From: an uncultured delta proteobacterium | Lineage (GTDB): Bacteria; Myxococcota_A; UBA9160; SMWR01 | Assembly (NCBI GenBank): GCA_963832165.1 | Contig: CAWHTE010000003.1 | Location: 1 to 64,000 of the forward strand | Direction of reading: 5' to 3' | Length of the DNA stretch: 64,000 bases | Shown: piece after piece, positions 1 to 64,000 of the stretch | Layout: every line of letters begins with the position of its first letter | Numbering within the stretch: position 1 is the stretch's first letter | Position numbers and translations under genes: made by a program | The notes under the pieces: generated by a model | What the model was told of the DNA's origin: nothing | The model's database searches: none | What the model saw: only the letters and a program-made list of their open reading frames with translations

Positions 1-221
1 GCCACGGCGCCGGGCGCGCGATGTCGCGCAACGCGGCGCGGCGCGTGTTCACGCTGGCCGACCACGAGGCCGCCACGGCCGGCGTCGAGTGCCGCAAGGA
101 CGAGGGCGTGCTCGATGAGACGCCCGGGGCGTACAAGCCGATCGACGCGGTGATGGCCGCGCAGCGCGACCTCGTTTCCATCGAGCACACGCTGCGCCAG
201 GTGGTCTGCGTTAAAGGGTAG
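1..221 (+). CDS. rtcB: RtcB RNA ligase, C-terminal part (5' truncated by window edge)
   Basis: Frame from nt 3 reads HGAGRAMSR...DETPGAYKPIDAVM...LRQVVCVKG*, the conserved RtcB C-terminus. Confidence 0.93.
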   Translation, partial: HGAGRAMSRNAARRVFTLADHEAATAGVECRKDEGVLDETPGAYKPIDAVMAAQRDLVSIEHTLRQVVCVKG

Positions 222-395
222 GGAGCTCGGGTCCCCGTGGGGGCCGGGAGGCTCGGCCCGCTGCGCTCCCACCCCAAGGATTCCGCTCGAAGTGCCGATG
301 ACGACGGTCGGAAACCTTATCCTCGCCAAGGGCGACTGTACTCGCGAACGCTCTCGATCGATTCTCGCTGATTCCATCGGAGTCGAAGCCCAAGG

Positions 396-1730
396 ATGCT
401 GCTCAGGTCCCGCCACCCGCTGCTCGGCGCTGCACTCGCGGCTTCGCTGACCACCCTGCTCGTCGCGGGAGCGCAGGCGCAGGGGGCACCGCCCCCGGGC
501 GAATCGCACCCGATGGCCGCGAACGTGGATCTCTCCGAGCCGCTCAGCGTGCCGGACGTGCTGGCTCCCGAACCGATGGCCGCGCCCGAGCCGGCCGTGC
601 CCGATACGGTGCCCGCCGTACTCGCGGCGCCGGTCGATCCGGCTGCGACACCGCCGCCGGCTGCACCGCGCGCGCCGCTCGAGCTGCTCGGCGAACACGT
701 GATGCCCGGCACTTCGTCGCGGCTCGCCTGGTCGCCCGACCAGAGCTTCGAGGGCATCGCCGTGCCGACCGCGGTGCTGGTCGTGAATGGCGTGCGCGAG
801 GGTCCGACGCTGTGCCTGACCGCGGCGCTGCACGGCGACGAGCTCAACGGCATCGAGATCGTGCGGCGCGTGCTCTATGAGCTCGACCCGCAGCAGCTCT
901 CGGGCACGGTGATCGGCGTGCCGATCGTCAATCTGCACGGCTTCCGGCGCAACTCGCGCTACCTGCCCGATCGGCGCGATCTGAACCGCTTCTTCCCGGG
1001 CGCGGTGCAGGGCAGCTCCGCGTCGCGCATCGCCCACTCGTTCTTCGAGCAGGTGGTCCGGCGCTGCAACGCGCTCGTCGACATCCACACCGGGTCGTTC
1101 CAGCGCACCAACCTGCCGCAGCTGCGCGCCGACATGAAGGTACCCGCGGTGGCCGATCTCACGTCGGGCTTCGCCGCGACCTCCGTGCTGCACAACCCGG
1201 GCGAAGCGGGCACGCTGCGGCGCGCAGCGGTCGAGGCGGGGATTCCCGCGGTGACGCTCGAGACGGGCGAGCCGGGCCGGCTCCAGGAGAAGAAGATCCA
1301 GCACGGCACGCAGGGCATCGCGGGCCTGCTCGACCACCTCGGGATGGTCGCGCGCACGCGCGAGCGCGGCGTGCCGGAGCCGGTCTACTACGAGTCGACC
1401 TGGGTGCGTGCCGATCGCGGCGGGCTGCTATTCGGCACCGTGAGCCTGGGCCAGCGCGTGAGCGAGGGCGAGCTGCTCGGCACCGTGACCGATCCGATCA
1501 CGAACGTGCGCTCCGAGCTGCGCGCTCCGCAGGAAGGGCGCGTGCTCGGAATGGCGCTCAATCAGGTGGTGATGCCGGGCTTCGCGGCGTTCCGGATCGG
1601 CATCCCGACCACCGAGTCCGAGCTCGCGAGCCCCGAGGCCGCGGTGCCCGCCGCGCCGGCTCCGATCGACGGCCCGGATGCGCCCGTCGATGGCGCGGTG
1701 CCGCCTCAGCTCGACGAAGAGAATTCCTGA
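396..1730 (+). CDS. Succinylglutamate desuccinylase/aspartoacylase (M14-like) family protein, secreted
   Basis: Signal peptide; HGDELNG, RRDLNRFFPG, VDIHTG and TLETG motifs. Confidence 0.88.
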   Translation: MLLRSRHPLLGAALAASLTTLLVAGAQAQGAPPPGESHPMAANVDLSEPLSVPDVLAPEPMAAPEPAVPDTVPAVLAAPVDPAATPPPAAPRAPLELLGEHVMPGTSSRLAWSPDQSFEGIAVPTAVLVVNGVREGPTLCLTAALHGDELNGIEIVRRVLYELDPQQLSGTVIGVPIVNLHGFRRNSRYLPDRRDLNRFFPGAVQGSSASRIAHSFFEQVVRRCNALVDIHTGSFQRTNLPQLRADMKVPAVADLTSGFAATSVLHNPGEAGTLRRAAVEAGIPAVTLETGEPGRLQEKKIQHGTQGIAGLLDHLGMVARTRERGVPEPVYYESTWVRADRGGLLFGTVSLGQRVSEGELLGTVTDPITNVRSELRAPQEGRVLGMALNQVVMPGFAAFRIGIPTTESELASPEAAVPAAPAPIDGPDAPVDGAVPPQLDEENS

Positions 1731-2931
1731 CGCGCTGCGCGATCTCGAGCAGGATCTCGTGGACGTCCACGGCGAAATCGCGGTTCGACTCGACGGCGAC
1801 CGCGATCCGCGCGTCGGGGAAGTAGAGCAGGGTGGAGCGGTAGCCCGGGAAGTATCCGCCGTGTCCCCACGCGACACCCTGCGGTGTCTCGAAGCGATAC
1901 AAGCCGAGGCCGTACTTCCGTCCCTTGCCCGCATCGACGGGCTCGCGCGTCATCTCCTCGATTCCACCCGCCGGCAACGCGTCGCCTTCGAACAGCGCCT
2001 TCGCCCAGCGCACGAGATCCTGCGGTGTCGCGGCGAGGCCGCCCGCCGTCGACTCGAGCATCGGGTGGATCGCGAGCACGCCATCGGTGTCGGCCATCTT
2101 CGGCGGCAGCAGGTACAAGTTCAGCGGCATCTGATAGCCGGCCGCGAGCCGCGGGATCCTGGGCGTGCGCGCGACGACGATCCCGCTCAGATCGAGCGGC
2201 TGCAGAAAGCGCTCCTCGATCTGGTCGAATGGCGAGCGCTTCGTCGCGCGCGCGATCGCGATGCCCGCGAGCACGTAGTTGGTATCGCCGTAGGAAAAGC
2301 CGCGACCTGCTTGGAACTTCGGCTTGCGGTCGAGCGCGGGCTCGATCAGCTCCTCGGGTGGGATCAGGGAGTGCTCGGGCTCGAACAGGCGGAGCTTCAG
2401 CTCGCGGGCGATGAACTCGAGCGAGTAGATGTGATCGGACAGGCCGCTCCGGTGCTGGAGCAGCAGTCGCAGCGTGAGATCGCGCGCGTTGGGCACGCGC
2501 GCGAACCAGGGCGTGTCGCCGAGCCAGCGCGAGATCGGCTCGTCGAGGTCGAGCGCGCCCTCTTGCGCGAGCGCGACCGCGAGCGCGGCGTGGAAGCTCT
2601 TGCCCACGCTGCCCGCGAGAAAGCGCGTGTTGCGCGTCATGGGCACCTTGGCACCGCGGTCGGCGTAGCCCGCCACTGCGGTGCCGACGCGCCCGTCGGG
2701 CAGCGCGAACGCGGCCGAAAGGCCGGGTGCGAGGGCCGCGTCGCGCGCACGCGCGACGATCCGAGCGACCTCGCGCTCGATCGCCGCGAACTGTGCGGCC
2801 TCGCGTTCGGCCCGCGCCAGCTCCTCAGTGTGGCGCCGCCACAGCCAGACACCGATCGCGATCGCGGCGATCGCGACCGCCGCGATCGCCACAGCCGCCC
2901 GGCGCCTTGTGCTTCCGGGACCCGTGCCCAC
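1558..2931 (-). CDS. Serine hydrolase, beta-lactamase/PBP family, N-terminal membrane anchor
   Basis: GSVGKS (SxxK), FSYGDTNY, WGHGG; the 3' end overlaps the convergent gene by about 170 nt, so the true stop is uncertain. Confidence 0.85.
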   Translation of the reverse strand: MGTGPGSTRRRAAVAIAAVAIAAIAIGVWLWRRHTEELARAEREAAQFAAIEREVARIVARARDAALAPGLSAAFALPDGRVGTAVAGYADRGAKVPMTRNTRFLAGSVGKSFHAALAVALAQEGALDLDEPISRWLGDTPWFARVPNARDLTLRLLLQHRSGLSDHIYSLEFIARELKLRLFEPEHSLIPPEELIEPALDRKPKFQAGRGFSYGDTNYVLAGIAIARATKRSPFDQIEERFLQPLDLSGIVVARTPRIPRLAAGYQMPLNLYLLPPKMADTDGVLAIHPMLESTAGGLAATPQDLVRWAKALFEGDALPAGGIEEMTREPVDAGKGRKYGLGLYRFETPQGVAWGHGGYFPGYRSTLLYFPDARIAVAVESNRDFAVDVHEILLEIAQRVRNSLRRAEAAPRHRRAHPGRRSEPARRAPRPRGSRARTRWSGCRSGTPRSPASPPD

Positions 2932-3096
2932 GTCCGGGATTTCAGCCGACGGAGCGTCGGTCGGCTAGGACAGGGGTGTTGACGAACTCCCGCGAGGTCG
3001 TTCTACCGCTGGGGAAGAGGCTTTGGAGGGAGGGGATGGATTGGGGGGCCGGATGCCGGCCGCGCCACTCGGCATCCGCTGCGCGCGCCCCTCTGC

Positions 3097-3792
3097 TCAC
3101 ACCCCGGGAACTTCGTCCGGATCCAGGAGCCCTCGGCGCCGCCAGCCGTGCGAGAGCAGCCACGAGTGCGGAGGAGAGACCGCAGCCACAGGGGGCGGTG
3201 AATGCGCGGCCGATGGAATCCTCGGCTTCCTCTTCCAGCCGTCGAACCATCTTCCCGACGACGCCGGATCGATCCCGGTCGCGCGCGACAGCGCGCGGCC
3301 GGCCTTGGCCGCGTGCCGGCGAGCATTCAGCAGCACGTAGGCCAGCGCATTACGCACCTCGCGCGGCGTTCTGAGCACGCGCACGTGGTAGCGATCGGAA
3401 AGCACCGGCCCGGAGCGCTCGAAGATCCGGTTCACGGCTCGGGCCAGTCGTGAACCGAGGGCCTTCATCCCGCGCCCAAGCGCATGGCGGTCCACGGCCT
3501 CCACGAGGAGATGCGCGTGATCGCCCTGGAGCGAGTAGTGGACGAGCCGGAACTCCCCGCGCTCGCAGCCGCGGGCGAACGTCGCTTCGACCTCGCGCAC
3601 GAGCCGCACGCTGCGCAGGGAGGGAACGTCCTTCCGCACCTTGAGTGTCACGTGACACGGCAACCCGCGGCCGAACGCCTCGCGTGATCGGTGTCGCAGG
3701 CGCGGGTTCGGCCCCGGCTTGCGTCCGGCGCCGGGCCTTCGCCCGCCCCAGCGGCGGCGATCGATCTCGAGCTGTTCGGGTTCGCGCCTCAC
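3097..3792 (-). mobile_element. Y1 HUH tyrosine transposase, RAYT/IS200-like (copy 1)
   Basis: HVTLK, DHAHLLVEA (HUH), NALAYVLLNARRH (catalytic Tyr); GTG start at 3792 inferred from promoter spacing and from the paralog at 43921. Confidence 0.85.
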
Positions 3793-3798
3793 GATTCG

Positions 3799-3827
3799 AT
3801 GATAGGGGCTATCTTTATGTTCGTCAA
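3799..3827 (-). promoter_or_regulatory. Sigma70-type promoter of RAYT copy 1
   Basis: TTGACG-17 nt-TATCAT on the minus strand, ending 6 nt before the GTG. Confidence 0.7.
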
Positions 3828-4003
3828 GGGGTGCAAACGCTTGCACAAAGAACGAAGTGGGAAGAAGCGGGCCGATTCCTCGCCGGCTCGTCGGCCTGGG
3901 GTGCGGAGCACGCTGCCGTTCCCTCACCAGCCTCTTCAGCAGCGCTGCGAGCGAACGGATCAGCGCTCGGCAGCTGCGGCGTCTTGCATGTGAGCGCAGT
4001 GCG

Positions 4004-4189
4004 CTAGCTAACTCGTAGAGTTACCGAAGGTGCCCCAACCATCGGAGTAGCCACCGTATGGCTGGGCCACGTGATCGAGTTCTGCTTGAGCGCGACCATG
4101 AGGTCGATATCCATGGGACGAGACATGTCGGAGTCGTTTGCGACTCTGCGAAGAGCGTCTCCGTCTGCGTCGTTCGGGTAATCAACCAT
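4004..4189 (-). pseudogene. Internally deleted/frameshifted RraB-like (RNase E inhibitor family) gene
   Basis: N-terminus MVDYPNDADGDALRRV...PMDIDLMVA joins directly, in another frame, AQAELDHVAQPYGGYSDGWGTFGN; the central part is missing. Confidence 0.6.
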
Positions 4190-4236
4190 CGTCTAAGCGC
4201 GTGTTCGATTGTCAGCACCCCGCCAGGTCCCGACTC

Positions 4237-6216
4237 CTACCACTGCGTGCCGCGCACCACGGTAGCGAGCGCGATCGCGCCGCTCGAGGGCTTCTCCTGC
4301 TTCCGGCCGCGTGCGGCGGAGGAGGACGGGAACAGCCGGAACACCTGCGCGGCGAGCGCCTCGACCAGATCGGGCTGCAGCGTGTAGAGCGTCTCGACCA
4401 GCGCGGGCGGGCCGACCTTCACGCGGCGCGGCCGCTCGACGATCGTCTTGAGGATCAGGTCCGCTGCCTGGTCCGGCGTCCACGCCGGCAGATAGTCGTA
4501 GAGCTTGGTCGGCGCGATCATCGGCGTGCGCACGAGCGGCATGTACAGCGTCGACGTCGCGATGTTCTTGCTGCGCAGCTCGACGCCGAGCACGCGCGTG
4601 TACGTGTCGAGCGCGGCCTTGCTCGCGATGTAGGCCGAGAAGCGCGGCATGTTGGCGAGGATCCCACCCGAGGAGATGTTGATGATGTGGCCGCTCTTGC
4701 GCGCGACCATGCTCGGCAGGAGCGCGTGGATCAGCTTGGCGCAGCCGAAGTAGTTGAGCTGCATGGTGCGCTGCAGGTCGTGGAAGCGGTCCAGCGACTC
4801 CATGATCGCGCGCCGGATCGAGCGCCCCGCGTTGTTGATCAGCACGTCGACGTGGGCGTGGTCGGTGAGCACGCGTTTCGCCATCACTTCGATCGCGTCG
4901 AGATCGTTCAGGTCGCAGGGGTAGATCCACGCTTCGCCGCCCTGGAGCTCGATCACCTCCTTCGCCTGCTCGAGCTTCTCGACGGAGCGCGCCACCAGAC
5001 ACACGCGCGCGCCCGCCGCGCCGAGCTTGCGCGCGGTGTGGAAGCCGATGCCGCTCGATGCGCCCGTGATCAGCACCACCTTGCCGCGCAGCTTCTGCGC
5101 GGACTTGCGCGGCAGCCGGATGTCGCGATCCAGGAACAGCTCCCAGTACGCCCAGAGTTTGTCCGCGTACGAATCGAGCTTCGGACACGCGATGCCGGAT
5201 CCCTTGAGCGCCGCGCGCGTCTGACGGTCGTCGAACGTCGTCTTGTTGTTGATCATCGCGAGCAGCGACAGGGGCATGCCGATCGCGTTCGAGATCTCCG
5301 CAGCGAGCCGCGTGGTCGTGAGCCGCATCATCGCGCCCCGCATCGGAGTCGGCAGCCGGCGCCTCAACTCGGGGATCTTGATCCGCCGCGCCACCTCGGG
5401 TCCGTGCGCCGCGCGCAGCAGCGTGGAGAGCAGGTCGCCGATCGAAGGCTCGGGCGTCTGCAGCAGATGGAAGGTCTTGCCGTCGAGATTCGCGCGGTGC
5501 GCAATGTGGTCGATCGCCGCCGCCACGTAGTCGACCGGCACGATCGGAATCCGGCCGCCTTCGAGGCCCAGCATCGGCAGCCAGCGCGGCATGCGGTCGC
5601 GGATGCGCTGGATCGTCTTGAACAGGAAGTACGGCCCGTCGACCTTGTCCATCGCGCCGTCGACGGACGAGCCCACCACGGCGCCGGGCCGGTACACGCG
5701 CCACGGCGCAATGCACTCCTCGCGCACGACCCGCTCGGACTCGAACTTCGTGCGGTAATAGGGATGGGAGAGGCCCTGGCCCTCGTCGAACATCTTCTCG
5801 CTGAACACACCCTCGTAGGAGTCGCCCGCCACGACGATCGAGCTGAGGTGGTGCAGGTGGACGGGGCCGCCGAGTGCGTTCACGAATTGCACGACGTTGC
5901 GCGTGCCTTCGAGGTTGACGCGATTGCCGGTCGCGTTGTCCATGTTCATGTCGTAGACCGCGGCCGCGTGGAATACGTGGTGGATCTTGCCCTTCAAGCG
6001 CGCCATGTCTTCGCGCGAGACGACGCCGGACTCGGTGATGTCACCCCAGACCGGAAGCAGCGCCTCGTCGTCGGCCTTCAGATCTTCGAGCAGCGACTCG
6101 AACTTCTCGCTCGACGACTCGCGCACGAGCACGTGGACCGTGCCGCCGCGCTCGAGCAGCTTTGCGACCAGGAAGCGCCCGATGAAGCCGGTACCACCCG
6201 TGACGAGATAGTTCAT
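4237..6216 (-). CDS. Two-domain SDR, fatty acyl-CoA reductase-like
   Basis: N-terminal extended SDR (TGGTGFIG, YYRTK) plus C-terminal classical SDR (TGASSGIG, NNAG, YIASK). Confidence 0.88.
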   Translation of the reverse strand: MNYLVTGGTGFIGRFLVAKLLERGGTVHVLVRESSSEKFESLLEDLKADDEALLPVWGDITESGVVSREDMARLKGKIHHVFHAAAVYDMNMDNATGNRVNLEGTRNVVQFVNALGGPVHLHHLSSIVVAGDSYEGVFSEKMFDEGQGLSHPYYRTKFESERVVREECIAPWRVYRPGAVVGSSVDGAMDKVDGPYFLFKTIQRIRDRMPRWLPMLGLEGGRIPIVPVDYVAAAIDHIAHRANLDGKTFHLLQTPEPSIGDLLSTLLRAAHGPEVARRIKIPELRRRLPTPMRGAMMRLTTTRLAAEISNAIGMPLSLLAMINNKTTFDDRQTRAALKGSGIACPKLDSYADKLWAYWELFLDRDIRLPRKSAQKLRGKVVLITGASSGIGFHTARKLGAAGARVCLVARSVEKLEQAKEVIELQGGEAWIYPCDLNDLDAIEVMAKRVLTDHAHVDVLINNAGRSIRRAIMESLDRFHDLQRTMQLNYFGCAKLIHALLPSMVARKSGHIINISSGGILANMPRFSAYIASKAALDTYTRVLGVELRSKNIATSTLYMPLVRTPMIAPTKLYDYLPAWTPDQAADLILKTIVERPRRVKVGPPALVETLYTLQPDLVEALAAQVFRLFPSSSAARGRKQEKPSSGAIALATVVRGTQW

Positions 6217-6351
6217 GGTGCGCCCCCTCGGATGTGATGGTCGGCGCCCCTCGCCCCCGCCCGAAGGCCGTTATACCACCCGCCGCGAGCCCGTGGGCAG
6301 CGGATCGGAACCAGGCGAAAGAACGGTGGTAGAAGCGCGCCCGATCGCGCC

Positions 6352-7440
6352 ATGATGTCGCGCAGGGAGAACCCGATGCCGCCCATCCTCGCGATCGACG
6401 CCGACGGCCACGTTCAGGAGCCCGCGGAAGCCTGGGAGCGACACCTCGACGCGAAGTGGCACCCGTACGCGCCGCGCGTGGTGCGCGACGATCAGGGGCG
6501 CGTGCGCCAGGTGGTGGGCGGCGAGCAGAAGCCCTGCATCCCGTCGCCGGGTGGCGGCGACTGGGAGATCCCCGCCGGCGGCCACGACCCGAGGCAGCGG
6601 CTCGCCGACATGCACCGCCAGGGTGTCGAGCGATCGCTGCTGTTCCCCACCTTCGGTCTGTTCTTCGCCGGGCTCGAGCGCGACATACAGGTCGCGCTGT
6701 GCCGCGCCTACAACGACTGGCTGCACGAGTTCTGCAGCGCCGATCCGAAGCGCCTGCTCGGCGTCGCGGTGGTGCCGCAGGGCGATCTCGGCGAAGCGCT
6801 CGCGGAGACGCGCCGCTGCGTGCGCGAGCTCGGTTTCCGCGGCGTCATGATGCGGCCGAACCCCGTACGCGGGCGCACGCTCGGGGATGCCTACTGGGAG
6901 CCGCTCTGGTCGCTGCTCGAAGAGCAGGGCGTTCCGCTCGCGGTGCACGAGGGCACGACCCAGGATCTGCCGCAGTCGGGCCGCGACCGCTTCGAGAACT
7001 ACGCGCTGCGCCACGTCTGCTCCCATCCGCACGAGCAGCAGATCGCGTGCGCCGCGCTCGTGATGGGCGGCACGCTCGAGCGCCATCCCGGCTTGCGCGT
7101 CGTCTTTCTCGAGAGCGGCTGCGGCTGGCTGCCGTATTGGCTCGAGCGCATGGACGAGCACATGCACGGCTGGGGTCATGCGATCGCGAAGCTCTCGCTC
7201 ACTCCGAGCGAATACTTCCGGCGCCAGTGCTTCGTGTCGTGCGATCCGAACGAGCGGACGCTGCCGGGCGTCGTCGCGCTCGCGGGCGAGGACGTCGTCG
7301 TGTTCGCGACCGATTACCCGCACCCCGACGCGCTCACGGGCGATCTCGTGGCGCGCATCGCGGACAACGGCGAGCTCTCCGTTTCCGCGCGCGAGAAGAT
7401 CCTGCGCCACAACGCGCAGCGCTGCTTCGGGCTGAGCTAG
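6352..7440 (+). CDS. Amidohydrolase family 2 protein
   Basis: DADGH, AYNDWL, LAVHEG, FLESGCGW, FATDYPH. Confidence 0.9.
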   Translation: MMSRRENPMPPILAIDADGHVQEPAEAWERHLDAKWHPYAPRVVRDDQGRVRQVVGGEQKPCIPSPGGGDWEIPAGGHDPRQRLADMHRQGVERSLLFPTFGLFFAGLERDIQVALCRAYNDWLHEFCSADPKRLLGVAVVPQGDLGEALAETRRCVRELGFRGVMMRPNPVRGRTLGDAYWEPLWSLLEEQGVPLAVHEGTTQDLPQSGRDRFENYALRHVCSHPHEQQIACAALVMGGTLERHPGLRVVFLESGCGWLPYWLERMDEHMHGWGHAIAKLSLTPSEYFRRQCFVSCDPNERTLPGVVALAGEDVVVFATDYPHPDALTGDLVARIADNGELSVSAREKILRHNAQRCFGLS

Positions 7441-7455
7441 ATCCGGTCCGATCGC

Positions 7456-7728
7456 TCAGCGCTTCCGTCGCCGGGAAGAAGATCGCTTGCGCGGCGAGGA
7501 TCTCCTACGCGACGCGGACTTCTTGCGCGGCGCCGACTTCTTGCGCGACGCGGACTTCTTGCGCGGGACCTTGCCGCCTGCGCGGCGGGCCTGCGACAGG
7601 CCGATCGCGATCGCCTGCTTGCGGCTCTTCACCTTCTTGCCGGAGCGTCCGCTCCGCAGCGTTCCGCGCTTCCGCTCGCGCATCGCCTTCGCGACCTTCT
7701 GCGAGGCCTTGCGCCCGTACTTCGCCAT
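7456..7728 (-). CDS. Small basic DUF6496-type stress protein
   Basis: GTLRSGRSGKKVKSRKQAIAIGLS; GGAGG RBS; tail of RKKSA(S/P) tandem repeats. Confidence 0.85.
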   Translation of the reverse strand: MAKYGRKASQKVAKAMRERKRGTLRSGRSGKKVKSRKQAIAIGLSQARRAGGKVPRKKSASRKKSAPRKKSASRRRSSPRKRSSSRRRKR

Positions 7729-7753
7729 GGTTCGTCCTCCACCGTTTCTCCAT

Positions 7754-7768
7754 GCAGAGGCCGTGCCG
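7754..7768 (-). promoter_or_regulatory. Sigma54-type -24/-12 motif
   Basis: CGGCACGGCCTCTGC, about 25 nt upstream of the DUF6496 ATG. Confidence 0.55.
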
Positions 7769-7829
7769 GTACCCGAGCGATTGCAAACTCTGCAGAGCAG
7801 AGCTCCAGCTCGCTGGTATCGTCCATCCG

Positions 7830-9116
7830 ATGGCGCGACCGCGCGTATTCGTCGTCGGCGGAGGTTTCGGGGGTCTCGAGGCGGCTCGCGCGTTGGCGCG
7901 CGCGCCCGTCGATATGACCCTCGTCGACCGGCGCAATCACCACGTCTTCCAACCGCTGCTCTACCAGGTGGCTACCGCGTCGCTGTCTCCGGCGGACATC
8001 AGCGCTCCGATTCGCACTGTGCTGCGCGGGCAGGACAACTGTGAGGTGCTGCTCGCGGAAGTGACGGGCGTCGACGTCGCCGGGAAGATCCTGGAGATCG
8101 ACGGTCGCAGCTTCGGATACGACTATCTCGTTCTCGCGGCAGGGGCCACGCATGCCTACTTCGGTCACGACGAATGGGCCGCGGCCGCGCCCGGTCTCAA
8201 GACGATCGAGGACGCGCTGGAGATCCGCCGCCGCATGCTGCTCGCGTTCGAATCGGCCGAGCACGAGAGCAGCGACGCGGCGCGCCGCGCGAAGCTGACG
8301 TTCGCCATCGTCGGCGCCGGGGCGACGGGCGTCGAGCTGGCGGGTGCGATCAAGGAGATCGCGGGCCGGACGATTCCCCAGGACTACCACCACATCGATA
8401 CGCGGACCACGCGTGTGATCCTGTTCGAAGCCGCCGACCGCGTATTGCCGCCTTTCTCCGAAGACTCGAGCATGCGCGCACAGCGCGATCTCGAGCGCAT
8501 GGGCGTGGAGGTGCGGCTCCAGACGGCCGTGACCGACGTGACGCGCGATGGAATCTTCCTGGGCGAGGACTTCATTCCGGTCGGCAACGTGTTCTGGGCC
8601 GCTGGCGTGAAGGCCAGCCCGCTCGGTGCGTCGCTGGGCGTTCCGCTCGATCGCGCGGGGCGCGTGATCGTCGGGCCAGACCTCGCGATTCCCGACCACC
8701 CCGAAGTGTTCGTCGTCGGCGACCTGGCGGCTGCGACGTCCGGGCCGGAGAAGACGCGCGTACCTGGTGTCGCTCAGGGAGCGATCCAGATGGGACGCCA
8801 TGCGGGACGCGCGATCGCGAACGAAGTGCTCGGCCACTCCAAGCCCTCGGAGCGCGAACCTTTCCGGTACCGCAATCGCGGCACGATGGCCGTGGTCGGC
8901 AAAGCGAGGGCCGTAGTGGAGCTCGGCCGGCTCCACTACGGCGGCTCGCTCGCCTGGTTGATCTGGGGGCTCGTTCACATCTTCTTCCTGATCGGCTTCC
9001 GCAACCGTCTCCAGGTCTTTCTGAGCTGGTTCTGGAACTGGCTGCTCAACGCGCGCGACGCCCGGTTGATCACGGGCGATACGCCGTCGATCTGGAGCAC
9101 CGACAGAACTCCCTGA
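7830..9116 (+). CDS. ndh: Type II NADH dehydrogenase
   Basis: GGGFGG, NHHVFQPLLYQVAT, VGAGATGVELAG, WAAGV, VVGD; the start is the ATG at 7830, not 6456. Confidence 0.92.
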   Translation: MARPRVFVVGGGFGGLEAARALARAPVDMTLVDRRNHHVFQPLLYQVATASLSPADISAPIRTVLRGQDNCEVLLAEVTGVDVAGKILEIDGRSFGYDYLVLAAGATHAYFGHDEWAAAAPGLKTIEDALEIRRRMLLAFESAEHESSDAARRAKLTFAIVGAGATGVELAGAIKEIAGRTIPQDYHHIDTRTTRVILFEAADRVLPPFSEDSSMRAQRDLERMGVEVRLQTAVTDVTRDGIFLGEDFIPVGNVFWAAGVKASPLGASLGVPLDRAGRVIVGPDLAIPDHPEVFVVGDLAAATSGPEKTRVPGVAQGAIQMGRHAGRAIANEVLGHSKPSEREPFRYRNRGTMAVVGKARAVVELGRLHYGGSLAWLIWGLVHIFFLIGFRNRLQVFLSWFWNWLLNARDARLITGDTPSIWSTDRTP

Positions 9117-9128
9117 TCCGCGGCAGCG

Positions 9129-9635
9129 TTAGGCCTTCGGCAGTGCCTTCGCCGCTTGCTCGTGGTGCTGCAGCTTCGGCAGCATCTTGCCCGCGAACGC
9201 CTTCACCTGCGGTTCCTTGGCGTTCTCGGCGGTGTCTTCGAAGAGCGACACGGCGTCCTTGTGGCTGTCGATCATGAGATCTCGGAAGCGATTGTCGAAG
9301 TCCTTGCCGGGCTTCTCCTCGCGAAGCTTGTCGAGCTTCTTGCGGTCGCTGTCCGACATCACCGCCGGCAGCGTGACGCCCTTGCTCGAGGCCAGCATTC
9401 CGAGCTCCTGACTGGACTGGGAGTGATCCGTCACCATCTTCTGGCCGAATTGCTTCAGCGCGGGACTACTCGCGCGCTGGGCCGCCAGCCGGCCGCTCTC
9501 GATCTCGAGCTGGCTCGCGGACGCGGCCTTCTCGAAGAATTTCGAGGTGTCTTTCAGATCGTCTTTCGGATCTGAATAGGCGGCGAGCGGGATCGTGAGT
9601 GCGAACAGGATTGCTGCAGTCGACCTGAGGCTCAT
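9129..9635 (-). CDS. DUF4142 domain secreted protein
   Basis: Signal peptide; EIESGRLA, KQFGQKMVTDH, FDNRFRDLMIDSH, LPKLQHH. Confidence 0.85.
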   Translation of the reverse strand: MSLRSTAAILFALTIPLAAYSDPKDDLKDTSKFFEKAASASQLEIESGRLAAQRASSPALKQFGQKMVTDHSQSSQELGMLASSKGVTLPAVMSDSDRKKLDKLREEKPGKDFDNRFRDLMIDSHKDAVSLFEDTAENAKEPQVKAFAGKMLPKLQHHEQAAKALPKA

Positions 9636-9670
9636 CGAAATCTCCTTTTCGATAGATCTACACAGATCGT

Positions 9671-9685
9671 GCACGACGCATGCCA
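9671..9685 (-). promoter_or_regulatory. Sigma54-type -24/-12 motif
   Basis: TGGCATGCGTCGTGC upstream of the DUF4142 gene. Confidence 0.55.
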
Positions 9686-9879
9686 ATGGCGCGGGGGGCG
9701 AGAGCGAACGAACGCCGCGATCGCACAGCGGTATTTTCTAGAAACGGTGTGTCCGTCTTTCGCGCGGGAGCCGCGAAATGCCTCTCCGAGGCTCTCGCGC
9801 GCGTAGAAGGAAGGGCTTGCATCTTGCAGCGAACCCCCCCGCTGCCGGAGCGCGACGTTCCGGAGCGCCAGGAGGACTC

Positions 9880-10078
9880 ATGGCCCGCAACACGCAATCG
9901 AAGCCGAAGCGCAGCCGAGAGAACGAATCCGCAATCGCGCGAGCAGGGCGCACCCGATCGCGGTCCGTCCCGCGAGTCTCAGGAAGACCGCGAGCGCCAG
10001 GAATTCTGGAGGCGCACGCGCGCGGGCGAAGACGCTGATCGAGGTCGCAGCGCGCTCGACCGCGAACGCTCCGATTGA
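9880..10078 (+). CDS. Small hydrophilic protein (stop at 10038, or 10078 if a +1 error is present)
   Basis: GGAGG RBS before the ATG at 9880; weak GG-N10-GC motif at 9813-9827. Confidence 0.4.
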
Positions 10079-10087
10079 CCCGAACCG

Positions 10088-11239
10088 CTACGGACTCCCA
10101 CCCGCGCCTAGCGTCTGGCCGATCGGCGGATTCGCGCGTTCGACGAGCCCGATGAAGTAGGCCGGGAAGAACTGCCCGGCCTCGGGCGCGCCCGGAGCGG
10201 CGTCGCTGGACGCGCACGTCGAGTCGAAGCGCGCTGCCTTCGGATCCGAGGTTCCGTCCGACTCGCCGGGCACCTTGATCCAGTAGTAGGCGTCGACCTG
10301 GGGCGCGGGTGCTGCGCGCGGCCGCTCGCCGAGCCCGGCGCCCTTCACGTTGCACCAGTGGCCCGACTTCGACCGGATCCCGGCGCGACCGTTTCGGCTC
10401 GTGTCGATCATGAATCCCTTGCCCGTGATGCCGGCCTTCGCGAGATCGCCCGAGAGCTTCTCGACGTAGGTGAGCTCGTCGGGGCAGGGATTGCTCGACT
10501 CGAGCCTCTTCACGTCGTCCCCGCGCAGCACGTTGTAGCCGGAGACGTTCGTCGCAAAGCCGCGGATCTTGTGCGGCCCGCCCGCGCGATCGAGCACATC
10601 CTTGAAGATCTCCGCGATCTTCGCTCGATGAGGGTCCCAGCCGAGCCATCCCGCATGCGCCGCATCGAGATAGAGCGCCACGTGGGGCATCGAGAGCGTC
10701 GAGATCGCGTAGGCAATCGACTCGCGATACAGCGAGTCGGACTTGGCGCACTTCTCCACCTTCGCGTTCGTGACCAGGTTCGCGAGTGAATCTGGCTCGA
10801 TCACGATGACGATGCGCTGATCGGTGTGTGCGCGCAGCTGCGCCGCGAGCGGATCGACCACCTCCGAGCGGTAGCGCCCCGCATCTCCGGCGCCGAACTC
10901 ACCCGCGGACGCGCTCGCCGCGCAATCGCGGTTCGGCAGGTCGTAGAGCACGAGCACGGCGAGCTGGCCGCGCGCCTCGTCGAGCCAGCGCGGCACGGCG
11001 TTCCTCACCTTGTCCGCCCGGTCGATCCAGAGCGCCACGGGCTGCGACGCGACCGCGCGCAGCTGCTCCGCCTTCTCGGGCGCCGCGGTCGCTGCGGACT
11101 CGACCTGCGCGCGCCACTCCGAGCTCACGTAGAAGCGCGCGCCCTCGAATGGGTTGCCCGGCGCCTCGGCCGCGCGCGCGAGCGACACCGCACACAGAAA
11201 CGACAGACCGACCAGCATCAACAGAATTTCACCCTTCAT
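10088..11239 (-). CDS. GH6 cellulase (cellobiohydrolase/endoglucanase), secreted
   Basis: Signal peptide MKGEILLMLV; YDLPNRDCAA, IEPDSLAN, YLDAAHAGWLGW, IDTSRNG, WCN, WIKVPGESDG, PEAGQFF. Confidence 0.95.
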   Translation of the reverse strand: MKGEILLMLVGLSFLCAVSLARAAEAPGNPFEGARFYVSSEWRAQVESAATAAPEKAEQLRAVASQPVALWIDRADKVRNAVPRWLDEARGQLAVLVLYDLPNRDCAASASAGEFGAGDAGRYRSEVVDPLAAQLRAHTDQRIVIVIEPDSLANLVTNAKVEKCAKSDSLYRESIAYAISTLSMPHVALYLDAAHAGWLGWDPHRAKIAEIFKDVLDRAGGPHKIRGFATNVSGYNVLRGDDVKRLESSNPCPDELTYVEKLSGDLAKAGITGKGFMIDTSRNGRAGIRSKSGHWCNVKGAGLGERPRAAPAPQVDAYYWIKVPGESDGTSDPKAARFDSTCASSDAAPGAPEAGQFFPAYFIGLVERANPPIGQTLGAGGSP

Positions 11240-12537
11240 GTCTCCTCCCTCGATCGCGGGAAGGGCGCCAGCCACGCCGCAAAGAGCGACGGGATCGACG
11301 CCAACATCACGACCAGAAAAAACGTTTCGTAGCCGAGCGCGTGCGCAAGCGGTCCGCTCAGGCTCTGCGTCGGGATCAGCACGAGATTCATGAGCGCCGT
11401 CGCGAACGCGTAATGCGTCATCTTGTATTCGCCCGGCGCGATCTGCTGCATCATGTACAGCATGTTCGCGACGAAGCCGAAGCTGTATCCGAACTTCTCG
11501 ATGCTCACGAGCAACGCGACGGTCCCGAGCGACGGCACGTTGCCGGCCGCGGTCATCTGGCTCAGCACGACGTAACACAGGTGCGGCACGTTGAGGCACA
11601 GGGCCATGAACACGAGCGTGCGCCTCAAGCCGAACTTCTCGATGAACAATCCGCCGAGCAGGCCCGCGACGATGCTGACCCCCGTGCTCACGGTGCCATC
11701 GATCAAGCCCTTGCTCTGGAGCGAGAGGCCGACCCCTCCGTCGGCGACACTGGCCTGCAGGAAGAGCGGCGCCTCGACCAGCAGGAACCCCTCGCCCGAT
11801 CGGAACAGGAAGACGAACGCGAGCATTCCCCAGATCGATTTCTTCTGGAAGAACGCGCGCACGCTGTCGACGAACGTCGCGAACACCTCCCCGGCGTTCT
11901 GCGGGCGCCGCGCGATCGATCCCGTCGGCAGCACGGAGCGGTGATAGAGCGCGAGCGCCGCCATCACGACTGCTGCGAGCAGCAGCGCCCAGGTCCAGGA
12001 GCTCTGGGCGGGCATGCCGGAGCTCTGGAGCGCGCCTGCGAGCGAGACCACCGCGGCCGTGGCGAAGATCCGGCCCGCATTCCAGGCCGTGCCCTGCATG
12101 CCGATCCAGGCGGCCTGGCGGCGCGAGTCGAGCGTCGTCACGTAGATGCCGTCGACGCAGATGTCCTGCGTCGCCGACGCGAATGCGACGGCCCACAGCA
12201 GCGCGATCGCGAGCGCGAAATAGCTCGGGGTTCCGAGTCCGATTGCGATCGCCGCGATCAATACCGCGATCAGCAGCTCTGACCCCACCACGAAGAACTT
12301 CTTCGTGCGCGCCATGTCGAGGAAGGCGGCCCAGAGCGGCTTGGCCGACCACGCGAGTCCGATCGTCGCCGTGGCGATTGTAATTTGTGCATCGCTGTGA
12401 CCCAGATCTTTGAACATCGTGCCCGCGACCCAGATCACCATCGCGAACGGAACACCCTCGGCGAAGTAGGCCGACGGCACCCACCAACGCGGTGAAACCG
12501 CACTCGTGTCTTGCAGCGATTCAGCCGATGTGTTCAA
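11236..12537 (-). CDS. MFS transporter, AmpG-like
   Basis: YFAEGVPF, ASATQDICVDG, YKMTHYAFAT; many TM segments; stop overlaps the GH6 start (ATGA); start approximate. Confidence 0.88.
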   Translation of the reverse strand: MNTSAESLQDTSAVSPRWWVPSAYFAEGVPFAMVIWVAGTMFKDLGHSDAQITIATATIGLAWSAKPLWAAFLDMARTKKFFVVGSELLIAVLIAAIAIGLGTPSYFALAIALLWAVAFASATQDICVDGIYVTTLDSRRQAAWIGMQGTAWNAGRIFATAAVVSLAGALQSSGMPAQSSWTWALLLAAVVMAALALYHRSVLPTGSIARRPQNAGEVFATFVDSVRAFFQKKSIWGMLAFVFLFRSGEGFLLVEAPLFLQASVADGGVGLSLQSKGLIDGTVSTGVSIVAGLLGGLFIEKFGLRRTLVFMALCLNVPHLCYVVLSQMTAAGNVPSLGTVALLVSIEKFGYSFGFVANMLYMMQQIAPGEYKMTHYAFATALMNLVLIPTQSLSGPLAHALGYETFFLVVMLASIPSLFAAWLAPFPRSREET

Positions 12538-12649
12538 CTCGGCCCCTCGCGCGCTCCGTTGCGTCCGTCGGTGTTCGACGCCCCCCGCCCAGAGTGCCTT
12601 CCCGCTGCGACGATCTGCGCCGAAGTTGGGCATTCGATCGGGGGTACAC

Positions 12650-14579
12650 GTGTTGGTGTCGCATTCGCGTTCACGGGTTCGCGGACAGCTCGGGCTGCTC
12701 GGCCTCTTGGTTTCGGTTCTGCTGCCGGCCGCATCGTTGGCGCAGCAGATCCAGGCCAACTTCAGAGTGACGAGCGACTGGAAGACGGGTTTCACGGGTG
12801 AGATCGAGCTGATCAATAAGGGCGCGACGCCGATCTCGGGCTGGACGCTCGAGTTCGATCTCGGCGGCCAGATCGTCAATCTCTGGAATGCCCGAGTCAC
12901 CGCGAGCGGAACGCACTACACGGTTCGCGATCTGGGTTGGAATGGCGGAGTGCGCTCGGGCGGATCGGTCGTATTCGGATTCCAGGCTTCGTACTCCGGG
13001 GATCGCCCCGGACCGACCAACTGCCGCTTCAACGGCCAGGCCTGCTCGTTCGGCGGAGCCGTCCCCAGTCCGGGTCCCAGCGCGCCCGTGGCCGTGCCCG
13101 CTGGCATCCGCGTGGAATGGCGAAGCATCAGGACGTCGAGCACGACCTACGGGGGGCTGATCCGGATCGTCAACCAGACGAACGCCGCGTGGCCGGACTG
13201 GCAGCTGAAGTTCGATCTCGCGGGATCGATCCAGAGCGTCCAGGGCGCAACCGTGTCGAGCTCGAACAACCTGCGCACGGCTAGCACGTCCGACCCGAGC
13301 AAGACGTCGATTCCCCGCCGGCGGATTCGTCGCGTTTCTGTTGAGCGGGACCTACCAGGGTACGGCGCCCGCGCCCACGTCCTGCCTCTTGAACGGCCAG
13401 GTCTGTGTCTTCTCGAGCCTCACGCAGCCGGCACAAGTACCGCCGGCACCCGTTCCGCCGCCGCCGCTGCCTCCGCCGCCTAGCGGGGCCGCGGGCTTCC
13501 TCTCGATGTCGGGCGCGACGATGGTCGACTCGAAGGGAGTCCCCGTCCGGCTCACCGGCGTGAACTGGTTCGGCTTCGAGACGGCCAATCGCGCCGTCCA
13601 CGGACTGTGGTCGCGCGACTATCGCAGCATGCTGCACCAGGTCCGCGACCTGGGCTTCAACGCCGTGCGCATTCCCTGGAGCAACGCGATTCTCGAGCCC
13701 GGAGCCGCGCCGAACGGCATCACGTTCTCGGGCGCCGACCCGTACGACGGCGTCGCTCCGATGAACCAGCCCTTGCAGGGCAAGACCAGCATGCAGGTGC
13801 TCGACCTCGTCATCGAGGCCGCCGGCCGCTACGGCCTGAAGGTGATCCTCGACAATCACTCGCGGAAGCCGGACAACTTCATCGCCGAGGGTCTGTGGTA
13901 CCTGCCCGACTTCCCGGAGAGCCGTTGGATCGCGGACTGGAAGGCGATGGCGACCCGCTACCGCAACAACCCGACCGTGGTCGCGTTCGATCTGCACAAC
14001 GAGCCGCACAATCAGGCGAGCTGGGGCGGAGATCCCTCCACCGACTTCGCGTCGGCATACGAGCGCGCGGCCGCCGCGATCCACTCGGTCCATCCCGACG
14101 TGATCATCATCGCCGGCGGCGTGCAGACCTACGGCGGCATCTCGTACTGGTGGGGAGGCAATCTGCGCGGCGTGAGGACGCGACCGCTCCAGATCAACCG
14201 GACCAAGCTCCTGTACTCCGCACACGACTACGGTCCCGAAGTCTTTCCGCAGACGTGGTTCTCCGCTCCGAACTACCCGAGCAACCTGCCGGCCCTCTGG
14301 GACGAGACCTGGGGATACATCCCGAAGCTGGGTCTCGGAGGCGTGTTCATCGGTGAGTTCGGCATCGGACACGCGGATGCCTACCAGGGCCGGGCGCTGC
14401 AGTGGATCCAGTCGCTCATGGCCTACATGGGCCGAACCTCGTCCTGGACCTACTGGAGCCTGAACCCGAACTCCGGCGATACGGGCGGCATCCTCAAGGA
14501 CGACTGGGTCAGCGTGCAGCAGTGGAAGCTGGACGTGTTGACGCCCTATCTCGCAGCGCAGTTCCCAGCAAGTCAGTGA
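12650..14579 (+). CDS. CBM2-CBM2-GH5 endoglucanase (GH5_1-like), split by a +1 frameshift at about 13313-13316
   Basis: Signal peptide; two CBM2 (W..GF..., LWNA, FGFQ, C..NG..C); Pro linker; GVNWFGFET, ILDNH, LHNEPH, SAHDYG, IGEFG, YWSLNPNSGDTGG. Removing one C from the CCCC run joins ORFs 12506.. and 13341.. Confidence 0.88.
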
Positions 14580-14586
14580 TCGCATG

Positions 14587-17500
14587 CTAGGCGGCGTTCT
14601 CCCATGCCGGCATGACGGCCTTCGCCGGCTCCTCGATCTCTTCGAGACCCACACGCCAGAAGAACAGGAAGCGCCGCCGCGCGTTCACGACGCGGCCCCA
14701 GCGCAGATCGGAGATCCGCCACAGCTCGCCGGCGCGCGGCCGGCGTCCTGTGCACAGGAGTCCGACGCCGCCGGGTGAGGCGTCTCGCAGCCACACGCTG
14801 CGCCGGCGATTGCGGCCGAGCCGCCGCGGAATCCAGTAGGTCGTGCGCGCGGGATAGCGCCGACGCAGAACGCGGGAGCGGCGGAAGTAGCTGGCGATGC
14901 CGAGCACGAACGACGCCGCGAGTGCAAAACGGCCGCGCCGCTCCCGTTCGCGGAGCTCCTCCCAGGTCTCGCTGCGCGCGAACACGCCGAGCAGGATCGC
15001 CTTGCGCGTCGCGGGCGTCGGGTCGACGAAGCGCACTCCGATGTGGTCGCGCCGGCCGACGCGCTCGTGGAACACGAGCTCTGCGCGTACGCGCAGGCCG
15101 CCGTTCAGGCCCAGGACCAGATCGAATTCGTACGGGAGCACCATGCGCTCGTCGAGGCGCAGCGAGCAGCCCGACAGGCTGATCTCCTCGGTCGTGGCGT
15201 GGATCGACTTGTGCGGCTTGTTCTCGATCCGCACGGCCACCTCACAGGGAACGCGCTCTTCGGCGCGGCGCTGCGGCCGCTCCCACGCGATCAGCAGCGC
15301 ACCGAACAGGAACAGCAGGTTGTAGCTGGCCCAGATCAGGTTGAAGAAGTAGGCGTCCTGCTCGATTCCGAACGTCGAGAGCTCCCAGACGCCCTTGCCG
15401 ATGCCCGCCAGCGTGAGCAACGCGAACAAGAGCGTCCAGCGCGACGAGCGCCAGTCGAAGCGGTGTCCCTGCGAGACGATTCCCTTCGGCGTCGCCTTGA
15501 AGCCGAGCGTGCTCGGCAGCAGCAGGTCGAAGATCGAGCGCGCGAGCGGCGCACTCACCGTGCTCTCGTAGAACGGCGCCCAGAGCGGTCGCTGCCAGCC
15601 CGGCATCAGCACGGCGCTGATCAGCGGCAGCACGAGCAGGTAGGGCAGGAGCCGCGCCGTGAGCACCGCGACATCCGAGAAGATCGGGTGCAGGTGGAAG
15701 AACAGGTAGTAGAGCGGCGTCACCCAGAACACGACCCGGGCGAGCGGGAAGAAGAAGTGGTAGAGCGAGCCGAAGTAGGCCAGGCGCTGGCGCAGCGACA
15801 GTCCGCGGCAGAAGAGCGGGTTGTCCTTGAAGAAGATCTGGAGGCAGCCGAGCATCCAGCGCCGGCGCTGCACGACGTACGAGGACAGGTTCTCGGCCTC
15901 GAGACCGACCGCGAGCGCCTTGTTCACGTACACCGAGCGCCAGCCGGCCGCGTGCAGATGGATGCTCGTGTGGATGTCCTCGGTGATCGAGAGCACCTGG
16001 AAGCCGTTGACCGACTCGAGCGCCTCGCGCCGGAACACCGCGCCGCTGCCGACGAAGAACGCGCCGCCCCAGCCGTTGCGCGCGGGTTGGATGCCGCGGT
16101 GGAACAGGTCCGATTCGTTCGGAATGCGTCCCTCTAGCCGGAACGCGTGCTGGAAGATGTCGGGATTGCGGAACACGTGTGGCGTCTGGACCAGGCCCAC
16201 GTCCGAATCCGCGAACCACCGGACCGTCTCCTCGAGGAACGTCACGCACGGGATGTGATCGGTGTCGAACACCACGACCAGGTCGCCTTTCGTGCGCCCG
16301 AGCGCCGAGTTGAGATTGCCGGCCTTCGCGTGCTCGCGCGGGCCGCGCAGGTAATGGACCCCGAGCTTTTGTGCGAGCTCGCGCACCTCCTCGCGGTGCC
16401 CGTCGTCGAGCACGTGGATGGTGAAACGCGGGTAACGCATCGCTTTCGCCCCCACGAGCGTCAGCTCGAGGATCTCGAGCGGCTCGTGGAAGACCGGAAT
16501 CATGACGTCGACGCTCGGCAGGAAATTCTTCGAACGCGGCGGCTTCCGGCGGCGACCGCGGCCGATCCCGACCTGCACGAGCATGAGCAGCACCGATCCG
16601 AAGCAGTACAGCTCGGCAACCCAGAGCGAGATGCTGATGAACTCACCGCCCGGCTCCAGGTGGTTCAACGAGTCCGTTCCGCGCCACCAGAGATAGTGGA
16701 AGGCGACCGTGAACGCGCTCGCGAGGAACAGGAAGCGTGTCGGCCTCTGCCAGAGCGTCCCATGCGCGAGGCGCGCGAGCGGGAACAGCGCGAAACACAG
16801 CATGAGCGGAAGGATCGGCAGGTTGGTCTTGAACGACCGGAAGTCGAAGGGCAGGAGGAATCCCAGCGGCTCGTCGAAGCGCCGCGCTTCGCCCAGCCAG
16901 AGCACCTCGTCGAACCAGAGCCAGTTGTGGAGGTAGTAGGGCGTATCGCGGTTCTCGAGCGCCTTCGCGCGCAGCGCGACGAGCTTCTTGGTGTGCAGCT
17001 CCTGCGCGAACGGCTCGTCGGCGAGCTCGGCGAGCGCGTGCGCGGTGGCATAGAGCGGCAGCGCCTCGAGCTCCGAGAGCGCCTTGCCACTCGTCTCGTA
17101 GCGGTCGTAGATGCGCTCGTGCTGCTCGAAGCTCGCGCGCAGGGGGGCGAGCATGCGATCGTGCAGGGACGCGAGCTGGGCCTCGTCCCGCCACGATTCG
17201 TTCGCTTCGAGCTCGAGATCGCGCAGGGCCGCGATTCCGTCGAAATCGAGGATCGCGGTGCGCCAGTTCCAGGTCGCATCGAGTGCGACCCGCCAGAAGA
17301 TCGGAAACGCATCGTATCCGAACGCGGAGACCTCTCCGCTTTTCGGATCCTCGAGCTGGAGCTTTCCGCTCTGCGCGTCGACCCAGATCTTCTCGGGCGG
17401 CAGCTGCATGTCCTGATCGAAATAGATCCAGCGCAGGACCCGGTAGGAGGTGTCGATGACGCCGGCCCAGTTGTGCTCGCGGTCGACCTTCGCAAACTCC

Positions 17501-18081
17501 TTGTAGGCGTAGGGCGCCAGATAGCCGACGTGGATTTCGGCGATCGGTTCGCGTTTCGTCCAATCGCCGGCGGTCGGGTAGTAGACGCCGCCGACCGCGA
17601 GGATCTCGAAATTCCAGATGTCGCCGATGATCTCGAGCGCCTCGCGCTCGTAGGCCGGCTCGTCGAAGCGGCGAGATGCGAGCAGCAGCGCCAGCGCGAT
17701 GTCGGTATCCGCGTCGGTGGCCGCGTGCTTGTCGATCACGCCGTCCTTCCACTTCCACGCGAACAGGTAGTCCCCTCGCACGCGCAAGTTGCTCTTCGTC
17801 CAGGTCCAGACGCGCGCGAACGACTCCGGATCGTTCGACCAGACCGCGCGCAGCATCGCGTAGCCCTGTCCCTCGGAGGTGGTGATTCCGCCCTCGTCGG
17901 GGCTGATCACACGGCCGGCATCCGTGTAGCGGTATTGGTAAAGGGTCTCGAGCGCTTCGAGCGCGTCGAGGCGCTCGTATCGCTTTCCGCTACTCGAGCT
18001 CACCTGCGCGCTGGCCGTCGCTGCACAGCACAGGATCAGGAACACAACCGCTGCAGCTCTGCACACTTCCGCTCGCGACAT
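14587..18081 (-). CDS. bcsA: GH8 endoglucanase - cellulose synthase (BcsA-type GT2) - PilZ fusion protein
   Basis: Signal peptide; GH8 TTSEGQGYAM, ATDADTDIALAL, GYDA; TM helices; GT2 VLDDG, HAKAGNLN, FDTDH, QTPH, FFVGSG, TEDI, QRRRW; PilZ RRAEER...EISLSG; one uninterrupted ORF. Confidence 0.92.
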   Translation of the reverse strand: MSRAEVCRAAAVVFLILCCAATASAQVSSSSGKRYERLDALEALETLYQYRYTDAGRVISPDEGGITTSEGQGYAMLRAVWSNDPESFARVWTWTKSNLRVRGDYLFAWKWKDGVIDKHAATDADTDIALALLLASRRFDEPAYEREALEIIGDIWNFEILAVGGVYYPTAGDWTKREPIAEIHVGYLAPYAYKEFAKVDREHNWAGVIDTSYRVLRWIYFDQDMQLPPEKIWVDAQSGKLQLEDPKSGEVSAFGYDAFPIFWRVALDATWNWRTAILDFDGIAALRDLELEANESWRDEAQLASLHDRMLAPLRASFEQHERIYDRYETSGKALSELEALPLYATAHALAELADEPFAQELHTKKLVALRAKALENRDTPYYLHNWLWFDEVLWLGEARRFDEPLGFLLPFDFRSFKTNLPILPLMLCFALFPLARLAHGTLWQRPTRFLFLASAFTVAFHYLWWRGTDSLNHLEPGGEFISISLWVAELYCFGSVLLMLVQVGIGRGRRRKPPRSKNFLPSVDVMIPVFHEPLEILELTLVGAKAMRYPRFTIHVLDDGHREEVRELAQKLGVHYLRGPREHAKAGNLNSALGRTKGDLVVVFDTDHIPCVTFLEETVRWFADSDVGLVQTPHVFRNPDIFQHAFRLEGRIPNESDLFHRGIQPARNGWGGAFFVGSGAVFRREALESVNGFQVLSITEDIHTSIHLHAAGWRSVYVNKALAVGLEAENLSSYVVQRRRWMLGCLQIFFKDNPLFCRGLSLRQRLAYFGSLYHFFFPLARVVFWVTPLYYLFFHLHPIFSDVAVLTARLLPYLLVLPLISAVLMPGWQRPLWAPFYESTVSAPLARSIFDLLLPSTLGFKATPKGIVSQGHRFDWRSSRWTLLFALLTLAGIGKGVWELSTFGIEQDAYFFNLIWASYNLLFLFGALLIAWERPQRRAEERVPCEVAVRIENKPHKSIHATTEEISLSGCSLRLDERMVLPYEFDLVLGLNGGLRVRAELVFHERVGRRDHIGVRFVDPTPATRKAILLGVFARSETWEELRERERRGRFALAASFVLGIASYFRRSRVLRRRYPARTTYWIPRRLGRNRRRSVWLRDASPGGVGLLCTGRRPRAGELWRISDLRWGRVVNARRRFLFFWRVGLEEIEEPAKAVMPAWENAA

Positions 18082-18129
18082 CTGCACCTCACGACGATGA
18101 CAGGGGGGCCGTCGCCTCGGGGGAGGGGT

Positions 18130-18144
18130 GCAGAATGCGTGCCG
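18130..18144 (-). promoter_or_regulatory. Sigma54-type -24/-12 motif for GH8-bcsA
   Basis: CGGCACGCATTCTGC, about 50 nt upstream of the ATG at 18081. Confidence 0.6.
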
Positions 18145-18236
18145 ATCAGGCCACTTCGGGACGCGCGAAACCCGATGTAACGCTGCTAAGAGATAAGACC
18201 CGGTGTCGTTTTTGTAGAAACGACTCGGGTCGTTTC

Positions 18237-19331
18237 TCAGCGCGCGCGGCGCCGCCGATGCAGGCGATCGAGCCACGCGAGCGCAGCCAATCCGGGCAGC
18301 AGCGCTGTGGGCTCGGGCAGCACGTGTGGCTGCATCACGGACATCTGCGGGCGATCCGCTTCGTTGGGCAGCGCGAGGTTCAGCGGATCGAGCGTGAACA
18401 TGTAGTCACCCCACCAGGGGCCACCTGCCCACCACGTCCAGCCGAGCCACACGTCGTCGTTCGCGTCGAGATGGCCGAGCATGTCGTGCAGCGCCTCGTC
18501 GCCGATCTGGCTCCCGCCGCTGCCGATCGAGCTGCTGGCCACCGCGAACTCACCGAGCAGGCCCTTGTAGCCGTGAGCCCGCAGCCACTGCGTGAAGCTC
18601 GCGAGCCGCTGCGATCCGATCGTCGGACTCGCGACCGCGGCGCTGGTTCCCGAGGAATCGCCGTCGAGGTACTGGTGAACCTCGAAAGCGAAGTTGTCGG
18701 CCGGGTCGACGATGCTCTGCATCGCGACGGCGTTCGCGGTGCCGTACCAGCTGTCCGACCAGCTGTGCGCACCGGTCCAGGCGTTTCCGGGCACGAGGAT
18801 CAGGTTGCCCGCGCCCGCGGCGCGGATCGCCGCGATCGCTGCATTCGCCGCGACCACCCATTGCTCCGTCGGCATGCTGTGCGGCTCGTTCATGAGGCCG
18901 AACATCACGCGCGGATTGTTCTTGTACTTCGCCGCCAGGCGCGACCAGAAATCCGCGAATGCCGAGTACGGCACCGAGGGGCTTCCGACGAGGTTGCCCT
19001 GGTAGCGCGCGTAGTTGTGCGGATCGAGGATCACGTGCGCGCCCGAAGCGGTGGCAAAGGCCACGACGGCGTCGAGCCGCGCGAGCTCCGTCGCGTCGAG
19101 CGGTGCCGAGAGCGTCCGCTGGAGCCGCTCCCATCGGAACGGAATCCGGAACAGGTTCATGCCCTTGTCGACGTAGTAGTCGATCTCGGCGGCGTTGGGA
19201 TAGATGTAGTGGCTGCCGTAGCTGCCCGGGAGCTGGCTCTCGCCGAACTCGGCGCCGGAAAGGTTGACGCCCGTGTAGTCGACGAGCGCCGACATGACAG
19301 CCGGACGCGCGAGCACACACACGAAGAGCAC
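18237..19331 (-). CDS. GH5 endoglucanase (GH5_5-like) with PEP-CTERM sorting signal
   Basis: GVNLSGAEFG, FRIPFRWER, DPHNYARY, LMNEPH, FEVHQYLD, LLGEF, WWAGGPWW; C-terminus LPEP-hydrophobic-RRRRAR. Confidence 0.92.
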   Translation of the reverse strand: MLFVCVLARPAVMSALVDYTGVNLSGAEFGESQLPGSYGSHYIYPNAAEIDYYVDKGMNLFRIPFRWERLQRTLSAPLDATELARLDAVVAFATASGAHVILDPHNYARYQGNLVGSPSVPYSAFADFWSRLAAKYKNNPRVMFGLMNEPHSMPTEQWVVAANAAIAAIRAAGAGNLILVPGNAWTGAHSWSDSWYGTANAVAMQSIVDPADNFAFEVHQYLDGDSSGTSAAVASPTIGSQRLASFTQWLRAHGYKGLLGEFAVASSSIGSGGSQIGDEALHDMLGHLDANDDVWLGWTWWAGGPWWGDYMFTLDPLNLALPNEADRPQMSVMQPHVLPEPTALLPGLAALAWLDRLHRRRRAR

Positions 19332-19428
19332 TGTTGCGGCAAGGATGGACGTCGCACTCCATCCACAACCGCTGCGAGCGGTCGAATCCCCGATGGAGGA
19401 AAGGCTAACGCAGGTTCAGCGCGCGCAC

Positions 19429-19444
19429 TGTGAGCGCGCTCACA
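19429..19444. promoter_or_regulatory. CRP/FNR-type palindromic box
   Basis: Perfect palindrome TGTGA-GCGCGC-TCACA about 100 nt upstream of the GH5 gene. Confidence 0.5.
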
Positions 19445-19445
19445 A

Positions 19446-19495
19446 GTAGGGCGGGAGGAGCCGAGGCGCCGCAGGCGCCGACGGCGGATCCCGCC
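19446..19495 (+). repeat. GTAG-type REP (extended loop)
   Basis: GTAGGGCGGGAGGAGCCG-AGGCGCCGCAGGCGCCGA-CGGCGGATCCCGCC. Confidence 0.75.
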
Positions 19496-19521
19496 ATCCG
19501 CCTTATTTATGAAAGCTGCGC

Positions 19522-22500
19522 TCAGAACTCGAAGGCGAGCCTCGTCGACGCGCCGAAGCGCGTGTACGCCGCGCCGAGCGACTTCACCTCGGCGCCGATC
19601 CCCCAGTACACCGACGGGTGCAGGAAGAGCACCCACTCGAGCTTCCCCTGACCACCGGCTCCGACGTCCCAGCTCTCGCCGTTCTGATGCGACGCCTGGA
19701 CGGCCGGGCCGCCTTCGATGTCGAGGAACGCGCTCTCGCCCATGCGAATCGAGAGCGCGAGCCCCGGCTCGACGGAGCCGAAGCCCTGCGGGCTGAAATA
19801 GCCGCCGGGTCTCGGGCTGCCCTCCAGAAGGTCGACCCCGAACGCGTCGTAGTCGTAGTAGTAGCCCTCGGCCGCGAGCATCGGGGAGACCTCGACGTGA
19901 TCTCCGTCGAAGATCCGGTAGCGCATGTCCATGCGGCCGCCGCCGAACGCGTTGATGGAGGTGGCCTTCGCGTCGACGAAGCCGCCGTAGGGCTCGAGGT
20001 GGAACGTGCCCCTCTCGCCCTGGTAGCGCGTGAAGAAGCGCAGGCGATTCTCACGCGCGGAGCCGATCTTGCGCCCGTTGATCGTGTCGCCCACGAGCGC
20101 CACGTACGAGTCGTAACGGAGCGACCGCTCCGCCCCGAGGCCGACCTTCCAGCTCTCGCCGAGGTGGCTGTATTCGACGCGCCCCGGAATGCTGCGCTCG
20201 CCGATCCGGTGATAGCCGAGGCCGAGGCCGAACTCGTTGTTCTCGCCGTGGAAGTCCGTATCCACGCGCGCGAATCCGCCGCCGGTGTCGTCGTCTTCGT
20301 AGTCCAGCTGATCGTCGGTGCGGACCTTGCCCGAGTATTTCTCGGCGCCACCCTCGGCGCGCAGCGTCACGAACGTGCCGGTTTCGCCGCCGGCGTTGAG
20401 CCGACCGGCGCCGCCTCCCTGGACGCCCTCCAGCTCCGACTTGGTCCGGCCGCGCTGCACGACCCCGCGCACGAATCCCTGCAGTCGCGGATCGCGCCCG
20501 CGCATCAGGTCCTTGCGCAGCTCGAAGAGATCGCTCTCGCTTGCGCCGTAGCGGACCGCCAGGTTCGCCTCGCGCAGCGCCTGGTCGCGCTTGTGCTGCG
20601 CGGCGTAGCCGGCCGCGAGTCCCGCGTGGGCCGGTCCGTTCTTCGGCTCCCTCTCGATCACGTTCTCGTAGTGCTCGATCGCATCGGGCGTGGTCTCGCG
20701 TTCGCCCGCGAGCAGGCCCGCGAGCTTGAGGCGCACTCCGATGTTGTCCGGCTGCTCCTTCAGCAGCGCCTCGTACTGCTGCTGCGCCTCGGCGCGGCCC
20801 GCTTTCTCGCCCGAGAGCGCATCGGCGAGCGCCTCGCGCGTCTCGGGCCGCGGATCCGCAGCGAGGAGCTTGCGGTACTCCCCGATCGCCTCGTTGCGGC
20901 GTTTGGGATCGGCCGCAATCAGGCCCAGGTACTCGACGCGCAGCGTCTGGTCGTCGGGGCGGGCCTCGAGGAGACCGCGGTAGAGCCGCGCGGCCTCGTC
21001 GCTGCGCGGGTCGTCGCGCGCGAGCAGCCGCGCGAGCGTGTGGGCCACCTCGAAGTCGCCGGGCTTCTCCTTCGCATAGCGCCGGTACTCCGCGATCGCC
21101 TCCTTCGTGTTCTTCTCGTCCCAGAGCAGCGCCTTGCGGTACTCCGCGCGCAGCTCGGGATCTTCGGGCTTGTCCTTCGGCTGCGCCTTGATCAGCTCGC
21201 GGTACTGCGCGATCGCCTCGTCGACGTGCGCGCGATCCGACGCGAGCAGACGCGCGAGCTTGCGGCGCGTCGCGGGCTTCGGATCGCCCTTGAGGATGGT
21301 GCGGTACTGCTCGATCGCATCGTTGCGGCGCTGCGCGTTGCTCGCGAGCAGATCGGCGTACTCGAGACGCACCGCGTTGTTGGTGGGTTGCTTCTTGAGC
21401 ACGTCGGCGTAGACGGTGAGGGCTTCCTGGCTCGTCGGATCCTCGGCCGCGAGCATTTTCGCAAGTGCGTGCTGTGCTTCGGTGTCGCCGGGTCGCTCCG
21501 ACACGACGCGCCGGAGTTCCTGGATCGCGTCGGGCCGGTATCGCTCGTCCCAGAGCAGCAGGTCGCGGTACTCCGCGCGGTATTCGGGGTTTCCGGGGTC
21601 GCTCTGCACGAGTGTGCGGTACTGCTGGACGGCTTCGTCGATCTGCGCGCGATCCGACGCCAGCAGGCGCGCGAGCTTGTGGCGCGTTTCGGGCCGCGGG
21701 TCCCTCTCGAGGACGGTGCGGTACTCCGCGATCGCGTCGAAGCGTCGCTCATCGTTGGCCGCGAGCATGTCGGCGTACTCGAGCCGCAGCGCCAGATCGG
21801 AAGGTCGGCTGCGCACGACCTCTTCCTCGAGCTTCAGGGCCTCCTGGCTGCTCGGATTCTGTTTGACGAGCAGCTGGGCCAATGTGCGCTTCTGGTCGAG
21901 ATCGCTCGGCTTCGCGGCCACCACGCGCCGCTGCTCCTCGATCGACTCGTTGAGATGGCGGTCGTCCCAGAGCAGCAGCTTGCGATATTCCTCGCGCCAC
22001 TGTGCGTTGTTGGGCTGGGCCTTGAGCAGGATCTTGTACTGCTCGACCGCTTCGTTGAGGTTCGCGCGATCCGATGCCAGCAGGCGCGCATACTTGTGCC
22101 GCATCTCGGGGCTCGGGTCTTTCTCGACCAGCTTCTTGTACTGCGCGATCGCCTCCGAGTTCTGCTTCGAGCCGGCCGCGCCCGAGCCGGCCGAGCCCGA
22201 GAGCAGATCCGCGTACTCGCGGCGCAGCTTCTCGTCGTTCGGCTTCCGCTTGACGAGGTCGCCGTAGCGCCGGACCACCTCCTCGCTCTTCGGATTCTTG
22301 CGCGCGAGCAACGTGGCGAGCGTGTGATCGACTTCGAAGTCGCCCTTCTTCTCGTCGGCGTACTTCCGGTATTCCTGGATCGCCTCGTCGAGATTCTTGT
22401 CGTCCCAGACGAGGAGCTTGCGATACTCGTTGCGGATTTCGGCGTTGTTCGGCTTCGCCTTCAGCAGTGCGCGGTATTCCGTGAGCGCCTCGTTGATCTG

Positions 22501-22995
22501 CTTTTTGTCTCGAGCCAGCAGCTGGGCGAGCTTGTGGCGGCGGTCGGGGTCGTCGCGCACGGCCAGCCCCATCCTGTAGTACTTGATCGCGTCTTCCCGG
22601 CGGTAGGCGAAGCGCGACCAGCCCAGGTAGTCGGCCTGCTTGAACGCGATCTCGGCGTCGTCGTGAAAGCGCTCGAGGTAGCGGTCGTACTGCTTGATCG
22701 CGTCGGTGGTGAGGCCCTGCTTCTCGTACGCGACGCCGAGCTGCTTCATCGCCTCGCGATTGTCGGGATTGAGCTTGGTGACCTTCTGGTAGGCCTCGAT
22801 CGCGGCCTTGTAGTTCTTTATCTCCATGTTGCTGCGCCCGCGCTCGAGGTACCACTTCTCGGTGCCCTCCTTCAGCTGCGCTTGCATCGCCGCCGGAGCG
22901 AGCAGCGCGAGTCCGATCGCTGCGAGCACGGCGCCGACGGAGGCGCGGAGGTTTCGAGGGCGGGTTCTGCGGGTGCATTTCGGCAACGGCGGCAT
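19522..22995 (-). CDS. TPR-repeat protein with C-terminal outer-membrane beta-barrel (BcsC-like export protein)
   Basis: Signal peptide; about 20 TPR-like repeats; about 330-aa C-terminal region of amphipathic strands containing GGYFSPQ and ending RLAFEF. Confidence 0.8.
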   Translation of the reverse strand: MPPLPKCTRRTRPRNLRASVGAVLAAIGLALLAPAAMQAQLKEGTEKWYLERGRSNMEIKNYKAAIEAYQKVTKLNPDNREAMKQLGVAYEKQGLTTDAIKQYDRYLERFHDDAEIAFKQADYLGWSRFAYRREDAIKYYRMGLAVRDDPDRRHKLAQLLARDKKQINEALTEYRALLKAKPNNAEIRNEYRKLLVWDDKNLDEAIQEYRKYADEKKGDFEVDHTLATLLARKNPKSEEVVRRYGDLVKRKPNDEKLRREYADLLSGSAGSGAAGSKQNSEAIAQYKKLVEKDPSPEMRHKYARLLASDRANLNEAVEQYKILLKAQPNNAQWREEYRKLLLWDDRHLNESIEEQRRVVAAKPSDLDQKRTLAQLLVKQNPSSQEALKLEEEVVRSRPSDLALRLEYADMLAANDERRFDAIAEYRTVLERDPRPETRHKLARLLASDRAQIDEAVQQYRTLVQSDPGNPEYRAEYRDLLLWDERYRPDAIQELRRVVSERPGDTEAQHALAKMLAAEDPTSQEALTVYADVLKKQPTNNAVRLEYADLLASNAQRRNDAIEQYRTILKGDPKPATRRKLARLLASDRAHVDEAIAQYRELIKAQPKDKPEDPELRAEYRKALLWDEKNTKEAIAEYRRYAKEKPGDFEVAHTLARLLARDDPRSDEAARLYRGLLEARPDDQTLRVEYLGLIAADPKRRNEAIGEYRKLLAADPRPETREALADALSGEKAGRAEAQQQYEALLKEQPDNIGVRLKLAGLLAGERETTPDAIEHYENVIEREPKNGPAHAGLAAGYAAQHKRDQALREANLAVRYGASESDLFELRKDLMRGRDPRLQGFVRGVVQRGRTKSELEGVQGGGAGRLNAGGETGTFVTLRAEGGAEKYSGKVRTDDQLDYEDDDTGGGFARVDTDFHGENNEFGLGLGYHRIGERSIPGRVEYSHLGESWKVGLGAERSLRYDSYVALVGDTINGRKIGSARENRLRFFTRYQGERGTFHLEPYGGFVDAKATSINAFGGGRMDMRYRIFDGDHVEVSPMLAAEGYYYDYDAFGVDLLEGSPRPGGYFSPQGFGSVEPGLALSIRMGESAFLDIEGGPAVQASHQNGESWDVGAGGQGKLEWVLFLHPSVYWGIGAEVKSLGAAYTRFGASTRLAFEF

Positions 22996-23014
22996 TCTCC
23001 CCGCCGGGGGCTTT

Positions 23015-23029
23015 GCAGATCCCGTGCCC
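23015..23029 (-). promoter_or_regulatory. Sigma54-type -24/-12 motif for the TPR/barrel gene
   Basis: GGGCACGGGATCTGC, 20 nt upstream of the ATG. Confidence 0.55.
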
Positions 23030-23184
23030 AGTGCCGCAGATTGTGCGAAACGCCAGCTTTGCTTTTTAAATTCCGGCTCTGCGGTGGATTGAGGAGTAAC
23101 GCAGTCAGATTGCGTGTAGTCGATTCGACTGGAAAGCGGGTCGAACGAAATCCCGATTGTAGAAATCGACCTTTCCGCGCGGGA

Positions 23185-23607
23185 TCAATCCACTTCGGGG
23201 GTCCCCGTATCGCCTCGACCCTCCCTCAGATCTTCGCGTGCGCGTTGCGCGATTCGCTCGTAGCGCGCGTGAATGCGGTCGAGCTCGTCTTCCTCGAGCT
23301 CTTCGAGGTCGAGCAGCACGTTGTGGGCGCCTTCGCTGATCCGGAGCAGCTCGTCGAGCTTCACCTGGATCGCCTCTCCGTCGCGGTTCTGGATGTTCTG
23401 GATCAGGAACACCATCAAGAACGTGACGATCGTGGTGCCCGTGTTGATCACGAGCTGCCAGGTATTGCTGAAGCCGAACAGCGGTCCGGTCACGATCCAG
23501 ATGAGAACCGATCCGAGTGCGAGGCAGAAGACGACCGGCTTCCCGGTCGCGCGCGCGGTGCCCTTGGCGAGCCGATCGAAGTGCGAGCGCGATCTGGTCG
23601 GGCGCAT
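23185..23607 (-). CDS. Low-affinity iron permease family protein
   Basis: TGPLFGFSNTWQLVINTGTTIVTFLMVFLIQN...NRD..AIQVKLDELLR. Confidence 0.92.
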   Translation of the reverse strand: MRPTRSRSHFDRLAKGTARATGKPVVFCLALGSVLIWIVTGPLFGFSNTWQLVINTGTTIVTFLMVFLIQNIQNRDGEAIQVKLDELLRISEGAHNVLLDLEELEEDELDRIHARYERIAQRAREDLREGRGDTGTPEVD

Positions 23608-23615
23608 GTCGGTGG

Positions 23616-23843
23616 TCAGCCCGTAGCGGCTTCCCTGTAGAGCTCGTCGAGGACCACTTGTGCCTCGGGGTCTCCGCAATCGGCCGCCGACGCGAGTGCA
23701 GCGAGACAGGCGGTCCGCGCGCGCAGAGCGGGCTCGAGCTGGCGGAGTAGCGGCTCCTGCTTGGCCGGATCGCTCTGGAGCTCCAGCTCCGCCTCCAATC
23801 GCTCCACGCGCCGGATCGAGGAGAGCAGTCGATCGACTACCAC
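23616..23843 (-). CDS. Small helical hypothetical protein
   Basis: ORF fills the gap between the DUF3309 and iron permease genes in the same orientation. Confidence 0.5.
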   Translation of the reverse strand: MVVDRLLSSIRRVERLEAELELQSDPAKQEPLLRQLEPALRARTACLAALASAADCGDPEAQVVLDELYREAATG

Positions 23844-23845
23844 CG

Positions 23846-24004
23846 TCAGATCCGCCCCGCCGCGACCAGGATCACGACGACCAGCAGGACGAGCCCCAGC
23901 CCTCCGCTGGGCCCGTATCCCCAACCTCGACTGTACGGCCAGGCCGGGATTGCACCCAGCAGCATGAGCACGACCAGAATCAGGAGCAGGGTTCCGACGG
24001 TCAT
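23846..24004 (-). CDS. DUF3309 family small membrane protein (52 aa, absent from the ORF track)
   Basis: MTVGTLLLILVVLMLLGAIPAWPYSRGWGYGPSGGLGLVLLVVVILVAAGRI; GGAGG RBS. Confidence 0.9.
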   Translation of the reverse strand: MTVGTLLLILVVLMLLGAIPAWPYSRGWGYGPSGGLGLVLLVVVILVAAGRI

Positions 24005-24031
24005 AAGCACCTCCGTTCAGCGGTGTCATCA

Positions 24032-24046
24032 GCACGAATCGTGCCA
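24032..24046 (-). promoter_or_regulatory. Sigma54-type -24/-12 motif
   Basis: TGGCACGATTCGTGC upstream of the DUF3309 gene. Confidence 0.6.
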
Positions 24047-24103
24047 GGCGCTGTGGCGAAGATTCTGCAAATGACGACGGTGGTTATGACGCGGGATGCC
24101 GCT

Positions 24104-24289
24104 CTACGGCGCACCGCGTCGAGAGCGGTCGGCGGCGGACCCCTGTTTGTACGTGACGACGTCTGCCTGGTCGCTCGACGGCCGCTCGGGGCCGGCGTTC
24201 TCGTGTCGCCGAGCCACGTCTTCGCGCATCCGACGGAGCTTCTTGTTCTTGTCCTGTCCATCCTTCTTCTTGCGTTCGCGATCCGACAT
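24104..24289 (-). CDS. Small charged hypothetical protein
   Basis: AAGGAG RBS; MSDRERKKKDGQDKNKK... Confidence 0.55.
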   Translation of the reverse strand: MSDRERKKKDGQDKNKKLRRMREDVARRHENAGPERPSSDQADVVTYKQGSAADRSRRGAP

Positions 24290-24302
24290 GGTGCGTCTCC
24301 TT

Positions 24303-24809
24303 CTAGGTGGCGCTGTCGCGCGTCTCCTCTGGGTCGTCCGCATTCGCCTGGCCGCGCAGCGTCGTCTTCTCCGACAGCAGGTAGCCGTACAGGAGATGGT
24401 CGCCCGCGAGCGACAGCCGATCGAGCGGACGGACGCGCCGCGCCTGCGAGAGCGCGAGCGTCGGCGCGACCACGAGCTCGAAGCCGGCCCAGATGGCCAG
24501 ACCGTAGAGCGGTCCCGACCACGCCGAACGGCGCAGCAGATTCGGCAGCGACGCGAACAAAGCGCCCGCAGCGGCACCGTACGTCCAATGTGCGAGCTCG
24601 ACCTGCGCGCGCCCCGGCCCGCGCCGCACGCCGCGGAGCTTTCGCCACCTCTGCCGAATGATCGACTCGGGCGGCGGCTCTTCGAGCAGGCCGATCTGGC
24701 GCGTGAACTCGCGCAATCCGGTCATCGCCATGGCAGCGATGACGCCTCGGACCGCGCCCTGGCCAAGCAGTGATTGGTGTGCACCGGGTATCGATTCCGC
24801 TGAGGACAT
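24303..24809 (-). CDS. Hypothetical membrane protein (DUF1440-like)
   Basis: GVIAAMAMTG, AHWTYGAAAG, HLLYG; several TM segments. Confidence 0.7.
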   Translation of the reverse strand: MSSAESIPGAHQSLLGQGAVRGVIAAMAMTGLREFTRQIGLLEEPPPESIIRQRWRKLRGVRRGPGRAQVELAHWTYGAAAGALFASLPNLLRRSAWSGPLYGLAIWAGFELVVAPTLALSQARRVRPLDRLSLAGDHLLYGYLLSEKTTLRGQANADDPEETRDSAT

Positions 24810-24865
24810 GGCACTGACCTCTGCGCGCATTCGGCGAATTCGCGCGCGCTCTTCTCGTAGCTGAC

Positions 24866-24897
24866 GCAATCGCCGTGCCAGCTGGCACATCGCGTGC
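24866..24897. promoter_or_regulatory. Back-to-back divergent sigma54-type promoters
   Basis: Minus strand TGGCACGGCGATTGC (24866-24880) and plus strand TGGCACATCGCGTGC (24883-24897). Confidence 0.65.
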
Positions 24898-24910
24898 AAC
24901 AGCATGGGGT

Positions 24911-25540
24911 GTGAAAGCCCAGGCGCGACGAACACCCGACACGAACGAAGTGCGCCGGTCGCCGACGGCACTGCTGCTGGTCGACGTCATCAATCCCATG
25001 AACTTCGCCGGCGCGGATGCGCTGCTCGGGCACGCCATTCCGGCCGCGGATCGGATCGCGCGATTGCGTGTGCGCGCGCGAGAGGCTGGCATCGCCGTCG
25101 TCTACGTGAACGACAACTTCGACTGCTGGCACCTCGGCTTTCGAGAGCTGGTCGAATCGTTCCTGACGGCCGACGTTCCGGGAAAACCGATCATCGAGCG
25201 GCTTGCGCCCGAGCTCGCGCAGGAGTTCTACGTTCTCAAACCAGGCCATTCAGGCTTTTTTCGCACCGGCCTCGAGGAGCTGCTGCGCCGGCTCGATGCC
25301 CGGAAGCTGATTCTCACTGGCTTTGCTGGCGACATCTGCGTGCTGTTCACAGCCAATGACGCCTACATGCGCGGCTTCGACGTCGTGATTCCCTCGGACT
25401 GCGTCGCTTCCGAGCGCGACGAAGACAACGCGCACGCGCTGCGCCAGATGGCGCGCATTCTGAAAGCCGACGTCTCGCCGTCTGACACGATCCGGTTTCG
25501 CCCGCTCCAAAGCGAGCGCGAGGATCGGCGCGTCGGTTGA
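24911..25540 (+). CDS. Isochorismatase-family cysteine hydrolase
   Basis: LLLVDVIN, VYVNDNF, KPGHSGF, GDICVLFTANDAYMR; start could also be the GTG at 24950. Confidence 0.9.
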   Translation: MKAQARRTPDTNEVRRSPTALLLVDVINPMNFAGADALLGHAIPAADRIARLRVRAREAGIAVVYVNDNFDCWHLGFRELVESFLTADVPGKPIIERLAPELAQEFYVLKPGHSGFFRTGLEELLRRLDARKLILTGFAGDICVLFTANDAYMRGFDVVIPSDCVASERDEDNAHALRQMARILKADVSPSDTIRFRPLQSEREDRRVG

Positions 25541-25641
25541 CCGCCGCGCTGCCGTTCTTGCCAAGAGCGATTCTACGAATTGACACCGTCCAGGTTCGGG
25601 CGCGGATCTTGCAGCCTTCGATGTGTTCGGAGGAACGAGAC

Positions 25642-26160
25642 ATGGCGACGTTGTCGAGGGTGAGCGCAAAGGTCACTGGCGCAGCAAAGGCGATGGAAAA
25701 GGCTCTCAGGGGCTATCCCGCGATATTCCGCCATCTGGCGGGCGAACACGGAGAGGTCGCGACGTTGTTGGCGCGAGTAGCGGCGTCCTCCGAGGACATC
25801 GAGATCCGCGGGGAACTCTTCCCAGAGATCCGCAAGAGCCTGCTCGCGCACGCGAAGGCCGAGGAGAAGGAGTTCTACGAGCCGTTGCGCGGTTTCTCGC
25901 GCACGGCGTCGATGATCCCCCAGGCGCTCGAAGAGCACCGCCAGATCGAGCAGCTGCTCGAGCAGCTACACGGCCAGAGCTTCACGAGCGCTACCTGGTT
26001 CGGGACGTTCCAGACCCTCTGCACGGCTGTCGAAGCGCACGTGGAGCGTGAAGAGAACGAGCTGTTCGTGGCTGCGAAGGAAGTGCTCGACAGCGATCGC
26101 GCGAAGCAGATGGAAGAAAGCTACGAGCGCACCGAGGAACGGGAGAAGGCTCGCCTCTGA
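25642..26160 (+). CDS. Hemerythrin-like (HHE) domain protein
   Basis: EHGEV, HAKAEE, EEHRQI, HVEREE; GGAGG RBS; GG-N10-GC motif at 25598-25612. Confidence 0.87.
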   Translation: MATLSRVSAKVTGAAKAMEKALRGYPAIFRHLAGEHGEVATLLARVAASSEDIEIRGELFPEIRKSLLAHAKAEEKEFYEPLRGFSRTASMIPQALEEHRQIEQLLEQLHGQSFTSATWFGTFQTLCTAVEAHVEREENELFVAAKEVLDSDRAKQMEESYERTEEREKARL

Positions 26161-26188
26161 TTCCGGGCTGTCTCTATGGGAGAATGAA

Positions 26189-26869
26189 ATGAACCCGATT
26201 CAATTGATCAAGCAGGACCACCGGACGGTGAAGGCCTTGTTTCGCCGGTTCGAGAAGGCCGACCGCAGCGCGGAGAAGCAGAAGCTGGGCCAGGAGATCA
26301 TCGAGGAGCTTTCGATCCACACCGCGATGGAGGAGATGCTGATCTACCCGCTGCTGAAGGCGCGAGGTCCGCAGCTCGAAGATCCCATCCTGAATGCGCT
26401 CGAGGAGCACCACGCGGTGAAGCTCGTGCTCGCAGAGCTCGACAAGATGAATGCCGACGAAGAGCGGTACGACGCGAAGATGCACGTCGTTCGGGAGTCG
26501 GTCGAGATGCACATCGAGGAGGAGGAGTCCAAACTGCTCCCGCGCCTCGATACGCTCGACGCCGAAGACCGCAGGAACCTCGCGAGCGCCATGCTCCAGA
26601 TGAAGGAGGATGCTCCGAACTACCCGCATCCCCATGTGCCCGATACGCCGCCCGGCGCAGTGATCGCCGCGATGCTCGCGAAGATGACGGACTCGGGGAA
26701 GGATCTCGTGCGCCGGATCACGAGCAGCGACAAGGCTGCGGGCCATCGCCGCGTGAAGCGGCGCGCGAGCCGCACCGCGAGCAAGACCCAGCGCAAGCGC
26801 GCTCGCTCGACGGCGCGCAAGCCCCGCAGCTCGCGAGCGCGGTCGGCGCGTGGCAGCGGAGGTCGCTGA
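26189..26869 (+). CDS. Hemerythrin-like (HHE) domain protein with basic tail
   Basis: DHRTV, HTAMEE, EEHHAVK, HIEEEE, PHPHVPDTPP. Confidence 0.88.
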   Translation: MNPIQLIKQDHRTVKALFRRFEKADRSAEKQKLGQEIIEELSIHTAMEEMLIYPLLKARGPQLEDPILNALEEHHAVKLVLAELDKMNADEERYDAKMHVVRESVEMHIEEEESKLLPRLDTLDAEDRRNLASAMLQMKEDAPNYPHPHVPDTPPGAVIAAMLAKMTDSGKDLVRRITSSDKAAGHRRVKRRASRTASKTQRKRARSTARKPRSSRARSARGSGGR

Positions 26870-26874
26870 GCGCG

Positions 26875-27291
26875 CTAGTCCGAGAAGTCCGGACCGCCCA
26901 CGCGCGGCAGGCCGTCCTCCACGCACACCCAGTCCACGCGATCTTCGAAGTAGAAGTGCGCCTGCGGCGGCCGGTCGATCGGGTCGTTCATGTTCGCGAG
27001 CGCGATGTCGACCATATCGGGGTAGTGCGTCGTCTCGCAGAAGAGCGTGCTACCGCAGCGCCCGCAGAACGAGCGCGTGCCGTGGTTCGACGACCGGAAC
27101 CGCACCAGCACTTCGTCGCCCTTGTCGAGCGAGAACTGCGCGCGCGGCACTGCGAGCCAGGTGACGTAGCCGGCGCCGTGACTGCGGCGGCACATCGAGC
27201 AGTGGCAGTGGCCGCAGAAGAGCGTCGGCATTGCGACGCTGAAGCGCACGGCCCCGCAGAAGCAGGAGCCAGCGGCCGTGGAGTCCGACAT
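26875..27291 (-). CDS. GFA/CENP-V family Zn-binding protein
   Basis: GSCFCG, HCHCSMCRR, RSFCGRCGS. Confidence 0.92.
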   Translation of the reverse strand: MSDSTAAGSCFCGAVRFSVAMPTLFCGHCHCSMCRRSHGAGYVTWLAVPRAQFSLDKGDEVLVRFRSSNHGTRSFCGRCGSTLFCETTHYPDMVDIALANMNDPIDRPPQAHFYFEDRVDWVCVEDGLPRVGGPDFSD

Positions 27292-27355
27292 GCCGTCGAT
27301 CCTATCACGCCGCGCGAGCGCGGTTGCTAAGTCACTGAATCGGCAGCGAGAGCGC

Positions 27356-27431
27356 TGGAGCCGACGGCCGGATTCGAACCGGCGACCTGCTGATTACGAA
27401 TCAGCTGCTCTACCAGCTGAGCTACGTCGGC
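27356..27431 (-). tRNA. tRNA-Thr (anticodon CGT)
   Basis: GCCGACGTAGCTCAGCTGGTAGAGCAGCTGATTCGTAATCAGCAGGTCGCCGGTTCGAATCCGGCCGTCGGCTCCA; 76-nt cloverleaf with encoded CCA. Confidence 0.97.
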
Positions 27432-27569
27432 GCGGATCGCTCGCTTTGGGTCTCGGGGCGAAGCGCGCGCGACTTTAGCCCCGGGGTTTCGCGCGTGCCA
27501 TTAGAGAGATTACAGAGTCGTTGGTTGCGGCCCGCGGCGGTTCCCTTAGGATGGGACGCGGAGGTCGCG

Positions 27570-27899
27570 ATGACCGTACTCCCGATCGTCGATCTGCTGA
27601 TCCTGATGGGGACGGGAAGCCTTGGGGTCGGCTTCGTGCTGAAGGGGGTCGCCCTCACCACGACCTACAACCCGACCTTCCTGGGCTTCTCCTCGATCGA
27701 CATGCTGCTGATCGCGCTGACCTGCTTCGGCTTCGCGCTCGTGCTCGCGGCCCGGACGTGGCTCCGGCTGAACGAGCCCCACATCCAAGCGCTCGAGCGG
27801 CGGATCGGGGAGGAGGAGGCGCGGCGCAGGGTGCAGGATTACGAGCAGCGGAATGGGGTGATCGCGGCGCAGGAGCGCGGAGAGTCGGGAGTGGGTTAG
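27570..27899 (+). CDS. Hypothetical two-TM membrane protein
   Basis: GGAGG RBS; two hydrophobic segments followed by a coiled tail. Confidence 0.7.
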   Translation: MTVLPIVDLLILMGTGSLGVGFVLKGVALTTTYNPTFLGFSSIDMLLIALTCFGFALVLAARTWLRLNEPHIQALERRIGEEEARRRVQDYEQRNGVIAAQERGESGVG

Positions 27900-27939
27900 C
27901 GGCCGGGAGATCGGAAGGCGGGATCCAAGAGATCCAGAA

Positions 27940-28013
27940 GGCGGGATCCGCCTTCGGCTCCTCCCGCCCTACGAGCGTAAGGCGGGATCCGCCTTCGGCT
28001 CCTCCCGCCCTAC
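27940..28013 (-). repeat. Tandem pair of identical 33-bp GTAG-type REPs (plus a partial copy at about 27915-27926)
   Basis: GGCGGGATCCGCCTTCGGCTCCTCCCGCCCTAC at 27940-27972 and 27981-28013. Confidence 0.88.
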
Positions 28014-28102
28014 GAGCGGCGAACCAGCGAGAGCGCTGAGAGCGCCATGTCGCGGTAGAGCTCCGCCGAGGCCGTCCAGATCGCCTTCGTCCGCTTCAGC
28101 AT
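28010..28102 (-). CDS. Candidate 30-aa small protein
   Basis: GGAGG RBS before the ATG; MLKRTKAIWTASAELYRDMALSALSLVRRS; stop lies in the REP GTAG. Confidence 0.45.
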   Translation of the reverse strand: MLKRTKAIWTASAELYRDMALSALSLVRRS

Positions 28103-28203
28103 GCCGATGCCTCCAAAAGGGATGTGGGCGTGGGCCCGATCGGGTGGCGCCGAAAATCGCGCTGGGACCTGCGACCCGCGGGGGCTACCCTGCGCACCCG
28201 GTA

Positions 28204-29154
28204 ATGGGCAACTCATCGGCAGAACAGCGGAAGATCTGGATCGATGGCGAGCTGGTTCCGTGGGGGCAGGCCACGGTGCACGTGCTTTCCCACAGCCTCC
28301 AGCGCGGCTCGCTGATCTTCGACTACATGAGCGTCTACGAGACCGCGCGCGGGCCCGCGGTGTTCCGGATGCGCGAGCACGTGGAGCGCCTGCTGCACTC
28401 GGCCGAGCTCGTGGGACTCCCGCTCACGCTCGGCTCCGATGCGATCGAGTCGGCGATCCTCACCACGGTGCGCGCGAACCCGGGCGCCACGGCCGTGAAG
28501 GTGAGCGCGTACCTGCCCTCGATCGAGGTGGACGTGGTTCCGCTCGACCCGCACGTCGCGGTGGCGATCGCCGCCTACGACCCGCAGGCCGACGTCAACG
28601 CGGGCAAGCCGAGCAAGCCCCACCGCCCCGCGACGCTCAAGATCTGGATCGAGAAGGCGGTGAAGAATCGCCGCGAAGACATCGTGCCGCCGCAGGCGAA
28701 GGTTTCGGGCAACTACACGTCGCCGATGCAGGCGAAGTGGATCGCGCGCCGCGCGGGCTACGACGAGATCCTGCTCGTGGACGAGGAAGGCTATGTCGCC
28801 GAGGGGCCCACCACGAATGTCTTCCTGGTCGACGCGGCGGGCGTGCTCGCGACGCCGCCCCTCGAGAAGGTGCTGCACGGCGTGACGCGCAGCTCGATCC
28901 TCGAGCTCGCGCGCGCCGAGGGCCTCGTCACCGAGGAGCGCCGGATCACCCCGGAAGCGCTCGCGCTGGCCGACGAGGTGTTCCTGACTGGCACCACCGC
29001 GGGCGTATGGCCCGTGGAGAGCGTCGACGGCGAGAAGATCGCGGGTGGTGCGCCCGGCCCCGTGAGCGCGCGGCTCGCGACGCGCTTCCGCGCCGCGACG
29101 CGCGGTGAGGACCCCGCGTTCGCGCACTGGCTCACGCCGGTGAACGAGAGCTAG
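28204..29154 (+). CDS. ilvE: Class IV aminotransferase (branched-chain amino acid aminotransferase-like)
   Basis: IWIDGE, HVERL, AKVSGNY, AEGPTTN, LHGVTR, EVFLTGT. Confidence 0.85.
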   Translation: MGNSSAEQRKIWIDGELVPWGQATVHVLSHSLQRGSLIFDYMSVYETARGPAVFRMREHVERLLHSAELVGLPLTLGSDAIESAILTTVRANPGATAVKVSAYLPSIEVDVVPLDPHVAVAIAAYDPQADVNAGKPSKPHRPATLKIWIEKAVKNRREDIVPPQAKVSGNYTSPMQAKWIARRAGYDEILLVDEEGYVAEGPTTNVFLVDAAGVLATPPLEKVLHGVTRSSILELARAEGLVTEERRITPEALALADEVFLTGTTAGVWPVESVDGEKIAGGAPGPVSARLATRFRAATRGEDPAFAHWLTPVNES

Positions 29155-29163
29155 GCGATCCGC

Positions 29164-30147
29164 TTGCGCGTTCTCTCCGGGATCCAGCCCTCGCTCGACT
29201 TCCTGCACATCGGCAACTACTTCGGTGCGCTGCGCCAGTTCGTGGCGCTCCAGGAACAGCACGAGATGCTGCTGTTCATCGCCGACTATCACTCGATGAA
29301 CAGCGTGCGCGACGGCGCGCAGCGGCGCGCGTTCACGCATTCGGTGGCGCTCGACTATCTCGCGTGCGGGATCGATCCGCAGCGCGCGATGCTGTTTCGC
29401 CAATCCGACATGCCCGAGGTGACGGAGCTGTCGTGGCTGCTCTCGACGGTCACGCCGATGGGGCTGCTCGAGCGCGCGGTGTCGTACAAGGACAAGGTGG
29501 CCCAGGGGCAGCCCACCGATCACGGCCTGTTCGCGTACCCGGTGCTCCAGGCGGCCGACATCCTGCTCTATCGCTCCGAGCTCGTGCCGGTCGGGCAGGA
29601 CCAGAAGCAGCACATCGAGATGGCGCGCGACATCGCGCAGCGCTTCAACAACACCTACGGCGAAGATCTGCTCGTCGTGCCGGAGCCCTACATCCCCGAG
29701 GAGGTGGCCGTGGTGCCCGGCACCGACGGGCGCAAGATGAGCAAGACCTACGGCAACGCGATCGCGATGTTCGCGGCGCCGGGTGAGATCAAGAAGGCGG
29801 TGATGGGCATCGTCACCGACTCGACCCCCGTGGAGGCACCCAAGGATCCGGGAACCCACCTGTTCCAGCTCTGGTCGCTGTTCGCGAGCGAAGCCGAGCG
29901 CGAGGAGATGAAGGCGCGCGCCCTGGCGGGTGGGCTCGGCTACGGCGAGGTGAAGAAGGACCTGCTCGCGCGCGTGACGGAGAAGTTCGCGCCGATGCGC
30001 GCGCGGCGCGATGCGCTCGCGGCACGGCCGAGCGACGTCGAGGACGTGCTCGCCGACGGCGCGCGGCGCGCGCGCGCGATCGCGCGGCCCGTGCTCGACG
30101 CGTGCCGCGAGGCGGCGGGGCTCGGGGCCAGTCGTAGGGCGGATTAG
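29164..30147 (+). CDS. trpS: Tryptophanyl-tRNA synthetase
   Basis: SGIQPS, HIGNY, YPVLQAADILLY, VPVGQDQKQH, KMSKT. Confidence 0.97.
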   Translation: MRVLSGIQPSLDFLHIGNYFGALRQFVALQEQHEMLLFIADYHSMNSVRDGAQRRAFTHSVALDYLACGIDPQRAMLFRQSDMPEVTELSWLLSTVTPMGLLERAVSYKDKVAQGQPTDHGLFAYPVLQAADILLYRSELVPVGQDQKQHIEMARDIAQRFNNTYGEDLLVVPEPYIPEEVAVVPGTDGRKMSKTYGNAIAMFAAPGEIKKAVMGIVTDSTPVEAPKDPGTHLFQLWSLFASEAEREEMKARALAGGLGYGEVKKDLLARVTEKFAPMRARRDALAARPSDVEDVLADGARRARAIARPVLDACREAAGLGASRRAD

Positions 30148-30167
30148 GCCGAAGGCCGTAATCCGCC
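30134..30167 (+). repeat. GTAG-type REP
   Basis: GTAGGGCGGATTAGGCCGAAGGCCGTAATCCGCC. Confidence 0.85.
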
Positions 30168-30180
30168 GTCGGGAGAAGCG

Positions 30181-30708
30181 ATGACGATCAGCGAACTGGG
30201 GGCATTGGGCGAGTTGGTCAGCGCGGTCGCGGTGGTGATCACGATCTGGTACCTCGCGGTCCAGATCCGCCAGAACACGCACTCGATCGAAGAGAACAAG
30301 CGCCTCGCGCTCGCGCAGACCTATCAGATGCGCGCCGACGCGCTCCAGAGCATGCTCGTGCACGCGGCCGAGTCGCAGTTCATCGGACCGCTGATCACGA
30401 AGCTCACGCAGCTGGGCTATCCCGAGGACGTGTCGGCGCTCGATCGCTTGTCGCCCGACGAACGCGGCCGTTTCCGGCAGTGGCAGATCGCCCAGCAGAC
30501 GCACTGGGACAACATGTTCTTCCAGTATCAGCAGGGCTATCTCGACGAGGAGTACTACCAGGACTCGTTCCGCGAGCGCGTCGCACGTCTCGCGCCCACG
30601 TGGAAGGCGCTCGGCATCACGGGCGGTCGCCGCAGCTTCAGCGAGGAGATCGAGCGGCTGCTCGCGACGCGCACACCCGTCGTTGACGAGTCTCCGCCGC
30701 AGACGTAG
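30181..30708 (+). CDS. Conserved hypothetical protein with N-terminal TM
   Basis: ELGALGELVSAVAVVITIWYLAVQIRQNT...FFQYQQGYLD; good RBS. Confidence 0.75.
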   Translation: MTISELGALGELVSAVAVVITIWYLAVQIRQNTHSIEENKRLALAQTYQMRADALQSMLVHAAESQFIGPLITKLTQLGYPEDVSALDRLSPDERGRFRQWQIAQQTHWDNMFFQYQQGYLDEEYYQDSFRERVARLAPTWKALGITGGRRSFSEEIERLLATRTPVVDESPPQT

Positions 30709-30787
30709 TTTCATTCGTACCGCGTGAGGCCGATACCCACGCGAAGAAGCCCGCCGGGAGCGAGATGCCCTGGCGAAGGAGAACCGC

Positions 30788-31255
30788 ATGTACACCACCA
30801 TGCGCTGGTGGCGGCTCGCAGGTTGCGAGCCGTCGTTTGCTGGAGCCGGCTGCGGCCCGACGCCGCGCGCGTACGGACTCCGAATGGAGACGCACGGGCA
30901 CGGCGGCTCCCACGGAGGTCGGGGTGCCCGGCGTCCGCTGCGCTACCTGGCCTGGAAGCTCGAGCTCGACGACGAGCAGCTCTCCGAGGTGGCGAAGGTC
31001 CTCGGCGAGCTCAAGACGGAGCGCGCGCAGGGCGAGGTCGACGCGACGAGATGGCAGGCGGCGCTCGCCGACGCCATGTCGGCGGAGTCGTTCGACGCGA
31101 GCCGCGCAGGCGAGGGTGCGGCGCTGCGCGCAAGCAGCGCGGAGCGCATGCGCAGCGCGACGCTGAAGGCGCTCGAGAGCCTGCACGCGCTGCTCGGGCC
31201 CGATCAGCGCCGGACGCTCGCGTATCTGATCCGCACCGGGGCGATCTCGTTCTAG
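30788..31255 (+). CDS. Spy/CpxP-like helical protein
   Basis: KLELDDEQ...LHALLGPDQR repeats; AAGGAG RBS. Confidence 0.7.
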   Translation: MYTTMRWWRLAGCEPSFAGAGCGPTPRAYGLRMETHGHGGSHGGRGARRPLRYLAWKLELDDEQLSEVAKVLGELKTERAQGEVDATRWQAALADAMSAESFDASRAGEGAALRASSAERMRSATLKALESLHALLGPDQRRTLAYLIRTGAISF

Positions 31256-31266
31256 GAGCGCGGGAT

Positions 31267-31300
31267 GGCGGATTACGCCCTTCGGGCTAATCCGCCCTAC
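31267..31300 (-). repeat. GTAG-type REP
   Basis: GGCGGATTACGCCCTTCGGGCTAATCCGCCCTAC. Confidence 0.85.
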
Positions 31301-33675
31301 GAAGAGCTAGGAGCACAGGCGCGCCTAGCACGAGGGTGAGCCACGCGGCCGCGGAGATCCCATCCGCGGCCGCGATCACCGCGGGCCGCACGAGGCGGAG
31401 CTCGACCTCGTGGTGACCCGGCGTGACGTGCACCGCCATGTGCGCGATCGCGGCGCGCAACACCGGAGCGGGTCGGCCGTCGACGAGCGCGCGCCACCAC
31501 GGGTGGTAGCCCTCGCTCACGAAGACGAGCGCGGGCTCGGCGCCCGCATCGATCTCCATCTCGATGCGCTCGGGCTCCCCGCGGCGGAACTCCACTTCGA
31601 TCGGCGCGGGTGCGGGGGTCGCGAGCAGCGGCTCCGCGGGTGCGCTCGCGAGCACGGCCGAAGCGCCCGCGCGCAACGCTTGCGCTGCGGCGGGTTCCGG
31701 TGGCAGCGCGACGAGCAGCGCGTTCGCGCGCAGCGCCGCGGCCGCCGCGTGGGCGGCCGAGTTCAGGTCGTCACCGGTCCAGAGCATCCATTCCCGGTAT
31801 CCCTGCGCGCGCGGCGCGACGCCGGGTCGCTCCCAGAGCCCGTAGCGCGCATCGCCGCGGATGCGCCGCCACGCGCCTCCCGGAGCGGGCTCGCTCGACG
31901 AGATCAGCGCATAACGCACGCGCGCGGCGTCGAGCAGAGCTTCGTAGCGATTGCCCGAGGCGGGCGCGCCATCGGGCGCGGCATCGCCTAGCGCTGCGAG
32001 CGCATAGCCTTCGCCCCAGTACTTTCCCGCCTGCCAGAAGATCCACCCCCAGGCGTGTCCAGCTTGCGAGTGCGCGAGCACCCAGCTCGAGAGCGGCGAG
32101 TACTCTGGGCGGGGGCCGAGGCCGATCCGGAGCATGCCGCCATCGCTGGGCAGATCGGCTACGAGCCAGGTGGATCCGCGCAGCAGGTCGAGCGGGTCCC
32201 CCGAAGCGAAGCTGCGCGTGCTCGGCCAGTAGTCGAGCACGAGCGCCGCAAGGACCGCGGCGGGCAGCGCCCGGCCGAGCGGCCATGGCGCCGCGCGCCG
32301 TGCAAGAGCGGCGAGGCAGACCGCGAACCAGAGCGAGAGCGCGAACGGCGCGGTGTCGAAGAAGTGCCCCGGCGAGCGCTGCACCGCGAACATGGGCAGC
32401 CATGCGCACGCGTTCCAGAGCGAGGCCGTGGGAAAGAATGCGAGCAGCGCCGCGGCGAGCCAGGGTCCCACGCGCGCGGGCGCCGCATCGCTCGAGCCGC
32501 GTCGCGCCCGCCACCACTGCACGGCCGCGACGATCGCGCACAGCGCGGCTCCCGCGCGCAGCGCGACCGCGATCCGCGCCTCGGTGACCGTCCGCCCAGT
32601 GCAGCGCTCCGGCCACCTGCCAGAGCAGCGTGCGCGGCCCGAGCGCGAGCCAGTACTGGAGCAGGAACGCGAGGCCCGCGAGCGCCGCCCAACGCCGCAG
32701 TCGGGGCTCGCGCCGCAGGGCGAGCGATCCGACCGCGATCACCGCGATCAGCACCGCGCCGAGGTAGCGCTGTCCGCCATCGGGGATCGCCATGCCGTAG
32801 CGCGGCTGGTGCTCTGCGAGCCACGGACCGAGTACGTCGTCGCGGTTGACGAACAGGAACGGCGAGCGCTCCACGTAGATGCCGCGCTGTTGCTCGGTGA
32901 TCTCCGCGGGCATCAGGCCGTGATTCTTCGCATCGATCGCGAGCCATGCGATCGGGGAGGCCGCGAACGCGGCGAAGACCGCGAGCGCGGCCAGCATGCG
33001 CAGCGACCAGCGCCGCACGAGCGCAGCGTCGCGCCAGGTCGCGCGCTCGTCCGGATCGGTGCTCCAGGGCCGGAACAGCGCGAGGCCGAGCACGACGAGC
33101 GGCGCGGTGGCCGCGTGCACCCAGCTGTTCGCGAACTGACAGGCGACCGCGAGGCCGAGCGCGATCGCAAAGCGCGCGCCCCCGCGGCGCAGGAGCTCGA
33201 TCGCGGCGATCCAGAGGAAGGGCAGGAGCGCCGTGGCCACGGCCACGTCGAGGTGCTCGATCTGGTGGTTCGCGATCGCGCCATACGAGTAGGCGTACCC
33301 CGCAGCGATCCCGATCGCGGGTGCCGCGAGCTCGCGGGCGACCAGCCAGTAGAGCCCGAACGCGCCGATCACGCGCAGCAGCACGAACGCGAGCTTGGTC
33401 GCGAGCACGGAATCGAAGGCGACCGCGAGCGGGAAGACCCCGATCTCCTTCCAGTTCGGCGTGAAGTTCGTGGTGCCGCCGTAGCACTCGATGCACCAGG
33501 CGGGCACGCGGCCGTACTCGAGCAGCGCGTCGCGCACGTACTGGATCTGAGCCGCATAGCCCGGGAAGTCGCCGGGCGGCATGCGGTCGTCCGTGAACCA
33601 CGCGCGGGTCTGGATCGCGGCCGCGAGCGCGAACGCGAGCAGCGCGACGAGGTGCCATGCGCGGTGGGAATTCAC
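31287..33675 (-). CDS. YfhO-like polytopic membrane protein (GT-C-like), split by a +1 frameshift at about 32590
   Basis: N-terminal GD...G.VP.W...YGG motif; many TM segments; C-terminal SEGYHPWWRALVDG...MAVHVTPGHHEVEL. Confidence 0.75.
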
Positions 33676-33717
33676 GCGCGGATTCTCACCGATCCCGCGC
33701 GCAGTCGCGAAGCGGTG

Positions 33718-36700
33718 TCAGGCGCGGTCGGCCGTCCGGCGCCGCCGCAGCCAGGCGAGCAGGGGCAGCGCGCAGCCGAGCGCGGCCCACGCACCGGGCT
33801 CGGGCAGGTACTCGACGACCAGGTCGTCGGTGCGCAGCCCCGCGCCCGTGAGGTCGTTGTTGACGACGAAGTCGAGCGTGTTCACGCCGTGTGCGAAGGC
33901 GCCGGGGAAGCTGCCTTCGTCGATCTGGAGCGCGTGCCACGCATTCGACCCGTTCGATGCGGAAGTGTGGCCCGTCGACGTGCCGTTGATCCGGATGTCG
34001 GTCGTGCCGTTCTGCGAGCTCCAGCGTCCCGTGAGGGTGACCGAGCTCAGCACCGCGTCGGCGGGGATCGTGAACGAGGTGCGGATCGTGTGGGCTCCGG
34101 GCAGCGAGCCCACCTCGAGCCACTGCGAGTCGGGCTCGGTGTGCGCGCAGTCGACCCAGCCCGGCGATGCGCAGCCGACCTGATCGCTGTTCGAGCCCGG
34201 CGGCCCGGCCGTGACCGCGTAGTGCGGATCGTCGCTGCCCGCCGCGAGCTTGGCAAAGGCCGCGTCGAGGCCGGTGTCGAAGAGATCGGTGACCGTCGCG
34301 GTCCCGACCGGCGGCGGCTGCACGTCGCCCGGATCGAGCTCGGCGAGGAACGCCGCGATCGCGCTGCGCTCGGCCGGCGTCGTGGATTCATTGGAGTGGG
34401 CCGCGATCGCCGCCTCGAGCGTCGCCGCGGAGCCGTCGTGGAGGTAGGGCGCGGTGGATCCGACACCGATCAGCGTCGGCGTGTCGAAGCCGTCGAGCGG
34501 TCCCTGGAGCCGGTGCCCGCTGCCCGCGTGGATCGTGCCGACGTCGTGACGCGCGTCGGGCGCGCTGTCGGTGAAGGTGGTGCCGGCGTGGCAGGTGCCG
34601 CAGCCGTGCTCTGCGAACGCGACGCGACCCTCCTGGGCCAGCGCCGAGAACGCGCCGCCCGCGCGCTGCGCGCTCGCGGGTGCGCTCGCGAGCGAGCCGA
34701 GGTAGGCCGCCAGCGCGTCGAGATCGGCGCTGAATCCGGCCTTCGGATCGCCCAGCGGCTGCGCGCGCGTGCCCGCAAAGAAGTCCGCGTTGTTCATGAG
34801 GCCGCTGCCGCCCGCGAGCGTGCGGATCTGGCCCTCGAAGTCCTGCACCTCGTCGAAGTTGCTGGTCCAGTGCAGGGGGCCCTGACCCAGGCCGGCCTTG
34901 CCGCGCAGATCGCTCGTGTTGCGCAGGCCTTCGCCGAAGCCCGAGAGATCCCAGACGCGGCCGTCCTGGCCGCCGTCGTTGTGGCACGACGCGCACGACA
35001 TGTAGTTGTCGCGCGCGAGCCGGTCGTCGGCCGCGTCGTAGAAGAGCCGCTTGCCGAGCAGCACGTTGGCGGGCATCTGCTCGGAAGCCACGGTCGTGAC
35101 GGTTCCGAGCAGCGGAGCCTGCGTCACGTGCAGCGCGACCATGTTCGTGACGTCGAAGCGCGTCAGGGTGCGATCCATGAAGTTGTGCACGTAGAGCGTG
35201 CGGCCGTTGCTCGAGAACGCGACGCCCTGCGGCGCGCGGCCGACGGCGAGCCGCGTCAGCTGGAAGCCCTGGGTCGTGTCGTAGACCGCCACCTCTTTGC
35301 TGGTCTCGAGCGCGACGAAGAGATACCGGCCGTCGCCCGTGACCGCGGCGCCGGTCGCTAAGCCCGCGTTGTCGTGGTCGATCCGCTGTCCGGTCTGTTC
35401 GGTGCCGCTCGGCAGATCCACCACCGAGGTCACCGCGCGCACGGTCTGGTCGAACGTCATGCCCGTGTTTCCGCGGTAGGCGCCGCCTCGCACGTTGTCC
35501 TGCTTCGACGGCACGTAGGCCTTCGAGCCGAAGAGCACTGGGGCGTTCAGGTAGTTCGCGATGCCCGGGCCCGAGACCTCGGCCGGCGGGCGACTCGAGT
35601 AGCCGAACGTGACCGTCTGCGAGAGCGTCATCGCGCCCGTCGCCACCGCGAACAGCTGGCCGCCGCCGCCGCTCACGTCGATCTGGTCGTCCTCACCCGG
35701 CAGCGGCGGGGTGACGAAGTTCGTGACGTAGAGCGTCTGGCCGTCGGCGCTCACGGCGAGATGGCGCGGCTTGCCGGAGAGCGCGGCACTGGCCGAGAGC
35801 GCTCCCGTCGAACGCGTGCGCTTGTCCACGCGCGCGAGCGCCTCGAGCGCGACGAAGAACGTGTCGCTGCCGGGTGCGAACGAGATGCCGTGCGGCTGCG
35901 AAGCCACGGGCAGCGTGACCGTGCGCACCACCGCGAGCGTCTGCGTGCTGATCACCGAGATCGTCGCCGATCCCTTGTTCGCGACGAACACCTCGTTCGC
36001 GAGCGGCGCCTTGGCGAGCGACCACGGGCGGTCGCCGACCTGGATCTCCGCGACGACCGCGCCCGCGGCGCTCGTGACGGTGACCGAGTGATTGTCCGGA
36101 TTCACGTTCCAGATGCGGTCGGCGCCGCTGCTGCCCTCGACGATCAGCGTCGTCGAGTGGAACGGAGCGGAGACGGGCGTCACGCCGTGCTCGGGCAGCC
36201 ACTTGGCGGGATCGCTCGGGAACGCGTCGGAGTTGTCGCCGTGGCCGTCGCCGTCGGTGTCGTCCCACTCGGTGGGATCGTTCGGGAAGGCATCCTCCGA
36301 GTCGGGCACGCCGTCGCCGTCGCTGTCCACGGGCGGCGGCGGCGGACCCACGTACACGAGGCGCATCCAGTCGAGCTTCGTGCCGGCTTCGCGGTGGATC
36401 ACCTCGACCGTGTGAGGTCCCGCGCCGAGCGTCACGAGCACGGGGTCGGTGGCCGTGAGCGCGTCGGAGACGAAGTCGGTCTGCCATGCGCTGTTGACGG
36501 GTATCTCCCAGTCGATGCCGCTGCTGGGCAGGCCGTCGACGAGGACCCAGAACGAATTCTGCCCGCTGGTCGCCGCGAGGACGCGACCTTCGAGCTTGTA
36601 CTGCCCGGGCTGCGCCACCGTGAACGTGAGCGCTCCCCGGCTGCGTGCTGGTCGGGCCGCTCGTCGACGCGGTGCCGCTCGGCAGCCAGATGTAGCGGCC

Positions 36701-38971
36701 GTTGCGCGCCGCTGCGTCGAGACCGACCGTGAGCGAGCCCGCGAGCACGGCGCTCTCGGCCTCGAGATCGAGGGGGTCGCCGGTGCCGCCGTCGTTGCGC
36801 AGCACCTGGAAGGTCTGGCCGATCGACGGCACGCCCGCGCTGTCGACCGCGAAGATCCAGTAGTAGCCCGGGATCAGCACGTTCGGGTTCGGCTCGAGCT
36901 GCACTGCGTAGGAGCCGTCGCCGTTGTCGGTGAAGGGGAGCGGCAGATAGCGCTGATCGGTGTTCATCGCGTGCGTGGTCGCCGAGAGCCGCACCATGCT
37001 GAACTTCGCGATCGTTCCCGTCGCGAACACGGTGATCTCGCCGCCTGCCTCGCCGATCGCGGGCGCCGCCGTGATCGCGGGCCGGCTCGCCAGGCTGCCG
37101 TCCGAGTTGAACAGGTACGGCGGCGAGAAGATCTGTCCGTCGAGATGGTTCGCGGCACAGCCGTCGCCGCACGCGCCGCCGCCCGCCGACAGCACGCGAG
37201 CGTCCTTGAGCAGGAGCGCGGTCGAGTGGTAGGTGCGGGCCACGGCCATGTTCGCGAGCGTGCGCCACTGGTTCGTGGTGGGGTTCCAGGCCTCGGCGGC
37301 GAAGACGGAGCCCGCGTCGTTGAACTGCACGCCGGTGTTGTTGCCGCCGATCACGAGCACCTCGCCGGTCGGCAGCGTCACCGAGTTGTGGAACGCGCGC
37401 GCAAACGCCATCGGCGCCGCCGACGAGATCACGGGGCTCGGGCCGTTGAGGTCGATCTGATAGACCGCGCTCGTGGTCGCGGGATTCTGGGTGCGGTCCG
37501 AGCCGCCCACGAGCAGCACCTTGCCCGCGCCGTAGGTGACCGCGTTGCCCCACATCCGCGTGCGCGTGCCCGCGGGCTGGCCGAGCGACTGCACGCTGCC
37601 CGAGTTGCGCGGATCGAACAGGTGCCAGGTCTGGGTCGGCCCGCCGTGAAAGACGCGCCCGTCCGGCGCCACGGCCATCTGACCCCACCACTCCAGCCCG
37701 CCGGCGGGGTTGGCGTCGTTCTGACCGTTCTCGGCGTTCTGCTCGTTGAGCAGGTCCTGCATCGTCGCGCCGGTGGTCGCGATCCAGTTGTTGGTCGCGG
37801 TGTTGTAGCGCTCGGAGGTGTTGCCGGCTCCGTTCGCGAAGGTCGCGAACAGCTCGTTGCTCGGCAGCGCGAGCACGGTGCTGTACCAGCGGTTCTGGTT
37901 CATGTTGTCGATCGCCTGCCACGCGAGCGTCGACGGGTTGAACGAGCTCGTGCGCGTGTCGAACGGATTGCCGCCGGCCGCGACGATCCGGCCGTCCTCG
38001 AGCGTGGAGACGCCCGCGCAGAACATGTCGTGGAAGTTGCTGTTGGTGGTCTGGAACGTGCTCGCGCTCGGGTCGAACACCGAGGAGTAGGTGAACTCCC
38101 GGTTGCTCGGGAATTCGTTCGTCTCGGTCGACGACCACGAGAGCACGCGCCCGTCGGGCAGGTTGGCCGCGCTGATCGCGATGTGCGGCCACGCGATCAC
38201 GGGGCCCCAGGATCCGAGCGTTGACACGGGGGGCGGCGGGGGTGGGGGCGGCGGCTCTCCTCCCGCGACGGCCGTGTTCATGTCGTTCTGGATCTCGGAC
38301 TGCGAGAGCGCGCGGTTGTAGATCCGCAGCTCGTCGATTCGTCCCGGGAAGAACTCGTCGCTGTAGGTGTTGCCCCCGATGCGGAGCGGGTTGTTATTGA
38401 CCTCGAGGCTGCCAGTGCGGCTCTGGCTGCCCACCTGGGTTCCGTTCAGGTACAGGCGCAGCGACGCTCCGTCGTAGGTGCCGGCCATGTAGGTCCACTC
38501 GTTCAAGGGCAGCGCGTTCGGTCCTTGCGCGGTGGTGCAACAGTTCCCAGCGAACGTCCCGCCGACTCCCACCTTGTTGCTGCTCGTGTTGGCGTTCAGG
38601 TAATAGGCATCTACTTCCTTCTGCAGGATCACCTTCCAGTCCGACATCGCCGACGTCGGATACACCCAGGCCTCGATCGTCATGCCCGTCGTCAGATCGA
38701 GCGAGCTCGAATCCGGGATCAGCACGACGTCGTTCGTGCCGTCGAAACTCAGCGCCGGGCCGTAGCGGCCCGACGGCGTCCGGATCGCGCCGCTGATCGA
38801 GCCGTGGTTCCCCAACCCCGAGGCGTCGGCGACGGTGGGCCCGCTCGCTTCGTCGAACGCGTACGCAGCGACAAGGCCCGACTGGGCCGAAGCCGTGCCC
38901 GCGGCGAGCGAGAGCGCGAGCGACGCAGCCCAGGCTGCCAGGCGGGAGTGGGGGGGTAGGGCTCTCGGCAC
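33718..38971 (-). CDS. Multidomain PEP-CTERM protein: LamG - AA5 galactose-oxidase-like - CBM-like - TSP3 - YVTN propeller - di-haem c domain; +1 frameshift at about 36643
   Basis: HDMFCAG, RWYS, RTYHS, ATTH; DSDGDG repeats; CASCH and CGTCH; YLPEP-TM-RRRR; start at 38971 or 39055. Confidence 0.82.
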
Positions 38972-39183
38972 GGCGGCGTTCGGCTCCCGGGGTGGATCGC
39001 GAGGCGAATGCCCGCCATTCCAAGTGGCCGCGAGTGGCTGGAAGGTTACAGCCATGGTCGGGATTCCGATCCCGGCCCCCCGTCGGAGCCGGAAGCGCCG
39101 CAGAAACGGGTGAATTCAGCGGCGAGCTGCGCGTGGCTGTCACCGTCGGCGCAGCGCCGCCAGGACGGGCAGGGCGCGCGCGC

Positions 39184-40443
39184 CTAGGTTGGATCCAGCG
39201 CGCGCAAAAAGGAAGCGAGATTCGCGAGGTCGGGGTCCGAAAGTTCGAGCGCGCGCGGCAGTTCGTGCGGCACGGACGCCTTGTCCGGCGGATGCCGGTA
39301 GAACTCGAGTACCTGTTCGAGGGTAGAGAAGCGCCCGTCGTGCAGGTACGGAGCGGTCGACGAGAGATTGCGCAGTCCGGGCGTCCGAAACGCGCCGCGC
39401 TGCAGCGTCTGAATCTCGCTTCCGAATCCCCCGGTGGGTCCCAGGCAGTCCGAGCTGGGGGATCCATCCCGGAACCGGGTCTCGCAATTGAACTCGAAGT
39501 CGCGCAGGAGCTGCCGTCCCTGGGCGCGCCCGAGGTCCTCGTTGGGCGTCCCGAGATCGCCGGTTCCGATGTTGTGGAACAGGCGGTCCGTGAACAGCGG
39601 GCCGTGGTGACAGGAGAGACAGCCGCTGCGACCCGAGAGGAACACCTCGAGGCCGGCCACCTCGCGCGCGTCGAGATGGTCCAGCGCGTCGCGGTCGCGG
39701 CCCGCGAGCACCGCGTCCACATACGCGTCGAAGCGCGAGGGCCGCGAGCGCAGCGTGCGCTGGTAGGCCGCCAGCGCCTTGCCCAGATTCACGAAGGCGT
39801 GCGTGAGCGCGCTGCGATCGGCCTCGGGCAGCGCCGTCCAGGCCGCGCGCGCGGCGCTGTCGCCGTGCGGACCCGCGTCGGGGCGCAGCGTCTGCCAACG
39901 CACGCTCGGCAGCGGTCCGAACGCGCGCTCGTAGTGCTGCGCGAGCGACGGGTCGGCGGCGACGCGGTGCACGATCGCCGTGCGGCTTCCGCCCATCTCG
40001 TCGGGGGCCTCGAGCGGCCCCAGCGCCTGCGACCACAGGCTGTCGGCGCGCCCGTCCCAGAACAGCCAGCGCTGGTAGCCCACGTCGAGCAGCGAGGGCG
40101 CGTTCCGGCGCATCGTCGCGTGCCCGACCGAGCGCGCGCGTCCGTCGCTGAACGCGCGTTCCGGCAGATGGCAGGTCTGGCACGCGATCTCTCCGTTGCG
40201 GGAGAGCGACGGATCCGCGAACAGCGCTGCGCCGAGCGCGGCCGCGGCCGGATCGTCGCCCGCCGCATTGCCGCGGTCGGGAGGCGGCTCCGGCAGCGCC
40301 GAGATCCGCATCGTCGCGAGCAGTGCGCGCTCGCCGTCCGTCCACGAGCGGGGTACGCGCGCGTCAGCGTTCTGCGCACTGCCGCCGCACGCAGCGCACG
40401 CGAGCGCGAGCAGCAGCGCTCCTGCGCGGCTCGCGCGGATCAC
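39184..40443 (-). CDS. Di-haem cytochrome c peroxidase superfamily lipoprotein (MauG/MbnH-like)
   Basis: CQTCH, RNAPSL, FWDGRADSL, CLSCH, FRTPGLRN, PYLHDG...EFY; lipobox-like CAAC; GTG overlaps the upstream stop. Confidence 0.9.
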   Translation of the reverse strand: MIRASRAGALLLALACAACGGSAQNADARVPRSWTDGERALLATMRISALPEPPPDRGNAAGDDPAAAALGAALFADPSLSRNGEIACQTCHLPERAFSDGRARSVGHATMRRNAPSLLDVGYQRWLFWDGRADSLWSQALGPLEAPDEMGGSRTAIVHRVAADPSLAQHYERAFGPLPSVRWQTLRPDAGPHGDSAARAAWTALPEADRSALTHAFVNLGKALAAYQRTLRSRPSRFDAYVDAVLAGRDRDALDHLDAREVAGLEVFLSGRSGCLSCHHGPLFTDRLFHNIGTGDLGTPNEDLGRAQGRQLLRDFEFNCETRFRDGSPSSDCLGPTGGFGSEIQTLQRGAFRTPGLRNLSSTAPYLHDGRFSTLEQVLEFYRHPPDKASVPHELPRALELSDPDLANLASFLRALDPT

Positions 40444-41669
40444 CGCGCGGGCTCCACGCTCGAGAGCGCGCGCAGGAAGCGCTCGAGATCCTCGAGCTCG
40501 CGCTCGCGCAGACCCAGCGCGCGCAGCTCGTGGGCGGGATCCGCCGGCGGCGAGTTGTAGTAGTCGAGCACCTCGCGCAGCGTCGCGAAGCGGCCATCGT
40601 GCAGATACGGCGCGGTCTTGGCGACGTCGCGCAACGTCGGAGTCTTGTACGCGCCCTCGAGCGGGATGTGGGCGTCGCGCGAGAGGAAGCGAAGCTCGCT
40701 GCAGGCGTTCTCGGGCGCGTCGCTGTAGGGCCCCGCGCAGTTGAACACGTCGAGCAGCACTCCCTGGATGCCGAGCGCGCGCCCGAAGTCGAGCGTCGTG
40801 CCGGAGAAGGTGCCCGTGCCGAGATTGTGAAAGCCGCCGTTGGTGAGCTGCGGGCCGTTGTGGCACTGCATGCACTGCGTGCGCACGGGGTCGATGAACA
40901 GGCGCAGGCCCGAGACCTCGCGCGCATCGAGCAGCTGCGCCGCGCGGTCGGCGTGCCCCGCGCGCAGCGCGTCGACATAGAGATCGAAGCGCGAGTCGCC
41001 GGGCAGGAGCGTGCGCTCGAACGCCTCGAGCGCCTTGCCGAGGTTCGAGTACGCGCGGTCGATCTGATCGCGCCGCGCCTGCGGCAATCGCTGCCACTCC
41101 GCGCGCGCCGCGTCGCCCGCGAGCGGACCCGCGGGCTTGCTCAGTGCGGCGCCGAGCAGATCGGGGGGCAGGGGGCCGAAGATCGCCTCGTAGTCGGCGC
41201 GGTAGCGCGCGTCACTCGCGATCCGGCGCACGACTTCGGTTCGGGTCCCGCCGATCTCGTCGCTGGCTTCGAATGGAACGAGCGCTTGCGCCCAGAGCGA
41301 GTCGCGCCGGCCATCCCAGGTGAACCAGCTGCCGAACGCGGCGCCGACCACGCTCGGCGCGTTGCGGCCCGCGGGCCCCACCGAGCGCGCGCGTCCGTCG
41401 GTGTAGTGTCGCTCGGGCTGGTGGCAGGTCGCGCACGCGGTCTTGCCGGCTGCGCCGAATCCGGGATCGAAGAAGAGCCGCCGGCCGAGCGCTGCCGCGC
41501 GCGGGTCGTCCGCGACGCGATTCGAGGGCGAAGGCGGCGGCGTGCGCTCGAGTCGCAGCGAGCCGAGCACGCGCACGTCGCGCTCGCTCCACGGCGGTGT
41601 CTCTCCCGCACGCGCCGCCGTGGCAAGCGCGAGTGCGGCGAAGAGTGCCGTGGTGCAGCGCGCGCGCAT
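40440..41669 (-). CDS. Di-haem cytochrome c peroxidase superfamily protein (MauG/MbnH-like)
   Basis: CATCH, RNAPSV, WDGRRDSL, CMQCH, YKTPTLRD, PYLHDG...DYY. Confidence 0.9.
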   Translation of the reverse strand: MRARCTTALFAALALATAARAGETPPWSERDVRVLGSLRLERTPPPSPSNRVADDPRAAALGRRLFFDPGFGAAGKTACATCHQPERHYTDGRARSVGPAGRNAPSVVGAAFGSWFTWDGRRDSLWAQALVPFEASDEIGGTRTEVVRRIASDARYRADYEAIFGPLPPDLLGAALSKPAGPLAGDAARAEWQRLPQARRDQIDRAYSNLGKALEAFERTLLPGDSRFDLYVDALRAGHADRAAQLLDAREVSGLRLFIDPVRTQCMQCHNGPQLTNGGFHNLGTGTFSGTTLDFGRALGIQGVLLDVFNCAGPYSDAPENACSELRFLSRDAHIPLEGAYKTPTLRDVAKTAPYLHDGRFATLREVLDYYNSPPADPAHELRALGLRERELEDLERFLRALSSVEPAR

Positions 41670-41672
41670 GCT

Positions 41673-42113
41673 TCAGAAGTCGATCGCCATGTCGAAGCGC
41701 AGGAGATCGCGCCGCATCGCCGTCTCCACGCGCACTTCGAGCACCCAGGTGCCGTGCATGTTCAACTTCAACCCCTCGATGCGATAGAGCCCGTCGCCCA
41801 TCTCTTCGGTGACCTGCGGCTGGGTCGGGAGCCCGTGCCCGTGGCTCGGCATCCCGCCCGAGATCGAGACGAGAGCGCTTGTGACCGCGGCGCCGCCCGG
41901 CTCGCGCAGCTCGAGGATCCAGGTCTGGAACCGGCCCACCTCGACCGCACCGGATTCCGGCGCGAGCCGGCCCGTCAGGCCGCGGTCGGAGGTCGCCCGC
42001 CAGCCCGGTCGATCGGGGTCGGGCTCGGCGGGCTCGGGAGCGCGGACTTCACGGGCGCAGCCGGCGATGAAGAGGCAGGCCCACAGCGCGACGCCGATCG
42101 CGACACGTTTCAC
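41673..42113 (-). CDS. YtkA/FixH-like lipoprotein
   Basis: Lipobox IAGC; GGMPSHGHGLPTQP, MHGTW. Confidence 0.8.
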   Translation of the reverse strand: MKRVAIGVALWACLFIAGCAREVRAPEPAEPDPDRPGWRATSDRGLTGRLAPESGAVEVGRFQTWILELREPGGAAVTSALVSISGGMPSHGHGLPTQPQVTEEMGDGLYRIEGLKLNMHGTWVLEVRVETAMRRDLLRFDMAIDF

Positions 42114-42132
42114 GCGCCGATTGTACAGCGCG

Positions 42133-43641
42133 TCAGGAGCTGCGTTTCACCACCGCGAAGAACGCGCCGCCATCGCGCCGCAGCGCGAGCAGAGCCTTGT
42201 CGTCGGCCTTGCTGAGCTTCGTCTCCGCATCGAGCCCGTCCGCGACACGCTTGCGGTCGACTTCCTCGATCACGTCGCCCAGGCGCAGCCCCGCGTTCGC
42301 GGCGGGACTGCCCGGGTAGACACCCGTGATCACGGCGCCGCCTTTCGCGACCTCGAGCTTTCCACGGAGTTCGTCTGGCACGTCCGTGATGTCGAAGCCG
42401 AACGCGGTCGATCCGTGCTCGTCGGACGGCTCCGCGCGCGCCACGGGCGGCGGTGCCTCCTCTTTGAGCTCGGCGACCTCGACCGTCTTCGTCAGCTCCT
42501 TGCGGTCGCGGAGCAGCGCGAGCTTCACCGTCGTACCGGGCTTCGCCGCGGCGACCGCGCGCGGCAGGTCGCGCGTCCGCACGATCTCGGTCTCACCGAA
42601 GCCCACGATCAGGTCGCCGCGCTCGAGGCCCGCTTTCGCTGCGGGACCGTTCGGAGCGACCTCCGACACGAGCGCGCCTTTCTGCGTCGAGAGATCCAGC
42701 GCCTCGGCGATGTCGGGGGTCGCGGATTGCACCGCGACGCCGAGCCAGCCGCGCACGACGCGTCCCTCCTTCTCGAGCTGCGGCAGGATCTCCTTGGCCA
42801 TCTGGCTCGGCACCGCGAAGCCGATCGTGTTGGCCTGCGGGTTGATCGCGGTGTTGATGCCGACCACTTCGCCCTTGAGGTCGAGCAGCGGGCCGCCCGA
42901 GTTGCCCGGGTTGATCGCAGCGTCGGTCTGGATGAAGTCGTCGTAGGGACCCTGGCCGATGTCGCGGCCCGTCGCAGAGACGATGCCCGCGGTGACGGTG
43001 TGGTCGAGGCCGAACGGATTGCCGACCGCGATCACCCAGTCGCCCGGCAACAGCGCCGTCGAGTCGCCGAGCGGCAATGCCGTGTAGGCGCGCTTGGCCT
43101 TCGCACGGATCAGCGCGATCTCGGTCTTCGGATCGGTCCCGACGACGGTCGCCTCGGAGTGCGTGCCGTCCTGGAACACGACGTCGATCTTCTGCACGCC
43201 GGCGACGACGTGGTGATTGGTCACGATCAGGCCCGAGTCCGAGATCACGAAGCCCGTTCCGAGGCTCGGCACGGTGACGCGGCGCTGCGCGGGCGGGTCG
43301 AGCGGAGAGCGCGGTTCCGCGAGCCCGCCGCGCTGTCCGAACAAGCCGCCGAACAACTCGTCCAGCCCCCCGAGATCGGGCGCGTCGATCGTCTTCTCGG
43401 TGTGCACGTTGACGACGCCCGGCGCGACGGCGCGTGCGAGGATCGCGAAGCGCGAGTGCGCGCCGTCCCCTGCGATGGCGACGTCGGGCAGATCCCCGTG
43501 CGCGGCGATCGGCGCCGCCATCTCTGCGTGCGCGCTCGTCGGCCCGACCGCGCTCGTGAAGGCGATACCGAGTCCTGCAGTGCAACCCGCGGCGAGCGCG
43601 ATTCCCGCAGCGAACCAGCGGATGCTTCCGGCAGCGATCAT
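42133..43641 (-). CDS. degP: DegP/HtrA (Do) serine protease with two PDZ domains
   Basis: LGTGFVI, TNHHV, QTDAAINPGNSGGPL, RGWLGV. Confidence 0.93.
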   Translation of the reverse strand: MIAAGSIRWFAAGIALAAGCTAGLGIAFTSAVGPTSAHAEMAAPIAAHGDLPDVAIAGDGAHSRFAILARAVAPGVVNVHTEKTIDAPDLGGLDELFGGLFGQRGGLAEPRSPLDPPAQRRVTVPSLGTGFVISDSGLIVTNHHVVAGVQKIDVVFQDGTHSEATVVGTDPKTEIALIRAKAKRAYTALPLGDSTALLPGDWVIAVGNPFGLDHTVTAGIVSATGRDIGQGPYDDFIQTDAAINPGNSGGPLLDLKGEVVGINTAINPQANTIGFAVPSQMAKEILPQLEKEGRVVRGWLGVAVQSATPDIAEALDLSTQKGALVSEVAPNGPAAKAGLERGDLIVGFGETEIVRTRDLPRAVAAAKPGTTVKLALLRDRKELTKTVEVAELKEEAPPPVARAEPSDEHGSTAFGFDITDVPDELRGKLEVAKGGAVITGVYPGSPAANAGLRLGDVIEEVDRKRVADGLDAETKLSKADDKALLALRRDGGAFFAVVKRSS

Positions 43642-43886
43642 GGCGAGTCCTCCGCAGTCCGTTCACCTTTGAAGAAACTGCACCTGTGCCGAGCCCGGAG
43701 ATGCGGGCTCAGCGCCGCTCATCGCACTCGGACATCTGCACGTGCAGCACAGCAAGCCACGTGCCACTCCTCTGGGTCGGCCGAGTGTGTGGTGGTGCTC
43801 CGTCGCCCGCGCGGTGCCTTCTCCGCCGTCGGGAGACGGGTTTCCGGTTTCGGATGCCCCATCTTCGATACCTGCATGGACGACTG

Positions 43887-43914
43887 TTGACATAACATCT
43901 AATACAGCTAGTTT
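43887..43914 (+). promoter_or_regulatory. Sigma70-type promoter of RAYT copy 2
   Basis: TTGACA-16 nt-TAGTTT, ending 6 nt before the ATG at 43921. Confidence 0.65.
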
Positions 43915-43920
43915 CAAGTT

Positions 43921-44607
43921 ATGACGAAGCGACTCGAACAGCTCGAGCTGACGTTCCGCAGCCATGGCGGCAAGCGAGACGGAGCCGGGCGCAAGCCGGC
44001 CTCGACGCGCCCGCCCGTACATCACGTCCGGCGGCCGAAGGTGCCCAAGGGAAGTCCGGCACACGTCACGCTACGCGTGCGGCGCGATGTGCCTTCGCTG
44101 CGCAGCCGCCGCTTCTTCCGCGACTTTCAGGAGCGACTGCGCGCCGGCTGCGAGCGCGGCGAGTTCCGCGTCTGCCACTTCTCGATTCAGCCCGATCATG
44201 TGCACCTGGTGGTGGAGGCTGCCGGCAAGGAGGCCCTGGGTCGCGGGATGAAGTCGGTCGGGATCCGTCTCGCGCGGGCCGTGAACCGGGTGTTCGGACG
44301 AAAGGGTCCGGTGCTGTTCGGGCGCTACCACCTGCGCGTGCTGCGCACGCCGCGTGAGGTGCGGAATGCGCTCGCGTACGTCCTGCTGAACGCGCGCAAG
44401 CATTGGCAGAAGCGGAACGGGAGCGCTCCGCCGGTCTTGGTCGACATCGCGTCGTCCGGCGCCTGGTTCGACGGCTGGAAGCGGCCGCCGCCCACCCCGG
44501 ATCCCAAAGGCACGCCTCCGGTGGCGCCAGCTCGATTCTGGCTCTTGAGGGAAGGATGGCGCCGCCGTGGGTTGGTGGATCCCGCAGAGGTTCCGGGCAG
44601 CGCGTAG
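43921..44607 (+). mobile_element. Y1 HUH tyrosine transposase, RAYT/IS200-like (copy 2)
   Basis: HVTLR, DHVHLVVEA, NALAYVLLNARKH; clear paralog of 3097-3792. Confidence 0.87.
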
Positions 44608-44651
44608 GGCAGGTGAAGCCCGGCCGAAAGGGCTCGCTTGGCTCGGGTCGC

Positions 44652-45539
44652 TCAGGATGACAATACGCGAGCAATGTCGAGTCGCGAGGAGTTCCACTCA
44701 TCGCGTGGCTCGGCGGCTGCGCGTGCGAAGGTCCAGAGCCGAACGCTCTCTGCGTCGACGCCGAGGAGGTCCACGAAGCGATCGATCGTCTCGTTGGGCT
44801 TGGCGAGCAGTCGCTCCACGCAGTAGAACAGGTGCTGCGTAGCGTCGTACGCGGGGTCACCGACGAATGGCTTGGGGTCGATCATCAGCCATGGCTCGCG
44901 GCGCGCTCGCAAGATGTTTCCCGCGTGAAGATCGGTCACCAGGAGAACGCTTGCAGACGCCGACCGAGGAAGTTCCTCGAAGAGCGCTAGTCCGGCACGC
45001 ACGAGACCGGGGTCGATCCAGTGCTCGGCGTCGGCCAGCGTCTCCGTCGCCCAGTGAGCCAGCATCGCCGTCAACGGACGGAACGGATGCAAGTCGGCCG
45101 GGGCGCGCCAGAGCCTCCGAAGCAAGCTTGCGACGATTACGTCTTGATCCGGCTCTGGACGCTCGCGCAGCAGCGTGCCGGGCTCACAGCGCTCGAGGAG
45201 CATCGCGCCGACTGACTCGTCGGCCTCGAGGAGACGAACGGTCCCGTCGCCGTTCCAGAGACACAGGCCGGCGATTTCGTGATCTCCCTCCATATGGGGC
45301 ATTCGGATCTTGAGCACGGCGCGGACACCGACGCTACGAGTCGCGGGCGCGACCCACGCCGCGCCTCCCTCGTCGGTGTCGAACGGGGTATCGATCGTGA
45401 GTGACCAACGATCGCCGAGATCACGCACCACTCCGGGCAGCCGCTCGAGCCACGCGGAGCGTTCCGGAGTCTTGCGGCAGTTGCGGGCGAGAGAACTGGG
45501 GATGATCACGGCTATGCCACTGCGGCCGGTAGTGCGCAA
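44652..45539 (-). CDS. Aminoglycoside/hydroxyurea resistance kinase (APH(6)-like)
   Basis: AVLK, MLLERCEPG, TDLHAGNIL, IDPKPFVGDPAYD; start uncertain. Confidence 0.88.
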   Translation of the reverse strand: MRTTGRSGIAVIIPSSLARNCRKTPERSAWLERLPGVVRDLGDRWSLTIDTPFDTDEGGAAWVAPATRSVGVRAVLKIRMPHMEGDHEIAGLCLWNGDGTVRLLEADESVGAMLLERCEPGTLLRERPEPDQDVIVASLLRRLWRAPADLHPFRPLTAMLAHWATETLADAEHWIDPGLVRAGLALFEELPRSASASVLLVTDLHAGNILRARREPWLMIDPKPFVGDPAYDATQHLFYCVERLLAKPNETIDRFVDLLGVDAESVRLWTFARAAAEPRDEWNSSRLDIARVLSS

Positions 45540-45544
45540 CTAGT

Positions 45545-47567
45545 CTAGTGCCGTGGACCCTCGCTCGGAACCGCCGCCGTCGGCCCGCTCTCGAGCGGCG
45601 GCGCGGGCGGAAGTCCCGTCACCTCGAGGATCTCGCGCTCGTCGAGCGTCTCGCGCTCGAGCAGCGCGGCGACCAGCGCGTCGAGCGGCTTGCGGTGCTC
45701 GGAGAGCAGCCGCACGGCATCCTCGTGGCTCTCGCCGATGATGCGCTGCACCTCGGAGTCGATCACGCGCGCGGTCTCCTCGGAAAACGGCGGGTCGGCG
45801 CCGCATTCCTGCGACACTGCCGAGGAACGGGTTCGCGCGCGGCGCGAGCTGTACGAGCCCGAGCGCGTCGCTCATTCCCCAGCGCGTGACCATGTTGCGC
45901 GCGATCTGGGTGGCCTGCTCGATGTCGTTCTCCGCGCCCGTGGTGCGCGTGCCGTAGACGATCTCCTCGGCGGCGCGTCCGCCGAGCATGCCCACGATAC
46001 GCGCGCGCAGATAGCCCTCGGGATAGTTGTAGCGGTCGCTCTCGGGGCGCTGATAGGTCACGCCGAGCGCCTGGCCGCGCGGCACGATCGTCACGCGGTT
46101 CACGGGATCGGCGCCGGGCACGACCAGCCCCAGGATCGCGTGCCCGCCCTCGTGGTAGGCGATGCGCTCGCGGTCGGCGCGCGAGAGCAGGAGAGGGCGC
46201 TCGGGCCCCAGGATGATCTTCTCGAGCGCATCGATGAAGTCCTTCTGCCGCACTTCGTCCTGCTCGCGGCGCGCCGCGAGCAGCGCGGCTTCGTTCACGA
46301 GGTTGCGCAGGTCCGCACCCGAGAGTCCCGGCGTGGTCGACGCGAGCTCGGTCATGTCGACGTCTTTCGCGAGCGGGATCCCGCGCGTGTGGACCGCGAG
46401 GATCGCCTCGCGGCCGGCCTTGTCGGGAAGGTTCACGACGACGCGGCGATCGAAGCGGCCGGGCCGCAGCAACGCCCGGTCGAGCACCTCGGGCTGGTTC
46501 GTCGCCGCGAGCACGATGATGCCCTCGCGGCTCGAGAAGCCGTCCATCTCGGTGAGGATCTGGTTGAGCGTCTGCTCCTGCTCGCTCGAGCCCCCGATCG
46601 CCACGGCGCCGCGCGCGCGGCCGATCGAATCGATCTCGTCGATGAAGATGATCGCGGGTGCGTGCTCGCGCGCCTGCTTGAACAGATCGCGCACGCGCGC
46701 CGCACCCACGCCGACGATCATCTCCACGAACTCCGCGGCGCTCATCGAGAAGAACGGAACGCCCGCCTCGCCCGCGACGGCCCGCGCGAGCAGCGTCTTT
46801 CCGGTTCCGGGCGCACCCACGAGCAGCACGCCCTTGGGCGCCGTGCCGCCGAGCCGCGTGTACTTCTTCGGATCGCGCAGAAAGTCGACGATCTCGACCA
46901 GCTCGTTCTCGGCCTCGTCGATGCCCGCGACGTCTTCGAACGTGACGCGCCCGGTCGCCTCCGTGTCGTAACGGCGCGCGCGGCTGCGCCCGATGCCCAT
47001 GAGGCCGCCGCCCTGCGCGGCCGCGCGCCGGAACATGAACACGTAGAAGCCGATCAACAGGATGGCGGGCCCGAAGCCGTAGAGCAGCGTCGACCACCAG
47101 CTGCTCGACTGGATCGGGACCGCGCTGATCTCGACGCCGTGCTTGATCAGGAAGTCCTCGAGGCCCGGGTCGACGAACGCAGGCAGCGTCGTGGTGAACT
47201 CGCTCGCGGTGCGCGGCGCGGATGGAGCCGCAAGGCCGAACCCCATCGGCTCGTCTCGCTGCGCGGCCATGTCTTCCGCGGCTGGCTCCTTCTTCTCGGG
47301 CGGCCACGTGACCGGCGCCGCAAAGCGGCCCTCGATGCTCTCGCCGCGGCTGTAGATCGACTCGACGTTGCGCTTCGCGACTTCCTGCTTGAACGCCGTG
47401 TAGGGCACGGTGATCGGCTCGGAAGCGGGAAAGAAGAGCCGCATCACGAGGAAGTTCGCGATCAGCGCGGCCAGGAATGCCATCCAGATCTGGCGCGGCG
47501 GCAGGACCGTCTGCCTGGGCGTCTTGGGCTCTCCGGGCTCTGCCTTGCGTCGTTCCATCGCCATCAC
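45545..47567 (-). CDS. ftsH: ATP-dependent zinc metalloprotease FtsH, +1 frameshift at about 45805
   Basis: Two TMs; [28 protein letters not shown]; canonical tail [13 protein letters not shown]...LLERETLD lies in the 45545..45817 frame. Confidence 0.92.
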
Positions 47568-47614
47568 CCGACTACTCTGCGATCGCGGTTCGGTTCCGGT
47601 TCAGCATATCGCCA

Positions 47615-48793
47615 TCAGACGTGGCGCAACGCGGCCACGATCTCGAGCCGCGACGCCGAGCGCGCGGGCAGGAAGCCGCCCACGGCGCCGATCGCGAGCG
47701 CCATCGCCATGCCCTGCGCGGCGTTCGCGGGACCGATCGCGAGCTCGAACGAGAGGCTCACGAGCGAGAACGCGACGCCGTCCCACGCGAACGCGAGCAG
47801 CACACCGATCGCGCCGCCGAAGAGCGACACCATTGCGCTCTCGATCAGGAGTGCGGCGCCGACGCGCCAGCGCCCGAAGCCGAGCGCGCGCAGCGTTCCC
47901 ATCTCCCGGATCCGCCGGCTCATCGTCGCGTACATCGTGTTCGCGCCCGCCACCACCGCGCCGAGCCCGAGCAGTGCGCCGATCAGATTGCCCAGGTAGA
48001 CGAACGCGGTCGACACGCGCTGCATCTGCGCGTAGTAGTCGGGCTCGGTCTTCGCCGACGCGTTGACCGAGCGCGACTGCTCGATCTGATCGACGAGCGT
48101 CCGCGCGGCCTGCGCATCCGCCGCGCGCAGCACCACGGCGGAGGCCTCGCGGTCGCCGCTCTTGCCGCGCAGATCCTCGAGCGTCATCCAGATCTCGCTC
48201 TCGAAGAACTGGCCTTCGGCGGAGAGCACGCCGACCACGCGGTGCGGGCGGCCCTCGACGAGGATCTCGCTGCCGATCCCGATCGCGCCGAGGTTCTCCG
48301 TGACGAGCCGGCCCATCAAGAGCTCGCCGGGTGCGGACGGGAACCGCCCCGCGCTGATCCGCAGGCCCGGATGCACGAGCAGCGCCGCCGGCGTGACCCC
48401 GCGCAGCGTCATGTAGCGCTGGGACGCCGGATCGTCGGGAGGCAGGCCCGGGATCGGGATCCGCCGCATCGCGAGCAGCTCGACGCTCGCGAGCGGCTCG
48501 CCGCTCGCGTCGCGCAGGGCGCCGGGCACATAGCGCGCCGCGTTCACGGTCGGAGCATCGAGGCGCGAGCTCTCGGCGCTGCCCGAGCCCTTCGAGAGCA
48601 CGATCACGTTCGCGGGGTTGCCCGTGCTCGCGGCGATCCCGCGAAGCGAATCGGCGGTGGCGCCCATCACGACGTAGACCATCACCGAGATCGCCACGCC
48701 GAACGCGGTGACGGCGGTGGCGCTGCGGTGCGCCCACGCGTTGCGCCAGGCATAGCGCAGCGGCAGCGAGATCCGGGACCAGCGCGGGCTCAT
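47615..48793 (-). CDS. ABC transporter permease (MacB/FtsX-like)
   Basis: RRIREMGTLRALGF; 1+3 TM layout; GGFLPARSASRL. Confidence 0.9.
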   Translation of the reverse strand: MSPRWSRISLPLRYAWRNAWAHRSATAVTAFGVAISVMVYVVMGATADSLRGIAASTGNPANVIVLSKGSGSAESSRLDAPTVNAARYVPGALRDASGEPLASVELLAMRRIPIPGLPPDDPASQRYMTLRGVTPAALLVHPGLRISAGRFPSAPGELLMGRLVTENLGAIGIGSEILVEGRPHRVVGVLSAEGQFFESEIWMTLEDLRGKSGDREASAVVLRAADAQAARTLVDQIEQSRSVNASAKTEPDYYAQMQRVSTAFVYLGNLIGALLGLGAVVAGANTMYATMSRRIREMGTLRALGFGRWRVGAALLIESAMVSLFGGAIGVLLAFAWDGVAFSLVSLSFELAIGPANAAQGMAMALAIGAVGGFLPARSASRLEIVAALRHV

Positions 48794-49962
48794 TCGCTGT
48801 ACCGGAGCGCGTCGCTGATCGGCATGCGCACCGCGCGGAGGGCGGGGGGAGCGCCCGCGAGCAGGCCGAGCGGAATCGAGAGCAGCGCCGCGCGCACCAG
48901 GACCGAGACGTCGCTCTTGTAGACGAAGCCCGCGCCGGGGATCTCGACGCGCCCGGTCGCAAACACCGCGTAGGCCGCGAGCGCGCCGATCGTGCCTCCC
49001 ACCACCGCCACCGCGAGCGCCTCGGCGAGCACGAGGCTGATCACGCGCGCGTGGCCGTAGCCCATCGCGCGCAGCGTGCCGATCTCGCGCGTGCGCTCGC
49101 GCACGCCCACCGCGATGCTGTTCGCCACCACGAGCAGCGTCACCGCGAGCGCGAGGTAGCCGACGATGCGCAGGCCGTCGCGCGCATCGGAGAGGCTCGC
49201 GATGAAGGGCGCGATGTGCGCCTTCTCCGTGACGGTCTCGGTCGGCATCGTGTAGTTGGCGAAGCGGAGGTCGATCGCCTCGGCCACCGCGGATGCGATC
49301 CCGGCATCACGCGCGAGCACCTGGATGAACGAGACGCGGCCGCCGCTGCCCTGCACCTCCTCGAGATAGTCGAGCTGCACCAGCGCCACACGGTCGAGCC
49401 GGTCGCCGCGTGCGATGTCGCCGCGGATCGTGAAGGTGAGGTCGGGGCTGCGCGCGCGGCCGCCGATCGTCACGCGATCCCCGATCTTCCAGCCGTTGTC
49501 CTCGAGCATGCGCGCGCCCACGACCGCCGCGTCGCGCTCGGTCAGGAACGCGCGCAGCTCGCTGCCGGTCACGCCGGTGGGGATGCCGAGCTTCAGGTGC
49601 GAGTCGGGCAGGATGCCCATCGCCACCGCATAGCTTCCCTCCTCGCGTCCGGAGCCGAAGTGGAAGCGCACCGGCGAGGCGGCCACCACGCCCGGCATCT
49701 CCTCGATCGCCCGGGCGTAGCTCGCCGGCAGCTGCGCGCGCCAGTAGTCCGGGTCGGCCGCGCGCGTGAACAGGAGCGCGTCGCGCGATGCGCCGGAGAC
49801 CAGGTGGCTCATCGAGTAGAGCAGGCTCTCGAGCGACGTGAACAGGAAGAATGCGATCACGAGCCCGAGGAAGGTGAGCGAGGTGCGGCGCGGGTTGCGG
49901 CGCAGCTGGCGCGCGACCAGCGGCGCCTGCCGGGCGATCTCCGTGAAGAGCTTCGGCGTCAC
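48790..49962 (-). CDS. ABC transporter permease (MacB/FtsX-like)
   Basis: RNPRRTSLT, RERTREIGTLRAMGY; GTGA overlap with the ATPase stop. Confidence 0.9.
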   Translation of the reverse strand: MTPKLFTEIARQAPLVARQLRRNPRRTSLTFLGLVIAFFLFTSLESLLYSMSHLVSGASRDALLFTRAADPDYWRAQLPASYARAIEEMPGVVAASPVRFHFGSGREEGSYAVAMGILPDSHLKLGIPTGVTGSELRAFLTERDAAVVGARMLEDNGWKIGDRVTIGGRARSPDLTFTIRGDIARGDRLDRVALVQLDYLEEVQGSGGRVSFIQVLARDAGIASAVAEAIDLRFANYTMPTETVTEKAHIAPFIASLSDARDGLRIVGYLALAVTLLVVANSIAVGVRERTREIGTLRAMGYGHARVISLVLAEALAVAVVGGTIGALAAYAVFATGRVEIPGAGFVYKSDVSVLVRAALLSIPLGLLAGAPPALRAVRMPISDALRYSE

Positions 49963-50639
49963 GGCATGTCCGCGAGCCGGCCCTTCTCGAGGTGCACGAC
50001 GCGGCGCGCTTTCGCGGCCGCGCGCGGGTCGTGCGTGACCATCACGAACGTGGTGCCGGCCTGGCGGTTCAACAGGGCCATCAGCGAGAGCACCTCTTCC
50101 GCGTTCTCGCTGTCGAGGTCGCCCGTGGGCTCGTCTGCGAGCACGAGCAGCGGGTCGTTCACGAGCGCGCGCGCGATTGCCACGCGCTGCTGCTCGCCGC
50201 CCGACAGCTCGCCGGGCCGGTGATCGAGCCGGTGTCCGAGCCCGACGATCCGCAGCGCGGCCTCGCAGCGCTCCCGCCGCTCGTCGCCACCGTAGTCGGA
50301 GATCAGGAGCGGGATCTCGACGTTCTCGAGCGCGGAGAGCACCGGGATCAGGTTGTAGAACTGGAAGATGAAGCCGACGCGCCGGTTCCTCCAGCGGTCG
50401 AGCTCGGACTCGCTGAAGTCGGAGAGCTCGCGGCCGTCGATGCGCAGGCTGCCGCGCGTCGGGCGGTCGAGCCCCGCGATCAGGTTGAGCAGCGTCGATT
50501 TGCCCGACCCGGACGGGCCCATCAGCGCCACGAACTCGCCGCGCGCGATGTCGAGCGAGAGGTCCGCGAGCACGGGCACTTCGCTCGCACCGCGCCAGTA
50601 GGACTTGTAGACGCCGCGGATCTCGACGAGCCCGCTCAC
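49959..50639 (-). CDS. ABC transporter ATP-binding protein (MacB/LolD-like)
   Basis: GPSGSGKST, LSGGEQQR, LADEPTG, VTHD. Confidence 0.95.
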   Translation of the reverse strand: MSGLVEIRGVYKSYWRGASEVPVLADLSLDIARGEFVALMGPSGSGKSTLLNLIAGLDRPTRGSLRIDGRELSDFSESELDRWRNRRVGFIFQFYNLIPVLSALENVEIPLLISDYGGDERRERCEAALRIVGLGHRLDHRPGELSGGEQQRVAIARALVNDPLLVLADEPTGDLDSENAEEVLSLMALLNRQAGTTFVMVTHDPRAAAKARRVVHLEKGRLADMP

Positions 50640-51838
50640 GACGCCGCGCTGGCCGGCTGCACCGCATCGCCGTCGCGCAGGCGCTCGGGCGGGTGTTCGA
50701 CGAGCGGCGTGCCCTCCTCGGGGCCTTCGTCGAGTGCGAAGAATCCGTCGCCGAGGTCGCGTCCCTTCACGGGCACCGCTCTGGCGCGGTTGTCGTCGAC
50801 CGTGAACACGACGCGCCCATCGCCGCGCGCGACCACGGCGCTCGTCGGCACCGCGCGCAGCACCTCGATCGCACCGGTCGGCTCTGCGGCGAGGAAGCTC
50901 ACCTTCGCCGACATGTCGGGCAAGAGCGCGCGGTCGGGCGCGCGGATCCGCACCTTCACGGGCACGACGCCCTTCAGGCGGTCCGCCATCGCCGCGATCT
51001 CGATCACGTCGGCGAGGTAGCGCTGGCGCGGCATCGCTTCCGGCGTCACGAGCGCGACTGCGCCCAGCGACACCTTGCGGATCTCGCTCTCACCGACCTC
51101 GAGCGCCACCTCGAGCGCGGAGAGGTCGGCGAGCGTCACGACCGCGGTGCCCGGATCGCCCTCGGCGTTGACGCCGATCGTGAGAAACTCGCCGACGTCG
51201 CGGATCTTCCGGATCACGGTGCCGTCGATCGGAGCGCGGATCTCGCGGTTGTCGAGCGCGACGCGCGCGAGATCGCGCTGTGCGCGCGACACCTCCTGAC
51301 GAGTCCGCGCGCGGTCGAGCGCAGCCTGCGATCCGACGTTGCCCGTGCGCAGGTTCTCCACGCGCCGGAGCTCGCGCGTGGCGTCGGCATACTCCGCTTC
51401 GGCGAGCGCGACCTGCGCGCGGGCCTCGTCGCTCTCGAGCCGCGCGATCAGATCGCCCGTGGAGATGCGCTGGTTCTCGGCGACGGCCATCTCGACGATC
51501 TTGCCCTGCGCCTTGCTGCTCACGGTGATCTGGCGGTGGGCCTCGAGATAGCCCGATGCCGAGAGCGACACGGGCGGCGCGCCGACGTCGCGCCACGCCA
51601 CGGTCGTGAGCGTGACCTCGGGCGGTGCGTTCCAGATGCGCCATGCGCCGGCCGCGCCGAGCGCGAGGGCGACGAGCGCCACCGAGATCCAGATCCGGAT
51701 CCGCCGCCGGCGCGCTGCACTTCGCTCGGGTCCGGGCCCGCGCGCCTCGCCGCGCAGCACCGCGAGGTCGCGCGCGAGCGCGCTCTCGAGCGGCCGCGGA
51801 GCGTCTTCGGGGGAAGGGTCGGGTCGGCGTTGGCTCAT
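50636..51838 (-). CDS. Efflux periplasmic adaptor (MacA/HlyD-like MFP)
   Basis: N-terminal TM; ASGYL, IRAPIDG, LLPDMSAKV, AVPTSAV. Confidence 0.9.
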   Translation of the reverse strand: MSQRRPDPSPEDAPRPLESALARDLAVLRGEARGPGPERSAARRRRIRIWISVALVALALGAAGAWRIWNAPPEVTLTTVAWRDVGAPPVSLSASGYLEAHRQITVSSKAQGKIVEMAVAENQRISTGDLIARLESDEARAQVALAEAEYADATRELRRVENLRTGNVGSQAALDRARTRQEVSRAQRDLARVALDNREIRAPIDGTVIRKIRDVGEFLTIGVNAEGDPGTAVVTLADLSALEVALEVGESEIRKVSLGAVALVTPEAMPRQRYLADVIEIAAMADRLKGVVPVKVRIRAPDRALLPDMSAKVSFLAAEPTGAIEVLRAVPTSAVVARGDGRVVFTVDDNRARAVPVKGRDLGDGFFALDEGPEEGTPLVEHPPERLRDGDAVQPASAAS

Positions 51839-51920
51839 GGGTTCGCGGCGCGGGCGCAAGCAGAGCCTAGCCCCAGAGGGGCGACGGGGCCCAAAAGCGA
51901 CCGGTGCCTCCATTCCGATG

Positions 51921-51938
51921 AACTGGATTCAAATCCAG
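51921..51938. repeat. Palindromic repeat, downstream copy
   Basis: AACTGGATTCAAATCCAG, identical over 18 nt to 53841-53858. Confidence 0.85.
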
Positions 51939-52101
51939 CTCGCCGAAAGCGGGCCATGTGTTGCTCTCCGAAGTCCTGTCGTGCGCGCAGCTGATTGTGT
52001 GCCCGGCAGCGCAGCGTGATCTCCCCAACGGAGTGGCTTCTCGCGCGAGACCAGGCTTCGACATGGTCAAGTTCGATGAAGTCCTGCGAATCGCATCGCC
52101 G

Positions 52102-53409
52102 GTGAACGGCCGGGGAGATCGGTAACAGATTAGCCGGGGACATGGGTGACAGTCTGTTTCTGGCTCTTCTTCCCAACGCATCTTCGATCTTTCCGTGCCG
52201 TTCGTCCATCTGTCCGAGTCGAAGCGGACCGAAGTAGAGGTCCCAGACGCCGTCTCCGACTTCTTCGAGTCCCACGGACTCGCCACCGAGAACGTGACTC
52301 ACGTTGGCCCAGCGGCTCGACCAGCGGATGCCGCCGTTTCGACTCACGAGTCGTCGCTCGAAATGCGGGGGGTACTCGATCTCGGGTAGCCGAGCGGGGA
52401 ACTCGCGCGCAGAACGTTGATAGCGAGAGGCCGGCGTGTCCTGGTCGAGGGCCTCGTGAGGACGCTCTTCGTTGTACTCGGTCCGGAATCCGTTGAAGCG
52501 CCGCTGCTGAGCTCGGCCGCTCGCCGCGGGCGGCCGCGCGGTGTGTCGCTTCAGCGTTCGGTGCATGCGTTCGTGGCGTCCGTTCTGCTCGGGGTGTCCG
52601 GGTTCGATGAGCTCGGGGTAGATGCCGAGTCGGAACCACCAGACCGAGAGCCGACTCAGGCGCCCCAGCGCGATCGTCGCGAACGGGACGCCGTTGTCGG
52701 TTCGAATCACCTGAGGGAGGCCGAACTCGCGGAACAGCCGCCCGAACACGGGCCGGGCGACTTTGTGCGCCGTGGAATCGAGGCCTTGGCACGCCAGCAG
52801 ATATCGGCTGTAGCCGTCGGTGACAGTGAGCGGATAGCAGTAGGTGCCATCGCCCGTCTTGAACTCGCCCTTGTAGTCTGCACACCAGATCTCATTGGGC
52901 GTACTCATCGGCGTCGTCGGTCTTCCGCCGTGACCCGGGTAGCGACGACGCGTGCGGCTCTCGACCAGACCGTTTCGCTTCAACAGATCGCAGACGGTCG
53001 ATCGAGCGGGCCAGCTCGATCGGGGATTTCGACGCTGAAGAACTTGGATCAGCTTCTTCGCGCCCCAGAACGGATGCCGGCGTCGCAACTCGAGAATCGC
53101 CGAAGTCCTGTCGGCATCCGTGGCGAACGGGCTCGAGTGCGGCCGCCGCGAGTGATCTTCGAGTCCCGGCAAGCCCTCGGCTTCGAATCGTCGGATCCAC
53201 TTGTAGCCGGTCTTGCGGCTCACGCCGTACCGGCGGCACAGCTCGCTGATCGAGGATCCGCCTCGGATGTACTCGTTGATGAATAGCCTCTTCTGATCCA
53301 TGGGTGACGTCTCGCTCCACGGCATCGGGCCCCCCTTCGGGCTCCGAGCGTGCGAAATCTGTTACCCATGTCCCTGGACTGTTCTGTTACCTATGTCCCC
53401 GGGCCGTAC
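52102..53409 (-). mobile_element. IS481-family insertion sequence (about 1.3 kb)
   Basis: HTH plus rve DDE transposase from 53325 (WCADYKG, RTDNG, NGRHERMH, YNEERPHEAL); imperfect terminal IRs each with two GGGACAT(A/G)GGT(A/G)ACA-like sub-repeats; CCG(G) duplicated at 52099 and 53410. Confidence 0.92.
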
Positions 53410-53813
53410 CCGGCCGCTCTCTGACACGTAGGTGCAGCGCCCCCCGTCGCGCTGCCAGATCTCCCGCCGCACCGCGGCGGGAATGTGTCGTGACGGATGC
53501 ACGTTCCGCTTCGCGGAGCGAGGAGATGAGGTCTCGGAGAACTTCTGCTTGCGCACTGCTTGAATCCGTTTGTATGCCACGCCCTCTGCGAAATGAAGCA
53601 CCCGTTGGCAATAGGTGAACATCGAGGAGCAACCCTCCTCGAGGTAGCGCTGCCGTGCGTCGACCTCTGCGAGATGGGCAATGAGCTCGGCTTCGACGGC
53701 ACTGCCGCGGCGGACGAGCCCCGAACCCGGTCGAGCAGCTGGGCATTGGGGAGCCCAGTGAGTGCGTTCGACATGACTTGACCTCACAGGACCACGGGGT
53801 GAGGTCGACACGT

Positions 53814-53842
53814 AGACTAACACCGGAATAACACATCGTCAA
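53814..53842 (-). promoter_or_regulatory. Sigma70-type promoter of the HNH gene
   Basis: TTGACG-17 nt-TAGTCT with TG extension; the -35 box overlaps the palindrome; leader hairpin GACCTCAC/GTGAGGTC at 53780-53806. Confidence 0.65.
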
Positions 53843-53860
53843 CTGGATTCAAATCCAGTT
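53841..53860. repeat. Palindromic repeat, upstream copy
   Basis: AACTGGATT-CA-AATCCAGTT (perfect 9-bp arms). Confidence 0.85.
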
Positions 53861-53877
53861 GCGTTGGAGTCCGCCGC

Positions 53878-54645
53878 TCAGCTTGCCGGCTTCACGAACT
53901 CGAGCACGAAGCGGTCGCTGGTACCTCGCCGTTCGGCGGCCACGGACGGGGAATCGTTCCAATCGCGCGTATCGCCGGGGTTGCGCAGGAAGTCGGCCTC
54001 GCGGGCGAGCGCGAAGCCCGCCTGCGCGATCTCGTCCTTCACCGTCTGCTCGTCGATGCGGTGCAGGGTCTGCACGTCGGCGAGGCCGGTACCCGCCCTG
54101 GCGCTGTGATCGATCACGGCGAAGACGCCACCGGGCTTCAGCGCCGCGAAGATCGCCTTGTTCATCCTGGCGCGATCGGTCTTCAGCCAGACGGTGTCGT
54201 GGTAGAGGAGGACCAGGAACACGGCGTCGAGACCGCGCGCCTCGGGCGGCAGCGGGTCGTCGAACTCGCGATCGACGCGGACGACCCGCTTCATCACGGG
54301 CTTTGCCAGGCGCTCGGCCCACGGCTTCGCGGCGAACCGCTCGAGGATGAACTTCGGGTTCTGCGCGTAGACGACGCCGGTCGGGCCGACCGCGCGGGCC
54401 AGCAGCTCGGCCGTATAGCCGCCGCCTGCGCCGACCTCCGCCACCTTCATACCGGGAGCCACACGGAAGAACGCCAGCATCTCGGCGGGGTGACGGCCGG
54501 CATCGAGAGCCCGGTCGGCTTCGCTTCGATCGGGCGCCGCGACGATTGCGCGCACCGCATCGGGCACCTCGATGGTCGACGAACAGGCACCGATCCCGAT
54601 CGCTGCGACCACCATCAGCGCCGCGCACGCGAATCGACGATTCAT
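53878..54645 (-). CDS. Class I SAM-dependent methyltransferase, lipoprotein
   Basis: Lipobox IGAC; EVGAGGGYT, YHD, LKPGG, IDH, DRFVLEF. Confidence 0.88.
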   Translation of the reverse strand: MNRRFACAALMVVAAIGIGACSSTIEVPDAVRAIVAAPDRSEADRALDAGRHPAEMLAFFRVAPGMKVAEVGAGGGYTAELLARAVGPTGVVYAQNPKFILERFAAKPWAERLAKPVMKRVVRVDREFDDPLPPEARGLDAVFLVLLYHDTVWLKTDRARMNKAIFAALKPGGVFAVIDHSARAGTGLADVQTLHRIDEQTVKDEIAQAGFALAREADFLRNPGDTRDWNDSPSVAAERRGTSDRFVLEFVKPAS

Positions 54646-54679
54646 GGATCCTCCGGATGTGATGTGAGGCGCGGATCCG

Positions 54680-55459
54680 TCAGCGCATCAGCTCGCCCGT
54701 GTTGACGAGCAGGTGCTGGCCCGTGATCGCCTTCGCGCGGTCGGAGCAGAAGAAGATCGCGGCCTCGGCGACCTCGCCGTCCTCGGTCATGCGCCGCAGC
54801 GCGAACTTGCCCGTGATCTCGTTCACGACGTCGTCGAGCGAGCGCTTCTCGTTCTTCGCGCGCGCCGACAGGAACGCCTCGACCGGCGGCCCCCACATCC
54901 AGCTCGGCACCACCATGTTCACGCGCACGTTGTCTGCGCCGAGCTCCTGGGCGAGGTAGTACATCGCGGTGAGCAGCGCGCCCTTCGAGGCGGCATAGCC
55001 GGCCTGCGGCATGGAGGGCAGGAACTGCGACTGCGATCCGATCAGCACGATCGACCCGCCGCCCGCGCGCTTCATCGCCGGGTGCGCTGCGCGCAAGAGC
55101 GTCATCGTGCCGAGCACGTTGGTCTCGAAGCATTTGCGCCAGTTCTCGAGGTCGGCGTCGTGCAGCCCGCCGAACGCGAGCTCGTAGGCGGCCACCTGGA
55201 CCAGCGCATCGACCTTGCCGAACCGCTTCTCGCCGAGCGCGACCAGCGCCTGGCAATCGCCTGCGTCGGAGATGTCGGTGCGGTGCCACGCGACGCGCTT
55301 GCCGGTCGGATCGACCTCCTTCGCGGTCTGCTCGAGCACTCCTTCGGTGCGCGCTGCGAGCAGCACGTTCGCGCCGTCGCGCAGCGCGGCCTCCACCACG
55401 TGTCGGCCCAGGCCTGCGCCCACGCCGGCGACGAGTACGGTCTTGCCTTCGAGAATCAT
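54680..55459 (-). CDS. SDR oxidoreductase
   Basis: GVGAGLG, YAASK, VRVN, ITGQ. Confidence 0.9.
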   Translation of the reverse strand: MILEGKTVLVAGVGAGLGRHVVEAALRDGANVLLAARTEGVLEQTAKEVDPTGKRVAWHRTDISDAGDCQALVALGEKRFGKVDALVQVAAYELAFGGLHDADLENWRKCFETNVLGTMTLLRAAHPAMKRAGGGSIVLIGSQSQFLPSMPQAGYAASKGALLTAMYYLAQELGADNVRVNMVVPSWMWGPPVEAFLSARAKNEKRSLDDVVNEITGKFALRRMTEDGEVAEAAIFFCSDRAKAITGQHLLVNTGELMR

Positions 55460-55473
55460 CGCAACTCCTCCAT

Positions 55474-55506
55474 GGCGGGATCCGCCTTCGGCTCCTCCCG
55501 CCCTAC
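55474..55506 (-). repeat. GTAG-type REP identical to the 27940 copy
   Basis: GGCGGGATCCGCCTTCGGCTCCTCCCGCCCTAC. Confidence 0.88.
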
Positions 55507-56564
55507 GATCGCATGTTCCCATGACCCGGGATCAACGGTAGATCGAGCGGCGAGAGCAGGCCGGGCTTCGCCGCGCACACGGCCGGAATCGCGTTCACGG
55601 CGCGCATGCCCGTCGCGAGACAGCCCCCCGCGTTCGCGTCGCCGCCCGCGCCCCGGAACGCGGTCTCCTGCACGATGTTCGGGCTGCCCTCGATCACGAT
55701 GCGATAGGCGTCGTTGTCTTCGATCTTCGGGCGCGGCCAGTGCGGCGCAGCGGCCGTGGTGATCCGGTTGGTGTGCTCCACGATGATGCGCGGCTCGCCG
55801 CCGACCCAGCCGCGGATCTCGAAGCGCACCGCGCCGCAGGTTCCGGCCTCGATCACGCCGTGTGGGAAGACGATGCGTTCCGGGGTCTCCCACTTCTCGT
55901 AGATCGTGTCGATCTTGTCGAGCGTGACGCCGATCGCGTCCGCGACCATCGGGATCGTGTGACCCCAGGCGAAGATCAACACCTGCGGATTCTCGAGGAT
56001 CGCTTTCTGCTCGAGCGGCTCGCCGAAGCCCATCGTCGAGTAGTCGCCCGTGTAGGTCGAGTAGTCGAGGATCTCCTGGATCCGCACGCGATCGACGCGC
56101 CCGCACACGCCCATCAGCGTCATCGGGAACAGGTCGTTGGCGAAGCCCGGATCGATCCCCGTGGTGAAGCAGCTCGTGCCGCCTTCGAGGCAGGCCTTCT
56201 CGAGCGGCTCGAGCATGCTCGGCGGACACGACTTCGGATAGACGAAGGGCGTCATCGCGGTCGACACCACGTTCTTGCCCGCGCGCAGCGCGCGCGACAT
56301 GTGATCGATGTTCTGGGCCGCGAGCGCGGCGGTCGGACCGAAGTGCGCGAGCGCCTCGGCGGGCACGGCGAGCGCGGTGTCGATGTCGGTGGTCGCGGTC
56401 ACGCCGATCGGGCCGATCCCCGCGATCTCGCCCGCGTCGCGGCCCTGCTTCGCGGGGTCGTTGACGATGCAGCCCACGATCTCGTAGTCGGGGTGCGCGA
56501 CAAGCTCGCGGATCACCATCTTTCCGACGAAGCCGGTTCCCTGGACGATCACTCTGTAGGTCAC
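55503..56564 (-). CDS. NAD(P)H-dependent amine dehydrogenase / dihydrodipicolinate reductase-like protein
   Basis: QGTGFVG, GRDAGE, AGKNVVST, TGIDPGFAND, AVNAIPAVC. Confidence 0.85.
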   Translation of the reverse strand: MTYRVIVQGTGFVGKMVIRELVAHPDYEIVGCIVNDPAKQGRDAGEIAGIGPIGVTATTDIDTALAVPAEALAHFGPTAALAAQNIDHMSRALRAGKNVVSTAMTPFVYPKSCPPSMLEPLEKACLEGGTSCFTTGIDPGFANDLFPMTLMGVCGRVDRVRIQEILDYSTYTGDYSTMGFGEPLEQKAILENPQVLIFAWGHTIPMVADAIGVTLDKIDTIYEKWETPERIVFPHGVIEAGTCGAVRFEIRGWVGGEPRIIVEHTNRITTAAAPHWPRPKIEDNDAYRIVIEGSPNIVQETAFRGAGGDANAGGCLATGMRAVNAIPAVCAAKPGLLSPLDLPLIPGHGNMRS

Positions 56565-56637
56565 GGGGGGTCCCTCTGCGCAGATTCTTTGTGCAGGTGG
56601 CCGCGATGATACGACAGGTGGTCTAGGATCCAGAGTG

Positions 56638-58683
56638 ATGCCCGGGTTGCCGTTTCCGTCGCTACGCGCCGTCGCGTTCGCCGCGATCGGGCTCGCGCTC
56701 GCGTGTCGCAGCGAGCCGGTCGCACCGGACGCGGCGACGAAGGCTGCGAAGCAGAATACGGCGGCCGCCTTCGTCCGGATCCCCGCCGTCGCGAACGTGG
56801 CGCTCTCGCCCGATGGCACGCGCCTCGCGGGGATCTCCTCGAACGAAGGCATCCGGGTCGTGTTCGAGACAGCGCGCACGGTCGAGAAGGCCAACTATCT
56901 CACCAAGATCGAGCCCGGCACGCTCGTGACCGCGTTCGGCTGGTCGGGCGATCGCGTGCTCGTGGTCGCCTTCGAGCAGGCCGATTCGCGCGGAGACCGC
57001 GAGCGCGCGAGCCGGCGCTCGCCCGACGGACTGGTCGTGTACGACGTGGAGCGATCGCGGCCGCGCTCCGGGCGCGAGCGCGAGACGCGCATGATCGGGC
57101 TGCGGATCGAGGATTGGCGCGCGGGACCGGTCGGCTCGAGCTGGCCGCTGCTCGTCCACCCGCTCTTGCCGGGCGCTCTGATCCACCTGTCGCCTTCCGA
57201 TCCGGACCACGTGCTGATCAACTGGTGGGATTCGGGCGAAGTCGGTGCGAGCGCAGTGCGCGCGCGCGTGCGCGACGGATTCCCGGACGTGGTCGTTCCC
57301 GCGACACCGGGCGTGAACCTCTGGTACGCCGATCACGAGGGCCGCGTGCGCGCGGGCAGCGGCCGCAGCGAGGACGGCATCACGGGCATCGTGGTCGGGC
57401 GCCGCACGGCCGACGCGCCATTCGTGGAGCTCAGCGACGAGAGCAGCGCTGGGCCTGCGGACTTCGAGTTCGCGGGCTTCGGCCGCGATCCGAACGTCCT
57501 CTATCTCTACTCCGTCGGTGCGACCGGCCGCAGGGAGCTGCTCGCGTACGACCTCGCCAGGAACCGCCGCACCGAGGTCCTCTACGCGGACAAGTCCTAC
57601 GACGTGGGCGCGCTCGTGAGCTCGCCGCGCGACGGTGCGCTGTGGGCGGTCGAGGTCGACGCAGAGAAGCCCGGGCTCCACTTCTTCGACCGCGCCGCGG
57701 AGCGCGAGCAGGCTTCGATCGACGCCGCGCTGCCGGGCGCAACGAACCGGCTCGTGAGCTTCGACCGCGATGCGAAGACTGCGCTCGTCCGCTCGAGCAG
57801 CGACATCAATCCACCGGACTACTACCGCTACGACCGCGATCGCAAGCGTATGGACTTCCTGTTCTCGGCGAATCCCAAGCTCGACCGCAGCCAGCTCGTG
57901 CCGATGAAGCCGGTCCGTTACGCCGCGCGCGACGGACTCTCGATCCCCGCGTATCTCACGCTCCCGCGCGCGGGTGCCAGGAACGTGCCCGCGATCGTGA
58001 TCGTCCACGACGGACCCGGTGAGCGCGTCGACTGGGGCTGGGATCCCGTGGTGCAGTATCTGGCGAGCCGCGGCTTCGCGGTGCTCCAGCCCAACTACCG
58101 CGGCTCGACCGGCTACGGGCGCGAGCACGAGCGGATGGGATATGGACAGTGGGGTCTCGCGATGCAGAACGACCTCGACGACGGCGTGAGCTGGCTCGTC
58201 GACGAGGGCATCGCGAATCCGACGCGCGTGGGCATCTACGGGGTGGGCTACGGCGGCTATGCCGCGCTGCTCGCGGCGGCGAAGTCACCCAATCTGTACC
58301 GCGCCGCAGCCAGCTACGGCGGCGTGACCGATCTCGTCGATCTCCTCGAGGAGCCCGGGCACTATCGCAGCACCGATCTGAACCAGCCCGTCGAGGGCAA
58401 GCTGCCGGGCGATCGCGAGGAGCTCGCGCAGCTCTCGCCGGCGCGGCTCGCCAAGCGGATCCGGATCCCGGTGTTCGTCGGGCACGGCATCTCCGATCCG
58501 GTCGTCGACGTCGCGCAGGCGCACGCGATCGTGGACGCGATCGAGGGCGCGGGCGGTTCCGTCGAGAGCCACCTCTACCGCCACGAGCTGCACGAGCTCA
58601 CGGACGAAGTGAACCGGATCGAGTTCCACGAGAAGCTCGCGGCGTTCTTCGCGCGCCACCTCTCCGCGATCGAATCGCTCTGA
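56638..58683 (+). CDS. S9 (prolyl oligopeptidase-like) family lipoprotein lacking the nucleophile Ser
   Basis: Lipobox LAC; propeller; PNYRGSTGYG, MQNDLDDG; GVGYGG in place of GxSYGG. Confidence 0.85.
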   Translation: MPGLPFPSLRAVAFAAIGLALACRSEPVAPDAATKAAKQNTAAAFVRIPAVANVALSPDGTRLAGISSNEGIRVVFETARTVEKANYLTKIEPGTLVTAFGWSGDRVLVVAFEQADSRGDRERASRRSPDGLVVYDVERSRPRSGRERETRMIGLRIEDWRAGPVGSSWPLLVHPLLPGALIHLSPSDPDHVLINWWDSGEVGASAVRARVRDGFPDVVVPATPGVNLWYADHEGRVRAGSGRSEDGITGIVVGRRTADAPFVELSDESSAGPADFEFAGFGRDPNVLYLYSVGATGRRELLAYDLARNRRTEVLYADKSYDVGALVSSPRDGALWAVEVDAEKPGLHFFDRAAEREQASIDAALPGATNRLVSFDRDAKTALVRSSSDINPPDYYRYDRDRKRMDFLFSANPKLDRSQLVPMKPVRYAARDGLSIPAYLTLPRAGARNVPAIVIVHDGPGERVDWGWDPVVQYLASRGFAVLQPNYRGSTGYGREHERMGYGQWGLAMQNDLDDGVSWLVDEGIANPTRVGIYGVGYGGYAALLAAAKSPNLYRAAASYGGVTDLVDLLEEPGHYRSTDLNQPVEGKLPGDREELAQLSPARLAKRIRIPVFVGHGISDPVVDVAQAHAIVDAIEGAGGSVESHLYRHELHELTDEVNRIEFHEKLAAFFARHLSAIESL

Positions 58684-58694
58684 GCGCGCGCTAC

Positions 58695-58733
58695 GGCGGG
58701 ATCCGCTCGCTGCGCTCGCTTCTCCCGCCCTAC
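58695..58733 (-). repeat. GTAG-type REP variant
   Basis: GGCGGGATCCGCTCGCTGCGCTCGCTTCTCCCGCCCTAC. Confidence 0.8.
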
Positions 58734-58742
58734 GAGCGCCGT

Positions 58743-58785
58743 TTGCGCGGGGACGGGGCCGTGATATAGTGAAGCGTCGTCACTA
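58743..58785 (+). promoter_or_regulatory. Promoter with overlapping inverted-repeat operator for the TetR operon
   Basis: TTGCGC-16 nt-TATAGT (TG extended); TAGTGA-N7-TCACTA at 58767-58785. Confidence 0.6.
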
Positions 58786-58791
58786 AATGAC

Positions 58792-59484
58792 GTGGAGCAG
58801 CGGATGCGCGCGGCCAGGGCGATCGCGACGAAGCGGGGGCGCGGTCGGCCCGCGCGCCTGTCGCGCGAGTCGATCGTCGATGCGGGGCTCGCGCTGCTCG
58901 AAGCGTCGCCCGACGAGCCGCTCAGGCTCCAGCGCGTCGCGCGAGAAGTGGATGCGGTTCCGGCCGCGCTGTACCGACACGTCGGCAGCCTCGACGAGCT
59001 GCTCGACGGCGTTCTCGCGCGCGCGCTCGAGGGCGTGCACTTCGAGATCCGGCGGCGCGCATCGTGGCGCTCGCAGGTGCGCGACTGGATGCGTTGCATG
59101 CGCGCGCACCTGCTGCGCTACCCGGGCGTCGTGCGCCTGCTCGGGCGCCGCGACCGGACGTCGCCGGCGTGGCTCGACGCCTCGAGTGCGCTGATCGACG
59201 TCCTGCAGGGGGCCGGACTGCGCGGCGCAGCCCTCGCGCGCGCCTACTTGTGGGTGGCGGAGGCGACGATGGGCGTCGTGGTCAACGAGGCGAGCATCCC
59301 GTTCGTCGAGCAGATCGAGGCGGCGCGCAACGCGCTCCCCGAGATGACCCCGGAAGCGCGGCAGCGCCACGAAACGGTGTTGCCCCATCTCACGGCGATG
59401 GACGGCGAGGATTTCTTCGAGCTCGTCGCCGACCGGACGATCGCCGCGGTCGCCGAGTGGGTCACAGACGCGAGGAAGCCATGA
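58792..59484 (+). CDS. TetR-family transcriptional regulator
   Basis: RGRPARLSRESIVDAG...VAREVDAVPAALYRHV HTH. Confidence 0.88.
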   Translation: MEQRMRAARAIATKRGRGRPARLSRESIVDAGLALLEASPDEPLRLQRVAREVDAVPAALYRHVGSLDELLDGVLARALEGVHFEIRRRASWRSQVRDWMRCMRAHLLRYPGVVRLLGRRDRTSPAWLDASSALIDVLQGAGLRGAALARAYLWVAEATMGVVVNEASIPFVEQIEAARNALPEMTPEARQRHETVLPHLTAMDGEDFFELVADRTIAAVAEWVTDARKP

Positions 59485-60650
59485 TCATCGACATCGATTC
59501 CCACTTCGAACCGGGCTCGGACTGGCTCGAGCCCTATCCGGACCTCGCCCGGCGGCTGCCGAAGGTGGATCCCGGGCTGCTCGCCGTGCACACGATCGTG
59601 GGCGACCTCTTGCGCGACGTACCCGAGCGCGAGCGGCCGCCGGTCGCGGACCTCCTGCCGCCGGGACTGCTCACGCTGTTCGGCGACGAGAAGGCCGGCG
59701 AGGCCGCGCGCCGCGCCGAGTTCGCGGGCAAGCAGCAGTTCCAGAAAGCGAACGCGAGCGCGCGCGTTGCGTGGCTGGACGGGCAGGGCATCGCGCTCCA
59801 GAACGTGATCTGTCTGTCCGGCATCGCACAGACGCTGTTCGTCGAGGACCGCGCGCTGCGCCAGGAGACGCTCGCAGCCAGCAACAGCTGGCTCGCGGAC
59901 ACCTGCGACGAGGCGGGCGGGCGCCTGCTGCCCGTGACCGTGCTCGAGTTCGAGGACGTCGACTGGATCGTGCGCGAGCTCACGCGCATGCGCGGACGCG
60001 GCAGCCGGATCTTCCTCGTGCCGGGTTATCCCGTGAACGGCATTCCGCCGAGCCATCCGAGCTGGGACCGCGTGTGGTCGGCGGCCACGGATCTCGGCAT
60101 GGCGCCGATGCTCCACACGGGATTCGAGCACACGCGGATCGATCCGGGCTGGGCCAACGTCGGCGCCGACGTCACGTTCCTGCGCCAGTTCGGCGGCAGC
60201 TTCCGCCACGTCGCCCCGATGACCCTGATCAACTCGATGATCTACAGCGGCGTGTTCGAGCGGCACCCGCGCCTCACGCTGCTGGTCGCAGAGGTCGGCG
60301 TGGGCTGGCTCCCGTTCCTGTACCGCGAGATCGACGACCGCATCTCGCCGACCGCGGAGCTCTTCCTGGGCAGCTGGAAGTACCCGATGAAGCCCTCCGA
60401 GTACCTCGCGCGCAACGTGCGCGGAACGCCGCTCGCGGGCGGCAACGACACGCCGATCGCGAAGATCATCGAAGAGCTGCCCGACGACATGATCGTGTTC
60501 TCGTCCGACTTCCCGCACTTCGAGGGCTTCACCGACCCGATCGGCCACTACGAGAAGGCGCTCGGCGATCTGAAGCCCGAGCGGCGCGAGCGGTTCTTCG
60601 GCGACGCGATCGCCGAGGTGTACGCGCGCATGGGAGATCCGATTCGATGA
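59481..60650 (+). CDS. Amidohydrolase family 2 protein
   Basis: DIDSH, MLHTG, AEVGVGW, FSSDFPH. Confidence 0.88.
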   Translation: MIIDIDSHFEPGSDWLEPYPDLARRLPKVDPGLLAVHTIVGDLLRDVPERERPPVADLLPPGLLTLFGDEKAGEAARRAEFAGKQQFQKANASARVAWLDGQGIALQNVICLSGIAQTLFVEDRALRQETLAASNSWLADTCDEAGGRLLPVTVLEFEDVDWIVRELTRMRGRGSRIFLVPGYPVNGIPPSHPSWDRVWSAATDLGMAPMLHTGFEHTRIDPGWANVGADVTFLRQFGGSFRHVAPMTLINSMIYSGVFERHPRLTLLVAEVGVGWLPFLYREIDDRISPTAELFLGSWKYPMKPSEYLARNVRGTPLAGGNDTPIAKIIEELPDDMIVFSSDFPHFEGFTDPIGHYEKALGDLKPERRERFFGDAIAEVYARMGDPIR

Positions 60651-61417
60651 ACGCCGAGAAGCTGCGCTCGCTCTTCGACATGACGGATCGCGTGGTGATC
60701 GTGACGGGCGCCACGCGCGGAATCGGCCGCGCGCTCGCCGAGGGCTACGTGGCGGCGGGCGCCAAGGTGGTCGTGACGAGCCGCAAGGCCGCCGCGTGCG
60801 ACGAGACCGCGAAACATCTGCGCGCGCAGGGAGGCGAGGTGCTCGCGGTGCCGTGTCACGTGGGCGATCTCGACGCGCTGCGCGAGCTCGTGGAGCGCAC
60901 CGCCTCCGAATTCGGCGCGATCGACGTGATCGTGAACAACGCGGCCAACGCGCTCGCGCAGCCGCACGGGGAGTACACGCCGGAGGCGTGGGCGAAGTCG
61001 CTCGACGTCAACCTGCGCGGGCCCGTGTTCCTGGTCCAGGAGGCGCTGCCGTATCTGAAGCAGAGCCGGCACGCCGCGGTGCTCAACGTGCTCTCGGGCT
61101 CCGCGTTCCTGTTCTCCTCGTTCGTCTCGCTCTACGGGATCGGCAAGGCCGGCCTCATGGCCGCGACGCGCTCGATGGCCGCCGAGTACGCGCCGCACGG
61201 CATTCGCGTGAACGCGCTCTCGCCCGGCACCACCGACACCGACATGGTGCGCAAGAACACACCCGAGATGCAGGAGGTGATGGTCCGGATGCAGCTCCTG
61301 CCGCGCATGGCCGACCCCGACGAGCTGGTCGGGCCCGCGCTGCTGCTGACCTCGGACGCGGGCAGCTTCATCACGGGTCACGTCGTGTTCGCCGACGGAG
61401 GGATGGTGCCGCGATGA
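60647..61417 (+). CDS. SDR oxidoreductase
   Basis: TGATRGIG, NNAA, YGIGK. Confidence 0.9.
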   Translation: MNAEKLRSLFDMTDRVVIVTGATRGIGRALAEGYVAAGAKVVVTSRKAAACDETAKHLRAQGGEVLAVPCHVGDLDALRELVERTASEFGAIDVIVNNAANALAQPHGEYTPEAWAKSLDVNLRGPVFLVQEALPYLKQSRHAAVLNVLSGSAFLFSSFVSLYGIGKAGLMAATRSMAAEYAPHGIRVNALSPGTTDTDMVRKNTPEMQEVMVRMQLLPRMADPDELVGPALLLTSDAGSFITGHVVFADGGMVPR

Positions 61418-61809
61418 GCGAGAGCTACGCGTTCAGCAAGCTGATCGTCCACGATCTCGAGAAGATGTCCACGTTCTATCGCGATGTATACGGGCTGCAT
61501 GCCGTGAATCGCGTGCGCGGCCACAGCATCGGCGGCGAGGAGATCGACGAGATCATGGTGTCCGCCGACCCGCAGGCGCAGTATGGGTCTCTGGTGCTGC
61601 TCAAGTATCTCGGGCGCGGGCCGTCGCCGAGCGGCGAGCTGATCCTCGGATTCACCACCGACGACCTGCCCGGGCTGCTCGAGCGCGTGTGCGCGGCGGG
61701 CGGAAGCGTTCACGCGCCGATCAAGGAGATTCCCGAGATGAAGCTGCGCGTGGCGTTCGCCACCGATCCGGAGGGTCATCTCGCCGAGCTCGTGCAGATG
61801 CTCGCGTGA
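61414..61809 (+). CDS. VOC/glyoxalase family protein
   Basis: VHDLE...FYRDVYG...ATDPEGHLAE. Confidence 0.88.
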   Translation: MSESYAFSKLIVHDLEKMSTFYRDVYGLHAVNRVRGHSIGGEEIDEIMVSADPQAQYGSLVLLKYLGRGPSPSGELILGFTTDDLPGLLERVCAAGGSVHAPIKEIPEMKLRVAFATDPEGHLAELVQMLA

Positions 61810-61854
61810 GCGGCGATCGTTCCCCCAACTCGAACTGCGCGGAGGTCCCAGGCG

Positions 61855-62684
<830 letters not shown>

Positions 62685-62685
<1 letters not shown>

Positions 62686-63815
62686 TGCTCTTCCACTTCG
62701 ACTTCGCCAACTACTTCAGGATGGTCCGCCTCGCGTGGCACGAGAAGAATCCGCGCGCGCGCCGCACCTATCTCGCGAAGCTCGTGTTGTGGGTGCCGCC
62801 GGTCGCGCTGTTCCACGCGGTGTGCTTCTTCCTCGACGGGATCCTGTTCCCGGGCCTGCACCGCACCGCGATCCGCACGCCGGTTTTCGTGGTCGGCCAC
62901 GCGCGCAGCGGTACGACGCTCGTGCACCGGCTCATGAGCGAGGACGGCGAGCGCTTCAGCTCGTTCCGGCTCTACGAGATGTTCTTCCCGTCGCTCTTGC
63001 AGAAGAAGGTGATCCGCGCGATCGGCGCGTTCGATCGCCGGTTCCTCGGCGGCTTCTTCGAGCGGATCGCGCTCGCCTACGACGAGAAGACCTACGGCGC
63101 TTCGCGCGCGATCCATCCGACGGGGCTGTTCGAGACGGAGGAAGACGACCAGGTCCTCTACTACTCGATGGCCGCGGGCTTCTGGATCACGAAGATGCCC
63201 TACATGGGCGATCTCGACTTCTACTACGTCGACCGCTGGCCCGAGCGCCGCCGCCGGCGCCTGATGCGCTTCTACGCCGACTGCATCCGGCGCCAGCTCT
63301 ATCTGAACGGGCGCGACCGGATCCATCTGTCCAAGAACCCGGTGTTTCCGGGCCGGCTCGAGACGCTGCTCGAGGCGTTCCCCGACGCGCGCATCGTGGT
63401 GCCGATGCGCAACCCGTACGAGACGATCCCGTCGCTGCTCGAGCTGATCCGCTCGGGCTGGAAGAGCCTCGGCTGGGACGAGGCGCGCCAGCAGCGCTGC
63501 TTGAAGATCCTCGCCGATCAGTCGTTCGACACCTATCTCTATCCGCTCGCCGTGCTCGCGCGGCATCCCGAGGTCGAGCACGCGGTCGTCGACTATCGCG
63601 ACCTCGTCGCCGACCCCGCAGCGACGATCGAGCAGGTCTACTGCGCGCTCGGCCTGGAGATCTCGCCCGAGTACCGCGAAGTGCTGCTGGCCGAGGGCAA
63701 GCGCGCGCGCAAACACAAGTCGGGACACAGCTACAGTCTCGAGAAGTTCGGGCTCGACGCGGACGCGATCCGCAGCGGGCTCGCGGAGCTGTTCGATCGC
63801 TACGGATGGGACTAG
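62685..63815 (+). CDS. PAPS-dependent sulfotransferase family protein
   Basis: PVFVVGHARSGTT (5'-PSB), SKNP, MRNPYETIPS (3'-PB), HSYSLEKFGL. Confidence 0.88.
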
Positions 63816-63826
63816 AGGAGAGCGAG

Positions 63827-64000
63827 ATGGGAGATGCACAGAAGGATCTGCGCGCGGCGTGGGACGATCTGATCGCCGAGCTCGAGCGCGCGCGCGACGC
63901 GATCGACCAGCCCGAGCTCATGCCCGCGCCGCCGAGCGACCGCAATCTCGCCGAGGGCTACCGCTACCTCGCGGGCTTCATGCACAGCGCGATCGAGCGC
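63827..64000 (+). CDS. Conserved protein, 3' truncated (DUF1214-like, sulfotransferase-associated)
   Basis: GAGGAG RBS; AWDDLIAEL...AEGYRYLAG. Confidence 0.6.
   Translation, partial: MGDAQKDLRAAWDDLIAELERARDAIDQPELMPAPPSDRNLAEGYRYLAGFMHSAIER

What the first reader, a model, noticed from the sequence alone, without database searches (positions are those of the whole stretch)
10088..22995. Make-and-break cellulose locus: synthase and export genes clustered with GH6, two GH5 cellulases and an MFS transporter
Seen: six contiguous genes: TPR-barrel, GH5-PEP-CTERM, GH8-BcsA, CBM2-CBM2-GH5, and an MFS gene translationally coupled to GH6. Established: GH6 and CBM2-GH5 are typical plant-cellulose degradation enzymes and not standard bcs components. 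Inference: the cell builds a cellulose coat or matrix, then remodels or recycles it, possibly importing cello-oligosaccharides via the AmpG-like MFS by analogy with muropeptide recycling. If so, these cellulases would be misread as evidence of plant biomass degradation.
Basis: partly seen in the sequence, partly recalled or inferred. Interest (0 to 1): 0.8.

Follow-up and report, generated by a model that had tools for sequence, protein, structure and literature searches.

The report
Cellulose make-and-break gene island
A Myxococcota bacterium and its close relatives keep a predicted cellulose-making and export machine next to a small set of cellulose-cutting enzymes and a likely sugar importer, so they probably build their own cellulose matrix and later dismantle and re-eat it rather than digest plants.

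Summary
The six genes are real, but they are not one operon. CBM2-CBM2-GH5 lies on the opposite strand and is split by a one-base frameshift, probably an assembly error (it is intact in congener G004).

Two modules are joined. The core is a BcsB-less pair: a GH8-BcsA-PilZ-PilZ fusion and a TPR/16-strand BcsC-like barrel. It is widespread, usually without extra cellulases (0 of 67 loci), and this scan noted it before on other DNA.

New here: one synthase sub-clade (SH-aLRT 100) travels with a GH6 cellobiohydrolase, a CBM2-GH5, a PEP-CTERM GH5 and an MFS. Equal contig lengths put the MFS with 9 of 16 clade synthases (6 of 6 on contigs of 10 kb or more; controls 0/111 and 0/92).

The MFS is not AmpG. 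Elsewhere its subfamily accompanies GH1/GH9/GH94 and GH6-bearing degraders, so it is likely a cello-oligosaccharide importer. This genome lacks GH9, GH10, GH43 and GH94; every cellulase found sits in the locus.

Best reading (0.55): it makes, trims and later recycles its own cellulose. Rival (0.25): a foraging cassette merely docked there. GH5 and GH6 genes beside synthases have precedents; no activity was tested.

The parts
10088..11239 (-). GH6 cellobiohydrolase-like enzyme, 383 aa, hydrophobic N-terminal signal-like stretch, no CBM
   Evidence: PF01341 E 1e-95; best solved relatives are cellobiohydrolase II/Cel6A (E 7e-84), open-cleft endoglucanases score far lower; DLPNRD, EPDS, GESDG present
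11236..12537 (-). MFS transporter of an AmpG-like subfamily, likely a cello-oligosaccharide importer; stop overlaps GH6 start
   Evidence: MFS_1; TIGR00901 137 bits, cut-off 350; neighbourhoods; co-occurrence with GH6; junction and TTG start
12538..12649 (.). Divergent intergenic region shared by MFS-GH6 and CBM2-GH5; conserved CCCCCG and CGGGGGT boxes, the latter the likely RBS
   Evidence: alignment of 4 homologous regions; folding no better than shuffles; no Rfam match near a gathering score
12650..14579 (+). CBM2 - degenerate CBM2 - Pro linker - GH5 endoglucanase (E1-like); split by a 1-nt frameshift at 13313-13316 in this assembly
   Evidence: best structure endocellulase E1, E 2e-111; NEP and IGEFG present
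14587..18081 (-). GH8-BcsA-PilZ-PilZ fusion, 1164 aa: N-terminal hydrophobic helix, GH8, three TM helices, GT2, TM helices, two PilZ-like domains
   Evidence: motifs invariant or nearly so in 51 homologues; model pLDDT 84.8; folds match BcsA and BcsZ
18237..19331 (-). GH5 endoglucanase with PEP-CTERM-type tail (LPEP, hydrophobic stretch, RRRRAR); start uncertain
   Evidence: tail in 38 of 38 close homologues over 300 aa; exosortases in genome
19483..19502 (.). GC hairpin with T-rich flank between exporter and GH5-PEP genes; possible terminator
   Evidence: consensus scan only (13 terminator-like sites vs 6.4 +/- 2.5 in shuffles)
19522..22995 (-). TPR array plus 16-stranded beta-barrel, BcsC-like exporter, 1157 aa (most homologues about 520-730 aa)
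   Evidence: family profile hits the BcsC porin region (9b8a E 2e-14, 6tzk E 8e-6); model of last 470 aa pLDDT 90; top fold matches BcsC; lengths

Best explanation
This locus joins a predicted BcsB-less cellulose synthase and exporter to a small cellulase-plus-importer cassette that likely lets the cell trim and later recycle the cellulose it makes itself. Shown: the gene content, intact catalytic motifs, the folds, the conserved linkage and the lack of the other plant-wall enzymes searched for. Inferred steps: (1) c-di-GMP binding to PilZ activates the GT2 synthase. (2) The fused GH8 lies in the periplasm (three TM helices separate it from the cytosolic GT domain) and clears stray chains, as BcsZ does. 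(3) The TPR scaffold guides the chain to the 16-strand barrel. (4) The exosortase-anchored GH5 clips chains at the surface. (5) From a separate divergent promoter pair, CBM2-GH5 nicks deposited cellulose and GH6 peels off cellobiose; both probably leave by type II secretion. (6) The MFS takes up cellobiose or cellodextrins, and a GH1 encoded elsewhere releases glucose. The cassette was probably borrowed from cellulose-foraging bacteria and fixed beside one synthase copy.
For: Synthase motifs DD, HAKAGN, QTPH, FFxGS, TED, QRRRW, FxxTxKG, PilZ RxxxR and GH8 E70/D257 are invariant or nearly so in 51 homologues; folds match BcsA, BcsZ and BcsC; 11 GGDEF matches over cut-off. G004 has the same order GH6-MFS-CBM2GH5-BcsA. 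The window's synthase falls in a 13-row clade (100*). Of 16 listed clade synthases over 1000 aa, 9 share an exact contig length with a close MFS, 7 with a close GH5-PEP, 11 with either, and 6 of 6 on contigs of 10 kb or more share with an MFS. Controls: 0 of 111 other synthases and 0 of 92 distant MFS match. The paired proteins' distances correlate (Mantel rho 0.46, p 0.002). L116 and L117 carry CBM2-GH5/MFS/GH6 and L118 MFS/GH6; the MFS of L116 and L118 are near-identical to synthase-linked ones. The 5 other congeners show none of synthase, GH6, GH5 or MFS (three are 90-99% complete). G000 has no GH9, GH10 or GH43, and tblastn finds no GH94, GH52, GH16, GH2 or epimerase query. Its only GH5, GH6 and CBM2 matches are in the locus. 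The GH5-PEP gene lies between exporter and synthase on their strand. GspE and GspL score over cut-off; GH1 is present.
Against: The core needs none of this: 0 of 67 loci with GH8+BcsA (33 with at least 5 kb each side) have GH5, GH6, CBM2 or MFS matches, and 15 of 17 class genomes with the fusion lack GH6. The MFS subfamily and GH6 co-occur in 4 synthase-free degraders. 6 of 12 close MFS on contigs of 10 kb or more have no listed synthase (synthases under 640 aa or unlisted cluster members would be missed). All linked cases are kin, probably one evolutionary event. Contig-length matching is indirect and short lengths can coincide. GH1 is also in three cassette-free congeners. G000 is 89% and G004 71% complete. 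No BcsB was found, although BcsB's anchor is essential in model systems (PMC8892547). No expression or activity data.
Confidence: 0.55

Rival explanations
1. The GH6/MFS/CBM2-GH5 cassette is an ordinary minimal foraging kit for external cellulose (plant or neighbours' biofilm) that landed beside a synthase and is inherited with it without a functional tie.
For: It has its own divergent promoter region and faces the synthase convergently. GH6 is cellobiohydrolase-like. The MFS clade nests among transporters next to GH1, GH9, GH94, GH52, an epimerase and TonB receptors, with a GH6+GH5 locus (L171) as sister. CAZymes flank 21 of 80 MFS loci, none with BcsA. 6 of 12 close MFS on long contigs lack a listed synthase.
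Against: True degraders with this MFS have 2-6 GH9 and 1-5 GH10 matches (3 of 3 tested); G000 and G004 have none. Linkage persists over up to 29% protein divergence. A third cellulase sits inside the synthase-exporter pair. In G004 the second, plain synthase copy shows no cellulase in the DNA held.
Confidence: 0.25
2. The added enzymes only shape or release the product (chain length, shedding, dispersal); the MFS moves a signal or by-product and little carbon is recovered.
For: Precedents of GH5 or GH6 as synthase partners: CcsZ, Acidisarcina GH5_1, CslZ, and the proposed role of Ps_Cel5A (PMC8892547, PMC9693552, PMC9040799, PMC8900817). The GH5-PEP is tethered and lies inside the module.
Against: A cellobiohydrolase coupled to an importer is a harvesting layout, and the MFS subfamily's other neighbours are catabolic.
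Confidence: 0.13
3. The BcsB-less synthase makes a different beta-glucan (mixed-linkage or short chains) or is inactive, so the cellulases have another target.
For: No BcsB in 5 of 5 fusion genomes tested; score below the CelA cut-off (529 vs 699); product untested.
Against: The best sequence and fold matches are cellulose synthases, motifs are invariant, and the barrel is closest to BcsC.
Confidence: 0.07

Closest known systems
Proteobacterial Bcs systems (BcsA-BcsB, BcsZ, BcsC; PDB 4p00, 9b8v, 3qxf, 9b8a, 6tzk)
   Same: GT2-PilZ synthase, GH8 glucanase, TPR plus beta-barrel exporter
   Different: No BcsB found; GH8 fused into the synthase; second PilZ-like domain; no bcsQ/D/E/G among the six genes; added exo- and endocellulases and an MFS
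Two-gene GH8-BcsA-PilZ2 + TPR-barrel module of Nitrospira, Anaeromyxobacter, Bdellovibrionota, Fibrobacterota and other Myxococcota (earlier scan notes e1-1159749, e1-9984317)
   Same: Orthologous core, 46-63% identity; exporter directly downstream in 46 of 56 loci, 9 contigs ending first and 1 unrelated weak match
   Different: Here the exporter is upstream, about twice as long, separated by a GH5-PEP gene, and three more catabolic genes are attached
Streptomyces cslA-glxA-cslZ (PMC9040799, passages read)
   Same: A GH6 gene divergently placed beside a cellulose synthase
   Different: CslZ is a CBM-less putative lipoprotein that also cuts peptidoglycan; no transporter or CBM2-GH5 is described with it in the passages read; Gram-positive, no barrel
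GH5 in synthase loci: clostridial CcsZ, Acidisarcina ACPOL_3660 (GH5_1), Ps_Cel5A/RBcel1 (GH5_5) (PMC8892547, PMC9693552, PMC8900817; passages read)
   Same: GH5 endoglucanase serving, or proposed to serve, cellulose synthesis; CcsZ is membrane-tethered
   Different: There GH5 replaces GH8; here two GH5 and a GH6 are added on top of an intact GH8
AmpG muropeptide permease (TIGR00901)
   Same: MFS fold family; sources label the homologues AmpG
   Different: 137 bits against a cut-off of 350; neighbours are beta-glycan enzymes, not peptidoglycan recycling genes, in the 96 proteins scanned

Membership tests
BcsA-type cellulose synthase | D,D,D,QxxRW, HAKAGN, FFxGS, TED and gating-loop FxVTxK motifs | tested here: met
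   (motif names recalled); the window has A for V in the gating loop
BcsA-type cellulose synthase | PilZ RxxxR and D/NxSxxG | tested here: met
   R939/R943 invariant; E966-x-S-x-x-G971 (D in 47 of 51); second set at 1075-1105
BcsA-type cellulose synthase | NCBIfam CelA equivalog cut-off | tested here: not met
   529 vs 699 bits
BcsA-type cellulose synthase | product is beta-1,4-glucan | not testable with these tools
   needs linkage analysis
Bcs operon types I-III | BcsB co-polymerase | tested here: not met
   PF03170 in 0 of 5 genomes, control rings in E. coli
Bcs operon types I-III | BcsC-like TPR-porin | tested here: met
Bcs operon types I-III | GH8 BcsZ | tested here: met
   present as a fused domain
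Bcs operon types I-III | BcsD, BcsE/G or BcsQ elsewhere in the genome | not tested
   none among the six genes; genome not searched
AmpG permease | TIGR00901/NF008867/NF008238 cut-offs | tested here: not met
   137/350, 70/656, 48/756
AmpG permease | transports anhydro-muropeptides | not testable with these tools
   context points elsewhere
GH6 cellobiohydrolase | catalytic aspartates and both active-site loops as in Cel6A | tested here: met
   full-length alignment to cellobiohydrolases; motifs; processivity inferred
PEP-CTERM/exosortase substrate | PEP motif, TM stretch, basic tail; exosortase in genome | tested here: met
   the PEP-CTERM HMM itself gave no match
Plant-cell-wall forager | several GH9 plus xylanases (GH10, GH43) and GH94 | tested here: not met
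   PF06165 gives only a weak N-domain match, E 3e-8; GH48, GH11, GH12 and LPMO were not searched

The most novel reading that the evidence does not exclude
A bacterial lineage uses secreted cellulose as a recoverable carbon store: a c-di-GMP-gated two-gene synthase deposits it, and a co-inherited endo/exo cellulase set with a new AmpG-fold cellodextrin importer takes it back up. This would be a complete synthesis-and-salvage cycle in one locus, and it would define an unrecognised transporter subfamily that marks beta-glycan users.
Probability: 0.35. Interest if true: 0.8.

Novelty: new variant of a known kind. Interest (0 to 1): 0.6.

Why it matters
If right, it shows a synthase locus with its own complete salvage route, not just a BcsZ-type trimming enzyme. 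It also shows that a GH6 cellobiohydrolase plus CBM2-GH5, usually read as a sign of plant-cellulose decay, can serve matrix turnover; that affects how bacteria are counted as decomposers from genomes. It gives a testable substrate for a large MFS subfamily mislabelled AmpG, and a natural pair of synthases with and without the cassette in one genome (G004). The BcsB-less core makes it testable whether BcsB is always needed.

Tried and rejected
Sequencing runs: no RNA holder listed. Four DNA runs laid as contigs gave short pieces, a few in X1 nearly identical, but no row for the frameshift place, so artefact versus true lesion rests on G004 and the genome's indel rate.

Riboswitch or anti-SD hairpin in the divergent region: no Rfam match near a gathering score; z-scores -1.0 to +0.9. 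Rejected for now. No sigma-70 site found.

Empty-site search in cassette-free congeners: the flanking amidohydrolase has no close orthologue there (best 41%), so insertion versus loss is not settled.

GH1 as part of the acquisition: rejected, as it is in G001, G003 and G005. PF05134 alone was inconclusive for type II secretion; resolved.

G120's two GH6 are distant (35-36%) and no synthase was found there.

Short contig-length coincidences occur (for example 4169 and 4675 between unrelated lists), so weight goes to long contigs and triple matches.

Literature searches for the fusion, AmpG with cellobiose, synthase plus cellobiohydrolase recycling, non-cellulolytic cellulases, PEP-CTERM cellulase and UBA9160 with cellulose showed no description of this arrangement in their listings. 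The library lacks most subscription papers, and no supplements were read. No complex prediction was run.
Full report
1. Observation. ORF listing, codon-position GC and Pfam/NCBIfam scans confirm six genes between 10088 and 22995. Five are on the minus strand; CBM2-CBM2-GH5 is on the plus strand. It shares a 112-bp divergent region with MFS-GH6 and ends 7 bp from the synthase stop. MFS and GH6 overlap by ATGA. CBM2-GH5 is in two ORFs with a frame change at a C4 run. G004 has one 681-aa frame. The assembly shows frame changes in 4 of 45 conserved genes tested, and GH1, an exosortase and a GGDEF gene are split, so I treat the break as a probable assembly error; reads did not settle it. The closest named homologues are labelled Myxococcota. 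The class is probably UBA9160, which is recalled and not tested.

2. The core. The 1164-aa protein is GH8-GT2-PilZ with a second PilZ-like domain. Catalytic, gating and c-di-GMP motifs are invariant or nearly so in 51 aligned homologues (fragments and one duplicate left out). The model (pLDDT 84.8) matches BcsA and BcsZ folds. Three TM helices (423-438, 445-470, 479-504) lie between GH8 and the GT domain, which fits a periplasmic GH8 (inference). The 1157-aa protein ends in a predicted 16-strand barrel whose profile and fold are closest to BcsC. BcsB was found in 0 of 5 fusion genomes. The pair is widespread: of 56 genome loci, 46 have the TPR gene directly downstream, 9 contigs end first and 1 is a different weak match. 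Three loci fuse both genes into 1661-1669 aa, which ties exporter to synthase. Earlier scan notes e1-1159749 and e1-9984317 describe this core on other DNA; none was found for the cassette.

3. The hydrolases are accessory. No GH5, GH6, CBM2 or MFS match lies in any of 67 loci with GH8+BcsA, 33 of them with at least 5 kb each side. A Pfam scan of 73 chosen proteins from 23 of those loci found no added cellulase. In the class (225 genomes), 17 have the fusion, and an 18th match is a plain BcsA. Three have GH6: G000, G004, and G120, where no synthase was found.

4. One synthase clade carries them. G004 has the order GH6-MFS-CBM2GH5-BcsA up to its contig end, plus a second plain copy. Protein searches give 8 close synthase clusters at 69-73%, then a gap to 62%. 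With G000, G004 and three cluster members these form a 13-row clade, SH-aLRT 100, with G004's plain copy as sister (quick search, 50 rows). Contigs could not be read, so I compared printed contig lengths (20 MFS/GH5 clusters and 8 synthase clusters were expanded, plus two GH5 clusters). Of 16 clade synthases over 1000 aa (5 short fragments dropped), 9 share a length with a close MFS, 7 with a close GH5-PEP and 11 with either. On contigs of 10 kb or more it is 6 of 6. Five lengths (43344, 32123, 12738, 8420, 98229) recur in all three lists. Controls gave 0 of 111 and 0 of 92. Against: 6 of 12 close MFS on long contigs have no listed synthase. The MFS form a matching 20-row clade and paired distances correlate (rho 0.46, p 0.002). 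This validates the pairing but reflects shared descent, probably one event. Five congeners, three of them 90-99% complete, show none of these genes. A 1153-aa exporter exists elsewhere; most others are about 520-730 aa.

5. What the added genes are. GH6 is closest to cellobiohydrolase II structures. The CBM-bearing GH5 is closest to endocellulase E1 (GH5_1, label recalled). Its first CBM2 has the three Trp-bearing motifs of cellulose-binding CBM2a (rule recalled). The other GH5 matches Cel5A/EGI-type enzymes (GH5_5, and 4ee9 = RBcel1, recalled) and keeps a PEP-type tail in 38 of 38 close homologues over 300 aa. The genome has exosortases and about 96 such tails. The MFS scores far below AmpG cut-offs. 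In 80 metagenome loci, none has BcsA and 21 have a CAZyme neighbour, including GH1 (6), GH6 (4), GH9 (3), GH52 (3), GH16 (3), GH94 (2) and an epimerase (2); 14 have a TonB receptor match, most from one related group. In a phylum sample of 350, the 4 genomes with this MFS are among the 9 with GH6, and within their family are the same 4 of 26. They lack the fusion synthase, and the 3 tested have 2-6 GH9 and 1-5 GH10 matches. The MFS is therefore likely a beta-oligosaccharide importer of degrader origin (inference; direction from an unrooted fast tree).

6. The host is not a typical plant-wall degrader. G000 and G004 have no GH9, GH10 or GH43 match. G000 gives no tblastn match to GH94, GH52, GH16, GH2 or epimerase queries. 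Its GH5, GH6 and CBM2 matches are all in the locus. It has GH1 and GH3, type II secretion GspE and GspL and 11 GGDEF matches over cut-off. A kit for pure cellulose with no hemicellulases, fixed beside a synthase, fits bacterial cellulose as the substrate. Caveats: 89% completeness, and GH48, GH11, GH12 and LPMO were not searched.

7. Mechanism and odds. Make, trim, later dismantle and re-import: 0.55. Unrelated foraging kit, including grazing on neighbours' cellulose: 0.25. Shaping or dispersal only: 0.13. Other polymer or inactive synthase: 0.07. The divergent MFS-GH6 / CBM2-GH5 pair can be regulated apart from the synthase, which a make-then-break cycle needs but foraging also allows.

8. 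Known systems. Passages read: PMC8892547 (Bcs types; BcsB essential; GH5 CcsZ), PMC9693552 (GH5_1 replacing BcsZ), PMC9040799 (GH6 CslZ beside cslA), PMC8900817 (GH5_5 proposed for cellulose synthesis), PMC9012009 (cellulose flocs broken by added cellulase), and 10.64898/2026.07.10.737566 (Myxococcota GH5 read as cellulose degradation). No whole text or supplement was read. Single hydrolases beside synthases are known. An endo+exo+importer set added to a GH8-fused, BcsB-less synthase did not appear in searches or 123.

9. Verdict. Real and conserved; a new variant of synthase-dependent cellulose secretion; self-recycling is favoured but unproven. Interest 0.6.

Noticed in passing
L063:9992-15001, L065:10028-15013, L067:10007-14992: Single 1661-1669-aa ORFs fusing GH8, BcsA, PilZ, a signal-like hydrophobic helix, TPRs and the barrel; similar-length proteins P0444, P0461 and P0470.
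   Followed up: partly
L021 and L022 (G004): One genome holds both a cassette-linked synthase and a plain synthase-exporter copy; they are sisters in the tree.
   Followed up: partly
L123, L158, L166, L171, L188, L195; G379, G407, G439, G451: The AmpG-labelled MFS subfamily sits beside GH9-GH1, GH94, GH52-GH8, epimerase-GH2 and TonB receptors, and tracks GH6 across genomes: a candidate uncharacterised oligosaccharide importer.
   Followed up: partly
window 12575-12650: Conserved CCCCCG and CGGGGGT boxes about 55 nt apart in 4 homologous intergenic regions; they pair in the fold of 2 of 4, not significant.
   Followed up: partly
L219 (G189:C19): Two broken, opposed copies of the fusion synthase on one contig.
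   Followed up: no
L043:2249-4039, L053:5634-7427: A second, divergent BcsA-like gene (33%) upstream of the module on the opposite strand in two Nitrospira loci.
   Followed up: no
L027:9207-11483 (G082): BcsA-PilZ without GH8, next to a PilY1-domain gene.
   Followed up: no
L022:7881-8798, L078:8875-9732: A phosphodiester glycosidase (NAGPA) gene lies upstream of the plain module in several Myxococcota loci.
   Followed up: no
G000:C2:319905-321241; C3:208608-209364; C3:252026-252500: GH1, an exosortase and a GGDEF gene are split by frame changes; the assembly is indel-prone.
   Followed up: partly
window 3097-3927, 23185-23679, 25537-26869: IS200-like transposase domain, low-affinity iron permease and two tandem hemerythrin genes near the locus.
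   Followed up: no

Follow-up and report, generated by a model that had tools for sequence, protein, structure and literature searches.

According to the available text of PMC8892547, BcsA in E. coli and Rhodobacter is not catalytically active without the C-terminal anchor of BcsB, and excerpts of PMC11379886 describe hydrolysis by BcsZ as needed for export in E. coli. The bcs fusions reported in the accessible part of one operon survey are BcsAB and BcsZC, not BcsZ-BcsA (PMC7112194). Cellulose is also made without canonical BcsB, as by Streptomyces CslA-GlxA and clostridial CcsA-CcsB, but in the accessible account these systems still depend on a second subunit anchored in the membrane, and they have no outer membrane (bioRxiv 10.1101/2023.11.20.567928). 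The cyanobacterial XcsABC system of Thermosynechococcus vulcanus likewise combines a PilZ synthase with an endoglucanase and lacks BcsB, but the available descriptions give it an HlyD-like partner, TolC and a separate endoglucanase (PMC8892547, PMC12430437). Pseudomonad ‘Orphan’/NdvB-type GH17-GT2 proteins carry a signal peptide, a periplasmic hydrolase, TM segments and a BcsA-like GT2 on one chain; their hydrolase, however, is a GH17 TIM barrel, and cyclic beta-1,3-glucan is the product proposed in the excerpts of PMC10237404.

The locus described here lies in a 64,000-nucleotide stretch of DNA from an uncultured delta proteobacterium (hereafter the window). We compared it with a proteobacterial Bcs reference set (E. 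coli bcsRQABZC; R. sphaeroides BcsA-BcsB, 4p00/4hg6; BcsZ, 3qxf; BcsC, 6tzk/9b8a). Common to both are the BcsA fold from TM2 to the C-terminal helix, the GT2 signature, the gating loop and PilZ, a GH8 cellulase, and a TPR protein with a 16-strand barrel. In contrast to the reference systems, the GH8 sits on the synthase chain, TM1 is absent, there is a second PilZ, a GH8 arginine has become proline, and the locus holds neither BcsB nor other bcs accessory genes. Relative to XcsABC, it has no HlyD gene and has a BcsC-like exporter; relative to the GH17-GT2 proteins, it has an inverting GH8, tandem PilZ domains and a dedicated outer-membrane exporter; and no partner gene of the GlxA or CcsB kind was found here. 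The hydrolase domain of ascidian CesA is a C-terminal GH6. That enzyme also unites a cellulose synthase and a glycosyl hydrolase domain in one polypeptide, in the available text of PMC8892547, but it is eukaryotic, with no PilZ and no barrel partner. The literature searched yielded no description of a GH8-GT2 (BcsZ-BcsA type) fusion with PilZ.

We propose that the GH8-fused BcsA-type synthase and a BcsC-like TPR/barrel protein probably constitute a two-protein, c-di-GMP-gated, BcsB-less machine for cellulose synthesis and export. This proposal rests on how the domains are ordered and folded, on catalytic residues that are conserved, on a barrel gene that invariably accompanies the fusion, and on the absence of a detectable BcsB.

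The fusion gene and its synthase moiety

The fusion gene (14587..18081, minus strand; P0001) encodes a GH8-BcsA-PilZ-PilZ protein of 1164 aa, with an ATG at 18081 and no internal stops. The initial annotation had read an uninterrupted ORF of this length with a signal peptide, GH8, TM helices, a BcsA-type GT2 and PilZ, and this description holds on the minus strand; the plus-strand reading of the interval does not represent the gene. The ATG is preferred over a GTG at 18276 because GAGG lies 7–10 nt 5′ of the former. A Pfam scan matched all three expected domains on the one polypeptide (GH8, residues 52–272, E 1e-25; GT2, 522–744; PilZ, 937–1031, E 1.9e-11), and every motif named earlier (DDG, FDTDH, TED, QRRRW, SEG and YDAFP) was located in it. 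Residues 1–25 form a predicted Sec signal peptide with an A-x-A end (18007..18081, minus strand), assigned by eye and from hydropathy. The AlphaFold2 model of the whole fusion has a pLDDT of 86.6 and a pTM of 0.78. A scan for promoters and terminators returned no promoters, and 5 terminators compared with 5.1 in shuffled sequence.

The fusion is not an assembly accident, since GH8 and GT2 share a single chain in 119 of the best 120 matches (query included). A soil-metagenome contig, not necessarily independent of the source sample, is identical to the window over 16653–16924, which spans the GH8/TM2/TM3 junction; the metagenome contigs aligned to the gene cover it in part. An assembly artefact was rejected on these two grounds, the recurrence in relatives and the identical junction. 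The best matches span Myxococcota, Nitrospira, Bdellovibrionota, Fibrobacterota, KSB1 and Zixibacteria, and the fused gene occurs at 56 genome loci in at least five phyla. Cultured carriers are Nitrospira moscoviensis, Anaeromyxobacter terrae and A. soli. Family members are often named in databases only as ‘glycosyl hydrolase family 8’ or ‘cellulase’. Plasmid records gave 463 matches, all below 60% identity (best listed, 36–37%), and none of the 60 listed has the fused architecture.

In a quick tree, in which L090 sits on a long branch, the fusions form one clade (SH-aLRT 100) that a long stem separates from canonical BcsA and BgsA. Some relatives also have the barrel fused, giving one ORF. 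These one-ORF forms fall into two separate groups in the quick tree, but an AU test, on a tree that did not include P0351, was compatible with a single origin (p 0.078). P0137 was not counted among the one-ORF forms, as its PilZ2 region appears to be frameshifted.

The cytosolic GT2 core (residues ~520–750; 15832..16524, minus strand) contains DDG, HAKAG, FDTDH, QTPH, FFVGS, TED and QRRRW, and is followed by the FxxTxK motif of the gating loop at residues 861–866. The D,D,D,QxxRW signature, KAG, QTPH and the FxVTxK-type gating motif are all present and invariant or nearly so in the 68 members, with alanine for the gating-motif valine in the window's copy. In the AlphaFold2 model, residues 413–1067 match residues 34–727 of R. 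sphaeroides BcsA (4p00; Z 36.2, rmsd 3.6, 648 aligned). The scores fall below the BcsA equivalog cut-offs (NCBIfam CelA TIGR03030, 529.5 against 699.1 bits; PRK11498, 409.3 against 992 bits), and so the sequence and the model point to a synthase moiety that is BcsA-like but outside the curated equivalog.

The first PilZ domain, found by Pfam (residues 937–1031; 14989..15273, minus strand), has an intact RxxxR. Its second motif reads ExSxxG here (E966), a position that is D in 60 of 68 members and D or N in 61. The second PilZ-like segment (residues ~1070–1152; 14626..14874, minus strand) had been called degenerate. That label does not stand: both RxxxR and DxSxxG are intact, and RxxxR with [DN]xSxxG is kept in 64 of 68 aligned members. 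The assignment comes from the model and from hhalign, which relates PilZ2 to PilZ1 at 91% (E 1.1e-6) against about 0.1% for two controls; a Pfam search with PilZ2 alone missed it. The organism's own genome has 11 GGDEF matches over cut-off.

The GH8 active site and the junction with TM2

The periplasmic GH8 domain, an (alpha/alpha)6 fold (residues 30–405; 16867..17994, minus strand), was delimited by Pfam, alignment and structure match. A structure search with the AlphaFold2 model gave CelA (1kwf; Z 40.0, rmsd 2.2, 326 aligned) in a tie with a beta-1,3-1,4-glucanase (Z 39.7). In its motifs the domain resembles C. thermocellum CelA and the GH8s of monoderms more closely than the BcsZ of proteobacterial Bcs systems, and the NCBIfam BcsZ score is below cut-off (85.6 against 299). 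It is the only GH8 found in its genome, which is 89% complete. E70 (acid), D123 (−1 subsite Asp) and D257 (base) align to CelA E95, D152 and D278, and together with Y383 (acid-positioning Tyr) are invariant in all 68 members.

The initial annotation had noted that SEG and YDA are kept while YDAFP replaces the usual YDAxR. This is correct and extends to the whole family: the active-site arginine three residues past the base (CelA R281, EbBcsZ R245) is P260 here and proline in 68 of 68 members. In BcsZ and CelA this arginine tethers cleaved chains, as stated in the available text of PMC8805304. R264 was considered as a shifted stand-in and rejected, as it is a different arginine that CelA also has. 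Outside the clade, the closest free GH8s retain the arginine, and among 120 shorter matches the position is Arg in 69 and Pro in 26, with the motif not found in 25; the Pro state was confined, on inspection, to clade members. Free-standing Pro-type GH8 paralogues adjoin the operon in two loci (L099 and L103), so the substitution is not tied to the tether. It is plausible, on sequence grounds, that the substitution alters GH8 activity.

A linker (residues 396–421; 16819..16896, minus strand), recognized from conserved columns and the model, connects GH8 to the membrane domain and contains a short helix (414–420) before TM2. With a mean column identity of 0.72, it is as conserved as the GH8 domain. 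The helix after GH8 had been suggested to replace the BcsB anchor. Instead, helix 423–438 (16768..16815, minus strand) aligns in register with TM2 of R. sphaeroides BcsA and matches it in structure. The structural match begins at BcsA residue 34, and the missing part of the synthase moiety is TM1. The linker itself was rejected as an anchor equivalent because its profiles score nothing against three BcsB C-termini. Since the nearest unfused synthases likewise begin at TM2, BcsB-independence may be older than the GH8 fusion.

These features bear on whether the GH8 cuts at all. The domain could mainly bind and guide the chain and hydrolyze little, filling in for BcsB in the periplasm; this comes close to the idea of the initial annotation, but involves no anchor helix. 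The clade-confined, family-wide Arg-to-Pro change, the conservation of the linker, and the expectation that a full-rate cellulase at the channel exit would shred the product all speak for this. We nevertheless consider it unlikely: the four invariant catalytic-site residues would be hard to keep without catalysis, Pro-type paralogues also exist as free-standing proteins, and unfused TM1-less synthases cope with no GH8 on the chain.

The exporter, the product and the missing BcsB

The exporter gene (19522..22995, minus strand) lies 1.4 kb upstream of the fusion gene in the window. Profiles and a model indicate a protein of 1157 aa with a signal peptide, a long TPR array whose N-terminal block is strongly conserved, and a C-terminal 16-strand barrel (~19525–20490). 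Sequence-profile scores are below family cut-offs. The barrel model (pLDDT 91, 16 strands) has E. coli BcsC (6tzk) as its top match among 48,161 chains (Z 31.1, rmsd 5.2, 359 aligned), ahead of PelB (Z 25.7) and PgaA (Z 24.5), and this BcsC-like fold supports the earlier suggestion of a two-component system with a TPR/barrel protein. In relatives, a barrel gene lies within 1 kb downstream of the fusion in all 43 loci with enough DNA. Complex prediction for the GH8 domain with the N-terminal TPR block scored 0.00 in two runs and is uninformative either way.

A co-oriented GH5 cellulase gene assigned by Pfam (18237..19331, minus strand) stands between the exporter and fusion genes. It is probably accessory, since none of the relatives' loci was found to contain it. 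Neighboring GH5, GH6 and CBM2-GH5 genes were rejected as core parts, being found only here or at one same-genus locus. No PEP-CTERM profile in Pfam or NCBIfam matched the GH5 tail.

A second alternative concerns the length of the product. Coupled synthesis and cleavage at a set length could yield a short soluble cello-oligosaccharide or low-molecular-weight glucan and not a matrix fiber, a scheme modeled on the GH17-GT2 proteins, for which cyclic beta-glucan products have been proposed. The 1:1 covalent tether through a linker of about 25 residues would suit such a scheme, a periplasmic GH17 fused to a BcsA-like GT2 is a precedent in the excerpts of PMC10237404, and in Nitrospira the exporters, ~526 aa overall, carry only a very short TPR array. 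We regard this as quite unlikely: a BcsC-fold polymer exporter is kept in all 43 of those loci and is long in the window's own genome, and GH8 enzymes are inverting in the available text of PMC8805304 and are thus not expected to cyclize or transglycosylate.

The product of the same machine could instead be a beta-glucan other than cellulose, for example one with mixed (1,3;1,4) linkages. We mapped by hand 30 of the 33 linkage-diagnostic positions in PMC6821405 S8 Table, three not being tallied. In the window's copy, 11 are cellulose-only states (H609, H635, N655, D658, F676, A681, H710, S716, F776 and the Y838/E839 pair), 7 are compatible or shared, 5 are CrdS/BgsA-type and 7 are none of these. 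The curdlan/mixed-linkage states, five here and six in the family, are Q644, Q657 (family), R668, V677, A729 and Y735, near the channel entrance; R. sphaeroides BcsA itself, however, has Gln at the Q644-equivalent site. The clade's long stem, away from both cellulose clades, and the equally good fit of the GH8 to a lichenase fold also favor another product. In the opposite direction, the protein has PilZ, whereas CrdS and BgsA do not (PMC6821405), no HlyD gene, the kind that supplies the partner of BgsA, is in the locus, the CrdS/BgsA states are a minority, and the fusion groups with BcsA and separately from S. meliloti BgsA in a tree that contains no CrdS sequence. On balance we judge a different polymer to be very unlikely.

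The absence of bcsB from the locus, noted at the outset, was borne out by profile searches of the window and of the genome (89% complete), which detected no BcsB in either. BcsB (PF03170) was likewise not detected in 44 of 46 other hosts, most of them MAGs; the two exceptions are Fibrobacterota in which BcsB lies beside a second, canonical BcsA. NF008323 matched in none of 20 genomes, 9 of which are at least 90% complete, BcsB profiles found nothing on the complete Nitrospira moscoviensis chromosome, and no BcsB fused to the synthase chain was found in the family. These profiles exceeded cut-off in only 2 of 14 control genomes and so have limited sensitivity, and a non-homologous, GlxA-like partner would escape them. 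Even so, an unrecognized partner encoded elsewhere is highly improbable: non-homologous co-polymerases (GlxA, HlyD-like proteins) are known from partial accounts, but the cassette, in its two-gene or single-ORF form, is distributed patchily over six phylum-level groups, and among the neighbors listed no third gene recurs across phyla, the neighbor clusters being lineage-specific and functionally unrelated.

Working model and implications

In the two-protein machine that we favor, the signal peptide would take GH8 to the periplasm and TM2 would stop transfer, so that GH8 would occupy the place of BcsA TM1. As there are relatives that lack TM1 and are not fused, the membrane core can probably do without a partner helix. 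Binding of c-di-GMP to PilZ1, PilZ2 or both would open the gating loop, the GT2 core would add glucose from UDP-glucose, and the chain would be pushed through the TM channel. Each synthase would have its own tethered GH8, which would occasionally cut a stalled or mis-routed chain, the job of BcsZ, at a rate that is probably tuned down because the arginine holding the cut chain is now proline. The TPR array would then lead the chain to the outer-membrane barrel.

More tentatively, these features might be read jointly as a self-sufficient synthase without a co-polymerase subunit, which has its own retuned cellulase in a 1:1 ratio as a proofreader or length-setter at the channel exit. In the one-ORF relatives, the full route from synthesis through cutting to export would then lie on one polyprotein, which either is cleaved by signal peptidase at its internal signal peptide or stays intact and spans the envelope as one chain.

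The accessible part of one operon survey counts a locus as functional when it has both bcsA and bcsB (PMC7112194), and the GH8-GT2 fused family would therefore be missed. If it works as inferred, this would be a very small cellulose secretion system, with two genes or even a single one, that could serve in heterologous production. The old question of why cellulose synthases in bacteria, plants and tunicates are accompanied by a cellulase also becomes directly testable: the fusion fixes the stoichiometry and position of the cellulase, and single mutants would therefore read out its role. For Nitrospira, the product is a candidate matrix polymer of aggregates.

A synthase fused to GH8 and its relatives

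The initial annotation placed a GH8 endoglucanase and a BcsA-type GT2 on one uninterrupted chain, and this feature is real. A single minus-strand ORF (18081 to 14587, GAGG directly before the ATG) encodes 1164 aa with no internal stop. Pfam assigns GH8 to residues 52-272, GT2 to 522-744 and PilZ to 937-1031, all on the minus strand, and fold matches agree. In a confident AlphaFold2 model built from the 68-sequence family alignment (pLDDT 86.6, pTM 0.78), residues 30-405 match CelA (1kwf; Z 40.0, rmsd 2.2, 326 aligned), tied with the β-1,3-1,4-glucanase 5xd0 (Z 39.7), and BcsZ (3qxf) at Z 35.8; residues 413-1067 match BcsA residues 34-727 (4p00; Z 36.2, rmsd 3.6, 648 aligned). A window-identical metagenome contig, possibly from the source sample, reads across the GH8-to-membrane junction (16653-16924); a stop between GH8 and GT2 had been named as a refuting result.

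A survey of the GH8-GT2-PilZ architecture, also proposed there, scored 8000 candidates. Among the best 120 of 384 matches at E≤0.001, 119 (query included) combine GH8 with GT2 in a single chain; a Pfam PilZ is present as well in 117. Source names and record titles give six phylum-level names: Myxococcota (with Anaeromyxobacter), Nitrospirota (with N. moscoviensis), Bdellovibrionota, Fibrobacterota, KSB1 and Zixibacteria. Within the order to which the window belongs, 151 genomes were searched and at least 12, its own among them, have the fusion, a floor given the strict first-pass search. A quick tree built from 48 GT2 cores, with no CrdS (curdlan synthase) row, places the 39 fused rows together in a single long-stemmed clade (SH-aLRT 100), separate from canonical BcsA and S. 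meliloti BgsA, a mixed-linkage synthase.

A genome of the same genus, G185, holds two copies on contigs C35 and C204 (L088, L089), one in the usual fusion-then-barrel order and the other syntenic with the window. A divergent fusion, P0356 (33% identity), has decayed GT2 motifs and lacks the YD motif in its GH8 active site; it may be an inactive paralogue. By eye, a lipobox-like Cys follows the signal stretch in P0010, P0014, P0021, P0024 and P0034, so GH8 is possibly anchored at both ends in these fusions.

Our full-text literature search found no account of a GH8-BcsA fusion, although a brief mention in survey supplements or CAZy is possible. Earlier papers report BcsAB and BcsZC fusions (PMC7112194), GH17-GT2 fusions (PMC10237404) and, in ascidians, a synthase that carries a hydrolase domain (PMC8892547); the comparison also took in PMC9693552 and 10.1101/814665.

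The GH8 active site, the product and neighbouring cellulases

All 68 members keep GH8 residues E70, D123, D257 and Y383, and the first three align with the acid, subsite Asp and base of CelA. In BcsZ and CelA, an Arg three residues past the base holds on to the chain after cleavage (PMC8805304); this position is Pro in all 68. R264 was considered as a stand-in and rejected, its counterpart being another Arg that CelA has too. Among 120 shorter matches, the motif has Arg in 69 and Pro in 26, and it could not be located in the other 25. Those with Arg are free-standing GH8s with 31-46% identity, whereas those with Pro are fragments or paralogues of the fused clade; two metagenome loci have a free Pro-type paralogue directly after the barrel gene (L099:7977-9116, L103:7923-9056). 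The fused GH8 is the sole GH8 found in the window's own genome and three other hosts.

The simplest reading of these sequences is that the fused GH8 would be an active but retuned endoglucanase. That it serves as a guide only, with the tethering Arg lost but the acid and base invariant, is unlikely. We also give little weight to a GH8 that sets chain length, making the product an oligomer rather than a trimmed polymer.

Thirty linkage-diagnostic positions, taken from the S8 Table of PMC6821405, were mapped by hand via motif offsets. In this mapping the fusion has 11 cellulose-only residues, 7 shared or compatible, 5 of curdlan/MLG type and 7 that match none, and its NCBIfam CelA score is below the cut-off. 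Cellulose would be the likeliest product, though not a certain one; the same machine making another linkage, toward which the five residues point, is a distinctly improbable reading.

The second PilZ-like segment, initially called degenerate, is a PilZ domain: hhalign gives 91% to PilZ1 (controls 0.1%), and both motifs are present in 64 of 68 members. PilZ1 has both in 61 of 68, with Glu for Asp in the window copy. The window's own genome has 11 GGDEF matches above cut-off.

A CBM2-CBM2-GH5 cellulase gene (12650-14579, plus strand) converges on the fusion. A frameshift near 13260-13291, either a sequencing error or the mark of a pseudogene, splits its frame; the copy at L089 is one frame. Further along are an AmpG-like MFS transporter (11236-~12500) and a GH6 cellulase (10088-~11200), both on the minus strand. 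At L089, too, GH6 and CBM2-GH5 genes lie on either side of the fusion, so a genus-level cellulase cluster adjoins the synthase. Another GH5 gene (18237-19331, minus strand) lies between exporter and fusion. Its C-terminus has a PEP-like motif, a hydrophobic stretch and a basic tail, which we take to be reminiscent of a PEP-CTERM sorting signal; the PEP-CTERM profile gave no match on this tail, and no counterpart of this gene was seen at relatives' fusion loci.

Absence of BcsB and loss of the first helix

The reported absence of bcsB from the locus extends to the window's own genome (89.4% complete), in which PF03170 has no match at E≤10 and a tblastn search from three annotated BcsB proteins reaches no better than E 0.25, and to 44 of 46 other hosts. 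Both exceptions are Fibrobacterota, where BcsB adjoins a second BcsA that is ~36% identical to the fusion and groups with canonical enzymes. NF008323 matched none of 20 genomes, of which 9 reach 90% completeness or more, and no BcsB was found in the complete N. moscoviensis chromosome. Cyanobacterial (PMC8892547, PMC12430437) and streptomycete (10.1101/2023.11.20.567928) BcsB-less systems use other partners. Among the neighbouring genes listed, no third gene recurs across phyla near the fusion, and the neighbours that do recur are lineage-specific and functionally unrelated. A non-homologous BcsB substitute encoded elsewhere, which BcsB searches of this kind would miss, is held to be very improbable.

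The proposal that the helix after GH8 replaces the BcsB anchor did not survive. Residues 423-438 line up in register with TM helix 2 of BcsA from R. sphaeroides, the structural match starts at BcsA residue 34, and a profile of residues 410-470 picks up BcsA proteins at their N-terminal helices. Against three BcsB proteins, the profiles built on 396-443 and on 396-420 give scores under 0. The helix is thus BcsA's own TM2, and the missing piece is TM1.

We inspected the 16 nearest unfused 50%-cluster representatives. In 14 (743-784 aa) the TM3 YxxWR motif falls at residue 28-53, compared to ~66 or beyond in the three canonical BcsA proteins used as reference, which suggests that these synthases, with gene starts as annotated, begin at about TM2. 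One of them, P0359, is probably itself a fragment of a family member, without its GH8. By eye, most have a second PilZ-like tail, and P0363 and the synthase at L090 each have two Pfam PilZ stretches. At L090 (7208-10161) is an unfused BcsA-PilZ-PilZ that lacks TM1, with a small BcsS-like barrel after it; the L090 genome, from the window's order, has no BcsB match. Many such synthases exist (745-785 aa), possibly a wider BcsB-less family worth separate study. We infer that GH8 was added at the periplasmic N-terminus of a synthase already TM1-less and tandem-PilZ; judging from the one L090 genome, this ancestor was perhaps also BcsB-free.

The exporter and the proposed secretion system

Of 56 fusion loci, 43 extend 1 kb or more past PilZ1, and in all 43 a TPR gene lies within 1 kb downstream of the fusion; the remaining 13 are too short or lack that part. 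In the window, the exporter homologue (22995-19522, minus strand) is upstream, with the GH5 gene between. Since its sequence scores against BcsC were weak, its last 378 residues were folded (pLDDT 91.1, 16 long strands). The top Foldseek match is E. coli BcsC (E 1.6e-17), also the best of 48,161 representatives (Z 31.1, rmsd 5.2, 359 aligned), ahead of PelB (25.7), PgaA (24.5) and then 17.1. The proposed two-component machine, a synthase-hydrolase with a TPR-barrel protein, is supported by this fold and by the conserved pairing of the two genes.

Across phyla, identity to the window copy is 48-69% in the N-terminal TPR block and 22-41% in the barrel, which suggests that the block may be a docking surface. 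PMC11379886 describes docking of the first TPR on BcsB in E. coli. Whole exporters range from ~526 aa (Nitrospira) through ~700 to 1157 aa (window), with the N-terminal block kept (for example L030:13416-14996 versus window 19522-22995); TPR array length may track periplasm width.

Three loci (L038:9992-15001, L040:10028-15013, L042:10007-14992) encode GH8, BcsA, PilZ, TPR and barrel in one ~1665-aa frame, in DNA without N. P0121 and P0123 are closely related to them; P0136, P0138 and P0351 have the same domain order with different junctions, P0136 and P0351 with an extra N-terminal domain of unassigned kind. These forms have four different junction sequences, but a single origin was not rejected by the AU test (p 0.078). 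All of them have lost PilZ2 and carry, ahead of the TPR block, a hydrophobic segment that closes with an A-x-A site, which points to a likely internal signal peptide and a polyprotein that is cut. The joining of both proteins in these relatives supports the view that fusion and exporter are one functional unit.

Our best explanation, which we hold to be probable, is that the c-di-GMP-gated fusion and its BcsC-like exporter make and export cellulose without BcsB, the tethered GH8 trimming the chain. Such a system would work like BcsA, BcsZ and BcsC together, but the missing BcsB places it outside the canonical Bcs types. It would be a new form of synthase-dependent cellulose secretion.
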